Assembly: GCA_963763775.1 (NCBI GenBank)
Contig: CAVXPZ010000001.1
Span: 1,408,001 to 1,472,000, forward strand
DNA from: an uncultured Chloroflexia bacterium
GTDB lineage: Bacteria; Chloroflexota; Limnocylindria; Limnocylindrales; CSP1-4
DNA: 64,000 nucleotides
Direction: 5' to 3'
Made by a program: the position numbers and the translations under genes. The notes under the pieces are model-generated. The model did no database searches. It saw only the letters and a program-made list of their open reading frames with translations, and had not been told where the DNA came from. Shown piece by piece: positions 1 through 64,000 of this stretch; the first letter of the stretch is position 1; the number at the start of each line of letters is the position of its first letter.

Positions 1-16
1 CGAGTCGAGGTATGCC

Positions 17-547
17 GTGAGCGCCAGTCCATCACCAGCGTCGCCCGACGCCGACGGGGCAGGCCGGGCCAAGGTGTCGCCCGAGAAGAGGATGGCGCCG
101 CGGGTCGCTGCTGCCGCCCAAACGTTTGCAGTGGTGCTCGCCCTGGCGTCGCTTGCGGGATACTTCGCGTTCGCGGGCGCCCTTCTCGTCTACGACGCAG
201 GGGGCGGACTCGGCCCGATCGGATCGATCAATGACTCGAACCTGCTCCTCGTCATCAGAGCCTGTTCTCTGGCAGTGGCGCCCGCGACGTTCGCCGTGGC
301 GACCTGGCGGTTCGGAGTCCTCGGCGCCGTCGCTGCCGCACTAGGAATGATGATCCTGGGGCCCATCCTGTGGGGCGTGTCCCCGTGGAGCTCAGTCGAC
401 TCGTCGGCGCGATACGGGTACTACGACGAAGGACGTGGCTGGATCGGGCTGGGCGTCTACCTCGTCCTTGTCTGCTCATTCGTCATCGTCGCACCGACCA
501 CGTATGTCGCGCGCTGGATCTGGCGTCGCTTCCGTGACCCAGTCTGA
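17..547 (+). CDS. hypothetical multi-pass membrane protein
   Basis: 176-aa ORF with about 4 hydrophobic segments; GAGG upstream of GTG; no recognised family. Confidence 0.55.
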   Translation: MSASPSPASPDADGAGRAKVSPEKRMAPRVAAAAQTFAVVLALASLAGYFAFAGALLVYDAGGGLGPIGSINDSNLLLVIRACSLAVAPATFAVATWRFGVLGAVAAALGMMILGPILWGVSPWSSVDSSARYGYYDEGRGWIGLGVYLVLVCSFVIVAPTTYVARWIWRRFRDPV

Positions 548-722
548 CCGGCGCGATCTCGACGAGGCGACTGCAAACCACTCTCCGTCGCCTCCCACGA
601 GTTCGTCGGCGGCCAGAAGGGTCCCGAGTTCCAATACCGCCAGGCATGGCACCGATCAGGACGGCGATCCGACCGCCAGAACCGTCAGGATGCGCATCGC
701 TTCATGCACGGATGAGAGGGTT

Positions 723-798
723 TGGAGCGGGAGACGAGGTTCGAACTCGCGACATGCAGCTTGGAAGGCTGCCGCTCTGCCAACTGAGCTACTCCCGC
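723..798 (-). tRNA. tRNA-Gly (anticodon TCC)
   Basis: Reverse complement GCGGGAGTAGCTCAGTTGGCAGAGCGGCAGCC-TTCCAA-GCTGCATGTCGCGAGTTCGAACCTCGTCTCCCGCTCCA: 76 nt, D-arm, TTCGAA T-loop, encoded CCA. Confidence 0.97.
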
Positions 799-884
799 CC
801 GAGGGCGACGCGGACTCGATGCGGACCAGAACGTACCACGGAGGCGGGCTGCGACGGATCCGAGGGCGCTCGTGACCTCCGGAT

Positions 885-2171
885 CTACTCCGCTTCGAGC
901 CGCGGTCGGGCCAGCGAGTGGCGATGGCTGACGCGAGGCTCATCGGCGCCGCCGAGCTCCCAAGCGTCAGGTGCTGCCCGGGCGATCCGTCGACCGTACC
1001 AGGCACCCACCGGACCCGCGCTCAGGCCATGGAGGAACACCGAGAGCAGGACGGTCCACGTCACCACTCGCACCAGTGTTTCGGTGGCGGGATGCAGCGG
1101 GCCGAGTTCGTCGAAGGCGACGAGCAGGAAGACCACCGACGCGAGGCCACGCGGGCCGAACCAGCCGAGCAACGCGGTCGTGTCCCCTCGGAGGCGCGTC
1201 CCGAGCAGCGCGATGGCGACCGGGCCCATCCGCACGACCGTCAGGCTGAGCAGGGCGTAGCCGACGATCCTCACGTCGAAGCCGGACGCGATGACCGGAC
1301 CGGCGAGGACGACCCCGAACAGCAGCCAGACGAGATACGACGCGGCCGACCCGATCGACTCCGCGAATGCCACGGAGGGCTCCGATCGTGCCGTCGCCGT
1401 CCTGAAGGCGATCCCTGCCCCGAACGCGGCGACGAAGCCGTTCCCGCCGATCGCGGTCGCACCCGCGTACGCGAGGACAGCCAGGGCGACGACCGCGAGC
1501 GATTCGGACCCTCGCGATGCCCAACGGCGCCGGCGGGCCTCAGCCGCGATCCGGCCGCCGAGACCACCGACGATCACGGCGACCACGATCGCGAGGGCGA
1601 TCTCGGCGATGGCCGTCACCAGCCAGTCCTGACTGCCGGTTGACTCCTCGGCGACCGCCAGCGACAGCGACAGGGTCACGAAGGGCGTCGCGATGCCGTC
1701 GTTCAGCCCGCTCTCGATGTTGAAGGTCCGTCGGACCCGGACGGGGATGCCGCGATCGAGCAGCACGGGCAAGCTGAGGGCCGCGTCGGTCGGCGCCAGG
1801 ATGGATCCCATGACCAGGGCGAAGCCGACGCCGAGTGCCGGGAACAGCAGCCATCCGATGAGCGCCCCGGCGGCGATCGTCAACGGCAACCCGAACGCCA
1901 GCAGCCGACCCGGGAGCCAGGCGATCCGGCCCGCCTCACGGAGGCTGATCGTCGACGCATCCGTGAACAGGAGCAAGGCCAGGGTCAACTCGGCGAGCAC
2001 TCGGAACGGCTCGGACGTCGCCGGCGCGACGACCAGCCCGACGCCAGCCGGCCCGACGAGCGCACCGACCGTGACGAGGATGATCGGACCACTGATCGAC
2101 AGCCGGTCGAGTCGGACCGCGATCAGGGTGTAGGCGAGGATCACCAGGGCGACGAGAGCGATCTGGGGCAC
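885..2171 (-). CDS. cation:proton antiporter (CPA1, NhaP-like)
   Basis: Motifs LAPTDAA, ESGLNDG, WFGPRGLAS; about 12 TM; GTG start at 2171 with GGAG upstream. Confidence 0.9.
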   Translation of the reverse strand: MPQIALVALVILAYTLIAVRLDRLSISGPIILVTVGALVGPAGVGLVVAPATSEPFRVLAELTLALLLFTDASTISLREAGRIAWLPGRLLAFGLPLTIAAGALIGWLLFPALGVGFALVMGSILAPTDAALSLPVLLDRGIPVRVRRTFNIESGLNDGIATPFVTLSLSLAVAEESTGSQDWLVTAIAEIALAIVVAVIVGGLGGRIAAEARRRRWASRGSESLAVVALAVLAYAGATAIGGNGFVAAFGAGIAFRTATARSEPSVAFAESIGSAASYLVWLLFGVVLAGPVIASGFDVRIVGYALLSLTVVRMGPVAIALLGTRLRGDTTALLGWFGPRGLASVVFLLVAFDELGPLHPATETLVRVVTWTVLLSVFLHGLSAGPVGAWYGRRIARAAPDAWELGGADEPRVSHRHSLARPRLEAE

Positions 2172-2257
2172 CGATGTCTCCGGGAGGCTGCGGCGACTCC
2201 GACGCATGATGTGCCCACGACGAGCCCGGCGCACGACCGGCTCGTCATACTCGGGTC

Positions 2258-2707
2258 ATGCGATTTCGGACCACGTTGCTGCTGACCGGCAAGACGACCT
2301 GCGGGTTCCACGTGCCGCCCGAGGTGGTCGAGGCGCTCGGGAAGGGGAAGCGGCCACCCGTCGTGGTCACGATCAACGGCTACACGTACCGAAGCACGGT
2401 CGCCGTCTACGGCGACATCTTCATGCTCGGCGTCTCGGCGGAGCGCCGCGAGGCGAGCGGCGTCCAACCCGGCCAGGAGCTCGATGTCGACCTCGAGCTC
2501 GACACGGCGCCGCGTGAGGTCGAGGTCCCGGCAGACTTCGCCGCCGCGCTCGATGCCGTCCCGGAGGCGCGCCGCACCTTCGACGGCCTCTCGTACAGCA
2601 ACCAGTCCTGGCACGTCCTCCAGGTCGTGGGCGCCAAGACCGACGAGACGCGCCAGCGGCGCATCGAGAAGTCGGTGGCGACCCTCCGCGAGGGCCGCCC
2701 CCGCTGA
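2258..2707 (+). CDS. DUF1905 / YdeI-OmpD-associated family protein
   Basis: KRPPVVVTINGYTYRSTV and AKTDETRQRRIEK signatures. Confidence 0.85.
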   Translation: MRFRTTLLLTGKTTCGFHVPPEVVEALGKGKRPPVVVTINGYTYRSTVAVYGDIFMLGVSAERREASGVQPGQELDVDLELDTAPREVEVPADFAAALDAVPEARRTFDGLSYSNQSWHVLQVVGAKTDETRQRRIEKSVATLREGRPR

Positions 2708-2738
2708 CGAGCGGGCCGATCCAACAGGGCTCGTCAGC
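2703..2738. terminator. stem-loop after DUF1905 gene
   Basis: GCTGACGAGC...GCTCGTCAGC inverted repeat; no U-tract. Confidence 0.4.
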
Positions 2739-2750
2739 CGAAGGGTCGGT

Positions 2751-3542
2751 ATGCGCGACCTCATCCGCCAGATCGTCACGGTCCTCGTCTTCGCGGTGAC
2801 CGTGACCGTCAACGCGGCGGCCAACGCCCTGCCCATCAACGGGCAGCAGACCGGCGAGATCAGCGACCGCTTCCACGTGTTCGTGGTCCCGGCCGGGTAC
2901 GTGTTTTCGATCTGGGGCGTGATCTACGTGCTGTTGGCGGTGTTCACCGTCTACCAGGCGCTGCCGTCCCATCGCGAGGACCCGGTCATCCGGTCGATCG
3001 GATGGCTCGCGGCGCTGACCGGCGTCCTCAATTCGGCTTGGGTCCTGCTCTTCCAGTACGAACGCTTCGTCCTGACGGTCCCGGTGATGATCGGGCTGCT
3101 CGTGACGCTCATCGCGATCCACCTGCGCCTTTGGGAGTACCGCGAACGCCTGCGCGGCCCCGCGTATTGGGCCGTTCGGGCGCCATTCTCTGTCTACCTC
3201 GGCTGGATCACCGTCGCGACGATCGCCAACGTCGCCCAGACCGGGTCGGCGCTCGGCGTCGAACCGTTCGGGCTGCCTCCCGAGTGGGTGGCCGCGGCCG
3301 TGCTGCTGCTCGGTCTCGCGATCGCCGCTAGGTTCGTGACCGAGTTCGGGGACGTCGCCTACGGGCTGGTGATCATCTGGGCCTATGCCGGGATCGTGGT
3401 GAAGGAGCGAGACGTCGCCGTCGTCGCGATCGTCGCCGGCCTCTCGGCGGTCATCGTGGCGATCCTGGTCGTCGCGGTCCTGCGGCGAGGTCCCAACGAG
3501 CCGCTCCGGCTCACGAGGGTCACCGATCCGCGACCGGCCTGA
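2751..3542 (+). CDS. tryptophan-rich sensory protein (TspO/MBR-related) membrane protein
   Basis: PAGYVFSIWGVIY and SVYLGWITVATIAN motifs; ATG at 2751 inside ORF 2484..3542. Confidence 0.8.
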   Translation: MRDLIRQIVTVLVFAVTVTVNAAANALPINGQQTGEISDRFHVFVVPAGYVFSIWGVIYVLLAVFTVYQALPSHREDPVIRSIGWLAALTGVLNSAWVLLFQYERFVLTVPVMIGLLVTLIAIHLRLWEYRERLRGPAYWAVRAPFSVYLGWITVATIANVAQTGSALGVEPFGLPPEWVAAAVLLLGLAIAARFVTEFGDVAYGLVIIWAYAGIVVKERDVAVVAIVAGLSAVIVAILVVAVLRRGPNEPLRLTRVTDPRPA

Positions 3543-3560
3543 ACGGTCGGCCGATCCGTC

Positions 3561-5168
3561 CTAACGGTCGGCGCGGCCGCCGTTGCGGGCGATGCGCTCA
3601 CCCGGCAGCGAGGCGGGACCCGGGCGCTGGCCGCCCTGATGGGTCGGCCGCGGACCGGCCGCGTGCGCCGGACGAGGCGCGTGCCCGTACGACGGTCGTC
3701 CCGGCTGCGTGGGTCGACCCGGCTGCATCGGTCGGCCACCCTGGACCGGTCGCGAGGGCTGTCCCGGCCGCGCGGGCTGCGCGGGCCGCTGGCCGAGCCA
3801 CTGCCCCGGTTGGGCCGGACGACCGGCGTGCTGCGGACGACCCGTGGCCGGCTGGGCTCGGCCCGGACCGGCCGGATGCGCGCCCGGCTGTCGGGGCTCC
3901 GAGCGGCGTGCCGGGGCGTACCCGGACGACGGGCGGTGCCCACCGGCGACGCGTGGACCGGCGCCCGGCCGTGGGCCGGAACCGGGTCGGGCGCCACCGA
4001 GGCCGCCGCGAAGGATCGGCTCGGGGCGGATGCGCGGGTCGGGCTCGAAGCCGGCGATCGTCTCGGTCGGGATCGGATGGCCGAGCACGCCCTCGATGTC
4101 GCGCAGGAGCCGCTCCTCGTCGACGCAGACGAGCGAGATGGCCTTGCCGTCGACACCGGCGCGGCCCGTCCGGCCGATGCGGTGGACGTAGTCCTCCGCG
4201 ACCATCGGGAGCTCGAAGTTCACGACGTGCGGGAGCGCATCGATGTCCAGCCCGCGTGCGGCGACCTCGGTGGCGACGAGGATCGCGTAGCGGTTGGCCT
4301 TGAAGTCGGCCAGGGCGCGGACGCGCTGCGGCTGGCTCTTGTTGCCGTGGATCGCCGCGGACGGGATGCCGTCCCGCTCGAGCTGCTGCGCGAGGCGGTT
4401 CGCCCCGTGCTTGGTGCGCGTGAACACGAGGGCCTGGTAGATGACGTTGGTCTTGACGAGGTGGCTGAGCAGCTCGCGCTTGCGCTCGCGGTCGACGCGG
4501 TAGACGACCTGCTCGACGAGCTCGGACGCCGTGTTGCGCGGGGTGACCTGGACCGACGCGGGGTCGTGCAGGAGCCCGGACGCCAGCGCGCGGATCTCGT
4601 TCGAGAACGTCGCCGAGAAGAGCAGGTTCTGTCGACGGGCCGGCAGCAGGGCGAGGATCTTGCGGATGTCGCGGATGAAGCCCATGTCGAGCATGCGATC
4701 GGCCTCGTCGAGGACGAGGATCTCGACCGCGGACAGGTCGATGGTGTGCTGGCCGACGTGGTCGAGCAGCCGGCCGGGCGTCGCGACGACGATCTCGGGG
4801 CCGGCCCGGAGCGAGCGAACCTGGCCGTCGAAGCCGACGCCGCCGTAGATGGCGACCGAGCGGATCGGACGCGAGCGCCCGTAGGTGCGGACGCTCTCCT
4901 CGACCTGGAGCGCGAGCTCGCGGGTCGGGGCGAGGATCAGCGCCCGGATGCGGCGCTGGCCGTCGCGGCGCGAGCCGTGCAGCAGCTGGAGCATCGGGAG
5001 GACGAACGCGGCGGTCTTGCCGGTGCCGGTCTGGGCGCCGGCCATGAGGTCGCGACCGGCCAGGACGATCGGGATCGCCTGTTCCTGGACCGGGGTCGGC
5101 ACCGTGTAGCCCTCATCGGCGACGGCGCGAAGGAGCTCGGGCGACAGCCCGAGTTGATCGAATGACAT
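3561..5168 (-). CDS. rhlE: ATP-dependent DEAD-box RNA helicase, RhlE-like
   Basis: [36 protein letters not shown]; G/P/R/Q-rich tail. Confidence 0.93.
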
Positions 5169-5383
5169 GAAGGAACGACTCCTGACGAGGCCCTCCCGCG
5201 CGGTGGCGGGGCCCGGTCAGGGCGTAGGTGGATCGAGATCGAAACGGTGTGGACCGGGGCGCTGACCGGAGCGCCTCATCGAGCACGAATGTGCCTTGAG
5301 CATACACGACGCGGCAGAACCTGCCCTTCGGCACTGGCCGGAGGCGGCTCCCGGGATGAGGATGGGCCGACAAGGAGGGTCAC

Positions 5384-5779
5384 ATGGCCTACACCGAAGA
5401 CATCCTCGAACGCACGCGCAGGAACACCTTCTTCCGCGAGGTCGTGGCGACCGCGGCGCACAGCCAGGTCGTGGTGATGAGCATCCCGCCGGGCGCGGAC
5501 ATCGGCCTCGAGACGCACACCGAACTCGACCAGGTCCTCGTGATCGTCGAAGGGCGCGGGTCGGTGGTCCTCGACGCGGAGACCCGGCTGGTCCTGCCCG
5601 GGACGCTCATCCAGGTCCCCGCGGGCACGCGGCACGACCTGACGAACGTCGGCGAGGTGGACCTGCGGCTCTACACGGTCTACGCACCGCCGGCGCACGC
5701 GCCGGGCACGGTCCACAGGACCAAGGCCGAGGCGGAGGCCGACGAGGCCGATCACCCGCTCGTCGGCGCCACCGTCTGA
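5384..5779 (+). CDS. cupin domain protein
   Basis: QVVVMSIPPGADIGLETH...DQ...PAGTRHD...LYTVYAPPAH; RBS AAGGAGG. Confidence 0.88.
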   Translation: MAYTEDILERTRRNTFFREVVATAAHSQVVVMSIPPGADIGLETHTELDQVLVIVEGRGSVVLDAETRLVLPGTLIQVPAGTRHDLTNVGEVDLRLYTVYAPPAHAPGTVHRTKAEAEADEADHPLVGATV

Positions 5780-5808
5780 CCGCGCAGCGCGGGCCGCGCG
5801 GCGGCCGC

Positions 5809-6198
5809 TCAGGCCTTGCGTTCGAGGATCGGGCGCGCGATGTCGGGCTTGTCGACGACGAACGCGAACATCGCGCGGTCGCCCCAGCGCCCCAGGAACA
5901 GGTGGCCGTAGATGTTGACGCCCGCGTCCGCGAGGGCGCGGGACAGCCGGGCCATGCCACCCGGCCGGTCATCGACCTCGGTCAGGATCGACTCGCCCTC
6001 GATGTAGGTGTAGCCACCGTCGTCGAGGACGGCCTTCGTCGCGGCGTCGTCGGCCGTGGTCATGATCACGTGACCCGAGTCGCCCATGCTCCCGCCGCCG
6101 ATGGCGCGCAGGTCGACGCCGCGGGCGGCGAGGGACTCAGCGAGCGTCGCCATCGCCCCGGGCTCGTTCTTCAGCTGGACCACGAACTGGTTGGCCAT
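5809..6198 (-). CDS. tandem ACT-domain protein
   Basis: Two ACT-like repeats (NEPGAMATLAESLAARGVD; DRPGGMARLSRALADAGVNI); RBS GGAGG. Confidence 0.8.
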   Translation of the reverse strand: MANQFVVQLKNEPGAMATLAESLAARGVDLRAIGGGSMGDSGHVIMTTADDAATKAVLDDGGYTYIEGESILTEVDDRPGGMARLSRALADAGVNIYGHLFLGRWGDRAMFAFVVDKPDIARPILERKA

Positions 6199-6265
6199 GC
6201 GACCCTCCGAGGACGACTGGGATGCCGGGATTCTAGCGGTCCCCGCTGTGCTAGCGTGCCGGCCG

Positions 6266-7091
6266 ATGGCCGACTCGACCGATCCGGGCGTCCGCGCCAC
6301 CGTCGACGCCGCGGGGATCCCCTTCTCCACGCTGAGCTGGGGCGATCCCGGCGGCCGCCCGCTCCTCCTCGTGCACGGCGTGACCGCGTCCGCGGCCATC
6401 TGGTGGCGCGTCGGTCCGAGGCTGGCCGCCGGCGGGCGGCGGGTGGTCGCCGTCGACCTGCCCGGGCACGGCCGGACGGGCCACTGGACCGGGCGGCATC
6501 GGTTCGTCGACACCGCCCGGGACGTCGCGGCCTTCATCGATGCCTGCGGGCTCGATGACGCGCGGCTCCAGGTCATCGGCCACAGCTGGGGGGCGATGGT
6601 CGCGGCCGCCCTGCCGTCGGCCGGGGTCCGCCCGGCGACGATCGTCCTGCTCGACCCGCCCGCGATCCCGGTCAGCGTGATCGGCTCGATGGCCAACGAC
6701 CCGACCTGGCGGACGTTCGCGACGCCCATCGAGGCGAACGCCGCGATCGCGGCCGCCAACCCGACGTGGATCGCGGGCGACGTGGCCGCTGCGGCCGACG
6801 CCATGCTGGCCGTCGACGTGGTGGCCGCGCGATCGATCGTGCTCGACAACGGCGACTGGGACGCGGGCCTCGCGGCGCTGGCCGACCCGGCGGCGTCCGG
6901 CATCCCGGTCTGGGTCGTCCGGGGCGACCCTCGGGCGGGCGGCCTGACGCTCGATCCGGCCGCCGACGGCGTACGCGGCCCGCTACGGGCCGGACCACGT
7001 CATCACGATCCCGGGTGCGCCGCACAGCCCGCAGCGGACCGATCTCGAGGCGACCGTGGCCGCGTTCGAGCAGGCGCTGGGCGCGGACTAG
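6266..7091 (+). CDS. alpha/beta hydrolase (frameshift near 6968)
   Basis: VHG, DLPGHG, GHSWG nucleophile elbow; catalytic-His region (IPGAPHSPQ) continues in another frame to TAG at 7091. Confidence 0.82.
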
Positions 7092-8626
7092 GCCGACGGG
7101 TCCCGGGCCTGACGGTCCGGCTTCGCCGTCGCGGCCGGCCCGGTGCGCGCCTCCCGCCGGATCGCGGCGGCCCGCTCGTACGCCTCGACGTAGCGCGGCG
7201 CGGACCCCGTGACCCAGTCGAAGTCGACGGCCATGCCCCGGTCGATCAGGCGCGACCAGGACGGCCCGCCGGCGGCCTGCATCGCCATCGCCTGCTCGCA
7301 CGCCCACACGAGCCCGTCCACCGTGTCGTTGTCGAACACGAACCCGGTGCCCGCAGCCGGATGCCGCGACTGGTCGACGACCGTGTCCGCCAGCCCGCCG
7401 GTCCTGTGGACGATGGGCGGGGTGCCGTACCGCAGGGCGATCATCTGGCCCTGCCCGCACGGTTCGAACCGGCTCGGCATGAGGAAGAGATCGCTGCCGG
7501 CATAGATCCGCCGCGCCATCGCGCGATCGAACCGCTCGAGCAGGGCGACGCGGTCCGGGTGCGCGGTCGCGAGCGTCCGGAACGGATCCGCGAGCTCCGG
7601 ATGGCCGCTCCCGAGCACCACGATCCTGGCTCCCCGGGCCAACAGCACCGGCGCCGCTCCGGCGACGAGGTCGAACCCCTTCTGCGGATCGAGCCGACCG
7701 ATGAGTCCCAGCACGGGCCGCGGATCGGTCGGATCGAACCCGACCCGCTCCAGCAGGTCCGCGCGGCAGGCGGCCTTGCCCCCGAGCGATCCGCGCGCAT
7801 AGGTCGCGGCGAGGTCGCCGTCCGTGGCGGGATCCCAGACCGTGGTGTCGAGGCCGTTGAGGATGCCGACGAACCGGTCGCCCCTGGCCCGCAGCAGGCC
7901 GTCGAGGCCCATCCCGAACGCCGGCGTCAGCGCCTCGGCCGCGAACCCGGGCGAGACGGTGTTGACGAGCTCGGCTCGCTCGATGCCGGCCGCCAGGAGG
8001 TCGATGCCGACGGCGTCGGTGGCCACGATCCCGTCGCCCGGACGCAGACCGAGCTGGCCGAGCCTCGCCCGGGGCGTCCAGCCGTGATACGCGAGGTTGT
8101 GGAGGGTCATGAGGATCGCGGCGCCGCCCACGACCGGATCGTCGGCGTAGCGGGCGTCGCGGAAGATCGCGGCCGGCCCGGTATGCCAGTCGTGGAGATG
8201 CAGCACGTCGACGGGGCGGCCGTCCGCGCGGAGGGCCTCGAGCGCCGCCCGCCCGAACATCCCGAACCGCCAGGCGTTGTCGGCGTAGTCGCCGGCGGCA
8301 TCGCCGTAGAAGCCTTCGCGGTCGAAGGCGGCGGGGTGGTCGACCAGCCGCAGTCGATAGCCGTCGGCGGCGACATCGATGACGCTGACCTCGCTGACGC
8401 CGGCCGGGGCTCGCGGATCCGGGACGCGGACCACGGACTCCCCGATGACGCGTTCGGGGAACGGCACCGTCCGATAGCGCGGCAGGAAGACGTCGACCGG
8501 CGCGTCCACGGCCCCGGCGGGCAGGCGTCCGAGCGCCCGGGCGAGCGCGTCCACGACATCGGCCAGTCCCCCGGTCTTGGCCCACGGTTCGCACTCGGCG
8601 GCGAGGAAGGCGATGCGGAGCGGCAT
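7088..8626 (-). CDS. glgA: glycogen synthase (GT5)
   Basis: KTGGLADV, HLHDWHT, RLDPQKG, PSRFEPCG, TGGLADTV. Confidence 0.95.
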   Translation of the reverse strand: MPLRIAFLAAECEPWAKTGGLADVVDALARALGRLPAGAVDAPVDVFLPRYRTVPFPERVIGESVVRVPDPRAPAGVSEVSVIDVAADGYRLRLVDHPAAFDREGFYGDAAGDYADNAWRFGMFGRAALEALRADGRPVDVLHLHDWHTGPAAIFRDARYADDPVVGGAAILMTLHNLAYHGWTPRARLGQLGLRPGDGIVATDAVGIDLLAAGIERAELVNTVSPGFAAEALTPAFGMGLDGLLRARGDRFVGILNGLDTTVWDPATDGDLAATYARGSLGGKAACRADLLERVGFDPTDPRPVLGLIGRLDPQKGFDLVAGAAPVLLARGARIVVLGSGHPELADPFRTLATAHPDRVALLERFDRAMARRIYAGSDLFLMPSRFEPCGQGQMIALRYGTPPIVHRTGGLADTVVDQSRHPAAGTGFVFDNDTVDGLVWACEQAMAMQAAGGPSWSRLIDRGMAVDFDWVTGSAPRYVEAYERAAAIRREARTGPAATAKPDRQARDPSA

Positions 8627-8712
8627 GCCGGGCATCCTAACGGCGGCCGTCGGCCACCGCCCGGGCCTAAACCGGTTCACACTCGTGAGGCGACCGCGTA
8701 TCATCCGCGCTC

Positions 8713-10893
8713 ATGGACCTCGTCCACGTCCCCGCGACCCCAGCTGCGTGGTTCCCGCTCCCGCCACGGCTGGAGGGGCTTCGCCGCCTCGCGTACAACC
8801 TCCACTGGGCCTGGCATCCGCGCACCCGCGGGCTGTGGTCGCTCATCGACCGGACCTCGTGGTATCGGTATCGGAACCCGATCCCGGTCATCAGCGGCGC
8901 CGTGGACTGGTCGCGGCTCCTCGACGACTCGAAGTTCCTCGCGGAGTACCACGACGTCCTCGCCGAATTCGACCAGTACATGGCGAACGGCACCGATCGC
9001 TGGTTCCAGCGCCGATACGGCGACGCCCTGAGCGGGCCGATCGCGTACTTCTGCGCCGAGTACGGCCTGCACGAGTCGCTCGGGATCTACTCCGGGGGCC
9101 TCGGGGTGCTCGCGGGCGACCACATGAAGACGGCCAGTGACATGGCCCTGCCGTTCCTCGGTGTCGGCCTGCTCTATCGGAAGGGCTACTTCCGCCAGTC
9201 CATCGACGCGGACGGGCACCAGGAGCACAACTACCCCGACTACGACCTCTCGCGCCTGCCGCTCTCGCGAGTCCAGGACCAGAACGGGCTGCCCCTGACG
9301 GTGACCGTGGAGCTGCCCGACCGCGACCTCGTGGTGGCGGTGTGGCTCGCCGAGGTCGGTCGCGTCCCGGTCCTGCTCCTCGACACGGACCTTCCGGAGA
9401 ACCTCGACCAGGACCGCCCGATCACGCACATCCTCTACGTCCGCGGTCGCGAGATGCGCCTCCACCAGGAGCTCGTGCTCGGCGTCGGCGGCGTCCGCGC
9501 GATCCGCGCCCTCGGCATCGCGCCAGCCGCGTGGCACCTCAACGAGGGGCATTCCGCGTTCCTGCTCGCCGAGCGCGCCCGCGAGCTCGTGCAGGGCGGG
9601 ACCAAGCTGGCGGACGCCTGGTCCACGGTCCGGCGCGACAGCGTGTTCACGATCCACACACCGGTCTCCGCCGGCAACGAGCGCTTCGACGCGGACCTGG
9701 TGCGGCGCGTGGCAGGCCCCCTCCTCGACCGCGGGAAGGTGCCCGTGGATCGCGTGCTCGAACTCGGGGTCGGCATGGACGGCGACCTCGGCCAGTTCGA
9801 CATGACGGCCTTCAGCCTGCGCCTGACGAACGGCGCCAACGCGGTGAGCCACCTGCACAGCCGCACGGCGAACGCGACCTGGACCGGGATCAGCGACCAC
9901 GAGATCCTCGGCCTGACCAATGGGATCCACGGCCCGAGCTGGGTGGGCACGCCGATCACGGACCTCCTCGCGCGCTACCTGGACGCCGACCTCGACGACC
10001 TCGATGCCACCAGCCAGCAGGGCCGGTTCTGGGAACGGATGGAGCGCATCCCGGGCCGCGACCTGTGGGAGGCGCACCTGCGCCAGAAGCGCGAACTCGC
10101 CCACTTCGCCCAGGGCCGGCTGCGCAGCCAGTTCGCACGGCACGGCGAGGCCCCGTCCGTGCTCGCCGAGCTCGACCAGGCCTTCGATCCCAAGGTCCTC
10201 ACGATCGGCTTCGCCCGCCGGTTCGCGACGTACAAGCGTGCCGGCCTGCTCTTCTCCGACATCGACCGGTTGAGCCGGATGCTGTGGGACCCCGACCGGC
10301 CCATCCAGATCGTGTTCGCCGGCAAGGCCCACCCCGCCGACCGGCCCGGCCAGCGGGTCATCCAGGAGATCTTCCAGCGCTCGCGCTCGCCACAGCTCCG
10401 CGGCCGCGTCTACATCCTCGAGGACTACGACATGCGCGTCGGGCGGTTCCTCGTCCAGGGCGTCGACGTGTGGCTGAACAACCCGCGCCGCCCGCTGGAG
10501 GCGTCGGGCACGTCCGGCATGAAGGCCGCGCAGAACGGCGTGCCGAACGTCAGCGTCCTCGATGGCTGGTGGGACGAGGGCTACACCGGCGACAACGGCT
10601 GGGCGATCGGCGGGCGCGAGACGAACCCCGACGAGGCCGCCCAGGACTGGGCGGACGCGCAGGACCTCTACCGGATCCTCGACGAGGAGATCATCCCGAG
10701 GTACTACGAGCGCGACGCGAACGGCACCCCGCCGCGCTGGCTCGAGGTGATGCGCCAGTCCATGGCGACCTCGCTCTGGGCGTTCTCCACGACCCGGATG
10801 CTCCACGAGTACGCGGAGCGGCTGTACCTGCCGGCCGCCGGTGTCGCCGTGCGTGAGACGACCAAGGCCCCGGCGGTCACGGAGGCGGGCTGA
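8713..10893 (+). CDS. glgP: alpha-glucan/glycogen phosphorylase (GT35)
   Basis: [37 protein letters not shown]-lysine motif. Confidence 0.95.
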
Positions 10894-10898
10894 GCGAC

Positions 10899-13054
10899 TT
10901 GGCACCGCGGATCTCGCTGGCCCTCGCGTTCCATAACCACCAGCCCGTCGGGAACTTCGGCTGGGTGTTCGCCGACGTCTACGAGCAGGCCTACCTGCCG
11001 ATGCTCGAGGCGCTCGAGCGCCACCCGAGCGTCCGAGTCTCGCTGCACTACACCGGCCCGCTCCTCCAGTGGCTCGAGGCCGAACGCCCGGAATTCATCG
11101 AGCGACTCCGCGCCATCGCGTCGCGCGAGCAGGTCGAGATCCTCGGTGGCGGCTATTACGAGCCGGTCCTGGCATCGCTCCCCGAACTCGACCGGATCGG
11201 GCAGCTTCGCCGGATGGGCGACGAGCTGGAGACCCTGTTCGGCCGCCGCCCGAAGGGCGCGTGGCTCGCGGAACGCGTGTGGGAGCCCGACCTGCCGACG
11301 TCGCTCGTCGCGGGCGGCTACGGCTGGACGATCCTCGACGATGCGCACTTCCGGGCGGCGGCGATCCCCGAAGCCGACCTGTGGGGCCCGTACTCCACGG
11401 AGGACCAGGGTCACCTGGTCGATGTCTTCGGCACCGAACAGGGGCTGCGCTACCGGATCCCGTTCCGTGACGTCGAGGACGTGATCGGGTACCTGCGGGA
11501 CCACGCCACCGAAGACGGGTCGCGGGTGGGGATGATGGGCGACGACGGCGAGAAGTTCGGCGCGTGGCCGTCGACGTTCGAGCACTGCTGGGGCGGTGGC
11601 CGCTGGGTCGAGCGGTTCTTCGAGGCGCTCGAGGCCAACGCCGATTGGCTGACCACGGTCACGCCGTCCGCGTGGCTGGCCGACCACCGCCCGATCGGCC
11701 GCGTCTACGTCCCGACCGGCTCCTACGCCGAGATGGGCGAGTGGGCCCTCCCGGCCGATGAGAGCCTCGTCTACGCCGATGTGCTGCACCGTGCCCAGGC
11801 CGAGGGCCGGCCCGAGGCACGCTGGCTGCGTGGGGCGTTCTGGCGCAACTTCCAGGTGAAGTACCGCGAGATCAACGACCTCCACAAGCAGATGCTGCGG
11901 ACCTCCGAGAAGGTCGCGGCGATGCCCGCGGGCCCTGACCGCGAGACGGCCGTCGATCACCTGTACCGCGGCCAGTCGAACGATTGCTACTGGCACGGCC
12001 TCTTCGGCGGGATCTACATCAGCCATATGCGGCTCGCGACGTACGAGCACTTGATCGCCGCCGAGGATCTCGCCGACACCGCGGCCGGCCGACTCGACGC
12101 GGCCGAGCGGCTGGACCTCGACATGGACGGCTTCGAGGAGCTCCGGCTCGCCGACCCCCGGGCAGGTCGTGACGGTCGACCTCAACGAGGGCGCCGGGAT
12201 CGGTTCCTGGGATATCCGCGCCGCCCGACACGCCGTGAACGCCGTCCTGCGCCGACGACCCGAGGCCTATCACGAGACGCTCCGTGCCTCCGAGGCGACG
12301 GCCGCGGCTGACTCCGCGGACGGCGCCGATGGAGGGTCCGCGTCGCCCGCGTCGATCCACGACGTCGTGCGCGTCAAGGAGCCGGGCCTCGTCGAGAAGT
12401 TGCGCTACGACGACCACGAACGCCGCTCCGGCCTGACGCGCTTCCTCCGCCCGGACGTCACGCCCGAGGCCTGGCCCGACGGCGCCGGCCTGGAACTCGG
12501 CGACGCGGTGGACCGCGCGTTCGACCTCCTCGAGCTCGCACCCGGCCGCGCCGTCGTGCAGCGAGACGCCACGGTGGCGGGCGAGGGCCGGGTCCGGGTC
12601 ACGAAGACCATCCGACTCGGCGGCGGCCGATCCGATCCCTCACTCGAGTTGCGCGTCGAGCTCGAGAACACCGGGCCGACGGCCGTCGTGTCGCGCTTCG
12701 GCATCGAGTCGACGACGACGATGCTCGGCGGCGGCGGCAACCCCGCCGCGTGGTGGGAGGTGGCGGGGCCGCGGACGTCGCACGACTCGGGCGGCTCCGC
12801 CAGCGACGTTCGCGGCTTCTCGCAGGGCAACTCGTACGTCGGTGTCAGGATCGCCACGTCGGTGTCGGAGCCGGCCGACGCGTGGTGGGCGCCGGTCGAC
12901 ACCGTGTCGAATTCCGAAAGCGGGTTCGAGCGCGTCTACCAGGGCAGCGGGATGCTGCTGTCATGGCCGCTGCACCTCGAACCCGGGGCCCACTGGGCCG
13001 TGACGGTCGCCAACCTCGTGACCGTCGGCCCCGATCGGGTCGTCCGAGGCGTGA
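10899..13054 (+). CDS. GH57 4-alpha-glucanotransferase/amylase with C-terminal DUF1926 (frameshift near 12157; probable second indel near 13044)
   Basis: HNHQP, WLAERVWEP, GDDGEKFGAWP, QSNDCYWHG; C-domain VSNSESGFERVYQG in ORF 12169+. Confidence 0.85.
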
Positions 13055-14411
13055 CCCGGCCGCGCCTCGTCGTCCACGGGCACTTCTACCAGCCATCGCG
13101 GATCGACCCGGCGACCGGTCTCATGCCCCCCGACCCCACGGCCGGTGACGCGGGCGACTGGAACCGGCGCATCGCCGCCGACTGCTACCGGCCGAACGCC
13201 GACCTCGGCAACTACGCGCGGATCTCGTGGGACGTCGGGCCGACCCTGTCGGCGTGGATGGAGACGGGTGACCCGGTCGCGTATCGCGGGTTCGTCGACG
13301 GCGACCGCGGCCAGAACGGGCTCGCCCAGCCGTACCACCACACGATCCTGCCGCTCGCGACCCTCGCCGACCGACGGACCGAGGTCCGCTGGGGCCTGCG
13401 CGATTTCGAAGTCCGGTTCGGACGGCGGGCTGCCGGCGTCTGGCTGCCCGAGACCGCGGTGGACCTGGCGACGCTCCAGGTCCTCGCCGAGGCCGGCGTC
13501 GAGCACACGATCCTCGCGCCGTGGCAGCTCGCCGGCGACCCGGACCCGCGACGCCCCTACCGGATCGAGCTCGAGGGCGGACGATCCATGGTCGTGGTCA
13601 TCTACGACGCGGGGCTCTCGACGTCCGTCTCCTTCGAGTCCGATGCGACGGTCGATGCGGACCGGTTCGCGCGCGAACGCATCCTGCCGCGCCTGTACGA
13701 GGGTCCCGACGGGCACGACAGCACCGATGGCGATGCACGCCGCCGTTCGTCCTCATCGCGACCGATGGCGAGCTGTACGGCCATCACCAGGCGTTCCGCG
13801 ATCACTTCCTCGCGCGACTCGTCGACCATGCCGACTTCGGCTTCGAGGTCGTGCCGCTCGCCGACGTGGCCCGGGCGGATCACCCGCACCTCGCGCCGGC
13901 GACGCTCATGGAGCGCACGTCGTGGAGCTGCCACCACGGGATCGAGCGGTGGGCCGCGGCCTGCGACTGCGTCCCCGATGGTTCCTGGAAGCGGCCGCTG
14001 CGAGCGACGCTGGACCAGCTTGCGGCCGCGATCGACACCGAGACCGAGGCGATCGCCCGCCGACTGGCCGGCTCGCCCGATCCCTGGGCGGCCCGGGACG
14101 ACTACGTCGATGTCGTCATCGGGGCGCTTGACGGGGCGGCGTTCGCGGACCGCTGGCTCGGGCGTGAGGCTCCCGCCGCAGACCGTTCCGCGTTCCTGGA
14201 GCTCATGGACGCGCAGCGCTGGCGGCTCGCGATGTTCGCGAGCTGTGGCTGGTTCTGGGACGTCCCGGAGCGGCCGGAGACGCAAGGCGTCATCCGCGCC
14301 GCCCGATACGCCGCGCGTCGCATCGACGAGCTCGCCGGCACGCAGCTCGAGTCGGATGTCCTCGACGGGCCCGGGAATCCGTCAGCCCGCGGCCTGCGCG
14401 CCACGGGCTGA
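13051..14411 (+). CDS. DUF3536 GH57-related glycoside hydrolase (frameshift near 13740)
   Basis: VHGHFYQP, HTILPLA, WLPETAVD, ATDGELYGHH, SWSCHHGIERW, MFASCGWFW. Confidence 0.85.
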
Positions 14412-14419
14412 CGAGAGGA

Positions 14420-14443
14420 GCGGGCGTCCAGGGAGACGCCCGC
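14420..14443 (-). terminator. hairpin between convergent DUF3536 gene and small peptide gene
   Basis: GCGGGCGTC-N6-GACGCCCGC. Confidence 0.55.
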
Positions 14444-14466
14444 GGTGTTCGAAAGAGTGGGTCGCC

Positions 14467-14604
14467 CTAGCGGAGCGAGACGGGGTACGAGGGCCGTCGC
14501 GGATCCGACGACTCGTCCCGGCTGTCGACGCCCCAGTAGGTCGCCGCGATGCCGAGAAGGGCCAGCGCGCCCATGATGATCAAGAGGATGATGAGCCCGG
14601 ACAT
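14467..14604 (-). CDS. 45-aa single-TM membrane peptide (MSGLIILLIIMGALALLGIAATYWGVDSRDESSDPRRPSYPVSLR), below the ORF-track cutoff
   Basis: ATG..TAG read directly; hydrophobic N-terminus; TATAAC -10 upstream and hairpin downstream. Confidence 0.75.
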   Translation of the reverse strand: MSGLIILLIIMGALALLGIAATYWGVDSRDESSDPRRPSYPVSLR

Positions 14605-14625
14605 TGGGACCTGCCTTACTTGCTT

Positions 14626-14673
14626 GTTATAGTGGACTAGGCCAAGACGAAGATTACTTGGACTATTGGACTA
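14626..14673. promoter_or_regulatory. divergent promoter region with three TGGACTA repeats (putative GntR operator)
   Basis: TGGACTA at 14633, 14659 and 14667; TAGT-GG-ACTA palindrome at 14630-14639; AT-rich. Confidence 0.6.
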
Positions 14674-15717
14674 TGTCAACAGACGAATCGTCCCTAGGAC
14701 CCACCTCGACGACATCGGGCAACGCCCTCGACGTCGAGCGGGACTCGGACGTCCCCATCTCCACACAGATCTACTGGCAGCTCGCGTATCAGATCGATTC
14801 CGGACGCCTGCTGCCTGGCTCCCGCCTGCCCCCGGTCCGGGAGCTGGGCGCCGCGCTGCGAGTCAATCCGAACACGATCCGGGCGGTCTACCGGCGGCTG
14901 GCGGACGCTGGGTACGTCACGAGCCGACACGGTGCCGGCACGCACGTCGCGGACCGGCCACCTCAGCGCCGCGGCACCGAGGCGCTCGCGGGCATCGTCT
15001 CCGAGATGCTTCGTCGTGCGGCCCATGCCGGTTTCACTTCGGACGAACTGGCCGCGGCCACCTTCGCCGCCGCCACCGAGCGCAAGCGGCCCGGACCGCT
15101 CGTCCACGTCCTCTTCACCGAGTGCACGAATGCCGATGCGGGCTACGACGCCGAGCGGCTCGTCGACGCCTTCCCGGGCATGATCGAGGCCGAGGGCGCG
15201 CTGCTCGACGACCTGCCCGAGCGCCTCGAGCGGTTCCACTACGACCTCGTCGCCACGACGACGTTCCACGCCGACGAGGCGCAGGCGCTGGTGGCGGGCC
15301 GCGTGCCCGTGGTGGCGATGCTCGTCGGACCGGGCTACGTGGAGATGGTCCACGAGATCGCCGGCCTGCCCGCGGGGCTCGCGCGTCGGGCTCGTCTGCG
15401 CGTCGGAACGCGGCAAGGACAACATGCTCGAGACCCTGGCCCTGTCGGGCACCGAGGGCGTCGACATCGTGTCGGCGCTGATCGGCGGCGAGGACGAGCT
15501 GGAGCTGGTCGACCGCACCGCCGACATCATCCTGCTCTCGCGCGAGGCGCAGGCCTCGGGGCTGGCTGAGCGCTTCTCCAGGCCCGAGCGGATCCGCTCC
15601 TGGACCTACGAATTCGACCCGTCCGGGCTCGAGTTGCTCCGTCGCGCGATCGAGAACGCCAGCGCGACCCGCCATGCCGACTCGGCGTCCCTCCCCGCCG
15701 AGGTCGCCTCCGCCTGA
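14673..15717 (+). CDS. GntR family regulator (YtrA-like HTH plus long C-terminal domain; frameshift near 15375)
   Basis: PISTQIYWQL..GSRLPPVRELGAALRVNPNTIRAVYRRL; C-terminus in ORF 15424..15717. Confidence 0.85.
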
Positions 15718-15764
15718 CGTCGCGTGGTCGCTCCGGGCGGATGCGGCCGTGCCATGCTTCGGTG

Positions 15765-18700
15765 ATGCGTGCGTTCCATGTCCAGCGGGCCGCTCGCGAG
15801 CGATACCTGATCGACCGGACGCTCATCGGGGCGAGCGGCGACCTGGTCACGGCCGATGCGGCCGCGATGCGCCGACTGGCCGCCCGGATGAACGCCGCAC
15901 GACCCGCCGGCGCGCCGTCGATCGCCGCCGGTGAGATCGCCGCCCTCGGCCTCATCCATGAGATCGGCCACCTCGTCATCGCGCGCTACGAGGCTGACCG
16001 CCGGCCCGGCGCCATGGCCGTGGCCGTGGCGTCGCTGGACGAGCGTCTTGGCCGCGATGCCACGCGCCTGCTCGACCGGTTCGGCGAGGAGTTCCCCGGA
16101 CGGGGGCCGACGCCCGAACCACCGCCAGCCCGTCTCGAGGAGCTGATCCTCATCCGGGTCGCCAACGAGAACCCGGCCGTTGGCCCGCTCCGCGAGCTCA
16201 TCGACGACCGGCCGCTGGAACGCGCGACGCGCTATCGCGAGGCGATCGCCGGGCTCGAGATCGCCTTCGCGGGCGAGCCGGCGTACGGGCCGGCCGGCGA
16301 GTCGCTCATCGAGCTCCTCCGGACACCGGCCCGCCGCTCGCCAACCTCGCTCGCGGGTCAGCTCCGCTACATCCGGGAGCACTGGGCCGGGATGCTCGGG
16401 GACGCGCTGACGACGCTCATCGCGCGATTGGAGATCGCCCTCGGGGTCATCGCCGAAGAGGAGCGAGCCCTCCATCTACGCTTCGGCGGTGCCGGCGCCG
16501 GGCCGACCGAGGCGCCGTCGTTCAGCGGCGCGGCCGACGAGGTCGAGGCGTTCTCGTCGGATTCCGCCTGGATGCCGCGGCTGGTGCTGATGGCGAAGAG
16601 CACGTACGTGTGGCTCGACCAGCTCTCGCGGGCGCACGGCCGCGAGATCCGGACCCTCGACGCCATCCCGGACGAGGAGTTGGACACGTTCGCGCGCTGG
16701 GGCGTCACCGGACTCTGGCTGATCGGCCTCTGGGAGCGCTCGAGGGCGTCGGAGCGGATCAAGCGGATGCGCGGCAACGTTGATGCCGTCGCCTCGGCGT
16801 ACTCGCTCGACGACTACCGGATCGCGGATGACATCGGTGGCGAGGCCGCGTACGCGGCGCTTCGAGACCGCGCCTGGGCGCGCGGGATCCGCCTGGCGAG
16901 CGACATGGTGCCCAACCACATGGGCATCGACTCGAGCTGGGTCGTCGACCACCCCGAGTGGTTCCTCTCACTCCCGGAGCCGCCGTATCCGGCGTACACC
17001 TTCGGGAGCGCGGATCTCTCGTCGGACGAGCGGGTCGGCATCGTGCTCGAGGACCACTACTGGGACGACAGCGATGCGGCCGTGGTGTTCAAGCGCTTCG
17101 ATCGCCGCTCGGGCGAGGCGCGCTACGTCTATCACGGCAACGACGGCACCAGCTTTCCCTGGAACGACACCGCGCAGCTCGACTTCCTCAACCCGGTCGT
17201 GCGCGAGCAGGTGATCCAGACGATCCTTGCCGTCGCGCGGCGCTTCCCGGTCATCCGCTTCGATGCGGCGATGGTGCTGGCCAAGAAGCACATCGAGCGA
17301 CTGTGGTGGCCGGAGCCAGGACAGGGCGGCGGGATCCCGTCGCGAGCCGAGCATGCGATCCCCAAGGCCGAGTTCGACGCGCGGATGCCCGTCGAGTTCT
17401 GGCGCGAGGTGGTGGACCGCGTGGCCGCCGAGGTCCCGGACACGCTGCTGCTCGCGGAGGCGTTCTGGCTGCTCGAGGGCTACTTCGTCCGGACGCTCGG
17501 CATGCACCGCGTCTACAACAGCGCGTTCATGCACATGCTCCGCGACGAGGACGGTCCCGGGTACCGCAAGGTCATCAAGGAGACCATCGAGTTCGACCCG
17601 GAGATCCTCAAGCGCTACGTCAACTTCATGAGCAACCCCGACGAGAAGACCGCGCTCGAGCAGTTCGGCAAGGGCGACAAGTACTTCGGGGTCGCGACGG
17701 TGATGGCGACGCTCCCCGGACTACCGATGCTGGGGCACGGCCAGGTCCAGGGGTTCGGCGAGAAGTACGGCATGGAGTTCCGCCGCGCGACGCTCGACGA
17801 GCGGCCGGACCCGTCGCTCGTCGAACGGCACGAGCGCGAGATCTTCCCCCTGCTGCATCGCCGGGCGTGGTTCGCGGAGGCGCACGACTTCCTGCTGTAC
17901 GACCTCGTCACGGATGGCGGCGAGGTCGACGAGCACGTGTTCGCGTACTCGAACGGGTCCGGTCCCGAGCGTTCGCTCGTCGTCTACCACGACCGGTTCG
18001 CGACCACGAGCGGGTGGATCCGCGAGTCCGCGTCGTACGTGCGCAAGTCGGCGAGCGGCGCCAAGCGCCTCGTCCGGCGATCGCTGGCCGAGGGCCTCGG
18101 GTTGCCGAACGACCCGACGGCGTTCGTGGCGTTCCGGGACGCGCGGACCGGCCTCGAGTCGCTGCGCTCCTGCCGGGCGCTCTGGGAGCACGGCCTGCAC
18201 GTCTCGCTCGAGGCGTACGAGTACCACGTGTTCTGGGAGATGCGCGAGCTCCGCGACGGGAGCGCCGGCCAGTGGGCGCGGCTGGCGGAGCGCCTCGGCG
18301 AGGGCGCGGTCCCGTCGCTCGAGGGGTCGCTCCGCGAGCTCCAGCTCGAGCCGGTCCATGCCCCGCTCCGCGCGGTCTTCCACGACGGGCTCGTGTCGAC
18401 CGTCCTCGATGGCGGCGCTGCCGTGGCCGACCTTGACACCCTCGAACGCCGGTTCGCGACCTTCCTTGCGGCCGTGGCCGCGGCGACCGGCGTCACCGGC
18501 GATCCCGCGCTCGTGGCCGCGACGGCGCGCCATCGGGCGGTCGCTGCCCTGACCGGTCCCGAGCGACCCGCGGACCGGGCGGATCGGGCGGCCCTGCTCG
18601 CCTGGCTGACGCTGTCCGACATGGGCGCACTGGCTCCTGGCGCCGACAGGGCCGCCACGAGCCGCGCCTGGTACGACGAACTGCGACTTCCGGCGCCGCT

Positions 18701-19158
18701 CGCCACGGGCCTGCGGGATGCCGGGCTCGATGAAGGAGCGGCGTGGTCCGTCGCCGATCAGGTCCGTGTGCTGCTCACCCTCCCCCGCCCGTCGACCATC
18801 GGAGGGCCGTCGCGGACCGCCGATGGGCGCCTGATGGAGCGATGGCTCGGCGACGACGTCATCCGGACCGCCATCGGGGTCAACACCTGGGAGGGCGCCG
18901 AGTGGATCGACCGCGATCGGTTCACCGCCCTGCTCGGCTGGGCCGTCCGCCTCGACGCGATCGAGGGCGTGGCGAATCGCGGACGCGCCACCGGTCCCGG
19001 CCTCGTCGAGCGCCTGACGGCTGCCGCGGAGGCGGTCGGCTATGACGTGCGGCCGCCTGCGAGAGCGGCTCTCGACGGCCGCGACATCCCCGGCGAAGGC
19101 GTCCGCGCCGCTCGCCAGGCGACCGAAGGGCTCCCCGGGACCGAAGCGAGGTCGTTGA
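15765..19158 (+). CDS. large GH13 alpha-amylase-family protein (likely frameshift near 19050; as-assembled ORF runs to 19367)
   Basis: DMVPNHMG, FPWNDTAQL, IRFDAAM, LAEAFW, FMSNPDE GH13 conserved regions. Confidence 0.85.
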
Positions 19159-19162
19159 CGCC

Positions 19163-20900
19163 TCAGCCGAACAGCGCCCGCCGGAGCAGGGCCGTCGGCG
19201 GCGACCCGTGGCTGATGGCCGTCTCGAGGTGGTCGCGATACCGGAACCCGGGCGTCGCCCCGAACCCGCCGGGCAGGTCGCGCGGCGGGTCGAGCGAGGG
19301 GTCCCCGGCGGCCCGTCGGCGCGCCTCGAGCTCGATGTCCCAGAACTCCATCGACCCGACGAAGTAGGTCGAGAGCTGCGTCGACGACAGCCGCGCGCGG
19401 CTGTACTTGGCCGTGGCCTCGGACGTCTCCTGGAAACCGCCGTCGACCATGAAGGCGACGGCCTCGTCCTCGGTCATGTCCTCGACGTGGATCCGGTGGT
19501 CGATGATCGCGTTGGTGACCGCGCGCAGGTAGAACTTCCAATGGGCGAGCAGGAGCGCCGGGTCGTCGGCGCCGTACCCCGCGTCCATCATCACCTGGGT
19601 CACGTAGACGGCCCACCCCTCGGCGAAGAGGCCGCTGCCGAAGATCGACCGGACCATCGACGGGCACCGGTTCGCGTAGACGCCCTGGAGGTAGTGGCCG
19701 GGGATCGCTTCGTGGATCGTCAGGACGCGGAGCATCCGCGCGTTGTTCTCGCGAAGGTGGGACTCGCGCTGCGCCTCGGTCCAGTCGTCGGGCACCGGGG
19801 TGATGGCGAAGAACGCGGTCTCGCCGCGGTCCAGCGGTCCCGGCGTGGACAGCATCGCCCAGCCGAACGCCCGCAGGAACGTGGGGGTCCAGCGGATCTC
19901 GAGCGGCTCGTCGGCCAGCCCGATGACGTCGTTCTCGCGGCAGTACGCCTCGATCCGGGCGGTCTCGGCGCGGCACCAGTCGAGCAGGTCCTCCGCCGCG
20001 GGGTGTTCCACGGCGATCGCGTCGAGGACGCCGCGGACGAGCCGCCCGTCGTCGTCCGGGCGAGGGCGATCCGGGCACCACACGGGCCAGAGCTCGCGCG
20101 AGAGCCGGACCATCTCGGCGCGGACCGCCGTGAACTCGCGCTCGGCCGCCGCCAGGATCCGGTCGGGCGTCAGGGCCTCGGAGCGGATCGTGTGGCGCAT
20201 CTTGCGGGCGAACATCGCCTCGCCGAGGCGCGCATCGCCCTCGCTGGCGGGCAGGACGACGTCGCGGAGGTGCGCTCTCGAAGGCAACCAGGGCGGCGCG
20301 CGCGACCTCTGCCGCGGCGAGCAGTCGCGGCGTGACAGCCGCGACGGTCGGGTCAGCGGCCGCATCGGCTGCCAGGGTCAGCGCGTCGTCGATGATCTCG
20401 GGGATCCCGGGGAGTTGCGAGAGCGCGGTCTCGGTCTGGAACCGGCCCACGGGCCGTCCGTCGACCCCGACGAGCGCCGCTGTCGCGCCGTCGAGGACCG
20501 CCGGGATGCCCTCCAGCCGTCCGGCGACCGAGGCGAGTCGGTCGGCGAGCGGGGCGAACTCACGGGCGATGAGCGTGAAAAGGCCATCGCCGAGCAGGTA
20601 GACCCACCAGAGCGGGTTCCACCGTTCCTCGCGAAGGTCGGTCGCCTCGAACCGCTCGGCTTCGAACTCGCCGAGCAGCAGGTCGCGATCGATCGCCTCG
20701 TCCGGCGTCAGCCCGTCCAGGGCCGCGAACGTGGCTTGCCACCGGTCGATGTCGGCGAGGCGCCCCGCCCGGCCGGCCTCGGCCACGTCGGGCCAGGACC
20801 CATCGAACCGGTGGTCGCCGACCGCGGTGGCCGCCACCGGGTTGGCCCGCAGGAACTCGTCGAGGAACGCCTCGAACGCGGTCTCGAAGGCGGTCTTCAC
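19163..20900 (-). CDS. DUF885 family putative metallopeptidase (frameshift near 20275)
   Basis: HEAIPGHYLQ, FAEGWA, QLSTYFVG; N-terminal half in ORF ending at 20900. Confidence 0.85.
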
Positions 20901-21331
20901 CCGGACACCCCCATGGCGGTGAGGTCGTCGCGGAAGTCCCAGCCACGTGCCTCGGTCGGCTCGATGCGGACGATGATCCCGCGGCGGTCATCGTCGAAGA
21001 ACGCCGCCGCCGCATCGCCGACGTACCGTCCGGCGATCCGCCGGATGTTCGCGCCGTACGGGCGGTCGGTGAGCTCGGCCGTGCCCCTCGCCTCGAAACC
21101 GCGCATCGGGAACCCGCGCTCGGCGACCACCACGGTCACGCGCGGGTCGCGGCGCAGATGCCGGAGCTTCGCGTCCTTGTGGGTGATCCCGATCAGGAAT
21201 CCGCCGTCCTCCCACACGAACCAGACGGGCGAGAGGGCGACCAGGCCGTCGTCGCGCATCGTCGCGAGCGTGGCCAGGTTCGGCTCGTCGAGGAGCCCGT
21301 CGAGCTGGTCCACGGTGAGGTTCCGGTTCAC
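20897..21331 (-). CDS. PPOX-class (pyridoxamine-5'-phosphate oxidase fold) putative F420-dependent enzyme
   Basis: ATLATMRDDG..SPVWF..KLRHLRRDPRVTV. Confidence 0.85.
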   Translation of the reverse strand: MNRNLTVDQLDGLLDEPNLATLATMRDDGLVALSPVWFVWEDGGFLIGITHKDAKLRHLRRDPRVTVVVAERGFPMRGFEARGTAELTDRPYGANIRRIAGRYVGDAAAAFFDDDRRGIIVRIEPTEARGWDFRDDLTAMGVSG

Positions 21332-21369
21332 GTCCGCATCGTAGCCGGGCCGGCCGCTACCATCCGTCC

Positions 21370-21966
21370 ATGCCAGCACAGACGTGGGTCGAACCGGTCG
21401 TGCTCGAGGGGTCGCGAGTCCGGCTCGAGCCACTCGAGGCCCGGCATCTCGACGACCTGCGGGCCGTCGCCTTCGACGAGCCGGTCTGGCGCTGGACGAT
21501 CATGGGCCCGCAGGACGACGCGGGTCTCCAGCGCTGGGTCGATACGGCCCTGGCGAACCAGGAGGCCGGCACGGAGCGGCCGTTCGCGACCATCGACCTC
21601 GCCACCGGGCGGGCGATCGGCAGCACCCGGTACATGTCGATCGCGCCCGAGCACAAGCGCCTCGAGATCGGCTGGACCTGGATCGGCGTCGCCTACCAGC
21701 GGACGGGGATCAACCGCGAGGCGAAGCTGCTCCAGCTGACGCACGCGTTCGAGACGCTCGAGGCGAACCGCGTGGAGTTCAAGACCCACGCCCGCAACGA
21801 GCGGTCACGCAACGCGCTCAAGGGCATCGGCGCCACGTTCGAGGGCGTGTTCCGCCAGCACGTGATCATGCCCGACGGGTCATTGCGGGACTCCGCGTGG
21901 TTCAGCATCATCCCGCCGGAGTGGCCGCTGGTGAAGGCCCGGCTGCAGGCTGGCCTCGGGTCGTGA
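21370..21966 (+). CDS. GNAT N-acetyltransferase (RimJ/RimL family)
   Basis: IGSTRY, LEIGWTW, RTGINREAK, RVEFKT..N.RS, LRDSAWFSI. Confidence 0.9.
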   Translation: MPAQTWVEPVVLEGSRVRLEPLEARHLDDLRAVAFDEPVWRWTIMGPQDDAGLQRWVDTALANQEAGTERPFATIDLATGRAIGSTRYMSIAPEHKRLEIGWTWIGVAYQRTGINREAKLLQLTHAFETLEANRVEFKTHARNERSRNALKGIGATFEGVFRQHVIMPDGSLRDSAWFSIIPPEWPLVKARLQAGLGS

Positions 21967-22039
21967 TGGCGACGGAGCGCGATATGCTCGGGGCCGATCC
22001 GGCGTCCGGCGCCGGCATCCAGGCAGCGGAGGACCGCGC

Positions 22040-22423
22040 GTGAAGGGCTTCATCATCGGGACGCTCGCGACGGCGCTCACCTTCGCGATCGTGTCGTACG
22101 TGCTCCCGCAGATCGACTACGGCGGCCAGATCGGCGGCCTGCTCGTGGTCTCCCTGATCGCCGGCGTCGTCAACGGCCTGCTCAAGCCGATCCTCAAGAT
22201 CCTGTCGCTCCCGTTGAACCTCATGACCCTCGGGTTGTTCGGGCTCGTGATCAACGCCGCGCTGCTGCTGCTCATCGCCTGGCTGTCGGACCTCATCGGG
22301 GTCACGTTCACGATCGCCGACTTCCCGCCCGACTTCACGCTCGAGACGCTCAAGATCGCGTTCATCGGTGGCGTCGCCATCAGCATCGTCGGCTCGATCG
22401 TCGGTCAGGTGGTCCACGACTGA
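22040..22423 (+). CDS. YvlD/DUF360 'phage holin family' 4-TM membrane protein
   Basis: GVVNGLLKPILKILSLPLNLMTLGLFGLVINA; RBS GGAGG. Confidence 0.85.
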   Translation: MKGFIIGTLATALTFAIVSYVLPQIDYGGQIGGLLVVSLIAGVVNGLLKPILKILSLPLNLMTLGLFGLVINAALLLLIAWLSDLIGVTFTIADFPPDFTLETLKIAFIGGVAISIVGSIVGQVVHD

Positions 22424-23683
22424 GCGATCACGATCGCCTGCCGGCCATCGAGGGGGCTCTCCGGGCGGCCGCGCGCCGGTTCGGGACGCCGGTCTTCGTG
22501 ACGGACCTCGCGACCCTCGACGGGGCCGCGTCCGCCGTCCGGGACGCCTTCCCGGATCCATGGGTCCGGCAGTACTCGGTCAAGGCCAACGACGTGCCGG
22601 CGGTCATCAGCGCCGTCGCGACGCGCGGCTTCGGCGCGAACGTCGTCTCGCGCGGCGAATGGACGCTCGCGCGGCGCGCGGGCATCGCGGACGACCGGAT
22701 CTCGCTCGAGGGCATCGGCAAGACGCCGGCCGACCTGCGCGCGGCGGTGCGGGCCGCGGCGTCCGGCACGCCGCTGCGCTGGGTCGCGATCGAGTCGCCG
22801 GAGGAGGCGGCGGCGCTCGCGAGGCTCGTGCGCCGGGCGGGCGGTGGCCTCCGACTCGACGTCCTGTACCGGCTCAACCCGGACGTCGCACCCGAGACCC
22901 TCGCCGAGTTGGCCGTGGGCGCCGGCACGTCCAAGTTCGGGATGACCGAGACCGAGATCGCCGAGGCCATCGAGGCGAGCGGCGGCCCCGACGGCCCGCT
23001 GCGGCCGCGCGGCATCCATCTGCACGTCGGGTCCCAGCTGGGCGCGGTGGACGCGTGGCGCGACGCCGTGCGTCGCGCGCTCGCGGTCACGGCCCTCTGG
23101 CGGGGCTCGATCGACACGTTCGACACGCTGGACGTCGGCGGCGGGTTCCCGGTCCGTCCGCTCGGCGAGCCGTCGCCGGCGCCGGAGCGATTCGCCCGCG
23201 AGCTGCCGGCGCTCCTCGACGCCATCCCCGCCGATCGGCGGCCGACCCGCCTGGCGATCGAGCCCGGTCGGGCGCTCGTCGCCCGTGCCGGCTGGCTCGT
23301 CGCCCGCGTCCTCCACGCGCGGGAGCGCGCCGGACGCCAGGTCGTCCTCGACGCCGGGATGACCGAGCTGATCCGGCCCGCCCTGTACGGGGCAAGGCAT
23401 CCGGTCCGGGCGCTGGTCGCGGCCCCGTCCCGGGGTCGCCGGGCGGCCCCGGACGGCGACGTCGGCCCCACGCGCGTCGAGGGTCCCGATCTGCGAGTCC
23501 ACCGACTCGCTCGGGGTGCACGACCTGCCGCCGCTCCGTCGCGGCGACCTGGTCGCCATCGCGGACGCCGGCGCCTACGCTGCGTCGCTCGGGTCCGCGT
23601 ACAACGGCCGGCCGCGGCCACCCCAGGTCCTCCTCGCGCCCGACGGCACGCTCATCCTCGGTCGCGCGCGGCGCTCTGTCTGA
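22420..23683 (+). CDS. lysA: diaminopimelate decarboxylase-like PLP enzyme (frameshift near 23487; start uncertain)
   Basis: FGTP, YSVKAN, GIGKT, SKFG, HLHVGSQ, DVGGG, EPGR, RPALYG; GPICESTD/GAY..YN in shifted frame. Confidence 0.8.
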
Positions 23684-23753
23684 GCTCCTGCGCCACGCAC
23701 CGTGGCCTCGAGGGCGCTCGTGGACGCGACCGCGCGTCGGCTATCGTTCGGGC

Positions 23754-25684
23754 ATGGAGACGAGGCAGCGGTTCCGCGAGCGACTGGCCGGACGGCCCGT
23801 TGCTGGGCGACGGCGCGATGGGCACGCTCCTCTTCTCGCGCGGCATCCCCCAGCGTGCGAACCTCGACGAGCTGGTCGCGACACGACCCGACCTCATCGG
23901 CGCCGTCCATCGCGAGTACCTGACGGCCGGCTCGGACATCATCGAGTCCGCCACGTTCGGGGCGAACCGGGCCCGTCTCGCGCCGTTCGGACTCGGCGAC
24001 CAGGCCGGCAAGCTGGCCCGGCGCGGCGCGCAGCTCGCCCGCGAGGCCCGCGACGTCGCCGGCCGCGACGTCCTCGTCGCGGGCTCGGTCGGTCCGCTCG
24101 GCGCCCCCACCCGGGAGCTGGTCCACCTCGACGACGCGACCGTGCGGGCCACGTTCCGCGAGACCATCGACGGCCTGCTCGAAGGCGGCGTGGACCTGTT
24201 CTGGTTCGAGACCTTCTCGTCCGTGGAGCATCTCCGGATCGCGGTCGAGGAAGCGAAGGCCGCGGCCGACCTGCCGATCGTGGCCTTGCTCACGTTCGGC
24301 GAGGAACTGGAGCTGCCCGACGGCACGACGCCCGGCGCCGCGGCCACCGCGCTCGCGTCGCTCGAGGTGGACGTCGTCGGCATCAACTGCGGCGCCGGTC
24401 CACGCGGGTGCCTCGACGCGCTCGTCGCGATGGGCGGCGCCGGCCACGCGATCCTGCCGAACGCCGGCCTGCCGCAGCGCGTCGAAGGACAGTTCGTCTA
24501 CGCCGCCGGGCCCGCCTACCTCGCGGACATGACGCCGCGCTTCGTGGACGCCGGGGCCGCGATCATCGGCGGCTGCTGCGGGACCACGCCCGAGCACATC
24601 GCGGCGATGCGGACCGCCATCGATGCCGTCGCGCACGGCCGCGGGCGCCGGCCCCGCGGCCGGGGCGTCAGAGGCCGTCACGACCTCCACCGTCGTCCGC
24701 CGGCCGGCGACGGTCGCCAGCCACGACGGCCCCGCGACGCCCGATGCGCCGCCGCCCACCGGCCTCCTCCGCGCCCTCCGGGCGGAGCGGTTCGTCATCT
24801 CCGTGGAGATCGACCCGCCGCGGTCGGTCCGCATCGAGCGGACCATCGAGGCCGCCCGGCTCCTCCAGTCGGCCGGCGTCGACGCCGTCAACATCAGCGA
24901 CTCGGCGATGGCCCGCGTCCGGATGGGCGCGATGGCCGTGGCGTTCGGGATCCAGCACGACCTCGACCTGGAGTGCGTCGTCCACACGACGACCCGCGAC
25001 CGGAACCTCATGGCGCTCGAGTCCGAGCTCCTCGGGGCGCACGCCCTCGGCGTCCGCAACATCCTGGCGCTGACCGGCGACCCGCCCCGCGTCGGCGACT
25101 ACCCGTCGGGGACGGGCGTCTGGGACGTCGACTCGATCGGACTCGTCGAGATCCTCGCCCGCCTCAACCGCGGCGAGGACGGGGCCGGCAGCCCGATCGG
25201 CGCGCCGGCCGGGTTCACCATCGCGTGCGCGCTGGACCCGACCGCCGTCGACGCGGCCACCGAATGGGACCGGCTCGAGCGCAAGATCGCCGCGGGCGCG
25301 CACCTCGTGATGACCCAGCCGCTCTATGACGTCGCCCAGGTGGAGGCGATGGACCGGGAGTCCCGGCGACGGTTCGGGCCGGCCGGCTTCCCGATCCCGG
25401 TCCTCCTCGGCGTCCTGCCGTTGCAGAGCACCCGCCACGCCGAGTTCCTCCACAACGAGGTCCCGGGGATCACCATCCCGGACGCGACCCGCGCTGCGCT
25501 GCGCGACGCCGGCGAGCGCGGGGCGGAGGTGGGCCTCGAGCTGACGCTCGACCTGCTCGAGCAGGTGGACTCGCTCGTCGCCGGGACCTACGTCATGCCC
25601 AGCTTCGGCCGCTACGAGCAGGCCGCCGAGCTGGTCCGCCGACTGCGTGCCCGCCACACGCCCGCCCTGGAGGCCACCCGATGA
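23754..25684 (+). CDS. yitJ: bifunctional homocysteine S-methyltransferase / 5,10-methylene-THF reductase (frameshifts near 23790 and 24645)
   Basis: DGAMGT, GINC, PNAGLP, GGCCGTTPEHI; then VEIDPP, RDRNLMAL, LTGDP, TQP, FLHNEVPGI. Confidence 0.9.
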
Positions 25685-27417
25685 CCACCGGCCGCGTCCT
25701 GCGGATCCTCGCCGTGATCGCCCTCTGGCTCGTCGCCGCGGCGCCGATCGCCGCCGCCGGCCCCGAGCCGCCCGGTCCACCGTTCCCGGACCCGGTCGTC
25801 AACCAGGCCGTCTACGACCAGGCCGGGATCTTCAGCGCCGACGCCATCGCGAAGGCCGAGACGACCATCGACGCCATCGAGGCACGGACCGGCGCCGAGG
25901 TGGTCGTCTACACGCAGCCGACGGGGACCTACGCCAACGACACCGACGTGACCGCGTCCCGCGCGCTGGCCCTCATCGACCAGTGGGGGATCGGCCGCAA
26001 GGGCTTCGACGACGGGATGGTCATCTTCTTCGACATGGACCCGACCAACGAGCACGGCCAGATCCAGCTGTACGCCGCGCCGGGATTCGAGAAGGCCTAC
26101 CTCAGCAACAGCGAGCGGCAGGCGATCTACGAGAACGACATGCTGCCGTACCTTGGCCACGGCGACTTCGACGGCGCCCTCGCCGTGGCGCTCGAGAAGA
26201 TCGACGCGGCAGCCACGCCCGAGCACGCCGCCGCGCTCGACCAGGCACGCCAGGCCAACGCGGTCCTGGGTCTGGTCGGGGCGCCGATCATCTTCCTCGG
26301 CCTGTCGGGATGGGCGTTCTTCAACTGGCGCCGCTACGGCAAGGACCCGGTCTACCTCGACGACCCGTCCATCCTGATGCCCGCGCCGCCGCCCGATCTC
26401 ACGGCCGCCTCGGGGGCGATGGTCATGGACGGCAAGACCTCGCGACGGGCGCTGACGACCGCCATGCTCGACCTCGCGAGCCGCGGCCTCGTCTCGTTCC
26501 GCGAGGAGAAGGGGCTGCTGAGCCACAAGGTCGGCATCGACGTCGAGCCACCGGCCGGCGACGACGCGGTCGAGGCCCAGCGCCGACTCAACAGCCGCCG
26601 GCCCACCGGCCCGGCCGAGGACGTCGCCCTCCGCAAGCTCGAGACGCTCAGCCACGGCGATACGGAGGGCTACATCAGCGCGGACGAGCTGCCGAAGTTC
26701 GGCACGAGCGTGGCCGCGTTCGACAAGGCGCTCGAGGACCATGTCGTCGACAAGGGCTGGTTCGGCGAGAAGCCGAGCAAGGTCGTGTCGCGCTGGGTCG
26801 GCCGCGGCGTCCTGGCGATCATCGCCGGGGTCATCGCGTTGATCGTCGGTCTGAACGTGCCGGCGTCGGGCCTCGTCCTTCTCGGTGGGGCCGCGATCGC
26901 GGGCGGGATCGTCGTCTGCATGTTCGCGGGCGCGATGCCCGCGGTCACGATGGCGGGTGCCGTCATCCGGGCGATGCTCCACGCGTACAAGCGGACCCTC
27001 CAGAAGACCATGGAGCAGGCGCGCTCCATGGAGCAGGTCGTCAAGGAGTCCGGGCTCACGTGGCTCGAGACCCCCGACCAGGCCGTCGTCTGGGGCACGG
27101 CCCTCGGTCTCCAGAGCGAGATCGAAGGCGTCCTGGCGCGCAGCCTCGAGGACGTGCGACAGGGTTCGAATGCCGGCGGTGGGTTGCCGTACTTCCCGAT
27201 GTGGTACACGACCTCGAGCGGCTCCTCGTTCGCGTCCGGGATCGCGAGCGGGAGCGGTGGGAGCCTCTTCTCCGACTCACCGATCCCGGATCTCGGCGGC
27301 ATGATGTCGGCGCTCGGGACGATCGGGAACTCGCCGTCCTCGTCCGGTGGCGGCGGTGGCGGGTTCGGCGGTGGTGGCGGAGGCGGTGGCGGAGGCGGTG
27401 CGGGCGGCGGCTTCTAG
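25681..27417 (+). CDS. TPM (DUF477) plus DUF2207-like membrane protein with Gly-rich tail
   Basis: VYDQAGIFS..WGIGRKGFDDG TPM domain; GKDP..PPPDL..MLDLASRG; GGGGGF end; ATGA overlap with yitJ. Confidence 0.8.
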   Translation: MTTGRVLRILAVIALWLVAAAPIAAAGPEPPGPPFPDPVVNQAVYDQAGIFSADAIAKAETTIDAIEARTGAEVVVYTQPTGTYANDTDVTASRALALIDQWGIGRKGFDDGMVIFFDMDPTNEHGQIQLYAAPGFEKAYLSNSERQAIYENDMLPYLGHGDFDGALAVALEKIDAAATPEHAAALDQARQANAVLGLVGAPIIFLGLSGWAFFNWRRYGKDPVYLDDPSILMPAPPPDLTAASGAMVMDGKTSRRALTTAMLDLASRGLVSFREEKGLLSHKVGIDVEPPAGDDAVEAQRRLNSRRPTGPAEDVALRKLETLSHGDTEGYISADELPKFGTSVAAFDKALEDHVVDKGWFGEKPSKVVSRWVGRGVLAIIAGVIALIVGLNVPASGLVLLGGAAIAGGIVVCMFAGAMPAVTMAGAVIRAMLHAYKRTLQKTMEQARSMEQVVKESGLTWLETPDQAVVWGTALGLQSEIEGVLARSLEDVRQGSNAGGGLPYFPMWYTTSSGSSFASGIASGSGGSLFSDSPIPDLGGMMSALGTIGNSPSSSGGGGGGFGGGGGGGGGGGAGGGF

Positions 27418-27457
27418 GGGGGTCGCCGAGCCCGAGAGCCGGGTGCCGCGGTCGGCT

Positions 27458-27596
27458 GGTCGGCGGGCAACTGCCAGTACCCCTTCCGCGATATCCGAGC
27501 GCGGTCCCTGGCCCGAAACGACGTCGACCGGTCGATACCGCGCCGATCCTCGAGGGAGCTATCCCGATCCGGGTACCGGCAGTACCGGCGCCGACC
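27458..27596. repeat. long imperfect inverted repeat (foldback element) between convergent genes
   Basis: GGTCGGCG..ACTGCCAGTACCC pairs with GGGTACCGGCAGT..CGCCGACC. Confidence 0.55.
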
Positions 27597-27618
27597 TGGC
27601 GCGACTCGCGCTGCCGGA

Positions 27619-28324
27619 TCAGGCGCCGAAGAGCTCCCGGCACGCGTCGAGGCCGTCGATCGTGACCGGCGGGCGGGGCCTGGCGCGCCACTGGACGTCC
27701 GTCATGTCGAACCGCTGCATCTCGCGCGAGACGCCCTCGGGCGCGGATCGGTCGCGCCCGTTCTCGACGTAGCCGAGCGACCGGGAGACGGCGTTGGACG
27801 CCGCGTTGTCGAGGTACGCCATGGTCTCGGCGACGCGCGCGCCGAGCCCGTCGAACGCGAACGCGAGCACGGCCGCCCGCATCTCCTTCCCGAACCCGCG
27901 GCCCTGGAACGCCTGACCCAGCCACGACCCGGTGTTGACGGTCCGATGGACCGCGAACCGCGTGGCCATGAGCGACTGCGTCCCGATGGGCTCGTCATCG
28001 AGGAGCGTGACGAGGTGGAGCGCCCACGCGTCCGGCTGCCACGTCGCGCGGCCCGCCCAGTGGATACTGGATGAACCCCCGCTCGAACTCGGGGCTCGGC
28101 GTTCGGGTCCAGGCGACCCCGAACGGCATCTCGTCCGGCGGATGGATCCCGGCCTTCGCCAGTCCGATCATCTCGGCGATCTCGTCGTCGCTCGGGAGGC
28201 GCAGCACGAGTCGCTCGCTGCGGATCCGGAGTCCGAAGAGCGGCCAGACATCCTCGAGGCTCGGCCGAGGCGAGGCGGCCGTCGCGGCGTCCTCAGCGGT
28301 CCGGGCAGGGTCGTCGGCGCTCAT
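27619..28324 (-). CDS. GNAT acetyl/succinyltransferase (RimL-type; frameshift near 28060)
   Basis: WPLFGLRIRSERLVLRLP..GIHPPDEMPF; TGSWLG..QGRGFGKEMRAAVL..DNAASNAVSRSLGY. Confidence 0.85.
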
Positions 28325-28349
28325 GGTCACGCGACGCTACACTCCGGCC

Positions 28350-28679
28350 ATGGGTGCTGTCGAGACGATGGAAGAGTTCTTCGAGAAGCTGAACGGGGGC
28401 GACCGCGAGGGCGCCGTCGCGCTCATGGATGAGATGACCGAGATGCGCGTGCACGTCGGTGACAGCGTCCAGACGCTCCGCGGTGTGGAGCGGGTCGGCG
28501 GATGGTTCCTCCGTGGGGACACGGGGCTTCGGATGATCCCTGGCGGGATCCGCGATACCGGCAACACCTACGAGGCGGACCTGCTGGTCGTTCGACCCGG
28601 GGCGCCCACACAGCACATCGACGCCACATTCCGCGTCGAGGCCGGGAAGATCACCGCGATCAACATCGCGCCTCGCTAG
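28350..28679 (+). CDS. small hypothetical protein, possible NTF2/SnoaL-like fold
   Basis: MEEFFEKLNGGDREGAVALM..FRVEAGKITAI pattern. Confidence 0.6.
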   Translation: MGAVETMEEFFEKLNGGDREGAVALMDEMTEMRVHVGDSVQTLRGVERVGGWFLRGDTGLRMIPGGIRDTGNTYEADLLVVRPGAPTQHIDATFRVEAGKITAINIAPR

Positions 28680-28740
28680 GACGGGCGCGGCGCCATCTCG
28701 GCACCTGCCCGCCGTGACGGCCGGCGGACGACCTTCTGGT

Positions 28741-30048
28741 CTACGGCGCGGGTGACGCCGACTCGGCCGACGGGGACGACGCTCCCGGGTCCGTGATCTC
28801 GTCCTGGACCTTGGCCGGGATGACGATCTCCTGGCCCACCCTGATCTTGTCGGCATTCTTGATCGTGGCCTTGTTCGCCGCGAGCAGCTGCTCGATCGTG
28901 ATCCCGTTCTTCTTGGCGATCTTGAGCAGCGTGTCGCCCTTCTTGATGATGTAGGTCTGTTGGGTGGGCGCCGGGATGGGCGTGTCCGACGGCTCGGCCG
29001 TGACGGACGCCGTGGACGACGGGCTCGCGCTGGCGCCGGCCCCACCGCCGTCGTCGCCACCGCCGATGTGCAGCAGGTCCGGCAGGAAGAACAGCGCGAC
29101 CGCAGCGATCAGCACGGCGGCCGCGATCAGGGCGATCCGGGGGATGCCCGGGAGCCCGGTCCGCGTCTTGATCGTGGGATAGGCCTCGTAACGCTTCGCG
29201 CTCTCCCAGGCAGGCCCGTCGTGATCGTGCGATCGATCCCGCGGTCGCGTGGAGCTGACCGACGGCCGCCGGCCGGACGTGGTCGTGGTCGGGTAGGCGC
29301 CGCTGGGCGGCCGCTTGATCGGTGTCGGGGCGGCCGCGGCCGCACCGACGACGACCGCCGGCGCGACGAGGCCCGCGAGGTCGTCATCCGGCCCGGCGAC
29401 CGGGGCCGGGGCGACCGGCTGTCCCGACGCAAGACGGTCCGCGGCGCTCCCCGCCAGACCCGCACCGGCCGACCGGCTGGCCAGGAACTCCGGGGGCCGG
29501 TCGCCGGTCCCACTGCCCGAGCGTCCGCCCGGGCCGCCCGCCCCGCTCGTCGTCCCGGCACCACCACCGGTCGCCCACGGCGGGGGTGCGGCCCAATCCC
29601 GGGGCGGATTGCGTTGGACGGGCTCGTCGCTGTCGGGGAGCGGCGAGGACCACAGGTCGTCATCGTCGTCGCCATCGGTCACGGCCCCGGATGACGGCTC
29701 CGGAGCAGCCGGCGTCTCGTAGACCGGCGGACCGCCCGCACGATCCTCCGCCTCATCCGGCCCGTCCACAGCGGTCGCCGCCGCCGGTGGCACCGCCGCC
29801 GCACGACCGCTCGAGCGTGCCTGCGCCGCCTCGCGGCGCGCCCAGTCCTGGAAGGTCGGGCAGACCGGGAACGCGCTCGAGAGGCAGTACGCCTCCTGGT
29901 GCGCCAGGGCGCGCGGGGCCGGCTGGACTTCCGCGAAACAGCGATGTCGATGGTCAGGGCTCGACGATCGCTCGTCCCGCTCGTCCTCGAACGCGATGAA
30001 GGGGCAAGCCGGAGGCCCGTCCGTGCCGGGCGTCCCTCGGTCGCTCAT
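28741..30048 (-). CDS. LysM membrane protein with N-terminal Cys/His cluster
   Basis: C-terminal YIIKKGDTLLKIAKK..IRVGQEIVIP LysM; one TM; N-terminal CPF..HRC..HQ..CL..CP. Confidence 0.85.
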   Translation of the reverse strand: MSDRGTPGTDGPPACPFIAFEDERDERSSSPDHRHRCFAEVQPAPRALAHQEAYCLSSAFPVCPTFQDWARREAAQARSSGRAAAVPPAAATAVDGPDEAEDRAGGPPVYETPAAPEPSSGAVTDGDDDDDLWSSPLPDSDEPVQRNPPRDWAAPPPWATGGGAGTTSGAGGPGGRSGSGTGDRPPEFLASRSAGAGLAGSAADRLASGQPVAPAPVAGPDDDLAGLVAPAVVVGAAAAAPTPIKRPPSGAYPTTTTSGRRPSVSSTRPRDRSHDHDGPAWESAKRYEAYPTIKTRTGLPGIPRIALIAAAVLIAAVALFFLPDLLHIGGGDDGGGAGASASPSSTASVTAEPSDTPIPAPTQQTYIIKKGDTLLKIAKKNGITIEQLLAANKATIKNADKIRVGQEIVIPAKVQDEITDPGASSPSAESASPAP

Positions 30049-30129
30049 CGTGGCGATGATACCCGGCGCGCCGACTGGGTCGAGCCGGGAGGGATCAGAC
30101 CGCGCCACTCCGGCACGGAAAGCCGATCC

Positions 30130-32487
30130 CTACTCCCGCATCAGCATGCCGGCGGCCTCGCGCTCGAGGTCGATGTACGGCTCGCCGCTCACGTCAACGG
30201 CGACCCGGCGGATCGTCCCGCCGGTGAACGTGTATGGGCGTTCGCCGGGATAGTCCTGGGTGACAGGATCGCCGACGTCCCGGCCGACGGCCAAGCCTTC
30301 GCCGGCGATCATGTAACCGCCGGGCTGGGTCTTGATGCGTCCCTCGCCGACCTTCTTGTCGCCGTGGTACAGGGTGAGGACCCCTTCAGCGACCGGGGAC
30401 GGCCCGGTGCCCTCCTTCTCGAACGATGCCGACAGGATGAGATCCGTGCCGGTCGGCACATCGACGGTGGCGACCACCTTCTGCTCGAACATGCCGACGA
30501 AGCTGTTCACGTAGTGGAGCCGGCCGTCCTTCACATACAGGGAGTGACCGCCGAAACGCGACCCCTGTGAGAACAGCACGCCTTGTGCGCCCGGTCCGGG
30601 GATATCCACAAGCGCCCCGATGACGAATGATCGACCCCGCACGACGACCGCCTGCGCCTCGGGCACCTCGGCATGCTCCGGGAAGTACACGTAGCGGGCT
30701 CGAGGCGCCGAGAGCTGCGGCCGTGGGGCGATGAAGATCTCCAGCGCCGATCGGTCGTCGAGCGGGAAACCGTCGTTGGCGCCCGCCTCGGCGTACCACA
30801 GGTTCACCATCTCGCGGAGCTTGTCCGGCTGCTCGGCGGCAAGGTCATGGAGCTCCGAGCGGTCCACGTCCGTGTGGTAGAGCTCCCAGGCATCCTCGTT
30901 GAAATGGCTCCAGCCACTGATCGTCGGGTGGGTCGTGATCGCCTTCCAGCCCTCGTGCCAGATGCCGCGGGAGCCGAGCATCGAGTAGAACTGGGTATGC
31001 CGGGCGCCGGGCGCGGCGGCGTCGTCGAAGCTGTAGCGCATGCTCACGCCGTCGAAGTGGCTCTGCGCGTGGCCCTTGATCTTCTCCGGCGCGGCCACCC
31101 CGAGCGCGTCGAGCACCGTCGGGACGAGATCGATCGCGTGGTGGTATTGCGTCCGGATCTCGCCCTTCGACTTGATGCCGGCCGGCCAGGAGATGACGCA
31201 CGGGTCGCTGGTCCCGCCGTTGAACTCGTAGCGCTTCCACATCTTGAACGGCGTGTTGAACGCCATCGCCCAGCCGTTGGGATAGTGGTTGTAGGTCTTC
31301 GGGCTGCCGAGCTCGTCGATCATGGCCAGATTGGCCTTGATGTCGTCCGGGATGCCGTTCGCGAACAACATCTCGTTCACCGAGCCGTCCGGCCCGCCCT
31401 CGCCACTCGCGCCGTTGTCCGACACGACGATGATCATCGTGTTCTCACGCTGGCCCGTCATCTCGAGGTAGTCGAGCAAGCGCCCGACCTGGTGGTCGGC
31501 ATGGGACAGGAACCCGGCATAGACCTCGGCCATCCGGGCGAACAGCCGCTGCTCCTCGCTGGACAGGGTCGCCCACGGTCGCGTCGTGTCCATGAGCGGG
31601 AACGGCTTCCCGTCCGGGCCGGTCCGCGTCTCGGCGGTCCCGATCGGGTTGACCGAGGGCAGCTCCGTCTCCGGCGGGACGAGGCCCATCGCCTTCTGCC
31701 GGGCGAGTGTCGCCTCGCGCATCGCCTCGTAGCCCATGTCGAACTGGCCGGCGTACTTGTCTGCCCACGCCTTCGGCGAGTGATGCGGTGCATGCGCCGC
31801 GCCGGGCGCGTAGTACAGGAAGAACGGCTTGTGGGGCGCGACCGCCTTCGCGTCCATGATGAATTCGATCGCCTTGTCGGTGATGTCCTCACCGAAGTGG
31901 TAGCCCTCGTCGGGTGTCTTCGGCTGGTCCACCGGGTGGTTGTCGTAGATCAGCTCGGGGAACCACTGGCTCGTCTCGGCGCCAAGGAACCCATAGAACC
32001 GCTCGAAGCCGCGCCCGGTCGGCCAGTTCCGCCGGGTGGAGGCGAGGTTCATCTCGACGGTCGGGCAGAGGTGCCACTTGCCGACCGCGTAGGTGTTCCA
32101 GCCCAGCTCGCCCAGGATCTCGGGCAGCATGCCGTTCTCGGGCGGGATGGTCCCGCTCGCGTTGGGGAACCCGCTGGCGCCCTCGGTGATGCAGGCCATG
32201 CTGTTGCGGGTGTGGTTCCGGCCCGTGAGCAGGCAGGATCGTGTCGGTGAGCACAGCGCCGTCGTGTGCCACTGCGTGTAGCGGACGCCGTCGGCCGCGA
32301 TCTTGTCGATGTTCGGTGTCGCGATCGGGCCGCCGTAGCAGGACATCGCGGAGAAGCCGACGTCATCGAGCACGACGTAGATGACGTTGGGGGCGCCGTC
32401 CGGTGGCTGCGGAGCCACGAATGGCGTCCAGTCCTCGACCGAATCGCGGATGTCGACGTTGATCGTGCCGTTGAACGGACTGGTCAT
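30130..32487 (-). CDS. arylsulfatase (Cys-type)
   Basis: LDDVGF, CSPTRSCLLTGRNH, GKWH, SDNG. Confidence 0.93.
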   Translation of the reverse strand: MTSPFNGTINVDIRDSVEDWTPFVAPQPPDGAPNVIYVVLDDVGFSAMSCYGGPIATPNIDKIAADGVRYTQWHTTALCSPTRSCLLTGRNHTRNSMACITEGASGFPNASGTIPPENGMLPEILGELGWNTYAVGKWHLCPTVEMNLASTRRNWPTGRGFERFYGFLGAETSQWFPELIYDNHPVDQPKTPDEGYHFGEDITDKAIEFIMDAKAVAPHKPFFLYYAPGAAHAPHHSPKAWADKYAGQFDMGYEAMREATLARQKAMGLVPPETELPSVNPIGTAETRTGPDGKPFPLMDTTRPWATLSSEEQRLFARMAEVYAGFLSHADHQVGRLLDYLEMTGQRENTMIIVVSDNGASGEGGPDGSVNEMLFANGIPDDIKANLAMIDELGSPKTYNHYPNGWAMAFNTPFKMWKRYEFNGGTSDPCVISWPAGIKSKGEIRTQYHHAIDLVPTVLDALGVAAPEKIKGHAQSHFDGVSMRYSFDDAAAPGARHTQFYSMLGSRGIWHEGWKAITTHPTISGWSHFNEDAWELYHTDVDRSELHDLAAEQPDKLREMVNLWYAEAGANDGFPLDDRSALEIFIAPRPQLSAPRARYVYFPEHAEVPEAQAVVVRGRSFVIGALVDIPGPGAQGVLFSQGSRFGGHSLYVKDGRLHYVNSFVGMFEQKVVATVDVPTGTDLILSASFEKEGTGPSPVAEGVLTLYHGDKKVGEGRIKTQPGGYMIAGEGLAVGRDVGDPVTQDYPGERPYTFTGGTIRRVAVDVSGEPYIDLEREAAGMLMRE

Positions 32488-32560
32488 CAGGCGGTGCTCC
32501 GAGAAGCAGGGGGGTGAAGGCCCAACGGTACCCGAACGCGGGCGAGCCGGCGTCGCCGAG

Positions 32561-32956
32561 TCAGGCGCGCGGCGTCAGGTCGTCGGCTCCGGCACCCGGG
32601 GCTTCGGCCGCCTCCGTCGCGCGCCGATGCCACGGGACGACCCCTTCGAGCTCGATCTCCAGGGAGAAGCTCAGGAACGTCCGGACCAGGACGATGACGC
32701 CGAGCGTGATCGCGCTCTCGATCGTGGAGTCGATCGCGACGGTCAGCACGATATCGGCGACGATCAGGACCTCGAGGCCGAGGAGGATCGTGCGGCCGAT
32801 GTTGCCGCGGAACCTGGTGTACGCGAGCGTCCGATCCATCCGACGCACATCACGGACGTAGCTGACCACGCCGATGAGCGACCCGGCCACGAGGATGCCG
32901 ACGCCGAACGCCTCGAATCCCCTGACGACGAGGTCGAGCGCGTCTTCGAAGCTCAA
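32561..32956 (-). CDS. DUF1622 membrane protein
   Basis: GRTILLGLEVLIVADIVLTV..LVRTFLSFSLEIE. Confidence 0.88.
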   Translation of the reverse strand: MSFEDALDLVVRGFEAFGVGILVAGSLIGVVSYVRDVRRMDRTLAYTRFRGNIGRTILLGLEVLIVADIVLTVAIDSTIESAITLGVIVLVRTFLSFSLEIELEGVVPWHRRATEAAEAPGAGADDLTPRA

Positions 32957-33154
32957 GGGCGGGGTCTCCGAGTGCGGGCGTCATCGTACGTCGCGGACCC
33001 GCGGTCCGGCGGGGTCACCCGGCGCCGACGCTCCGCCGGGGCCGGCGTCCGCTGATGCGGCCCGTTTGACACGCTTCGGGCGGCGCTCTGACACTTCGAG
33101 ACACCCCGTGGAGCGGTAGGGTCGTCCCCCGACCGGATGCGTGAAGGAGTGCCC

Positions 33155-33568
33155 ATGTCCCGACTGACCCGCTGGCTTGCCCCCAGCACCACCGCCCGTG
33201 CCCACTGCGACATCCCGTGCGGCATCTACGACCCGCACGAGGCCGAGATCGCCGCGCGCACCGTCGCCCGGATGGTCGAGCTGATCAACGGCCTCGACGG
33301 CAACGACACCGAGAGCCGCAACAAGTTCGTCCGCTGCGTCCACGTCAAGGAGGAGCACGCGGAGAAGGTGAAGCACGAGGTCCAGGTCATCTGGTCCGAC
33401 TACTTCAAGCCCGAGCACCTCGAGGCGAACCCGGACCTCCACGACAAGGTCTGGAAGCTCCTGAAGCTCGCCGGCAAGAACAAGCAGAGCGTCGACGCCG
33501 AGGCGGCCGCCCAGCTCGAGGCGGCGGTCAAGGAGTTCTCCGAGATCTTCTGGTCGACCAAGAAGTAG
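33155..33568 (+). CDS. sodN: nickel superoxide dismutase precursor
   Basis: Nickel hook HCDIPCGIYDP after a short propeptide; KEEHAE..IWSDYFK; RBS AAGGAG. Confidence 0.96.
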   Translation: MSRLTRWLAPSTTARAHCDIPCGIYDPHEAEIAARTVARMVELINGLDGNDTESRNKFVRCVHVKEEHAEKVKHEVQVIWSDYFKPEHLEANPDLHDKVWKLLKLAGKNKQSVDAEAAAQLEAAVKEFSEIFWSTKK

Positions 33569-33606
33569 GCCGACCCGCCCGCGCGGGCATCGACATCGAC
33601 GGTCCG

Positions 33607-33635
33607 AGGCGCTCGACGACGCTCGTCGAGCGCCT
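33607..33635 (+). other. perfect 13-bp stem-loop downstream of sodN
   Basis: AGGCGCTCGACGA-CGC-TCGTCGAGCGCCT. Confidence 0.7.
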
Positions 33636-33657
33636 TCGCGGTCCCTGGCGGGTCGCC

Positions 33658-34047
33658 GTGGCCGAGGCCAGCATGCGGCCGGCCATCGAGGCCGGGGACT
33701 GGCTGCTCGTGGACCCGACCATCACGCGCTGGCCCCGACGGGGCGCGGTCGTGGTCGTCCGCGAACCCGACAGCGGCGAGCTCGCGGTCAAGCGCATCGC
33801 CGGGCGGCCGGGCGACCGCGTCCCGTTCGCGGACGGCTTCCTCGAGCTTGCCGAGGACGAGGCGTGGCTCCTCAGCGACGCCACGGCCGAGGTGACCGCC
33901 GAGGCCGGCTTCGGGGAGCCGATCGACTCCCGGCGGTACGGACCCGTCACGCTCGATCTCCTCGTGGGCCGGGCGTGGTTCCGCTACGCGCCGCTCCGAC
34001 GCATCGGGACCATCGGGGGAGGGTCGCGGTCCGACCGTCCAAGGTAG
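33658..34047 (+). CDS. sodX: S26 peptidase, NiSOD maturation protease (true start probably further upstream)
   Basis: SMRP..GDWLLV..VKRI..DSRRYGPV..VGRAWFRY; adjacent to sodN. Confidence 0.82.
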   Translation: MAEASMRPAIEAGDWLLVDPTITRWPRRGAVVVVREPDSGELAVKRIAGRPGDRVPFADGFLELAEDEAWLLSDATAEVTAEAGFGEPIDSRRYGPVTLDLLVGRAWFRYAPLRRIGTIGGGSRSDRPR

Positions 34048-34100
34048 GGTCGGTGGTGCATCCGCGCCACACGGCGCCCGTCACGCAAGAGGCTCACCCC

Positions 34101-34850
34101 GTGCCGACACGCTTTCCCGCCCGACCGGCCTTCGCCGGTCTCGCGATCCTCGCCTTCGCCGTCGCCGCATGCGGATCGACGTCCACACCGTCCGGAACGC
34201 CGGTCCTGGCCGCGACCGCCGCGCCCACGCCGGCGGCCTCCACCGCCGCGAGCGAGGCCCCGGCCGCGAGCGGGTCCGCCGCCGCCACCGGTCCACAGAC
34301 CGGCCACATCATGGTCGCCGACAAGGGCTTCGGGGTCACGCTCCCCGACGGCTGGCAGAGCCTGCCGGTCGACCCGGCCGCGCTCCAGGCCGTGGTGGAC
34401 AGCCTGCCCGCCGACTCCGAGATGCGGACCATGCTGGAATCGCAGATGGGCTCCGGGGCCCTGCAGGCCATCGGGTTCTGGGCGTTCGACGTCCGGCCGG
34501 AGACGAATGCCGCCGGCTTCACGCGGAACATGAACGTCATCGTCCAGCCCCCCACCACGTTCGACCTGTCCCTGGTGGAGTCGACCGTGAAGGCCCAGCT
34601 GGGGACGCTCAAGGGCATCGGCGAGATCACCAGCAAGACGGTGACGCTCCCGACCGGCGACGCGCTCCGCCTCGACTACGCGCTCACGGTGCCGGCGGCC
34701 GACGGCAGCACGACCTCGGTCGCGACGACGCAGTACTACGTGCAGCTGCCCAAGGCGACGCTCATCATCTCGTTCACCTCCGAAGCCGGTGCGGCCGACG
34801 CCCAGAAGGACTTCGACGCGATCATCGGGTCGCTCGAGGCGGTGTCCTGA
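34101..34850 (+). CDS. lipoprotein (lipobox VAAC), PsbP/Mog1-like domain possible
   Basis: Signal peptide with lipobox, A/S/T linker, GFGVTLPDGW. Confidence 0.7.
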   Translation: MPTRFPARPAFAGLAILAFAVAACGSTSTPSGTPVLAATAAPTPAASTAASEAPAASGSAAATGPQTGHIMVADKGFGVTLPDGWQSLPVDPAALQAVVDSLPADSEMRTMLESQMGSGALQAIGFWAFDVRPETNAAGFTRNMNVIVQPPTTFDLSLVESTVKAQLGTLKGIGEITSKTVTLPTGDALRLDYALTVPAADGSTTSVATTQYYVQLPKATLIISFTSEAGAADAQKDFDAIIGSLEAVS

Positions 34851-34901
34851 CCGGCCGTTGACCGTGGACGGCGCCCGCGTCGGGCGCCCGCCCGAGTCGT
34901 C

Positions 34902-35804
34902 TCAGGCCGGCGTCGCGCTCCTCGCGAGCTCGATCCCGGCCGCGCGGCAGTCGTCGGCGAACGCGGCCTGGCCCTCCAGGGTCGGGTTCCAACGGGCCGG
35001 GAAGCACACGATCCGGTCCAGGCCGACGGCCGCCAGTCCGGCGAGGTAGGCCACACGCTCCGGGCCGGCGTCACGGACCGCCTCGTCCCGCGTGTAGAGC
35101 GAGAAGCGCAGGGTCGACGGGTCACGGCCTTCGGCCTCGCAGCGCTGTCGGACGCTGACCATCCGCTCGGCGATCTCCTCGGCGTCGAGGAAGACGTAGT
35201 TCAGCTCGTCGGCGTACTTGATCGCGTAGCCGGCGGTCCGTCGGACACCGTTGCCTCCGACGATGATCGGGATGCGCGGCTGCTGGAGGCCCTTGGGGAC
35301 ATTGATGGCGCCGCGGACGTGGGCGAACGGACCCTCGTACGCCGCCCGACCGGGCGCGAACATGCGGCTGATCACCTCGAGGTGGTCGCCGAACGCGCCC
35401 ATCCGCTCATCGAGCGTCGGGAAGCCATACCCGTAGGCGCGCCACTCCTCCTCCTTCCAGCCGGCGCCGATGCCGAGCTCGAAGCGACCGCCGCTGATGA
35501 CGTCGATCGTCGACGAGAGCTTCGCGGTGAGGGCCGGGTTGCGGAACCCGGTGCACACGACCATGTGGCCCAGCCGGACTCGCGACGTCGCCATCGCGAG
35601 CGCGGTCAGGACGGAGAATCCCTCGAAGGTGATCTCGTCGGTCGGCGCCGGGACGGTGTGGAAGTGATCGAAGACCCACAGCGACTCGAAGCCCAGCGAC
35701 TCCGCCTGCTCGGCGAGGGCGACCGTGCGGGCCCACGCTTCATCGGCGGCCCAGCCGTCGAACTCGCCCTTCCAGCCCTGCGGTGCCATCAACCCGACCT
35801 GCAT
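34902..35804 (-). CDS. LLM-class putative F420-dependent oxidoreductase
   Basis: LWVFDHFH, FRNPALTAK, SGGRFELGIGAGW..E..AYG, IIVGGNG. Confidence 0.9.
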   Translation of the reverse strand: MQVGLMAPQGWKGEFDGWAADEAWARTVALAEQAESLGFESLWVFDHFHTVPAPTDEITFEGFSVLTALAMATSRVRLGHMVVCTGFRNPALTAKLSSTIDVISGGRFELGIGAGWKEEEWRAYGYGFPTLDERMGAFGDHLEVISRMFAPGRAAYEGPFAHVRGAINVPKGLQQPRIPIIVGGNGVRRTAGYAIKYADELNYVFLDAEEIAERMVSVRQRCEAEGRDPSTLRFSLYTRDEAVRDAGPERVAYLAGLAAVGLDRIVCFPARWNPTLEGQAAFADDCRAAGIELARSATPA

Positions 35805-35944
35805 CCGTGCCTCCTGTCCCTGCGACCATCCCGCGCCTGACGGGTCGTCCATGGTGACGCCTCCGCGCCGAGCACGCTCCGGAACGCCGTCGCGTGGCAT
35901 GGGTCGCCCTTCCCTGACCCTCGGCGCGCGCCTATCCTCGACCG

Positions 35945-37141
35945 ATGACGACCGCCGACGCCTTCGATCCGACCGCTCCCCTCCCCGGCCCGCCGGACCC
36001 GTGGGCCTCGACCGATACCCCGAGCCATCGAGCCGGCCCGCCGTATCACATGACCGAGATGATCGCGGCCGAGCCGGGCCTCGCCCGACGGATCCTGGCG
36101 CGCCACGCAGCCGACGAGGGCGACGCGGCGGCCCTGGCAGCGGCGATCGCCGCGACGGCCAGGGCCGGTCAGCCGATCATCGTCACGGGCTGCGGCACGT
36201 CCGAGCACGCGTCGCTCGGCGTGGCCGACATCCTGCGCGAGGCCGCGGCAACGGCCGGCCTCCCCGGCGTCGGCGCGGTCAGCATGCAGGCGTTCGAACT
36301 GTCGCTGGATCCGCCGCGGTCCGGCCTCGTCATCGGGATCTCGCACGAGGGCGCGACGGCGGCCACCAACGCGGCCCTCGCGGCGGCTCGGGCGGCCGGC
36401 GCCCGGACCGCGCTCATCACCGTGACCCGGCGCTCGCCGGGCGCTGCCCTCGCCGACATCGTCGTCGAGACCGCCGAGCTCGACCAGAGCTGGTGCCACA
36501 CGATCGGCTACGTCAGCCCGATGCTGGCCGCCACCGCGGTGGGAGCGCACCTCTCGGGCCACGCGCTGGACGCCGAGGCCGTCGCCCGGATCCTCGCCGA
36601 GGGAGCGCGAGACGAGACCGGCGCCGAGCGCATCGCCGGGCACCTGGCCGACGCCGCCCACCTCATCGTCATCGCCTCCGGTGCCGATCGGACCGCCGGC
36701 CGCGAGCTCGTCCTGAAGGTCGAGGAGGCCTCGTGGCTCCCGTCCGCCTTCCGCGACCTCGAGACGTTCCTGCACGGCCACCTGCCGGCCACCGGCCCGG
36801 ACACCGGGCTGGTCCTACTCCTCGCGGAACGCGCGGCGCGCGCCGAGCGCCTGGCACGGGCGCGTGGCGCCCTGGCCGCCGCCCGCGAGCTGGGGATCCG
36901 CGCCGCGGCGATCGTCGCCGCGGACATCGATGCCGAGCTGGACCCAAGCCTCACGCCGGCCGGCCGACTCGTCGCCGCGGAGGCGCCCGGTATGCCCGGC
37001 GCGGTGGCGGCCCTGTTCGCGACCGCCACGCCGCTCCAGCTGCTGACCGAGCGGCTCGCCCGGGCTCGAGGCACCGACCCCGACCCGATCCGGCGCGACG
37101 ACCCGCGCTACCGCGCCGCGGCCGAGGCCGCCGAGGGCTGA
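35945..37141 (+). CDS. double SIS-domain sugar-phosphate isomerase/deglycase (GlmS C-terminal/FrlB-like)
   Basis: GCGTSEHA, ISHEG, ELVLKVEE, ETFLHG. Confidence 0.8.
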   Translation: MTTADAFDPTAPLPGPPDPWASTDTPSHRAGPPYHMTEMIAAEPGLARRILARHAADEGDAAALAAAIAATARAGQPIIVTGCGTSEHASLGVADILREAAATAGLPGVGAVSMQAFELSLDPPRSGLVIGISHEGATAATNAALAAARAAGARTALITVTRRSPGAALADIVVETAELDQSWCHTIGYVSPMLAATAVGAHLSGHALDAEAVARILAEGARDETGAERIAGHLADAAHLIVIASGADRTAGRELVLKVEEASWLPSAFRDLETFLHGHLPATGPDTGLVLLLAERAARAERLARARGALAAARELGIRAAAIVAADIDAELDPSLTPAGRLVAAEAPGMPGAVAALFATATPLQLLTERLARARGTDPDPIRRDDPRYRAAAEAAEG

Positions 37142-37171
37142 CCGCCCGCCCGGCTCGAGCGCGTCCGGGCG

Positions 37172-38155
37172 CTAGACCTGTCCGATCAGGAGTTCGCCCA
37201 TCACGTCGATGTGGTCGAGGTCCCACGGGATGAAGTCCTGGAGCATGAGCCGCTCCACGCCGGCGTCGGCGAACCGCCGCACCATCGCGCGAGCCGACTC
37301 GCCCGTGCCCGCCACCCAGCGGTCGCGGCGCTCGTCGAGCCACGCCTCACCGACGTCGGCATCCTGGCCGAAGGCCGTGAGGATCGCGGCCTCACGGTCG
37401 CGGACCTCGGCCTCGGACCGGCCGACGAGGACGCCGGCCATCAGCGAGTGGACGATGGACCCGGGGTCGCGGCCCGCCGCGGCGCAGGCGGCGTCGAGCT
37501 TCGCGAACGTCTCGGCGACGGCCGTCGGTCCGGATGACAGCGTGTTGAACTCGTCGGCCCAGGTCACCGCCATGCGCAGCCCGCGAGGGGCCCCCGAGCC
37601 ACCGATGATGATGTTCGGGCGCGGCGAGCCATCGGCACCGACCGGCCGGCCGGGGACCGCCACCGGCTTCGGGTGGAACATCGCCTCCTCGATGCGGACC
37701 GTCTTGCCGTCGTACGACCACCCGTCGGGACCGCCCCACAGGCCATGGAGGACGGCGAGCTGGTCCTCGACCGCGTCCATCCGCTCGCCGAGCGCCGGGA
37801 AGGCCAGCCCGAGCTGCCGATGCTCGAGCTCGTTCCAGCCCGCGCCGACACCCACCTCGATGCGCCCGCCGCTCATCTCGTCGACCGTCGTGACCACCTT
37901 GGCGAAGACGCCGGGGTGCCGGAACGTGACCGGGGAGACGAGCGCCCCCAGGCCGATCCGATCGGTGTCGCGAGCCAGGCCCGCGAGGACGGCCCAGGCA
38001 TCGGTCGTGGGCTGGCCGGACGGCCCCGGGAAGCTCGCGAAGTGGTCCGACCGGAAGAGCGTCTCGAAGCCGTTGGCCTCGGCCCGCTTGGCGATGGCGA
38101 CCTGGTCCCCGTAGCTCAGGCCCTGCTGCGGCTCGATCATCAGCGCGAAGCGCAT
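37172..38155 (-). CDS. LLM-class putative F420-dependent oxidoreductase
   Basis: EPQQG, FRSDHF, TDAW, VSPVTFRHPG, GAGWNELEH. Confidence 0.9.
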   Translation of the reverse strand: MRFALMIEPQQGLSYGDQVAIAKRAEANGFETLFRSDHFASFPGPSGQPTTDAWAVLAGLARDTDRIGLGALVSPVTFRHPGVFAKVVTTVDEMSGGRIEVGVGAGWNELEHRQLGLAFPALGERMDAVEDQLAVLHGLWGGPDGWSYDGKTVRIEEAMFHPKPVAVPGRPVGADGSPRPNIIIGGSGAPRGLRMAVTWADEFNTLSSGPTAVAETFAKLDAACAAAGRDPGSIVHSLMAGVLVGRSEAEVRDREAAILTAFGQDADVGEAWLDERRDRWVAGTGESARAMVRRFADAGVERLMLQDFIPWDLDHIDVMGELLIGQV

Positions 38156-38188
38156 GGCGACTCCTGCATCGGGAGCGAACCGTTCACG

Positions 38189-38237
38189 TTGACAGGATGG
38201 TTCGCAACGCTATGATAGTTGACGTGACACGAACTAT
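38189..38237 (+). promoter_or_regulatory. sigma70 promoter with overlapping MarR-type operator
   Basis: TTGACA-N16-TATGAT (38189-38216); palindrome ATAGTT..CGTG-A-CACG-AACTAT (38215-38237). Confidence 0.7.
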
Positions 38238-38256
38238 AGCGTCGGTGGCGCCCCGG

Positions 38257-38811
38257 ATGGACGCCGCCGCCGTCTCGCCCCAGCGGGACGTGACCGACAA
38301 CATCATCGTCGACTTCCGCGCGACGATGACGCGCCTGAAGTGCGCATCGAGCGAGCGCCTGCTCCGCCTCGGGGTGAGCATGGCGCAGCTCAACATCCTC
38401 TACACGCTCCAGCGCAGCGGCGAGATGACGATGAGTCAGCTCGCCGATGTCGTGAACGTGTCGCTGTCGAACGCCTCCGGGCTCATCGACCGGCTGGAGG
38501 AACGCGCCTTCGTCGAGCGGACCCGGGTCCCCGAGGACCGTCGGATCGTCATGGTCCGGCTGACCTCCACCGGGAACCAGTTGCTGGAGGAGGTGGATGC
38601 GCTGAGCGATGAGCTCCTGCGATCCACCCTCGCCCGGCTCGACGCAGCCCAGCTTGCCGGCATCGAGGTCGCGGTCGCCGACCTTCGGCTGGCTGTCGAG
38701 GCCGCCACGGGCGGCACCCCGGATCGCCACGGCGCGTCCACGCCGTCTCCACGATCGCCGATCACCATCGCGGGCGTCGGCCACGCCCAGCACCACGCAC
38801 GGAGGGATTGA
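38257..38811 (+). CDS. MarR family regulator
   Basis: SMAQLNIL..MSQLAD..NASGLIDRLEE..DRRIVMVRLT. Confidence 0.9.
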   Translation: MDAAAVSPQRDVTDNIIVDFRATMTRLKCASSERLLRLGVSMAQLNILYTLQRSGEMTMSQLADVVNVSLSNASGLIDRLEERAFVERTRVPEDRRIVMVRLTSTGNQLLEEVDALSDELLRSTLARLDAAQLAGIEVAVADLRLAVEAATGGTPDRHGASTPSPRSPITIAGVGHAQHHARRD

Positions 38812-38817
38812 CCCCAC

Positions 38818-40548
38818 ATGGAAGCATTCCCGGTCGCGGGCGAGGAATACGTCCCGACCCTCGACGAAGACCCAGCACTGGGCCTGAGTCATCGGGCGAA
38901 GATGGAGATCCTCTTCGCCGTCATGCTCGGCCTGTTCCTGGGCGCGCTCGACCAGACGATCGTCGGCCCGGCGCTCCCCACCATCGTGACCCAGCTGTCG
39001 GGCAACGACTACTACGTCTGGGCCATCACCATCTACCTGCTGACCAGCACGATCAGCGTGCCGTTCTGGGGCAAGCTGTCCGACATCTACGGCCGCAAGC
39101 CGATCTTCATGATCGGCATCGTGATCTTCCTGATCGGTTCCGCGTTGTCGGGCCTGAGTCAGAACATGGGGATGCTCATCCTCTTCCGAGGCATCCAAGG
39201 CGTCGGTGCCGGTTCACTGTTCCCGGTCGCCCTCGCGGTCATCGGTGACCTGTTCACGCCCCAGGAGCGCGGCAAGTACCAGGGCCTCTTCGGGGCCGTC
39301 TTCGGCATCGCGTTCGTCGCTGGCCCGCTCATCGGCGGCTGGCTGACCGAGAACCTCAGCTGGCACTGGATCTTCTACGTCAACATCCCGATCGGGATCG
39401 TCGCCCTGATCGTCATCCAGCGGCTGCTGCCGACGGTCAAGACGAAGTCGGCGACCCGCAACTTCGACATGATCGGCGGGATCATCTTCACCATCGCGAT
39501 GGTGTTCCTGCTGGTGGGGCTCACGAACAAGCAGTTCGGTGAATGGGCCGAACCGACCGTCGGTGGTTTCATCATCATCGGCCTCGTCGGGACCCTGCTG
39601 TTCATCCTGGCCGAGTCGCGCGCCAAGGAGCCGATCGTCCCGCTCGACCTGTGGAAGGGCCGGACCTACTCGGCGACGATGGTCGCGGTGTTCTTCGCGG
39701 CCTTCGCGTTCTTCGGCGCGATCGTGTTCCTGCCGCGCTGGTTCCAGGTCGTCGAGGGCTTCTCGCCGACGAACTCCGGCCTGGCCGCCCTCCCGCTCAT
39801 GGTGGGCCTGATCTTCAGCTCCATCGTGTCCGGACTCATCGTGTCGAGGACCGGCCGCTACAAGTGGCTCATCGTCGGCTCGATCGCGGTCATGGGCGTC
39901 GCCGTCTTGCTGATGACCCAGCTCACCAGCGACACCCCGGTGCCCGTCGTGTGGTTCTGGATGTTCCTCGCCGGCCTCGGCGTCGGCCCGACGTTCTCGG
40001 TCCCGACGATCGTGATCCAGAACGCCGTCCCGTTCCGCCAACTCGGCGTGGCGACGTCGAACCTGACGTTCTTCCGCCAGATCGGCGGCACGATCTCGCT
40101 CGCCTTCGTGGGCACGATCTTCGCGACGTCCTTCCAGGACAACCTCGTCCCGTCGATGACCGCCGCCGGGGTGCCGCAGCCCGTCCTCGACGGGTTCACG
40201 CAGGCGAGCAGCAGCGGGTCGTTCGACTTCAGCGCCCTGACGGGCGTCGGCGACCAAGGCGCCGCTCTCCTGGCCGCCATCCCCGCACAGTTCCAGGCCG
40301 CGGTCCAGCCGTTCATCGGCGCCATGGTCGAAGGGATCCACGGGGCGTTCAGCCTCGCGACCGCCCAGACGTTCTGGCTTGGTGTCGTGGGCGCGATCGT
40401 CGCGATGGTCGCCGCGGTCGCGATCAAGGAGATCCCCCTCCGGACCTCGAACGAGGCGCCGATCCCCACGCAGACCGTCGCCCAGGCGGCGGGTGGCGCC
40501 TCGGGCACGCCCGACACCGTCTCCGCCAGCACGGCGGCCGGCGACTGA
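38818..40548 (+). CDS. MFS drug:H+ antiporter (DHA2, EmrB/QacA family)
   Basis: LDQTIV, GKLSDIYGRK, RGIQGVG, WHWIFYVNIPIG; about 14 TM. Confidence 0.93.
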   Translation: MEAFPVAGEEYVPTLDEDPALGLSHRAKMEILFAVMLGLFLGALDQTIVGPALPTIVTQLSGNDYYVWAITIYLLTSTISVPFWGKLSDIYGRKPIFMIGIVIFLIGSALSGLSQNMGMLILFRGIQGVGAGSLFPVALAVIGDLFTPQERGKYQGLFGAVFGIAFVAGPLIGGWLTENLSWHWIFYVNIPIGIVALIVIQRLLPTVKTKSATRNFDMIGGIIFTIAMVFLLVGLTNKQFGEWAEPTVGGFIIIGLVGTLLFILAESRAKEPIVPLDLWKGRTYSATMVAVFFAAFAFFGAIVFLPRWFQVVEGFSPTNSGLAALPLMVGLIFSSIVSGLIVSRTGRYKWLIVGSIAVMGVAVLLMTQLTSDTPVPVVWFWMFLAGLGVGPTFSVPTIVIQNAVPFRQLGVATSNLTFFRQIGGTISLAFVGTIFATSFQDNLVPSMTAAGVPQPVLDGFTQASSSGSFDFSALTGVGDQGAALLAAIPAQFQAAVQPFIGAMVEGIHGAFSLATAQTFWLGVVGAIVAMVAAVAIKEIPLRTSNEAPIPTQTVAQAAGGASGTPDTVSASTAAGD

Positions 40549-40571
40549 CCACCGCTCCTCCTCCGCTCCTG

Positions 40572-40603
40572 GACGACCCCGTCGGCTCCGCCGGCGGGGT
40601 CGT
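40572..40603 (+). terminator. hairpin after MFS gene
   Basis: GACGACCCCGTCGG...CCGGCGGGGTCGTT. Confidence 0.55.
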
Positions 40604-40633
40604 TCGCTGTCCCGCCGCTACGATGGGACCGAC

Positions 40634-41116
40634 ATGACCGACAACCCCGCCCCGTATCCGCCACACCTCCGGGCCCCCGGCACCGAGCCCGCGTCCTTCG
40701 AGGCGGTGCTCGATCTGGCCGACCTGCCGCTCGGCACGATGCGCCGGGTGAGCCGCGGCGACCTCGACGTCCTGCTCGCCCACACGCCTGCGGGGGTCGT
40801 CGCGACCGAGGACCGCTGTCCCCACATGAGCGCCCCGCTCTCGATCGGGGGACTCGACGGGTGCGTCGTGTCCTGTCCGCTGCACGAGGGCCGCTTCGAC
40901 CTCTGTTCGGGCGACACGGTCCAGATGCCCACGACCGGCGGCCTCGACGCCGACGGCGTGTATCACCCGACGTGGTCGCCCGCGGGCCGGGAGCCCAAGG
41001 TGGACCCGCCCGGCACGAAGGCCGAAGCGCGGCGTCTCACCCGCGTCCGCCGACTCCGCTACTACCCCGTCCGCGTCGTGGACGGCCGTATCGAGGTCGC
41101 GTTCCCCGGCGCCTAA
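40634..41116 (+). CDS. Rieske [2Fe-2S] ferredoxin-like protein
   Basis: CPH..CPLHEGRFDL. Confidence 0.85.
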   Translation: MTDNPAPYPPHLRAPGTEPASFEAVLDLADLPLGTMRRVSRGDLDVLLAHTPAGVVATEDRCPHMSAPLSIGGLDGCVVSCPLHEGRFDLCSGDTVQMPTTGGLDADGVYHPTWSPAGREPKVDPPGTKAEARRLTRVRRLRYYPVRVVDGRIEVAFPGA

Positions 41117-41368
41117 GGCAGCCGGACGCCTTGGTCGGCCGGGGCGACGCCGGCCATCACCTGAGCGCGGCGCGTGCGACGCACACCGTCGATGCCATCC
41201 AAACGTGGCCCCGTCCCGAACTCCTGTCTGGACGACGCCGCCGGTCGGCACCCGTCGACGTGACGGTGGCGTGAACTCCCACTCGCGGATCCATCACCCG
41301 GGCAGACCCTTGGTGACCCGTCACCAGGTCGCGTCCGGATGGGCGCGACCGGAACACAGGAGCAACGC

Positions 41369-42043
41369 ATGATCGGTTCCAGACTCACCAGGACCCTCGC
41401 GGGCGTCGCGTTGACCGCCGTCGTCGTGGTCGGCTGCAGCAACAGCGCCGCGAGCTCGGCGCCGTCCGCGGCCGTGGCATCGGCCGCCCCGTCGGCTGCC
41501 GCCGAGTCCATGACCCCGTCCATGGCCCCCTCCATGGCCCCGGAGACCAGCCCGGCGATGACCGATGCCGCCTTCGGGCCCGCGTGCGCGTCGGTCCCGA
41601 CTGACGGCGCGGGAAGCCTGTCGGGGATGGCCAAGGACCCGGTCGCGACGGCCGCGTCGAACAACCCGGCGCTCAAGACGCTCGTCACCGCGGTCACGGC
41701 CGCCGGCCTCGGCGACACGCTGAACACCACCGACGACATCACCGTCTTCGCCCCGGCCGACGGCGCCTTCGCGGCGATGGACCAGGCGACCTTGAAGGCG
41801 GCCCTGGCCGACCCGAAGGGCCTGCTCACGGCCGTCCTGACCTATCACGTCGTTCCCGGCCGGCTCTCGCCCGAGCAGCTCGCCGGCACCCACAAGACCC
41901 TCCAGGGCGGTGATCTGACGGTCACGGGCAGCGGCGAGGACTTCACGGTCAACGGGACCGCCAAGGTCGTCTGCGGCAACGTCCAGACGGCGAACGCCAC
42001 CGTCTACATCATCGACGGCGTCCTCCTCCCGCCGGCGAGCTGA
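41369..42043 (+). CDS. fasciclin-domain lipoprotein (MPT83/MPT70-like)
   Basis: Lipobox VVGC; FGPAC..PVATAASNNP..TVFAP..LTYHVVPG..VVCGNVQTANATVYIIDGVL. Confidence 0.9.
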   Translation: MIGSRLTRTLAGVALTAVVVVGCSNSAASSAPSAAVASAAPSAAAESMTPSMAPSMAPETSPAMTDAAFGPACASVPTDGAGSLSGMAKDPVATAASNNPALKTLVTAVTAAGLGDTLNTTDDITVFAPADGAFAAMDQATLKAALADPKGLLTAVLTYHVVPGRLSPEQLAGTHKTLQGGDLTVTGSGEDFTVNGTAKVVCGNVQTANATVYIIDGVLLPPAS

Positions 42044-42207
42044 GCCTTCGGGCGGGCGGCCTCGGGTCGCTCGTCCACCGTTCGGCCGGATGGCCGGGTC
42101 CGCGTCAGGTCCGCCTGATGTCGGATCCGGCCTTCCCGTCGTCTGGGGCTGCCTGCCGCCGCACGACGGCTGATGGATCTCCGCGGACCTCGTTCCTTGG
42201 CGACGAC

Positions 42208-43092
42208 TCAGATGTCGTTCGTGACCTCGACGATGCCGCCGGTGCCGGCATCTTGCGCGCCGCCGCGCCTCCAGAGCCAGCCGGCTTTCGGCGAGAACAG
42301 CAGGGCTAGCCCGAACAAGAACGTCTCGACGAGCACGATCGACGCGCCCGACGCGACGTCGAGGTAGTAGCTGAGATAGAGGCCGGTGACCGCCGCGACC
42401 AGCGAGACGGCGATCGCGACCCTCACGAGATCCCAGAACCGGTCCACCAGCAGCTGGCCGGTCGCGGCGGGCGTCACCAGCATGGCGACCACCATGATGA
42501 TGCCGACGGCCTGGATGCTGACGACGATCGTGATCCCGATCAGGATCAGGAGGAGCTCGTCGAGGCGGTCGACGCGCAGGCCAGAGGCCGCCGCTGCGCC
42601 CGGGTCGAATGACGCGTACAACAGCTCCTTGCGAAAGACGGCGACGACGAGCAGCACGATCCCGCCGAGGATGGCGACCTGGACGATGTCGGTGAGCGAG
42701 ATCCCGAGCACGTTGCCGAGGAGGTAGCTGAACAGGTCCGACACGTACCCGTGGATCGAGCTGAAGAGCACGATCCCGAGCGCGAACATGCCGGCGAACA
42801 GGACGCCGACCGCCGTGTCGAAGCGCAGGCCGCCACGCCTGGCGACGACGGCGATCCCGAGAGCGGTCGCCACCGCGGCGACGGAGGCGCCGATGTACAG
42901 CGGGATCCCGAGCATGTAGGCGATCACCAGACCGGGGAACGCCGCGTGGCTGACGGCGTCGCCGATGAACGCGAGGCCGCGCAGGACGACGAACGCCCCC
43001 ATGACCGCGCAGACGACCCCGACGAGGGCGGTGGCGACCAGGCCGCGCTGCATGAAGCCATAGGTCATCGGGTCGACGAGAAGGTCGATCAT
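42208..43092 (-). CDS. Zn/Mn ABC transporter permease (ZnuB/MntB family)
   Basis: FIGDAVSHAAFPG, YLLGNVL, SIQAVGIIMV. Confidence 0.92.
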   Translation of the reverse strand: MIDLLVDPMTYGFMQRGLVATALVGVVCAVMGAFVVLRGLAFIGDAVSHAAFPGLVIAYMLGIPLYIGASVAAVATALGIAVVARRGGLRFDTAVGVLFAGMFALGIVLFSSIHGYVSDLFSYLLGNVLGISLTDIVQVAILGGIVLLVVAVFRKELLYASFDPGAAAASGLRVDRLDELLLILIGITIVVSIQAVGIIMVVAMLVTPAATGQLLVDRFWDLVRVAIAVSLVAAVTGLYLSYYLDVASGASIVLVETFLFGLALLFSPKAGWLWRRGGAQDAGTGGIVEVTNDI

Positions 43093-43904
43093 CGACCCGC
43101 CCCGCCGTCGTGGTAGTGGCGTTGCCCGGGCGGCGCTTCGTCGTGGTGGTGCGCGTCGTCGATCACCGTCCCGTCGCCGGTCGGCAGCACGATCACGTGC
43201 CCGCCGTACGTGGCCGAGAGGAGGTCGCGGTCCATCACGATGGCCGCCGGTCCCGTGGCGATGACGCGGCCGTTCACGAAGGCGGCCTGATGGAACCGCT
43301 GCGCCGCGCATGCCAGGTCGTGCGTCGTCGCGATGACGGTCCGGCCTGACCGCGCCTCCTGCTCGAGGACGTCCATCAGCTCCTCCTGGGTGGTGGCATC
43401 GACCCCGGTCACGGGCTCGTCGAGGAGGTAGAGGTCGGGCGCAGCCGCCAGGGCGCGGGCAAGGAACACCCGCCGTCGTTGCCCGCCGGAGAGCGCGCCG
43501 ACCTGCCGGTCGATCGCGTGGCGCATGCCGACGGTCGCGAGGGCCCCGTCGACAGCGGCCTTGTCGGCCGACGACGGCGACCGCAACGGGCCGATGAGCG
43601 GCACTCGGCCCATCATCACGACCTCGCCCACCGTCACGGGGAACGACCAGTCCACGTTTTCGGCCTGGGGGACGTAGGCCACACGCTTCGCCTGTCGGCC
43701 CGGCGGCGCCCCGAGGACCTCGACCGACCCGCTGAAGGGCCGGAGGAGCCCGGCGACGACCTTGAGGAGCGTGCTCTTGCCCGCGCCGTTCGGCCCGATG
43801 ACCGCGAGGAGGGAGCCGGCGGGCACGTTGAGGGTCAGGTCCGCCAGCGCGACGCGCGTGCCGTAGCCCGCCGAGACGTCCTGCAGGCGGACCGCGGCCG
43901 TCAT
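43089..43904 (-). CDS. Zn/Mn ABC transporter ATP-binding protein
   Basis: GPNGAGKST, LSGGQRRR, LLDEP, THD; His-rich C-terminus. Confidence 0.93.
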   Translation of the reverse strand: MTAAVRLQDVSAGYGTRVALADLTLNVPAGSLLAVIGPNGAGKSTLLKVVAGLLRPFSGSVEVLGAPPGRQAKRVAYVPQAENVDWSFPVTVGEVVMMGRVPLIGPLRSPSSADKAAVDGALATVGMRHAIDRQVGALSGGQRRRVFLARALAAAPDLYLLDEPVTGVDATTQEELMDVLEQEARSGRTVIATTHDLACAAQRFHQAAFVNGRVIATGPAAIVMDRDLLSATYGGHVIVLPTGDGTVIDDAHHHDEAPPGQRHYHDGGAGR

Positions 43905-44152
43905 CGCAATGCCTGGACGATCTCCTGGACGTTCCAGGTCATCATCGAGAGGTAGCTGTCGTACGGCGCCGGTCCGACGGTGTCGTTGAACAGCGTGGTC
44001 ACGACGTTGGAGATCCCGGCCTCGTCGGCGAGGGTCTGGGCGAGCTTGGGGCTGAACTGCGACTCCGAGAACACGGCCTTGACGCCGGCGGCCTTGACCG
44101 TCTGCACGAGGTTCGCGAGCTCTGACGCCGTCGGCTCCTGTCCGACGTTGGC
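43901..44152 (-). pseudogene. C-terminal remnant (about 83 aa) of Zn/Mn ABC substrate-binding protein
   Basis: GQEPTASELANLVQTVKAAGVKAVFSESQFSPKLAQTLADEAG..YLSMMTWN; upstream about two-thirds absent. Confidence 0.8.
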
Positions 44153-44777
44153 AGGGTCAGCGTCTCGAGCAGCGATCGAAGGACCGCCTCGTCGGCGGCG
44201 TCGTCGTGCGCCGTCGACTCCATCGAGAGCGTGAGGCCCTCGCCGCCGTCGATGATCTCCACGTTCAGGTAGTGGATGACGTACGGGTCGATGTGGAGGT
44301 GGTAGCGCGTGAGCCGCGCGGTCTTGCCCGCGACCATCAGCAGGTCCGTGGACTCGACGGTCGTCTGATGGTCGGTCGCCAGATGCTGGCCGATCGCGCA
44401 CGACCACGTGTCGAGGGTCGCCCCGGGCGCCAGACGTCTCGCTCACGACGCTGAGGATCCGCCCGTCCTTGCCCTGGAACGTGTCGACACCGGGCTCGTT
44501 CGGGTGGAGGCCGCCGGCGCCCGGGCACCTCGGTGACGGTCCAGCCCGCGGGAACGGTCAGGCCGTAGCCGTAGCGGTCGGAGCGGAACGGCGTGCCGGC
44601 CACGGCGGTCGCGGCGTCGGTCGCCGTCCGCAGCGATCGGTCGGCCCTGCGGTGGGCGCGGGGCTCGGAACGACGGCTGCGGGGCCTGGGGCCGCCGGCG
44701 CCGCCACCGGCCTGACATGCCGCGACGAGCGAGAGGGTCATGGCCAGCGCGACGAGACCGCGACGCAGACCCGTCAG
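44153..44777 (-). CDS. lipoprotein with multiple frameshifts, truncated at junction with the SBP remnant
   Basis: RRGLVALAMTLSLVAAC lipobox; YGYGLTVPAGW; C-terminal part LMVAGKTARL..LRSLLETLTLP. Confidence 0.55.
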
Positions 44778-45556
44778 CGGACGGTGCGCTCCGTGGCGCG
44801 CGCGTCGGCGATCGGCGCCCGGAGGAGGGCCACGATCTCGTCGGGGTCGTCGGCGATCTGGATCAGGGCCAGGTCCGCGGGCGAGACGGCGCCGGCCGCC
44901 AGCGCCGTGTCGCGGATCCAGTCGAGGAGCCCGGCCCAGTACGCTCGCCCGACGAGGACCACCGGGAAGTGCCGGACCTTGCCCGTCTGGATCAGCGTCA
45001 GCGACTCGAACAGCTCGTCGAGCGTCCCGAAACCGCCGGGCAGGATCACGAACCCGTCCGCGTACTTCACGAACATCGTCTTGCGCGCGAAGAAGTAGCG
45101 GAACTCGACCCCGAGGTCGACGTACGGATTGAGGGACTGCTCGTGCGGCAGCTCGATGTTGCAGCCGACCGACAGCCCGCCGCCCTCCTGGCAGCCGCGG
45201 TTCGCCGCCTCCATCGTCCCCGGCCCGCCGCCGGTGATCACGGCGTACCCGGCCTCGGCGAGCTTGCGGCCGATCGTCCGCGCCAGCTCGTACCCCGGGT
45301 CCTCGCGCTTGGTCCGGGCGGACCCGAAGACCGTGATCGCCGGGCCGACCTCGGCCATCGCGTCGAAGCCGTCCACGAACTCCGAGAGGATGCGCAGCAC
45401 GCGCCACGGATCGGTGTCGAGGAAGGTGGGCGCAGGGTGCCGTTCGAGGAACCGCTGGTCCTCGGTCGCGCCGCCGTCGCGTCCGAGCCGCTCGGCGGCC
45501 TCGGGCGTGACGCGCATGCGTCCGGCGCGGCGCGTCCCGGGGCGTGTCGGTTCCAT
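44774..45556 (-). CDS. LOG family (TIGR00730) nucleotide 5'-monophosphate nucleosidase
   Basis: FGSAR, TGGGPGTM, YFFARKTMF, PGGFGTLDELFE. Confidence 0.92.
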   Translation of the reverse strand: MEPTRPGTRRAGRMRVTPEAAERLGRDGGATEDQRFLERHPAPTFLDTDPWRVLRILSEFVDGFDAMAEVGPAITVFGSARTKREDPGYELARTIGRKLAEAGYAVITGGGPGTMEAANRGCQEGGGLSVGCNIELPHEQSLNPYVDLGVEFRYFFARKTMFVKYADGFVILPGGFGTLDELFESLTLIQTGKVRHFPVVLVGRAYWAGLLDWIRDTALAAGAVSPADLALIQIADDPDEIVALLRAPIADARATERTVR

Positions 45557-45586
45557 CGGGGCTAGGATGCCACCGCGGAGGTAGCT

Positions 45587-45778
45587 GTGCGGAATCGCTT
45601 GATCATCGCGGGTGTGCTCATCGTCATCGGGCTCGTGTGGATGGGACAGGGCTCGGGCGTGATCCCGGGCTCGGGCTTCATGACCAACGACATGCGCTGG
45701 GCGATCATCGGGCTCGTGGTCTTCCTCGTCGGCGCCGGGATCGGGGCGTCCGCCGTCATCCGCCGCTCGAGGGTTTGA
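45587..45778 (+). CDS. small 2-TM membrane protein
   Basis: GLVWMGQGSGVIPGSGFM..WAIIG; RBS GGAGG. Confidence 0.75.
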   Translation: MRNRLIIAGVLIVIGLVWMGQGSGVIPGSGFMTNDMRWAIIGLVVFLVGAGIGASAVIRRSRV

Positions 45779-46154
45779 GCCAGGCGGTCCACACCGCCTC
45801 CGCGACACCGACGGTCACCGCGTTGCCGTGGCGGACGAGGGGCAGGCGGAGGAGCCGGGCGTCGGCGAGCACCCGCTGCGTGACGCCCTGGTCGTCCAGG
45901 CTCAGGTAGCCCAGACCAGCATCCGAGTACGCCTTCGACGTGTCGTCGAGGACGGCTCGGGCACCCAGACGCTCGGTGAACCGGCGGAGCTCGCCCGGCG
46001 CGATCGGGCGCTTCCGCAGGTCGACGTAGTGGACGACGATCCGGCGCTCCCGGAAGAAGCGGAGCGCGGCCCTCGTCGCGGACGAGTCGTCGCGCCCGAA
46101 GACCTGGATGTCGGGCATCTTCTTCGTCGGGACCTTGCCGAGCGGCGCCGGCAC
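45756..46154 (-). CDS. ArsC/Spx/MgsR family protein
   Basis: IQVFG..TRAALRFFRERRI..GELRRF..LLRLPLVR. Confidence 0.82.
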   Translation of the reverse strand: MPAPLGKVPTKKMPDIQVFGRDDSSATRAALRFFRERRIVVHYVDLRKRPIAPGELRRFTERLGARAVLDDTSKAYSDAGLGYLSLDDQGVTQRVLADARLLRLPLVRHGNAVTVGVAEAVWTAWLKPSSGG

Positions 46155-46282
46155 GTCAGGACGCCTCCGCGGATCCGGCGCGGGTCCAGCGATCGTGGCG
46201 CAGCCGTCGTGGCAACGGTGTGGGCATCGGCGGAAGGGTAGCGCGACGACCGGGTACCATCGCGGGACATAGGAGGTGCCTC

Positions 46283-46570
46283 GTGACGGTCTGGTTCACG
46301 GTCCAGCTCGACGATCGGCCGGGTTCGCTCGCCCGCGTCGCGAACGCGCTCGCCGAGCGCGGCGTGAACATCACCGGGATCGTCGGCGTGGCCGAGGACA
46401 CCGACGGCGCGCTCATGCTCACCACCTCCGACGCGGCCGCGACGCGTGACGCGTTCGGCGGCCTGGGTCTGGCGTTCGAGGAGCACGACCCGACCGGCGG
46501 GATCGAGCCGAGCCAGCTGTCCGTCGACGACCTGCGCCCCGGGGCCGCCGGTCGCGGTTCGCTCGCCTAG
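46283..46570 (+). CDS. stand-alone ACT-domain protein
   Basis: VQLDDRPGSLARVANALAERGVNI; RBS AGGAGG. Confidence 0.85.
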   Translation: MTVWFTVQLDDRPGSLARVANALAERGVNITGIVGVAEDTDGALMLTTSDAAATRDAFGGLGLAFEEHDPTGGIEPSQLSVDDLRPGAAGRGSLA

Positions 46571-46579
46571 CCAGACCCT

Positions 46580-47258
46580 GTGCCCAGACGTCGCGCGGCC
46601 GAGACGGCCGCCATCCGCTTCGATGCCGTCGATCGTGCCGCGGCCATCACGACGATCATCGCGCGCCGCCGCGGAGCTCGGCGGCCGCGTCCGCAATCTC
46701 GCGACCGTCCGCCACATCGAGGGCGACCCGCCCCTCGTCGAGATCGAGCTCGAGGTGGAGGGCGTCTCCGAGGAGGCGCTCGCCGCCGCGCTGGACCGAC
46801 TCGAGGACGTGCACGCCGTCCACCTGACGCAGGCACTGGGCAGCGTCTTCGGGAAGCGGATCATCGTGGTCGGGGGCGGGGCGCAGGTGGCCCAGGTCGC
46901 GCTCGGCGCGGTGAGCGAGGCCGACCGCCACAACCTGCGCGGCGAGCGCATCTCGGTGGACACGATCCCGCTCGTCGGCGAGGCGCACATCGCGGCGGCC
47001 GTTCGGGCCGTGGCCGACCTGCCGCGAGCGAAGCTGCTGGTCCTCGCGGGCTCGATCATGGGCGGCGACATCAGCGTCGCGGCCGAGGAGCTGCGCGCGG
47101 TCGGGATCCCGATCATCGCGCTCAACATGGTCGGCTCGATCACCGAGCACGTGGACCTGGTGATCTCGGACCCGGTCCAGGCCGGGACGATGGCGGTGAT
47201 GGCGGTGGCCGACACGGCCACGTTCGACCTGGAGCGGCAGCGCGGCCGCCGGTACTGA
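46580..47258 (+). CDS. ACT-like plus DUF5612 protein (MJ1458-like; frameshift near 46662)
   Basis: FGKRIIVVGGGAQVAQVALGAVSEADRHNLRGERISVDTIPLVGE..LAGSIMGG..SDPVQAGTMAVM. Confidence 0.8.
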
Positions 47259-47291
47259 CCGCGGGCGCGGGCCGGGTCAGCGGCTCGCCCG

Positions 47292-48998
47292 TCAGCGACC
47301 GGCGGCGATCTCCTCGGGCAACCAGAACCAGCGCAGCGACTCGAAGTCCGTGCCGACGGTCATCGGCTCGGGCGCCGGCGGTGGGCCGAGCGCCGCGACC
47401 GGGTCGGCCATGATCCGCTCGGCCTCGGCGAGATAGCCCGCGAGGCTCGATTCCGGCTCACGGTGGCGGTGCGCCGGGTAGTGCAATCCGGACGCGTCGT
47501 ACGTGATGTCGTCGAGGGAGAGCGGCGGCTCCGGGGAGCCCGCGGCATGGCGCCACAGCCCGGTGGCAGGCTCGAAGCGGTACCACGGCACGAGCCGCCA
47601 GCCCTCGCGGGCGACGAGCGCGACGGCGCGCACGAGGAAGTCGAACACCGCCTCACTGATGAAGTAGTTGAAGTTCACCCGGATCCAGCCGGGTTTGATC
47701 CCCTCGCAGCCGCGCGAGATCTCGCGCTCGAAGGCGTGCGACGTCTCGATGTCGATGCCGAGCAGGCGATGACCGTACGGCCCGGCGCACGAGCAGCCGC
47801 CGCGCGACTGGATCCCGAACAGGTCGTTGAGCAGCGCGACGACGAAGTTGTGGTGCAGGTAGCGGCCGTCGTGGCGGATCGTGAAGGACACGATCGAGAG
47901 TCGTGGCAGCGCCGGGTTCCCGAGGAGGCCGATCGCCGACTCGTCGGCCCACGCGGCCATGGCCCGACCGATGAACGCTTCCTCGAGCTCGCGGATGGTC
48001 TCGCTGCCGACCCGCTCCTTGAGCTGGAACGCGAGCCCGGCACGGATCGATTCGACGATGGCCGGCGTCCCTCCCTCCTCGCGATGCTCCGGGTCGGCGA
48101 GGTACACGTGCTCGAGCGGGTTGACGTAGGCGACCGTGCCACCGCCCGGTGCCGCGGGCACGCGGTTGCGGAACAGCTCGCGCCGGGCCACGAGGACGCC
48201 GGGCGTGCCGGTCCCGCCGATGAACTTGTGCGGGCTCAGCACGATCGCGTCCTTGTAGTCGAGCTCGGCGTCCGGCCCCGGGCGGTGCGGGGCCATCTCG
48301 ATGTCGACGTACGGCCCGGCGGCGGCGAAGTCCCAGAACGACAGGGCGCCGTGCCGATGGAGCAGGACCGAGATGGCGCGCGTATCCGAGAGGATCCCGG
48401 TCACGTTCGATGCGGCCGAGAACGACCCGATCCGGAGCCGGCGGTCGGAGGTCTCCTCGAGCGCCCGCTCGAGTCGGGCGAGGTCGATCCGCCCGTCGGC
48501 GTCCTCGCCGATCGTGACCACGTCCGCGATCGACTCGCGCCACGGCAGCTCGTTGCTGTGATGCTCGTACGGCCCGATGAAGACGAGCGGGCGCTCGTCG
48601 AGCGGGATGTGCGAGCGGAGCGCGTACCGGTCGTCGAGGTCGTTGGGGATCCGCAGGTTGAGGACGTCGACCAACTTGTTGATCGCCGCCGTCATCCCGG
48701 AGCCGCAGAAGATGACGGCGTGATCGGCGGTGCCGCCGACCGCATCGCGGATGATCCGCCTGGCCTCCTCGCGGAAGCGGCTCGTCTGGAGCCCGGTCCC
48801 GGACGATTCGGTGTGCGTGTTCGCATAGAGCGGCAGGACGGCGTCGCGCAGGTAGTCCTCGATGAACGACAGGGCGCGGCCCGACGCGGTGTAATCGGCG
48901 TACGTGACCCGCCGGATGCCGAACGGGCCAGCCACGGCCTCGTCGTCACCGATCACCGAGTCGCGGATGAGCTCGACCAGGGCGTCGGGGTCGGTCAT
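47292..48998 (-). CDS. aminotransferase class V PLP enzyme (cysteine desulfurase-like)
   Basis: YADYTASGR, EHHSNELPW, ASNVTG, SPHKF, RGGCSCAGPY. Confidence 0.88.
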   Translation of the reverse strand: MTDPDALVELIRDSVIGDDEAVAGPFGIRRVTYADYTASGRALSFIEDYLRDAVLPLYANTHTESSGTGLQTSRFREEARRIIRDAVGGTADHAVIFCGSGMTAAINKLVDVLNLRIPNDLDDRYALRSHIPLDERPLVFIGPYEHHSNELPWRESIADVVTIGEDADGRIDLARLERALEETSDRRLRIGSFSAASNVTGILSDTRAISVLLHRHGALSFWDFAAAGPYVDIEMAPHRPGPDAELDYKDAIVLSPHKFIGGTGTPGVLVARRELFRNRVPAAPGGGTVAYVNPLEHVYLADPEHREEGGTPAIVESIRAGLAFQLKERVGSETIRELEEAFIGRAMAAWADESAIGLLGNPALPRLSIVSFTIRHDGRYLHHNFVVALLNDLFGIQSRGGCSCAGPYGHRLLGIDIETSHAFEREISRGCEGIKPGWIRVNFNYFISEAVFDFLVRAVALVAREGWRLVPWYRFEPATGLWRHAAGSPEPPLSLDDITYDASGLHYPAHRHREPESSLAGYLAEAERIMADPVAALGPPPAPEPMTVGTDFESLRWFWLPEEIAAGR

Positions 48999-49057
48999 CG
49001 CCGCATCGTAGCCCCTTGCGCGGTCCGCCACCCCATCGACCGGGTACCCTCATGGCC

Positions 49058-49972
49058 ATGCGCATCGCGACCTGGAACGTCAACTCCCTCAAGGCCCGGC
49101 AGGAGGCGGTCGAACGCTGGCTGGAGCGGGCCGCCCCGGACATCCTGCTCATGCAGGAGACCAAACTCACCGACGACGACGCCCCGGTCATGGCGTTCGC
49201 GATGGCCGGCTATCAGCTCGTCCACCACGGGGAGGGCCGCTGGAACGGGGTCGCGATCGCCGTCCGGGACGGCCTCCCGGTCTCGGACGTGGTCACGAAC
49301 TTCGGCGACGGTCCGGTCCGCGACTCGGGGCCGGGCTCGTCGGCGGCCGACGGCGGCGAGGACGACTTCGACCCGTTCGACGAGGCGCGGATGCTGGCGG
49401 CGACCGTCGGCGGCATCCGGGTCGTGAGCCTGTACGCGCCGAACGGACGGGTCGTCGATTCGCCCTTCTACACCGGCAAGCTCGCCTGGTTCGCCCGTCT
49501 CGCGCGGTGGATCGGGGACGATCTGGCTGCGGGCGCCGGCGGCGCCGGTGGATCCATGGTGCTCGGCGGGGACCTCAACGTCGCGCCCACCGATGTGGAC
49601 GTGTGGGATCCGAAGGCCGCGCACGGGGGCACGCACGTCTCCGAGCCGGAGCGGGCGGCCTTCCGGGCACTGCTCGCGGCCGGGCTGACCGACGCCTACC
49701 GGGCTCGGCACGAGGAGCCGCGACGGTTCACGTGGTGGGACTACCGCGCCGGCATGTTCCACAAGAACTTCGGGATGCGGATCGACCACCTGCTCGTCAC
49801 GCCGGCGATCGAGGCAAGGGTCGTCGACGCGGAGATCGACCGCCAGGCACGGAAGGGGCCGCCCGTCCCCTCCGACCACGCGCCACTCTCGATCGACCTC
49901 GACGAGCCGGGCCGACCGTTCGATCCCGACTGGGACGGGGCGCTCGCACGGATCGCGTCGCGCAGCCGCTGA
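49058..49972 (+). CDS. xth: exodeoxyribonuclease III
   Basis: ATWNVNS, QETK, YAPNG, GDLNVAP, TWWDYR, RIDH, SDHAP. Confidence 0.94.
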   Translation: MRIATWNVNSLKARQEAVERWLERAAPDILLMQETKLTDDDAPVMAFAMAGYQLVHHGEGRWNGVAIAVRDGLPVSDVVTNFGDGPVRDSGPGSSAADGGEDDFDPFDEARMLAATVGGIRVVSLYAPNGRVVDSPFYTGKLAWFARLARWIGDDLAAGAGGAGGSMVLGGDLNVAPTDVDVWDPKAAHGGTHVSEPERAAFRALLAAGLTDAYRARHEEPRRFTWWDYRAGMFHKNFGMRIDHLLVTPAIEARVVDAEIDRQARKGPPVPSDHAPLSIDLDEPGRPFDPDWDGALARIASRSR

Positions 49973-50305
49973 ACGGTCGTCGGCCGGGCTTGGTCTCGTC
50001 ACGCGGTGCGAACCTCGCGGCACGGCATCCCATGTCGCGGTCGGGCATGATCATCTGCCGGTAGTCACCAGTCGACCCGGTGTGCGGCGACCGGACGCGG
50101 ATACGCTTCGCGGATCAGTCACTCGGGTGACGTCGCGGACCGCGCGAACGGCCGATCAGGCGTTCTGCCGACCTCGGATGCCGTCCTCGACGCTCCCCAG
50201 GGCTCGACGGCCGGAAGCCGAGGCAGGATGCGGAGCAGGACGGCGGGTGCTCGGGACGGCGGGCCGGATGTCGGCGAGGCGGCGAGAGTGCGCGCGCGCC
50301 CGGCG

Positions 50306-51887
50306 CTACGCGATCGTGTGGCGCGGGATCCAGCCGACGGTGCCGTCGGGCGTGCGGACCTGCAGGAAGCCCTCGTAGGAGTCGACCAGCTCCACCTCGT
50401 CGCCCCGGTCGAGCCGACCGAGTTCGCGTGAGCTCACGTCGTCCGGGGCGTCGCTGAGGCGGACCCGGCGGTACCCCATCTTGAGGCGTTCGACGCCCTT
50501 CGCCGGCGGCTTGTCGAAGACGACCGGCCCGGTCGCGGTGGAGGCCGAGGCCGCGGTCGCGGCGGCACGAGCGGCGGCGGCCGTGGTCACGGCAGCCAGC
50601 GGCGCATCGTCGTCGATGGCTTGCGGCGCGGCGGCGATCGTGCTCTTCGCGGTGCGCTTGCCACCCTTCGCCTTCTTCGGGTTCGCATCAGCGTCCGCGG
50701 CGGCGGCCGCGACAACGGCCGGCGCGATGGGCGTGGGCGGTGGCGCGGTCTCGACGGCCGGCGCCTTCGGGACGGCGGCCGCCTTCTTCGGCTTCGGGGC
50801 GTTCTTCGGCGCCGTCGGAGGTGCGGTCGGCGGCATCCGCATCGCGTCCCCGCCCCCGGTCGGGAACGGTGCCGCCAACGCGAGGGCACCCTGGCCATCG
50901 GGCTCGCGGTCGCGCTGCCGGCGCATCAGGAACATGAAGAGCAGCACCCCGCCAGCACTGGCGATGAGCCAGGCGAGGAACGGGTTGGGGCTGGTGACGA
51001 AGCCGAGGTCGAGTGAGGCCGTGGGCGACCCGTTGCCCGGGCTGCCGTCGTCACCGCCACCGGTGGTCGCCGCGCCGGCCGCCGAGGGCGAGCCATCGGG
51101 GTGCGACGCGCTGCCGGGATCGGATGACGTCGGACCGACGGGCACGATCACGACCGCTTCGGCCGTGGCGGACGGGCTCGGGGACGCCGCGTCCACGATC
51201 GCCGTGCTCGGCGAGGACGTGGGCGTCGGATGGACCGTCGAGAGGGCCTTCACCGTCGGTTTCGGCGTGGCCTTGACCGTCGGCCTGGCGGTGGCCTTGG
51301 CCGTCGGCTTCGGTGTCGCCTTCGCCGTCGGCTTGGGGGTGGGTTTGGGCGTCGGCTTCGGTGTCGGCTTGGGGGTGGGGGCTCGGCGTGGGCTTGGGCG
51401 TCGGGGTCGGCGTCGGGACAGGGGTGGGGGTCGGGACCGGTGTCGGCGTCGGCGGCGGTGACACCGTGATCGAGCCGCCGGAGACCTCGCAGGTCAGGGG
51501 CGGCGTGACGGTCTGCGTCCCCGGCGTGACCCGGAAGGTCACGGCCCAGGTGCCCGCCGGCCGGGTGAACGTCCGCGAGTACACCGCGCCGGTCGTCAGG
51601 TTGCCGGAGGCAGGATTGAGCCGCCGCGACGTCCCGTCGGAGAAGTAGACGCGGATCGAGTCCGGCACATCCCCCGCGTTGTCCTGGTAGGTCACCGAGA
51701 ACGTGAAGTTCGTGGTGGTCGTGCCCGAGCCGGGTGAGACGCTCGGGTTGGTCAGGCTGCCGTTGTCGGGGCAGCTGACGGCCAGGACCGGGACCACGAA
51801 CAGCGGCAGCAACGCGAGCACAGAGAACGCGACAGCCAGGGCTGCCGCGCGATCCAGTCTTCGTCGATGTCCGCTGGTCTTCGTCAA
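50306..51887 (-). CDS. secreted/surface protein: signal peptide, Ig-like domain, PT/PK linker, TM, C-terminal SH3b (frameshift in G-run near 51378)
   Basis: TTG start with GGAGAGG; FTFSVTYQD..; PTPKPT repeats; FLAWLIASAGGVLLFMFLMRR; LGRLDRGDEVELV..VRTPDGTVGWIP. Confidence 0.72.
51250..51452 (-). repeat. coding low-complexity repeat (PTPV/PTPK/PTAK units)
   Basis: Degenerate 12-nt units such as GTCGGCTTCGGT. Confidence 0.7.
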
Positions 51888-52039
51888 AGGTCCTCTCCGA
51901 GGGTGCCGCTCGACCGTAGGCGATACACGCGCAGGCGTCCTCGGTCCCAATGGCCTGAGCGGCCGGTACTTTGGTCTCGGTGCGGGGTGGCACCCCTGTG
52001 GCGACCATCAGGCGAGTCGGACTCCGCACTTGGCAGACC

Positions 52040-53665
52040 GTGCCCGATCACCTCGCCGAACCCGTCCCGGCGCATGACGTCGCGACCGCAGAGAGCATCC
52101 GCCGCCGGACCACCCGGGTCCTCGCGGTGCTCTTCGTCGCGCTCATGGGCATCGCGGCGATCGAGGGATTCTGGCCGGGCGGCCCGGATCGCCTTCTGGC
52201 GATCGTGTTCCTCGTCGCGGCGGCCATCGTGCTGCCGATCGTGATGGCGCGCCTCGCCGAGCCGATCCTGCGCGACGTCCAGCGGCTCGAGGACGATCGC
52301 ACGCGCCTCGTCGACATGTACGGACGCGCGCGAGAGGACTCCCTCATCGACGCCCTGACCGGGCTCGGCAACCACCGCGCGTTCCAGGAGGAGCTCAGCC
52401 GGCAGCTCGAACAGGCGACGCGCCACGGCACGACGCTCTCGATCCTGCTCGTCGACGTCGACGACCTCAAGAAGGTCAACGACGAGCGCGGTCATGCCAA
52501 CGGCGACGAGCTGCTCGCCGGTCTCGGGCGGATCACCACGAACGCGATCCGGCGCGGCGACCGCGCCTTCCGTGTGGGCGGCGACGAGTTCGCCGTGATC
52601 CTCCCGAACGCCGACATCGAGACGGGGCTCGTCGTCGCCCGCCGGATGCTCGCGAGCGCCTTGAACGGTGGCTACGCCGGCGGCGGGCCCGTCGAGCCGT
52701 TCTCGCTCTCGATCGGGATCTCGGCGTACCCGACGCCGAGCACCCAGGGCGGCCTGCTCTATCGACATGCCGACGCCGCCTTGTACTGGTGCAAGCGCCA
52801 CGGGCGGACCAATGCGGTCGCGTACGACCCGGGCCGCCACGGCGTCTCACCGGACGAGCGGTCGATCGAGGACGTCTCGGCGGCCCTCGGGACCATCCTC
52901 GCGGAGCGGTCGCTGCGGCCCGTGTACCAGCCGATCTTCTCGATGACGACCGGCGCCGTGATCGGCTACGAAGGGCTCATCCGACCCACCGATGGGTCAC
53001 CGATGGCCGATGCGAGCACGCTGTTCGCGGCCGCCGAACGCGCCGACCGGACCGTCGAGCTCGACATGGCCTGCCTGTCGGTCGTCGCGGACGGCCTCAA
53101 CGGCCTCGACGACGGCGTCTACCTGAGCGTGAACCTGTCGCCGCGCACCCTCGAATCCGACCAGTTCCACCCGATCGAGCTGACCGCGATCTTCGGCCGT
53201 CGCGGGATCAAGCCCGAGCAGCTCGTGATCGAGCTCACCGAGCGCGAGGAGGTCCAGGACCTCCAGCAGCTCCGACGGAATGCCGCCGCCTGCCGGCGCG
53301 CCGGGATGCGCCTCGCCGCCGACGACGTCGGGGCGGGCAACGCGGGGCTTCGCCTCCTGAGCGAGATCCACTTCGACATCGTCAAGGTGGACCTGTCGCT
53401 GGTGCAGGGCGGGATCCTGCATGACCCCTCGCACGGCGTGCTCCGCGCGCTCCAGGAGCTCGCCGCCCGCTGGAGCGCGACGATCATCGCGGAGGGCGTC
53501 GAGACCAGCGAGCAGCTCGCGGTCATCCGCGACCTGGGCATCACTGCCGGTCAGGGCTATCTGCTCGGTCGACCCACCCGCGAGCGCCACGTCGAACCGC
53601 TCGACCTCGACGCCCTGATGCCCGAGGAGCCCTGGGAAGCCGAAGAAGGCTCGCCCGCCGCCTGA
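52040..53665 (+). CDS. membrane-anchored GGDEF-EAL diguanylate cyclase/phosphodiesterase
   Basis: 2 TM; [13 protein letters not shown]-site, RVGGDEF; EGL, ELTE, DDVGAG, KVD, EGVET. Confidence 0.92.
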
Positions 53666-53703
53666 ACGCGGCGTGGCCCGGCCGAGCTCGCCCCGGCCAC
53701 GCC

Positions 53704-55332
53704 TCAGCGCGAGACGCCGGCCTCGTCGACGCCGCACAGGTGGACCGCGACGCCCATCGCGTCGAACATCGCGGCCTTCGCGGCGAGTGCGGTCGGCCGC
53801 CGCCTCGGCACCGTCCGCGTACGCGACCTGGATGTGGTTGGCCCGGTGGCGGGCCATCATCTGGTCGCGCGTGATGCCGTGGAGCACGGCGTGCATGATC
53901 GGCCACTGCGGCGTGGTGGCCTGCCAGCGGCGCTCGGTCTCGGCGGCCGGCAGCTCGACGACCGTGCCCCGACCGATGTCGACGTGGAGCCCGCCGTCCA
54001 TGACGAAGACGCGGCTCCAGACGATCTCGCCGGGCCGGCTGACGCCCTTGATCGTCCCGCCGCCGAGCCCGAAGTACATCGGCGGCTGGCGCTCGCTGAC
54101 GGCGCCGGCATAGCCGCCGACGAGGTGCGCCGGCGGGACGGCGCCGGAGATCTCGAACACCCACACGTAGTCGTCGCCGTACGGCGCGCCCCAGCGCACG
54201 TCGTGGAGCGTGGTCGCCGGGTCGAGACCCAAGCGCCGTCCAGACGCGGTTCGTCACCAGCGCGTCCACCGCGGACCCCTCGTCGACCTCGTTGAAGTGC
54301 GGCAACGGCCGGCCTTCGTACAGCACCGCGGCCGCCGTCGGCGGCGCGGACCGGCGGCCGGTCGGCGTCGTTGAGCAGGCCCTCGGCCAGGTCCGACGCC
54401 GGCGCCATGTCCTTGAGGCCCTGCTGGTACTGGATGCCGATCGCGTCGCAGCCGAACCGGTCCGCGATCCGCACCGCGGCGGTGTACAGCCGCAGCTGGT
54501 CGAGCACCTGGTCCTCGGTCAGCTCGGTGGCGCCGTCCTTCCCGAATCGGAACGTCATGCCGCGGTCGAGCAGCCACCGGTAGGCGGCGCGTGCCTCGCC
54601 GTCGCTCGACCAGCCGCATCTCGGCGACGAGCGCGGACTGGCTGAGCCGCTCCTTGTAGAGGCCCATCGGGTTGAGGTACTCGTCGTCGATGATCGCGTT
54701 GTACATCCCCATGCAGCCTTCGTCGAAGACGCCGAGGATGGCCATACCCGCCGCGAGCTCGCCGGCCAGGCGCCGCCCGAGCGCCGCCGCGTCCGCATCG
54801 CAGGGCGGCGCCGTCCGAGGTCGCGGACGTGCGACGTGTCGTGCTCGATCGTGCCGGTGCGGATCCAGCGGTCCGATCGCGTCGTCCGCGAAGTCGTCGG
54901 TGAGGTCCTCGCTCCAGATCGAGCTGTAGGCGCGGCCCATCTTGGTGAGCGACGCGTTGATGTTGAGCATCCCGACGAGGCCGGGCCACTCGCCGCTCCA
55001 GTTCGCGACGGTCAGGATCGGCCCGCGGTGGCGACGCAGGCCGGCGCAGCACGTGGTGGCTGTACTGCCAGACCGCCTCGGCGACGATCAGCGGCGCGTC
55101 CCGGTCGATCGAGCCGAACACGTCCATGCCCATCCGCTGGCTCGAGATGAACCCGTGGCCGGTCGCCGCGTCGACCGGGATGCCCGCGCCGGACGGTGAC
55201 GCCGTGGCGCGCGAAGGCCGTCTCGACGTGGCCCTCCAGCTCGGCCTGCGCCGGCCAGCCAAGCCGATTGGCGGTCTCGCGCAGGTCGCCGCTGGCGACG
55301 AGGACGGCGTCCCGGATCTGGCGGTCGGTCAC
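53704..55332 (-). CDS. fucose-isomerase-like protein (many frameshifts; possibly pseudogene)
   Basis: Fragments [77 protein letters not shown] across several frames. Confidence 0.7.
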
Positions 55333-55353
55333 GGGTCGCCCTCCTCGATGGTG

Positions 55354-56682
55354 TCAGCGCGCGGCGGTCGCCTTCGTGCGGGCGGCCTTGCGCGCCGCAT
55401 TCGCCGTCGCCTCGGTCTCGACGTCATCGCCCTCACCGGGCGTCGGCGATCCATCGTAGCGCTCGCGCACGATGCGCTCGCTCCAGGTCGACTCGCCGGC
55501 GTAGCGATCGGCGACCATCTGGTCGAAGGCGTGGACCGAGGACTCCTGGTTCGAGTACCGGCCGGCGACCCATGACGACGACCGCGTCCCCTGCTGCTGG
55601 AGCTCGCAGACGTGCCAGTCCTGCTGGTTGGTCAGGTCCCAGAACGCGATCGCGTCCGACGGGTCGAAGCCCGGCATCGCGATGGTCGACGCCTCGAAGA
55701 GCCAGTCGCAGACGATGGTCGTCCGGTCCGGGCCCTGCGGGACGAGGCGGTGGACGAGCAGGTAGTCCGGGTGGATCGAGAGGAAGGCCATCGGCCACAG
55801 GACGAAGTAGTAGATGCGTCGCTCGTCGAGCGGCGTGATGCCGCGCATCGACGGGCGGCCGTTGGCCGAGCCGTGGCCCGCCTCGGCACCGAGCGACATC
55901 GTCTCGGCCGTCTCCACGAGCTCGTTCCAGCCGCCCTGCCATGCCCCGTTCGGGTCGAAGTCGCCCCCGAGGTCGTACGGCGTCAGGCGGTTCAGCTGCG
56001 GATGGACGCCCGGGCAGTGGTAGCACTCGGAGTAGTTCTCGGCGATGAACTTCCAGTTCGCCTTGACGTCGTACTCGACGCGCTTCGCCGAGCGTAGCGA
56101 GGTGAAATCGAACCGGTCCCAGAGGTCGACGAGGTCGCCGAGCTGCGCCGCGAGCGGTGCCGCCTCGGGATCGAGGTTCAGGAAGATGAACCCCTGCCAC
56201 GTCTCGAGCCGGATGGGCGCGAGCCCGAACTGCTCGAACGAGAAGTCCTCGAGGTCCTCGGTGTGCTTGGCCCGGATCAGGGAGCCATCGAGGTCGTAGA
56301 TCCAGGCGTGGTACGGGCACTGGAACCGGACGACCTTGCCGCACGCCTCCTCGGCGACGGCGGTGCCGCGGTGCCGACAGACGTTGAAGAACGCCCGGAG
56401 CACCTGGTCGCGGCCGCGCACGACGATGACGTTCTCGCCGTCGAGCTCGACCAGGGTGTAGGTCCCCGGATCCCGGACCTCCTCCTCGCGGGCGACCATC
56501 ACCCAGTCCTGGCGCAGGACGTGCTGCCGCTCCCAGTCGAAGATCGCCGGGTCGTGATAGGTGCGCTTGGGCAGCAGCGAGGCGGCGCGGTACTCGCGCC
56601 GGACGGTCGCGAGCTCGTCGGCGGTGATCGGCGCAGCGGCGCCCGTGGTGATCGGCGCAGCGGCGCCCGTGGTCGGGGTCAA
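55354..56682 (-). CDS. Rieske non-heme iron oxygenase alpha subunit (choline monooxygenase/GbcA-like group)
   Basis: NVCRHRG..CPYHAW; NWKFIAENYSECYHCPGVHP; QQDWHVCE. Confidence 0.9.
   Translation of the reverse strand: MTPTTGAAAPITTGAAAPITADELATVRREYRAASLLPKRTYHDPAIFDWERQHVLRQDWVMVAREEEVRDPGTYTLVELDGENVIVVRGRDQVLRAFFNVCRHRGTAVAEEACGKVVRFQCPYHAWIYDLDGSLIRAKHTEDLEDFSFEQFGLAPIRLETWQGFIFLNLDPEAAPLAAQLGDLVDLWDRFDFTSLRSAKRVEYDVKANWKFIAENYSECYHCPGVHPQLNRLTPYDLGGDFDPNGAWQGGWNELVETAETMSLGAEAGHGSANGRPSMRGITPLDERRIYYFVLWPMAFLSIHPDYLLVHRLVPQGPDRTTIVCDWLFEASTIAMPGFDPSDAIAFWDLTNQQDWHVCELQQQGTRSSSWVAGRYSNQESSVHAFDQMVADRYAGESTWSERIVRERYDGSPTPGEGDDVETEATANAARKAARTKATAAR
56623..56673. repeat. perfect 24-bp tandem duplication (TTGAAAPI x2) at the Rieske N-terminus
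   Basis: GGTGATCGGCGCAGCGGCGCCCGT twice. Confidence 0.9.
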
Positions 56683-56732
56683 GGGAGGAACCTCCGGTCT
56701 GACCCCCGGCACCGAAGCCGGGGGTCGGTGCT

Positions 56733-57905
56733 TCAGCCGAGCGGGACGGCCTTCTTGGGGTCGAGGAACGGGATCGCCGCCGAGCGCGCCGGGTAGTGGC
56801 CGCCGTCGGGGGCGACGATCTCGAGGGGCGTGCCCGGCTCGGCCAGGCCGATGGGCAGCCATACGTAGCCGATGTTCTTCTTGAGCCGAGGCGACCAGAT
56901 GAGGTCGGTCACGGTGCCCACCGGCTTGCCGTCGTGGAGCGCGTCGCACTTGCGAGAGAGCTCGAACGGGTAGGCGTCTCCCTCGGCCTCGATGCCGACG
57001 AGCTTGCGGTCGACGCCCTTGACCCGGATCTCCTCGAGCGCCGCCTTGCCGATGTAGTCCGCGTCCTGCGTCTCGACGAGCCGCTCGAGGCCCATGACGT
57101 GGAACGGCGTGTCCTTGATGGTGATGTCCGAGCCGTAGTTGAAGATGCCGGCCTCGATGCGGCGCGCCTCGCACGGCGCGATCGGGCGGATCTTGTGCGG
57201 TTTGCCGGCTTCCATGACGCGGTCCCACAGGTCGCCGCCACGGGACGGGTCGCGCAGGTAGATCTCGTAGCCGACCTCGCCGGTCCAGCCGGTTCGGCTG
57301 ATGACGACGGGGATCCCGTCGACCTCGGTCGTGAGCGTCCAGTAGTACTTGATCTCGTCGATGGCCGGGCCGAAGATCGTCCGCATCGTGTCGCGGGACT
57401 TCGGCCCCTGGACCTGGATCGGGTAGACCTCGGGCTCACGGACCGTCACGTCGAGGCCGCTATGGACCGCGACGCCGCGCGCCCACAGGCCCGCGTCGGA
57501 GTCGGCCAGCGCCATCCACCAGCGGTTCTCCTCGATGCGCAGGAGGACCGGGTCGTTGACGATGCCGCCGTCCTCGGCCGTCACCAGCATGTACTTGCCC
57601 TGGCCGACCGCGCACTTGGTCAGGTCGCGCGAGGTCAGCGAGTTCGTGAACGCCGACGCGTCGGGCCCGGTGATCTCGACGATGCGCTCGACCGAGACGT
57701 CCCAGACCGTCACGTCGTTGAGCAGCGCCCAGTACTCCTCGACCGGGTCCGCGTAGTAGCCCGGGAGGTACATGTGGTTGTAGATGTCGTACGCGCTGCA
57801 CCCGGCCTCGAGGGTCTTCTCGAAGAACGGCGACCGCCGATACCACGGCCCGAAATACAGGGTGGACGCGGCTGTGGTCACGGGCGTCGGGTTGGTCTCG
57901 GGCAT
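56733..57905 (-). CDS. GcvT-family THF-dependent demethylase, DmdA-like
   Basis: RRSPF..YNHMYLP..VWDVSVER..NDPV..VQGP..SRTGW..RIEAG; RBS AGGAGG. Confidence 0.85.
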   Translation of the reverse strand: MPETNPTPVTTAASTLYFGPWYRRSPFFEKTLEAGCSAYDIYNHMYLPGYYADPVEEYWALLNDVTVWDVSVERIVEITGPDASAFTNSLTSRDLTKCAVGQGKYMLVTAEDGGIVNDPVLLRIEENRWWMALADSDAGLWARGVAVHSGLDVTVREPEVYPIQVQGPKSRDTMRTIFGPAIDEIKYYWTLTTEVDGIPVVISRTGWTGEVGYEIYLRDPSRGGDLWDRVMEAGKPHKIRPIAPCEARRIEAGIFNYGSDITIKDTPFHVMGLERLVETQDADYIGKAALEEIRVKGVDRKLVGIEAEGDAYPFELSRKCDALHDGKPVGTVTDLIWSPRLKKNIGYVWLPIGLAEPGTPLEIVAPDGGHYPARSAAIPFLDPKKAVPLG

Positions 57906-58051
57906 CGCGGTTCGACCTCCTGGCTGGGTTCCGCGATGGTCGGGCATGGGATTCCTATTGCCTCTCACGTTCCATCAGGCGGACCACCATCGCACCGGAC
58001 GCGACGTCGTCGACCACGGTTCGGGGGCGGCCATGGCCGTTCGCAGCCACC

Positions 58052-58253
58052 CCGGACGGATCTCTGCCAGATGCCAACCAGGCCGGCCAACGGCAACGGA
58101 TCGGTCTCGGATCACGCGGAACGACGCCCGACCTGCGCGACCAAGGCCTCCTTCCCGCGGATCCTGAGCGTGGACTCGATGGCGTCGGCACGGACGCGCC
58201 TCCGGGCCGGCGACTCCGGCTGTCCTGGTTGGCAGATGGCAGGATCCCACCGG
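58052..58253. repeat. about 200-bp element bounded by about 30-bp imperfect inverted repeats
   Basis: CCGG..GGATCTCTGCCAGATGCCAACCAGG ... CCTGGTTGGCAGATGGCAGGATCC..CCGG. Confidence 0.65.
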
Positions 58254-58279
58254 ATCGGCGAAGGATCGGCCTTCAGGGC

Positions 58280-58879
58280 TCAGTCGACCGCGAGGGTGCC
58301 GGGCGCCAGGCCGAGCTCGACCTCGGCCGCGCCGGTCGCCCAGGCCACCACGTCCGCGCGCGAGATCGTCGTGCCGTGGGCGACCACCTGGAGCGCGAGC
58401 CCGTCGAGCAACGACAGGATCCGCCACGCCGCGCCGGCAGGGTCGCTGCACCGGAACATCGCGGTCGCGACGCCGTCCCGCACCGTCCCCTCGAGCAGTC
58501 GCTGCCACTCGAGGTTGAGCGTGCGAGAGATGGCCTGGATCGCCGGCCGCCGCGCGGCCTCCGCCCAGGCGTCGAGCCACAGCTGGAACGCCCAGTCCTT
58601 GTCCGCCGGGGTATACGTCTGGAAGAAGAGGCGCAGCGCCTCGACCGGGTCGCCCGCCTCCCCCATCGACCGCGCCGAGATCGCGAGGTCCTGCCGGGCG
58701 ACGCGCTCGAACGCCGCAGCCAGGACCTCGTCCATGGAGTCGAAGTAGTGGTGGATCAGCCCGCTCGACGTGCCCATCTCGGCCGCGACGTCGCGCACGG
58801 TGGTGGACGCCAGGCCCTTGCGGACCGCGACGTCCAGGGCGGCGCTGACGATCGCGTCGCGTCGTCGGTCTGGGGCCAT
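58280..58879 (-). CDS. TetR family regulator (BetI-like C-terminus)
   Basis: RRDAIVSAAL..TTVRDVAAEMGTSSGLIHHYF; LWLDAWAEA; LLDGLALQ. Confidence 0.9.
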   Translation of the reverse strand: MAPDRRRDAIVSAALDVAVRKGLASTTVRDVAAEMGTSSGLIHHYFDSMDEVLAAAFERVARQDLAISARSMGEAGDPVEALRLFFQTYTPADKDWAFQLWLDAWAEAARRPAIQAISRTLNLEWQRLLEGTVRDGVATAMFRCSDPAGAAWRILSLLDGLALQVVAHGTTISRADVVAWATGAAEVELGLAPGTLAVD

Positions 58880-58926
58880 CCGGGTTCGGGTGTGCGTCGC
58901 GATGCCGGTCACGCCCGCAGGGTAGA

Positions 58927-58961
58927 ACGATATTGCGCACACGTCCAACAACGGCTATCGT
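58927..58961. promoter_or_regulatory. overlapping divergent promoters with imperfect palindrome (putative TetR operator)
   Basis: TTGCGC-N17-TATCGT on +; TATCGT on -; TTGCGCACACGTCCAA at 58933-58948. Confidence 0.5.
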
Positions 58962-59000
58962 GGCCGCTCGGCGTAGCCACCGATGGAGAGGCGCGAGCGC

Positions 59001-60200
59001 ATGATCCGGACGACCCCGTTCCACGAGCGCACCTCGGCGCTCAACAAGACGCATCTGTGGAGTCACTGGTCAGGGACGCTGGCCGCCGACCGGTACCAGA
59101 TGTCGGACAAGTTCGAGTACTTCGCGGTCCGCAACGCGGCGGGGCTGTTCGACTCGAGCCCGCTCTACAAGTACCGCATCACCGGCAAGGACGCCGAGGC
59201 GTTCCTGAGCGGCATCCTCGCCCGGGACATCCGGTCCTGCGAGGTCGGCAACGCCCAGTACACGTGCTGGCTCGACGATCGCGGCTTCGTCATCGAGGAC
59301 GGGGTCATCCTCCATCCGCGGTCGGACGAGTACCTGCTGACGTCGGCCGAGCCGAACTTCGCGTACTTCGCGGACCGCATCGGCCGGATGGCTGTCGGGA
59401 TCGAGGAGGTCAGCTCGGATATCGGCACGCTCGCGCTCCAGGGCCCGCGGTCGCGGGCACTCCTCGCGAGGCTGGTCCCCCAGATGGAGCACATCCCCTA
59501 CTTCGGGGTGGCCCACGGCGAGATCGGCGGGGCGGCGGTCACGGTCAGCCGGACCGGCTACAGCGGCGACCTCGGCTACGAGGTCTGGGTCGACGAGCCG
59601 GACGCCCTCCACGTCTGGGACACGATGTGGGACAGCATGGACGGCTACGGCGTCCTGCCCTTCGGGCTCGCGGCGCTCTACATGCTCCGCATCGAGGCCG
59701 GTCTGCTCCTCCTCGACGCCGACTTCGACTCGAGCCGGTTCGCCTGGAACGACGCCCACCGCTCGACGCCGATCGAGCTGGGCTGGGCGTGGATGTTCCG
59801 GGACCTCAAGAACGACGACCGCGCCTTCATCGGCCGCAAGGCGCTCGAGCACGAGATCGCGAACAAGACCTCGCGCTGGGCGATGCGCGGGCTCATCGTG
59901 GACTGGAAGGATTACGACCGGGTCTACAACGAGGCCGGGCTGATCCCGCCCAAGGACCACACGCCGATCGTCGAGGACTGGATGCTCTACGACGAGGACT
60001 ACGAGCGCGTCGGGTACGCGACGAGCTTCATGTACTCGCCGATGCTCCAGCGCCACATCGCCATCGCGAGGGTCCGACCGGACTTCGCGGCGTTCGGCAC
60101 CAAGGTGGACCTGGAGTTCACCGTCGACCACCATTACGAGCGGGTCGCAGCGCATGTCGCCCGGCTGCCGCTCTACAACCCAGAGCGAAAGACGGCCTGA
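59001..60200 (+). CDS. aminomethyltransferase (GcvT-like folate-binding) family protein
   Basis: RTTPFH..EYFAVRNAAGLFDSSPL..EDG..LQGP..SRTGYSGDLGYE..RIEAG. Confidence 0.9.
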   Translation: MIRTTPFHERTSALNKTHLWSHWSGTLAADRYQMSDKFEYFAVRNAAGLFDSSPLYKYRITGKDAEAFLSGILARDIRSCEVGNAQYTCWLDDRGFVIEDGVILHPRSDEYLLTSAEPNFAYFADRIGRMAVGIEEVSSDIGTLALQGPRSRALLARLVPQMEHIPYFGVAHGEIGGAAVTVSRTGYSGDLGYEVWVDEPDALHVWDTMWDSMDGYGVLPFGLAALYMLRIEAGLLLLDADFDSSRFAWNDAHRSTPIELGWAWMFRDLKNDDRAFIGRKALEHEIANKTSRWAMRGLIVDWKDYDRVYNEAGLIPPKDHTPIVEDWMLYDEDYERVGYATSFMYSPMLQRHIAIARVRPDFAAFGTKVDLEFTVDHHYERVAAHVARLPLYNPERKTA

Positions 60201-60201
60201 G

Positions 60202-61908
60202 ATGACGATGACTGCCCCGAAGACCAAGTCCGCCGGCAAGGCCAAGTCGCCCGCGAAGGGCGCCGGCAAGGCCGACCGGTCCACCTCGACCCGCTCGACG
60301 AAGTCGACGTCGAAGGCCGACCGCACCTACGACGCCATCGTCGTCGGGGGCGGGCACAACGGCCTCGTCAACGGCGCCTATCTCGCCAAGGCCGGGCTCA
60401 AGACGCTGATCATCGAGCGCCGCCACCTCGTCGGTGGTGCGGCGATCACCGAGGAACTCCGGCCCGGCTTCTGGTTCACGACGTTCTCGTACGCCCTGAG
60501 CCTGCTGCGACCCGAGATCATCCACGACCTCGAGCTGACCAAGCACGGCTTCATGCCGCTGCTGATGTCGTCGACGTTCGCGCCCGACGGTGAGGGCGAC
60601 TACCTCCTGATGGGCCAGGACCACGGCGAGAACCTGAAGGAGATCGCTCGGCACTCGAAGCACGATGCCGACGCGTACGACCAGTACAGCCACGACATGG
60701 AGATGGTCTGCCAGGCCATCAAGCCGTTGATGGACATGGTCCCGCCCGACATCTTCAGCGACGACCCCGAGGAGCTGATCGCGCTGGCATCGCTCGGTTC
60801 GCGCTTCAAGAAGCTCGACAAGCGGGTGCTCCACAACGCGGTCCGGCTGCTGACCGGCAGCGCGGCCGACTTCCTCGACGACTACTTCGAGGACCCGCTC
60901 CTCAAGGGGTATCTCGCCTCGTCGAGCATCATCGGCACGAAGGTCGGCCCGCGCTCGCAGGGCTCCGGTCTCGTCCTGCTGTACCACTCGATCGGCGAGC
61001 ACGACGGCGAGTTCGGCGCGTGGGCCTTCCACAAGAAGGGCAACGGCGGCTTCACGCAGGTGCTCAAGCGAGCGGCGGAGTCGTTCGGCGCCGAGATCGT
61101 CCTCGAGTCCCCGGTGGACTCGGTCATCACGAAGGACGGCCGCGCGACCGGCGTCGCGCTCAAGGACGGCACCGAGTACTACGCCGACACCGTCGTCAGC
61201 GCTCTCGACCCGCGCCGCACCTTCCTCGAGCTGGTCAACCCGCGGGAACTCCCCGACGACCTCGTCGAGAACATCCAGCGCTTCCGGTTCCAGGGCACGT
61301 CGTCGAAGGTCAACTTCGCGCTCGACGGGCTGCCGCAGTACGGCGACCTCGACGGCAGCCAGTTCCGCGGCTTCACGAACATCGGGCCGTCGATGGACTA
61401 CCTCGAGCACGCCTACGACGACGCCAAGTACGGCTGGTACAGCCAGAACCCGTACATCGACATGGCGATCCAGTCGACGATCGACGCCGACATGGCGCCT
61501 CCCGGCAAGCACGTCCTGTCGTGCTTCATCCAGTACACGCCGTACCAGCTGCGCGAGAGCGACTGGGACACCGAGAAGGACAACCTCGGCGACACCGTGC
61601 AGCGGACGCTCGAGAAGTTCTTCCCGGGCTTCGGCAACCTGGTCTTGCAGCGCGAGGTGGTCACGCCGCTCCACATCGAGCGGACCGTGGGCCTGAGCGA
61701 GGGCAACATCTTCGCGGGTGAGTTCTTCGCCCCGCAGATGTTCTTCTTCCGCCCGGCCCCCGGCTGGTCGCAGTACCGGACCCCGATCGACGGCTACTAC
61801 CAGTGCGGCTCCGGCACGCACCCCGGTGGTTGCGTGATGGGCGCACCGGGCAAGCTGGCCGCCGGCCAGATCCTCAAGGACCGCGCCAAGGCGAAGCGCC
61901 TCGCCTGA
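60202..61908 (+). CDS. phytoene-desaturase-family FAD oxidoreductase (PYROXD2-like)
   Basis: GGGHNGL..LIIERR..GGAAITEE; APPGKHV; GNIF; GSGTHPGGCVMGAPG. Confidence 0.88.
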   Translation: MTMTAPKTKSAGKAKSPAKGAGKADRSTSTRSTKSTSKADRTYDAIVVGGGHNGLVNGAYLAKAGLKTLIIERRHLVGGAAITEELRPGFWFTTFSYALSLLRPEIIHDLELTKHGFMPLLMSSTFAPDGEGDYLLMGQDHGENLKEIARHSKHDADAYDQYSHDMEMVCQAIKPLMDMVPPDIFSDDPEELIALASLGSRFKKLDKRVLHNAVRLLTGSAADFLDDYFEDPLLKGYLASSSIIGTKVGPRSQGSGLVLLYHSIGEHDGEFGAWAFHKKGNGGFTQVLKRAAESFGAEIVLESPVDSVITKDGRATGVALKDGTEYYADTVVSALDPRRTFLELVNPRELPDDLVENIQRFRFQGTSSKVNFALDGLPQYGDLDGSQFRGFTNIGPSMDYLEHAYDDAKYGWYSQNPYIDMAIQSTIDADMAPPGKHVLSCFIQYTPYQLRESDWDTEKDNLGDTVQRTLEKFFPGFGNLVLQREVVTPLHIERTVGLSEGNIFAGEFFAPQMFFFRPAPGWSQYRTPIDGYYQCGSGTHPGGCVMGAPGKLAAGQILKDRAKAKRLA

Positions 61909-61933
61909 GCGTCCCGTCGAGGCCGGACACAGT

Positions 61934-61966
61934 TCGAGGGCGGCTCGCCAGGCGAGCCGCCCTCGA
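61934..61966. terminator. bidirectional hairpin between convergent genes
   Basis: TCGAGGGCGGCTCGCC-A-GGCGAGCCGCCCTCGA. Confidence 0.7.
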
Positions 61967-61983
61967 TGCTCCCGCGGAACGGG

Positions 61984-62481
61984 CTACTTGATGGGCTCGC
62001 CGTCGGCCCCGACGACGAACCAGATCCCACCGACCCCCTGGCCGTTGGTATCACCGGCGGCCTTGTCGGCGGCGAAGAAGTAGAGCGGGTACTCGCCGGC
62101 CTTGACCTGGTTCCCGCCGTCGGTGCGGGCCACGGTCGCGACCGCGGCGGTGACGCCGTCACCCGCTGACGCCGACCCGGTCACCGTGTAGGCGGGCCAG
62201 TTCGTCGCGCAGTCCTTGTAGCAGGACGGCGTGCCGCCCTGGTCCTTCATGAACATGTAGAGCGTCTTGCCGCTCGGGTCCGTGAGGATCTTGCCGAGCG
62301 CCGAGTCCGCGAGGACCACGGTCGCGCCGGTCGCCGGGGCCGCACTCGGCGCCGCGGCCGACGGGGCTGCCGCGCTGGGGGCCGCCGCGGACGGGGCTGT
62401 GGTCGCGCCCGAGCTCGAGCAGGCGGCGATGACGGCCGTCAGGCCGATGGCGAGGGCGATGAGTCGTGCGTGTGTCCGCAT
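61984..62481 (-). CDS. lipoprotein with Yx(FWY)xxD repeats (COG4315)
   Basis: Lipobox IAAC; GKTLYMFMKD..CYKDCATNWP..PLYFFAAD..NGQGVGGIW. Confidence 0.88.
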   Translation of the reverse strand: MRTHARLIALAIGLTAVIAACSSSGATTAPSAAAPSAAAPSAAAPSAAPATGATVVLADSALGKILTDPSGKTLYMFMKDQGGTPSCYKDCATNWPAYTVTGSASAGDGVTAAVATVARTDGGNQVKAGEYPLYFFAADKAAGDTNGQGVGGIWFVVGADGEPIK

Positions 62482-62570
62482 CCCGATGGTTCCTCCTGGT
62501 GGTTGGCCGTCCCACCCCCGACTACGCTCGGTCGGGTCCCATCGGTTTCCGGCGGTCGCGCGGACCGCGC

Positions 62571-64000
62571 TCAGTCGAGCGTGACGCGCTCGTGCCAGTG
62601 CGGGACGTGCGTCGCGAACCCGAGGTCGCGCACCTTCGGCTCCAGGGCGATCTGCGCCTCGGGATCGCCGTGGACGAGGAACACGCGGCGCGGATAGCCG
62701 GCGTCACCGGGGTGCTTGCCCGCCGAGAACGAACGCAGCCAGTCGAGCAGCTCGCTCTCGTCGGCGTGCGCCGAGAACCCGCTGATCGAGCGGATCTGGC
62801 AGCGAACGGCGCGAGCCTGGCCGTCGAGCTTCACCGTCTTCGCGCCGGCCTGGAGGTGCGAGCCGAGGGTCCCCTCCCCCTGGTAGCCGACGAAGAGGAT
62901 CGTGGCCGCCGGGTCGTCGATGAGGTTGCGCAGATGGCCGACGACGCGGCCGCCGGTCAGCATCCCGTTCGAGGCCACGATCATGTACGGCCGCGGCGCC
63001 CGGGCGATCGCCTGCGATTCCTTCACGTTCTGCGTGATGATCTGGTTCGGGTAGTCGAGCGGCGTCGCCCCGTCCCGCAGGAGCTTCGCGGTCTCCTCGT
63101 CGTAGTAGTCCGGGTGGTGCCGGTAGATGTCGGAGGCCTTCGAGGCCATCGGCGAGTCGAGGTAGAGCGGGAGCAGCGGGATCTCGCCGCGCTCGATGAG
63201 CCGGTCGAGTTCCCAGACCACCTCCTGCGTCCGCCCGATCGCGAACGAGGGCACCAGCAGCACGCCGTCCGCGGCCGCGACCATCCGGATCGTCTCGGCG
63301 AGGACGCGGATCGACTCGGCCTCGGGCTCGTGCTCGCGTCCGCCGTACGTGGACTCGACGAGGACGTAGTCCGCGGCCGGCATCGGCGTCGGATCGCGCA
63401 GGATCGGGGTCCCCGGGCGACCGAGATCCCCGGAGAACACGATGACCCGCTCCTCCCCGCCGGGCTGGTCCACGACTCGCAGCCGGATGATCGCCGAGCC
63501 CAGGATGTGACCGGCGTCCACGAACAGCGCGTGGATCCCGGGGGCGACCTCGACCTCCTCGCCATAGCCGACGGGCCGGAACGACGCGAGCGACGCCTCG
63601 GCGTCCTTGGCCGTGTACAACGGCTCGTCGAGGTCGATCTGGAGCTCCGGGGGTTGGGCGCGCAGGTCTGCCTCGGGATCGCGCGGCCAGGTGGCGGGCG
63701 CGCTCGGATCGCGGGCCGGCTCCACGGTCGTCTCGACGTGCTGGCCGCCCTCGGCGTCACCCTCCGCGGCCAGCGCGATCGCCGCGGCGTACTCGTCGGC
63801 CTCCTTGCGGTCGTCGGCGGCGACCTGGTCCGGATGCCGCTTCTCCCAGCGGGCCTCGCGCTTCGCGAACTCCTCGTGGAGCTTGCCCGAGTCCAGGAGC
63901 ACCAACCCCGCGAGTTCGATCGTGCCGGCCGTCGCGTGGATCGGCCCGGTGTAGCCAGCCTTCACGAGCAGCGGCAACAGCCCGCAGTGGTCCAGGTGCG
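62571..64000 (-). CDS. MBL-fold beta-CASP RNase-like hydrolase (5' end beyond window)
   Basis: HLDHCG at the window edge; AGHILGS, FSGDLG, ESTYG, PSFAIGRTQE, FSAHAD, LVHGD. Confidence 0.92.
   Translation of the reverse strand, partial: HLDHCGLLPLLVKAGYTGPIHATAGTIELAGLVLLDSGKLHEEFAKREARWEKRHPDQVAADDRKEADEYAAAIALAAEGDAEGGQHVETTVEPARDPSAPATWPRDPEADLRAQPPELQIDLDEPLYTAKDAEASLASFRPVGYGEEVEVAPGIHALFVDAGHILGSAIIRLRVVDQPGGEERVIVFSGDLGRPGTPILRDPTPMPAADYVLVESTYGGREHEPEAESIRVLAETIRMVAAADGVLLVPSFAIGRTQEVVWELDRLIERGEIPLLPLYLDSPMASKASDIYRHHPDYYDEETAKLLRDGATPLDYPNQIITQNVKESQAIARAPRPYMIVASNGMLTGGRVVGHLRNLIDDPAATILFVGYQGEGTLGSHLQAGAKTVKLDGQARAVRCQIRSISGFSAHADESELLDWLRSFSAGKHPGDAGYPRRVFLVHGDPEAQIALEPKVRDLGFATHVPHWHERVTLD

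Follow-up and report, generated by a model that had tools for sequence, protein, structure and literature searches.

Two independently inherited T-protein gene pairs, candidate N-demethylation units, lie side by side in a soil Chloroflexota genome

Results

Five adjoining genes in two orientations

Do adjoining genes for a Rieske oxygenase, two T-protein paralogues, a TetR regulator and a flavoprotein form one demethylation pathway, or do separate units meet here? We analysed a 64-kb window (C1:1408001-1472000 of genome G000) of a 3.3-Mb soil Chloroflexota genome. The genome is 87% complete, so absent partners may be unassembled rather than missing. Pfam, NCBIfam and start-codon analysis confirmed the five genes and the families assigned to them in the original prediction. 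The minus strand carries the genes for a Rieske non-haem-iron oxygenase alpha subunit (442 aa; 55354-56682), for GcvT1, a DmdA-like folate-binding T-protein paralogue (390 aa; 56733-57905) encoded 50 nt upstream of the Rieske gene, and for a TetR regulator with a BetI-type C-terminal domain (199 aa; 58280-58879). Divergent from tetR, the plus strand carries gcvT2 (59001-60200), for a second folate-binding T-protein paralogue, and the gene for a PYROXD2/CrtI-like FAD oxidoreductase (568 aa; 60202-61908), which starts 1 nt past the gcvT2 stop. ATG at 59001 was favoured as the gcvT2 start, giving 399 aa, because the orthologues have this length. The five genes do adjoin, as had been claimed, but they run in two orientations, with a 375-bp non-coding gap (57906-58279) between tetR and gcvT1.

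On one flank, a Lipoprotein_15 (secreted repeat) gene (61984-62481, minus strand; Pfam PF03640, 2.1e-26) converges on the FAD gene, which it also adjoins in 13 of 20 congeneric loci. On the other, downstream of the Rieske gene, lies a decayed L-fucose-isomerase-like gene (53724-55317, minus strand), with tblastx pieces in at least three frames and weak Fucose_iso_N1/C matches. It is 81% identical in nucleotides to L030:11377-12960, where an intact 478-aa ORF directly follows the Rieske gene. Carbon from the locus had been proposed to feed a YitJ enzyme; YitJ-like genes exist at 23.8-25.7 kb of the window, 30 kb away, and no result ties the locus to them.

The Rieske protein and the two T-proteins

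The 624-aa Rieske ORF in a program-made list was rejected as an overextension; the real start is TTG 56682, preceded by GGAGG. The Rieske protein matched the Pfam Rieske domain (4.7e-18) and Ring_hydroxyl_A (1.3e-47). GbcA was its top NCBIfam match (203 bits vs a cut-off of 670), and Stc2 (3vca/4qup), 3n0q and CntA (6y8j) were its top PDB matches, with E values from 4e-45 to 3.5e-43. It keeps CRHRG...CPYHAW and ENYSECYHCPGVHP, aligned to identical motifs in the PDB matches; these cluster and iron motifs are common to the solved structures of Stc2 and CntA. Judged by these matches, the protein is nearest to the GbcA/Stc2/CntA quaternary-amine group.

GcvT1 matched Pfam GCV_T (4.8e-43) and GCV_T_C (4.2e-14). 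Its NCBIfam scores were 311.6 bits for DmdA (cut-off 410) and 173.9 bits for GcvT (cut-off 300), and its top PDB match was Pelagibacter DmdA (3tfh, 3.6e-65), about one third identical as counted from the alignment. GcvT2 matched GCV_T (1.2e-54); its top NCBIfam matches were the C-terminal part of Tdm (224 bits, cut-off 1100) and GcvT (186 bits, cut-off 300). In a phylogenetic tree both lay outside the canonical GcvT branch, and the flavoprotein-linked T-proteins, that of H8 excepted, formed one clade (97/97 support) without canonical GcvT and GcvT1. No gcvH or gcvP was found within the 64-kb window; the true gcvT-H-P genes are at G000:C1:228381-232395, where a third T-protein gene stands beside gcvH and gcvP. 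A glycine-cleavage role was thus rejected for both paralogues, and their predicted distinctness from true GcvT was upheld.

Distribution of the gcvT1-Rieske pair

We searched 36 congeneric genomes, counting G000 additionally. GcvT1 occurred in 20 and the Rieske protein in 18 of the 36, and every one of the 15 that had both kept the two genes adjacent (16/16 with G000). Five congeners had GcvT1 without the Rieske protein, whereas three congeners and 20 of 24 sister-genus genomes had the reverse, so the pair is not obligatory. Among 74 loci with Rieske orthologues, 59 had RNase J encoded upstream, and 18 had a GcvT1 orthologue of at least 70% identity encoded by the next gene upstream. In six loci annotated with Pfam, MttB preceded gcvT1 in three, and the Rieske gene was followed by a PotD-type ABC importer in four; the importer's binding protein matched PotD/PotF structures at 1e-46.

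In the window's own genome an MttB orthologue (81% identity) is encoded on contig C2, and no orthologous PotD-type importer was found in the 87% assembled. Blastn of the tetR/gcvT1 gap returned L015:7094-7136, L020, L065 and L005 at 84-93% identity over 40-43 nt, and L105/L110/L111 over 72-79 nt. As MttB begins at L015:7099, positions 57931-57973 appear to match the beginning of mttB, the gene found before gcvT1 in relatives, and the gap is probably a deletion scar. Loss of the importer and mttB from the locus, together with the decayed neighbour, suggests that this pair may be heading to loss.

Could GcvT1 instead be a true demethylase of DMSP or another sulfonium, with its Rieske neighbour mechanistically meaningless? 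DmdA is an adapted T-protein and requires no partner (PMC5395565). The DmdA matches and the retention of GcvT1 without a Rieske protein in five congeners agree with this. Nevertheless, we consider it quite improbable: GcvT1 scored under the DmdA equivalog cut-off, the Rieske gene was adjacent wherever both occurred, and the neighbours in relatives are a homologue of the MttB-family quaternary-amine methyltransferases and a polyamine-type importer, not dmdBCD. Moreover, the nearest relatives are metagenome-assembled Limnocylindrales and Chloroflexia, in whose habitats DMSP is expected to be scarce.

The flavoprotein is paired with GcvT2

The FAD protein matched Pfam Amino_oxidase (9.6e-16) and NAD_binding_8 (1.2e-08), and its closest ESM Atlas clusters were auto-named PYROXD2 or phytoene desaturase family. 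Its AlphaFold model (pLDDT 92.4; residues 1-34 a disordered K/S-rich tail) retrieved CrtI-type desaturases first in Foldseek (carotenoid desaturases 4rep and 4dgk), followed by NicA2, 6-hydroxynicotine oxidase, MAO-N and putrescine oxidase. The modelled fold thus belongs to the CrtI/flavin amine oxidase superfamily.

The gene was immediately preceded by gcvT2 in 20 of 20 congeneric loci. A GcvT2-like gene also adjoined tandem FAD paralogues (~50% and 37% identity) in 6/6 loci, 1.1-Mb genomes included, and an aminomethyltransferase gene abutted the FAD gene or genes in all five plasmid records examined at 42% identity or more. A pairing of PYROXD2-like flavoprotein and folate-binding protein therefore recurs in distant bacteria and is apparently undescribed; we found no description of the pairing or the locus in print. 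Complex prediction for FAD(41-568) and GcvT2 gave a median score of 0.59 (runs 0.59, 0.17 and 0.64; best control 0.01), with contact agreement of at least 45% between runs and partner pLDDT of at least 88. Of 80 solved complexes, 58 reached the score mark, but just 7 did so at 0.60 or below; of 110 mismatched pairs, 2 reached it, both at 0.60 or below. The models thus weakly suggest a complex.

The fold search, together with CrtO as top NCBIfam match (258 bits), would also suit a carotenoid or isoprenoid desaturase or ketolase beside a spare glycine-cleavage T-protein, with no amine chemistry. We give this almost no credence, since the scores fall far below the cut-offs (CrtO, 1000; crtI_fam, 88 bits vs 238.1), carotenoid genes are absent nearby, the T-protein that always accompanies the FAD gene belongs to a distinct clade, the true glycine-cleavage genes (gcvTHP) lie elsewhere, and the plasmid context is amine-related (aminotransferase, PotF-type binding protein, GbcA-like Rieske protein).

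The two pairs are inherited independently

The original prediction placed all five genes in one TetR-co-regulated pathway for a single methylated osmolyte or amino acid. The genes are contiguous, and tetR shares a strand with gcvT1-Rieske, which it precedes. The gap between them had no Rfam match and no promoter-like or terminator-like site, so read-through is possible. The families also cluster elsewhere: four alphaproteobacterial plasmids carry genes for TetR, two such flavoproteins, a T-protein, one or more GbcA-like Rieske proteins and an aminotransferase, with a polyamine-type (PotF-type) ABC transporter clear on three and a lone solute-binding gene bordering the locus on the fourth. In 6 of the 74 Limnocylindria loci a gene for a FAD homologue (37-39% identity) immediately precedes Rieske genes, as one does in Sphingobium, in each case without a T-protein. 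The association is therefore real at the family level.

Within the genus, however, no Rieske gene lay within ~9 kb of the FAD gene in any of the 20 congeneric loci, so this genome alone has that arrangement. In the 16 congeners with both, the two genes were on separate contigs or 0.3-1.5 Mb apart, five of these assemblies being too fragmented to judge the distance. At least 13 congeners had FAD orthologues without the Rieske protein and two had the reverse, and the plasmid Rieske proteins are just 30-33% identical to the window's. The gcvT1-Rieske and gcvT2-FAD pairs have thus been gained and lost independently and are not one conserved operon in the genus.

The regulatory region agreed with this. 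TetR (TetR_N, 7.5e-13; BetI-type TetR_C_6, 2.4e-16) is encoded divergently beside gcvT2-FAD in 11 of the 20 loci, and an operator-like 26-nt element, TAGAACGATATTGCGCACACGTCCAA (58923-58948), was nearly invariant in all 12 tetR/gcvT2 intergenic regions aligned (the window and 11 loci). A scan of the 3.3-Mb genome allowing up to 6 mismatches found it only there, not upstream of gcvT1. We therefore regard a single TetR-governed pathway as unlikely, and the choline sensing of BetI does not carry over to this TetR (65.1 bits vs an equivalog cut-off of 201.3).

In a different link between the pairs, the PYROXD2-like flavoprotein would supply electrons to GbcA-like Rieske oxygenases that lack a reductase. 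No classical reductase adjoins the Rieske gene in the window, in six annotated Limnocylindria loci or in the Fuscovulum cluster, and the FAD homologues upstream of Rieske genes without a T-protein also fit. To our knowledge, such a role has no precedent. The FAD protein showed no iron-sulfur or ferredoxin-docking domain (Pfam, AlphaFold model), most FAD-bearing genus genomes have no Rieske gene or a distant one, and, although no Rieske reductase is encoded within the window, the genome has one FNR-type candidate with a 2Fe-2S domain (G000:C1:1566636-1567322, ~100 kb away). We judge this role very unlikely, and hold equally doubtful its corollary that the two electrons from one N-methyl dehydrogenation pay for one N-methyl hydroxylation.

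Discussion

We lean towards reading the locus as two independently inherited N-demethylation units that are chance neighbours in this genome. The most probable role of both gene sets is to demethylate nitrogen compounds and hand the carbon on to folate, each reaction being read from family resemblance. That part of the original prediction is reasonable in light of the plasmid clusters, which point to a shared role in methyl-amine catabolism; the single pathway under TetR does not stand.

The first unit (gcvT1-Rieske) would be a remnant of a conserved Limnocylindria locus, RNase J ... mttB-gcvT1-Rieske opposite a PotD/PotF-type ABC importer; here the importer has been lost, and mttB now sits on a different contig. 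The unit's Rieske protein may hydroxylate a quaternary or tertiary amine at an N-methyl (or N-alkyl) carbon, using a reductase encoded elsewhere, and GcvT1 may place the methyl or hydroxymethyl unit on tetrahydrofolate or be a methyltransferase of the DmdA kind with an onium substrate. The second (tetR and the divergent gcvT2-FAD) would be self-contained and TetR-repressed: the flavoprotein would dehydrogenate an N-methyl amine to an iminium, and GcvT2, probably bound to it, would transfer the methylene to tetrahydrofolate. Together they could take successive methyls off one poly-N-methylated amine, and we infer, as the best reading, stepwise N-demethylation in which folate captures the C1 unit. 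Against it count the carotenoid desaturases as the FAD protein's nearest solved folds, with amine oxidases further down, and the one complex run of three at 0.17. Because the GbcA, DmdA, GcvT, BetI and CrtI family cut-offs were all missed, the substrates of these families cannot be transferred; the polyamine-type transporters and omega-aminotransferases of fuller clusters suggest a di- or polyamine carrying methyl groups, or an omega-amino compound.

The second step of the Ruegeria TMAO pathway is that of dimethylamine monooxygenase. Four gene products are listed for it in a preprint: a stand-alone aminomethyltransferase-family protein, dmmA, dmmC and an oxidoreductase (bioRxiv 10.64898/2026.06.26.734754). 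The first of these offers a precedent for GcvT2, and we propose that the gcvT2-FAD unit is a split, amine-oxidase-fold analogue of dimethylglycine dehydrogenase/oxidase.

The five genes and their genome

Domain searches recovered all five genes of the original prediction as real genes at the place proposed for them. On the minus strand lie the genes for the Rieske oxygenase alpha subunit (55354–56682), the T-protein paralogue GcvT1 (56733–57905) and a TetR regulator with a BetI-type C-terminal domain (58280–58879); on the plus strand follow those for a second T-protein paralogue, GcvT2 (59001–60200), and an Amino_oxidase/CrtI-type flavoprotein, the FAD protein (60202–61908). We refer to gcvT1 and the Rieske gene as unit A, and to tetR with the divergent gcvT2-FAD pair as unit B. 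The source genome (G000; 3.3 Mb, four contigs, 87% complete) and most of its relatives are MAGs, some with frameshifts. The window corresponds to positions 1408001–1472000 on contig C1 of the source genome. Long spurious ORFs are abundant in the window because its G+C content is about 71%. GC3-based gene calling was unreliable, since antisense frames score high too, and GcvT2-like genes beside FAD pairs were recovered by tblastn instead.

No riboswitch was found in 53000–62600 (Rfam, E ≤ 1), the only matches being two sub-threshold sRNA hits. A scan of 55200–62100 gave no promoter-like site and one terminator-like site, inside gcvT2, which was not above shuffles. When sampled words of the locus were sought in sequencing runs, the best share in any run was at most 0.11. 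Four soil RNA libraries (X16 and X17 are apparently one data set) yielded short contigs, mostly 88–95% alike to the locus; these represent coding parts of four genes of relatives and bear on neither transcription nor operon structure. They left 57982–58200 with zero cover. The non-coding gap between tetR and gcvT1 holds a 25-nt inverted repeat (58064–58088 and 58218–58242) that is 84% complementary, with arms 129 nt apart. Elsewhere in the window, a YitJ-like region (22498–25684, plus strand) joins Orn/Arg decarboxylase and homocysteine S-methyltransferase domains in one open frame, followed in a different frame by an MTHFR domain (24623–25684); a frameshift or an overlap of genes may account for this layout.

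Unit B pairs a flavoprotein with a T-protein

The FAD protein matched the flavin amine oxidase superfamily (PF01593) at 58.5 bits against a gathering threshold of 19.8, and fell below the cut-offs of CrtO (NF045689; 258 of 1000 bits) and TIGR02734 (88 of 238.1 bits). Its DAO match was weak, and no stretch of it passed alone. The structure model (pLDDT 92.4) was matched by Foldseek with probability 1.00 to CrtI-type desaturases, NicA2, MAO-N and putrescine oxidase; in order of likeness, CrtI-type desaturases came first, then NicA2, 6-hydroxynicotine oxidase, MAO-N and putrescine oxidase. In the ESM Atlas, its closest clusters (cosine 0.99) bear the automatic name PYROXD2, and the likeness to human PYROXD2 is one of these cluster names rather than of an alignment to the human protein. 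The model predicts residues 1–34 (60202–60303), a lysine/serine-rich tail, to be disordered (pLDDT about 40). The closest orthologues share this tail; distant family members begin near residue 41 and lack it.

Only 1 nt separates the gcvT2 stop from the FAD start. The best NCBIfam match of GcvT2 was the T-protein-like module of Tdm (224 bits; cut-off 1100), to which the C-terminal part alone aligned. The regulator contained the BetI-type Pfam domain TetR_C_6 and scored 65.1 bits against BetI itself (TIGR03384), below the cut-off of 201.3.

Of 36 congeners, 29 had a long FAD orthologue (74–92% identity) and 3 others had fragments; these genomes are kin, so genus-level counts are non-independent. 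We examined 20 congeneric FAD loci, fetching about 9 kb on either side. GcvT2 lay directly upstream of the FAD gene on the same strand in all 20, a divergent TetR gene was present in 11, and a Lipoprotein_15 gene followed the FAD gene in 13. GcvT1 adjoined unit B in four loci, those at the RNase J locus, and the Rieske gene was in none of the 20 stretches. The other surroundings varied and were unrelated to one another. An alignment of the tetR/gcvT2 intergenic regions of the window and 11 loci revealed a nearly invariant 26-nt operator-like element, TAGAACGATATTGCGCACACGTCCAA (58923–58948), which occurs once in the source genome at up to six mismatches and does not occur upstream of gcvT1.

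More distant relatives showed the same pairing. Tandem FAD paralogues (about 50% and 37% identity) occur in this genus and its sister genus, and a GcvT2-like gene (36–39% identity) adjoined them in six of six loci. These PYROXD2-like pairs with a divergent T-protein gene (loci L125–L130, from genomes G005, G016, G023, G028, G037 and G040) sit amid housekeeping genes (TrpRS, AI-2E transporter, SurE, homoserine dehydrogenase), and genomes as small as about 1.1 Mb have them too. No tandem pair was found by tblastn in the source genome, at its 87% completeness.

Structure prediction of the FAD protein with GcvT2 gave a median complex score of 0.59 (runs 0.59, 0.17 and 0.64), and the best control scored 0.01. 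Of 80 solved complexes, 58 attain the mark for this score, as do 2 of 110 mismatches; those that attain it at ≤ 0.60 are only 7 of the 80 and both mismatches. At least 45% of contacts agreed between runs, with partner pLDDT of at least 88. These predictions weakly suggested that the two proteins may form a complex.

The pairing recurs on plasmids and defines a T-protein clade

A tblastn search with the FAD protein against 72,556 plasmids returned 38 records, ten of which were examined. In all five records at ≥ 42% identity (Fuscovulum ytuae YMD61, Shinella zoogloeoides, Parasedimentitalea marina, Rhizobium sp. SL42 and Shinella sumterensis), an aminomethyltransferase-family gene abutted the FAD gene or genes. 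Four of these five add a divergent TetR gene, a second FAD paralogue, a class-III aminotransferase gene and one or two Rieske genes. Fuscovulum, S. zoogloeoides and Rhizobium sp. SL42 have a full set of genes for a polyamine-type ABC transporter, and a lone solute-binding gene is visible at the edge of the Parasedimentitalea stretch; the binding protein from Fuscovulum resembles PotF (316 bits; cut-off 636). GbcA was the best match of all seven Rieske proteins of the plasmid clusters (125–164 bits). None of the five records at ≤ 39% identity held a T-protein gene, and one of them has a Rieske gene directly upstream. The FAD/T-protein pairing was constant across every orthologous locus examined and the plasmid records at ≥ 42% identity.

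In a maximum-likelihood tree of 22 T-proteins, built from the retrieved proteins rather than from named references, the GcvT2 orthologues, the GcvT2-like proteins and four alphaproteobacterial cluster proteins formed one clade (97/97). This clade left out canonical GcvT, GcvT1, the DMGDH-like fused copies and the 'gcvT' of Shinella sumterensis. The idea that the T-proteins of the window differ from true GcvT held up: both fell outside the GcvT branch, and gcvH and gcvP stand with another T-protein gene, in a true gcvT-gcvH-gcvP set outside the window (C1:228381–232395). Both also missed the GcvT cut-offs (TIGR00528, 235.85; NF001567, 300), with 132.7 and 173.9 bits for GcvT1 and 148.3 and 186.4 bits for GcvT2.

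A further protein of about 680 residues is encoded beside the FAD-FAD-T-protein block in S. zoogloeoides (L133) and Parasedimentitalea (L134). The Shinella copy, the one scanned, is an OYE/FadH-type Fe-S flavoprotein (492 bits to the mycofactocin-system OYE_2 model; cut-off 793). Trimethylamine dehydrogenase and N-methylproline demethylase are enzymes of this type, which would make the protein a further N-demethylase candidate of the fuller clusters.

Unit A couples a DmdA-like T-protein to a Rieske oxygenase

The Rieske protein and GcvT1 were placed by HMM and PDB comparison, in lieu of phylogeny, against GbcA, CntA, Stc2, DmdA and LigM; homologue listing for the Rieske protein and GcvT2 covered close relatives (68–95% and 85–92% identity, respectively). 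The Rieske protein scored 203 bits against GbcA (NF058607), below the equivalog cut-off of 670, and its nearest structures were Stc2, a Ruegeria homologue and CntA (E about 1e-45). Its cluster motif CRHRG...CPYHAW and iron motif ENYSECYHCPGVHP aligned with those of 3vca, 3n0q and 6y8j. In its motifs (a CxH...CxxH cluster and an ExxxECYHCxxxHP mononuclear iron site), it matches the GbcA/Stc2/CntA group, in line with the original prediction, and the strong alignment to these relatives is limited to residues 37–237. At the N-terminus (56590–56682), the peptide TTGAAAPIT occurs twice in tandem, and the conserved part begins near residue 19. A domain search found no adjacent reductase gene of the GbcB/CntB type in the window. 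The sole ORF with NAD_binding_1 and Fer2 domains encodes an FNR-type protein with a 2Fe-2S domain, about 100 kb off (G000:C1:1566636–1567322).

GcvT1 scored 311.6 bits against DmdA (NF009133; cut-off 410), and GcvT2 scored 106 bits. GcvT1 matched the DmdA structure 3tfh at 3.6e-65, about one third identical over 328 residues as counted from the alignment; the folate part of TMAO demethylase was also among its best relatives.

The 74 best loci of Rieske relatives (50–78% identity) came almost entirely from MAGs labelled Candidatus Limnocylindrales, Chloroflexia or Chloroflexota, and many of them end at contig edges. These affiliations mark the source as a high-GC member of the Chloroflexota rather than an actinobacterium. 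RNase J lay upstream on the same strand in 59, and a GcvT1 orthologue (≥ 70% identity) stood immediately before the Rieske gene in 18. Two Rieske genes were present in eight loci and an FAD homologue (37–39% identity) in six; neither TetR nor GcvT2 (≥ 35% identity) was found in any of the 74. Pfam annotation of six loci gave a fuller form: RNase J, a 293-aa gene with no Pfam or NCBIfam match, an MttB-family gene, gcvT1 and the Rieske gene, faced by a PotD-type ABC importer and then a GGDEF/EAL or Exo_endo_phos gene with DUF5612. The importer's binding protein matched PotD/PotF structures at 1e-46, and the MttB homologue scored 281 bits against the pyrrolysine TMA methyltransferase model (cut-off 525). 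Examples with the non-pyrrolysine MttB-family gene and the 293-aa gene ahead of gcvT1-Rieske are loci L001, L015 and L020. In locus L039 (8375–11284), gcvT1 and the Rieske gene form one 969-aa frame (GCV_T, GCV_T_C, Rieske, Ring_hydroxyl_A), which is either a natural fusion or the product of a stop lost by sequencing error.

The window retains the flanks of this arrangement (DUF5612, Exo_endo_phos, GGDEF/EAL and RNase J); the importer and mttB are missing. An MttB orthologue (81% identity) lies on contig C2 (G000:C2:17474–18994). No orthologous importer was found in the source genome (87% complete), nor any remnant of it in the window by tblastn. The 43 bases just upstream of gcvT1 resemble the mttB start region of relatives, and we read them as a putative deletion scar. 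A fucose-isomerase-like gene (53724–55317, minus strand), fragmented across at least three frames and with weak Fucose_iso_N1/C matches, separates the Rieske gene from GGDEF; an intact 478-aa homologue occupies the same position after the Rieske gene in another locus (L030:11377–12813). The broken copy is either a pseudogene or a result of assembly errors. The source genome carries four MttB-family genes and at least seven T-protein-domain genes, and thus seems specialised in methylated-amine use.

Two systems in the genus, adjacent in the window

Among the 36 congeners, 20 had GcvT1 and 18 had the Rieske gene; the two were adjacent in all 15 with both, and five had GcvT1 alone and three Rieske alone. 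The sister genus, whose genomes measure about 1.1 Mb, had the Rieske gene (about 52% identity) in 20 of 24 genomes and GcvT1 in none. Within the genus, the Rieske and FAD genes are neighbours in the source genome alone. In the 16 congeners with both, they were on other contigs or 0.3–1.5 Mb apart, five assemblies being too fragmented to judge, and congeners with the Rieske gene and no FAD gene, or the reverse, also occur.

The original prediction had taken the five genes as one co-regulated pathway around TetR. In the genus this was not supported: the units are apart, the operator-like element is single, and there are two systems, not one. What survived is the recurrence of the gene set at family level. 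The set recurs on alphaproteobacterial plasmids, and FAD and Rieske genes are neighbours in 6 of the 74 Limnocylindria loci, which shows that the same enzyme types have been repeatedly recruited together. Because the genus has two units and the family level shows co-recruitment, we interpret the window as a variable locus at which two steps of methyl-amine catabolism, cooperating yet separable, have come together without forming a fixed operon. The five-gene arrangement of the window is an accident of one genome and unimportant in itself.

Proposed mechanism and significance

The Rieske enzyme would act on a quaternary or tertiary amine, hydroxylating an N-methyl carbon, and would need a reductase from elsewhere in the genome, for which the FNR-type 2Fe-2S ORF about 100 kb away is a candidate. 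GcvT1 might trap the C1 unit on folate or act as a DmdA-like methyltransferase. The FAD protein would dehydrogenate N-methyl groups, and GcvT2 would pass the methylene on to tetrahydrofolate. As to the substrate, our guess is an omega-amino compound or a methylated di- or polyamine, given the aminotransferases and PotD/F-type importers that accompany the genes in the fuller clusters.

Folate-linked N-demethylation allows many bacteria to live on betaines and methylamines. To our knowledge, the flavin systems for it have a DAO-type flavoprotein fused to a folate domain. Apparently new here is an amine-oxidase/CrtI-fold flavoprotein of the PYROXD2 type paired with its own T-protein clade, a pairing that spans two phyla and abundant soil and freshwater lineages. 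We tentatively propose, while considering it somewhat unlikely as a whole, that PYROXD2-family flavoproteins and a dedicated stand-alone T-protein clade are unrecognised, widespread tetrahydrofolate-coupled N-methyl-amine dehydrogenases (in Chloroflexota, including streamlined 1.1-Mb genomes, and Alphaproteobacteria); that in fuller clusters they act downstream of reductase-less GbcA-like Rieske oxygenases on a methylated di-/polyamine; and that animal PYROXD2 is, by extension, an N-demethylase. If the chemistry is true, it would add an enzyme class to the methylated-amine cycle and give a testable function to a large FAD family (at least 2170 representative clusters at E ≤ 1e-30).

It would also yield a specific hypothesis on human PYROXD2, the locus of which is associated with urinary trimethylamine. 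One passage in the literature describes the function of the human protein as unclear and its reaction as unknown (PMC8777681). Trimethylamine and dimethylamine have a metabolite QTL at the HPS1/PYROXD2 locus, for which the study reporting it considers HPS1 the more likely causal gene (PMC9286311); an N-demethylase activity of animal PYROXD2 would explain this QTL. Among the matches listed, the PYROXD2 literature from 2019 on gave no enzyme activity, and that on PYROXD2 and demethylation yielded nothing biochemical. Searches of the literature outside subscription journals returned no account of the PYROXD2-like/T-protein pair or of the cluster.

Comparison with known systems

In NCBIfam and PDB comparisons, the window's Rieske protein comes closest to GbcA-GbcB (glycine betaine monooxygenase), Stc2 (stachydrine demethylase) and CntA-CntB (carnitine oxygenase), Rieske systems for quaternary amines with the same cluster and iron motifs. 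Oxygenases of the GbcA/CntA type typically have a cognate reductase gene (GbcB/CntB type) adjacent, whereas here no reductase gene lies alongside and a T-protein gene lies upstream instead. We know of no T-protein partner in the described GbcA, Stc2 or CntA systems. Among named proteins, GcvT1 is closest to DmdA, a DMSP-demethylating, adapted T-protein whose product is 5-methyl-THF. Unlike DmdA, GcvT1 has its nearest relatives in environmental Chloroflexota MAGs rather than marine Alphaproteobacteria, and its partners are a Rieske gene and, among relatives, also an MttB homologue.

Enzymes of the MttB family remove methyl groups from quaternary amines (PMC12478193). The MttB-family gene right before gcvT1 in relatives recalls MtgBCD, the cobalamin-dependent glycine betaine methyltransferase of aerobic marine bacteria, but this gene is missing from the window's locus, its orthologue being on contig C2.

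In the Ruegeria TMAO pathway, a stand-alone aminomethyltransferase-family protein is grouped with dmmA, dmmC and an oxidoreductase in one step (bioRxiv 10.64898/2026.06.26.734754). The T-protein-like module of Tdm, the TMAO demethylase, tops the GcvT2 matches. The Ruegeria protein we take to be DmmD of dimethylamine monooxygenase, serving that enzyme. The logic of Tdm and DmmD is like that of unit B, but the partner enzyme families and the T-protein clade differ. LSD1, an N-demethylase of the amine-oxidase fold, reportedly binds tetrahydrofolate.

GcvT2 matches the folate domains of dimethylglycine dehydrogenase/oxidase and heterotetrameric sarcosine oxidase. A fused flavin/T-domain N-methyl dehydrogenase of that kind is ruled out here by the separate genes and the Amino_oxidase/CrtI-type flavoprotein. 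The proposed logic of unit B would be the same as in DMGDH, DMGO and sarcosine oxidase, in which a flavin oxidises N-CH3 and a T-protein fold gives the C1 unit to tetrahydrofolate; unit B differs from DMGDH, DMGO and SoxA in having two separate polypeptides, a T-protein clade of its own and a flavoprotein of the CrtI/amine-oxidase fold rather than the DAO type.
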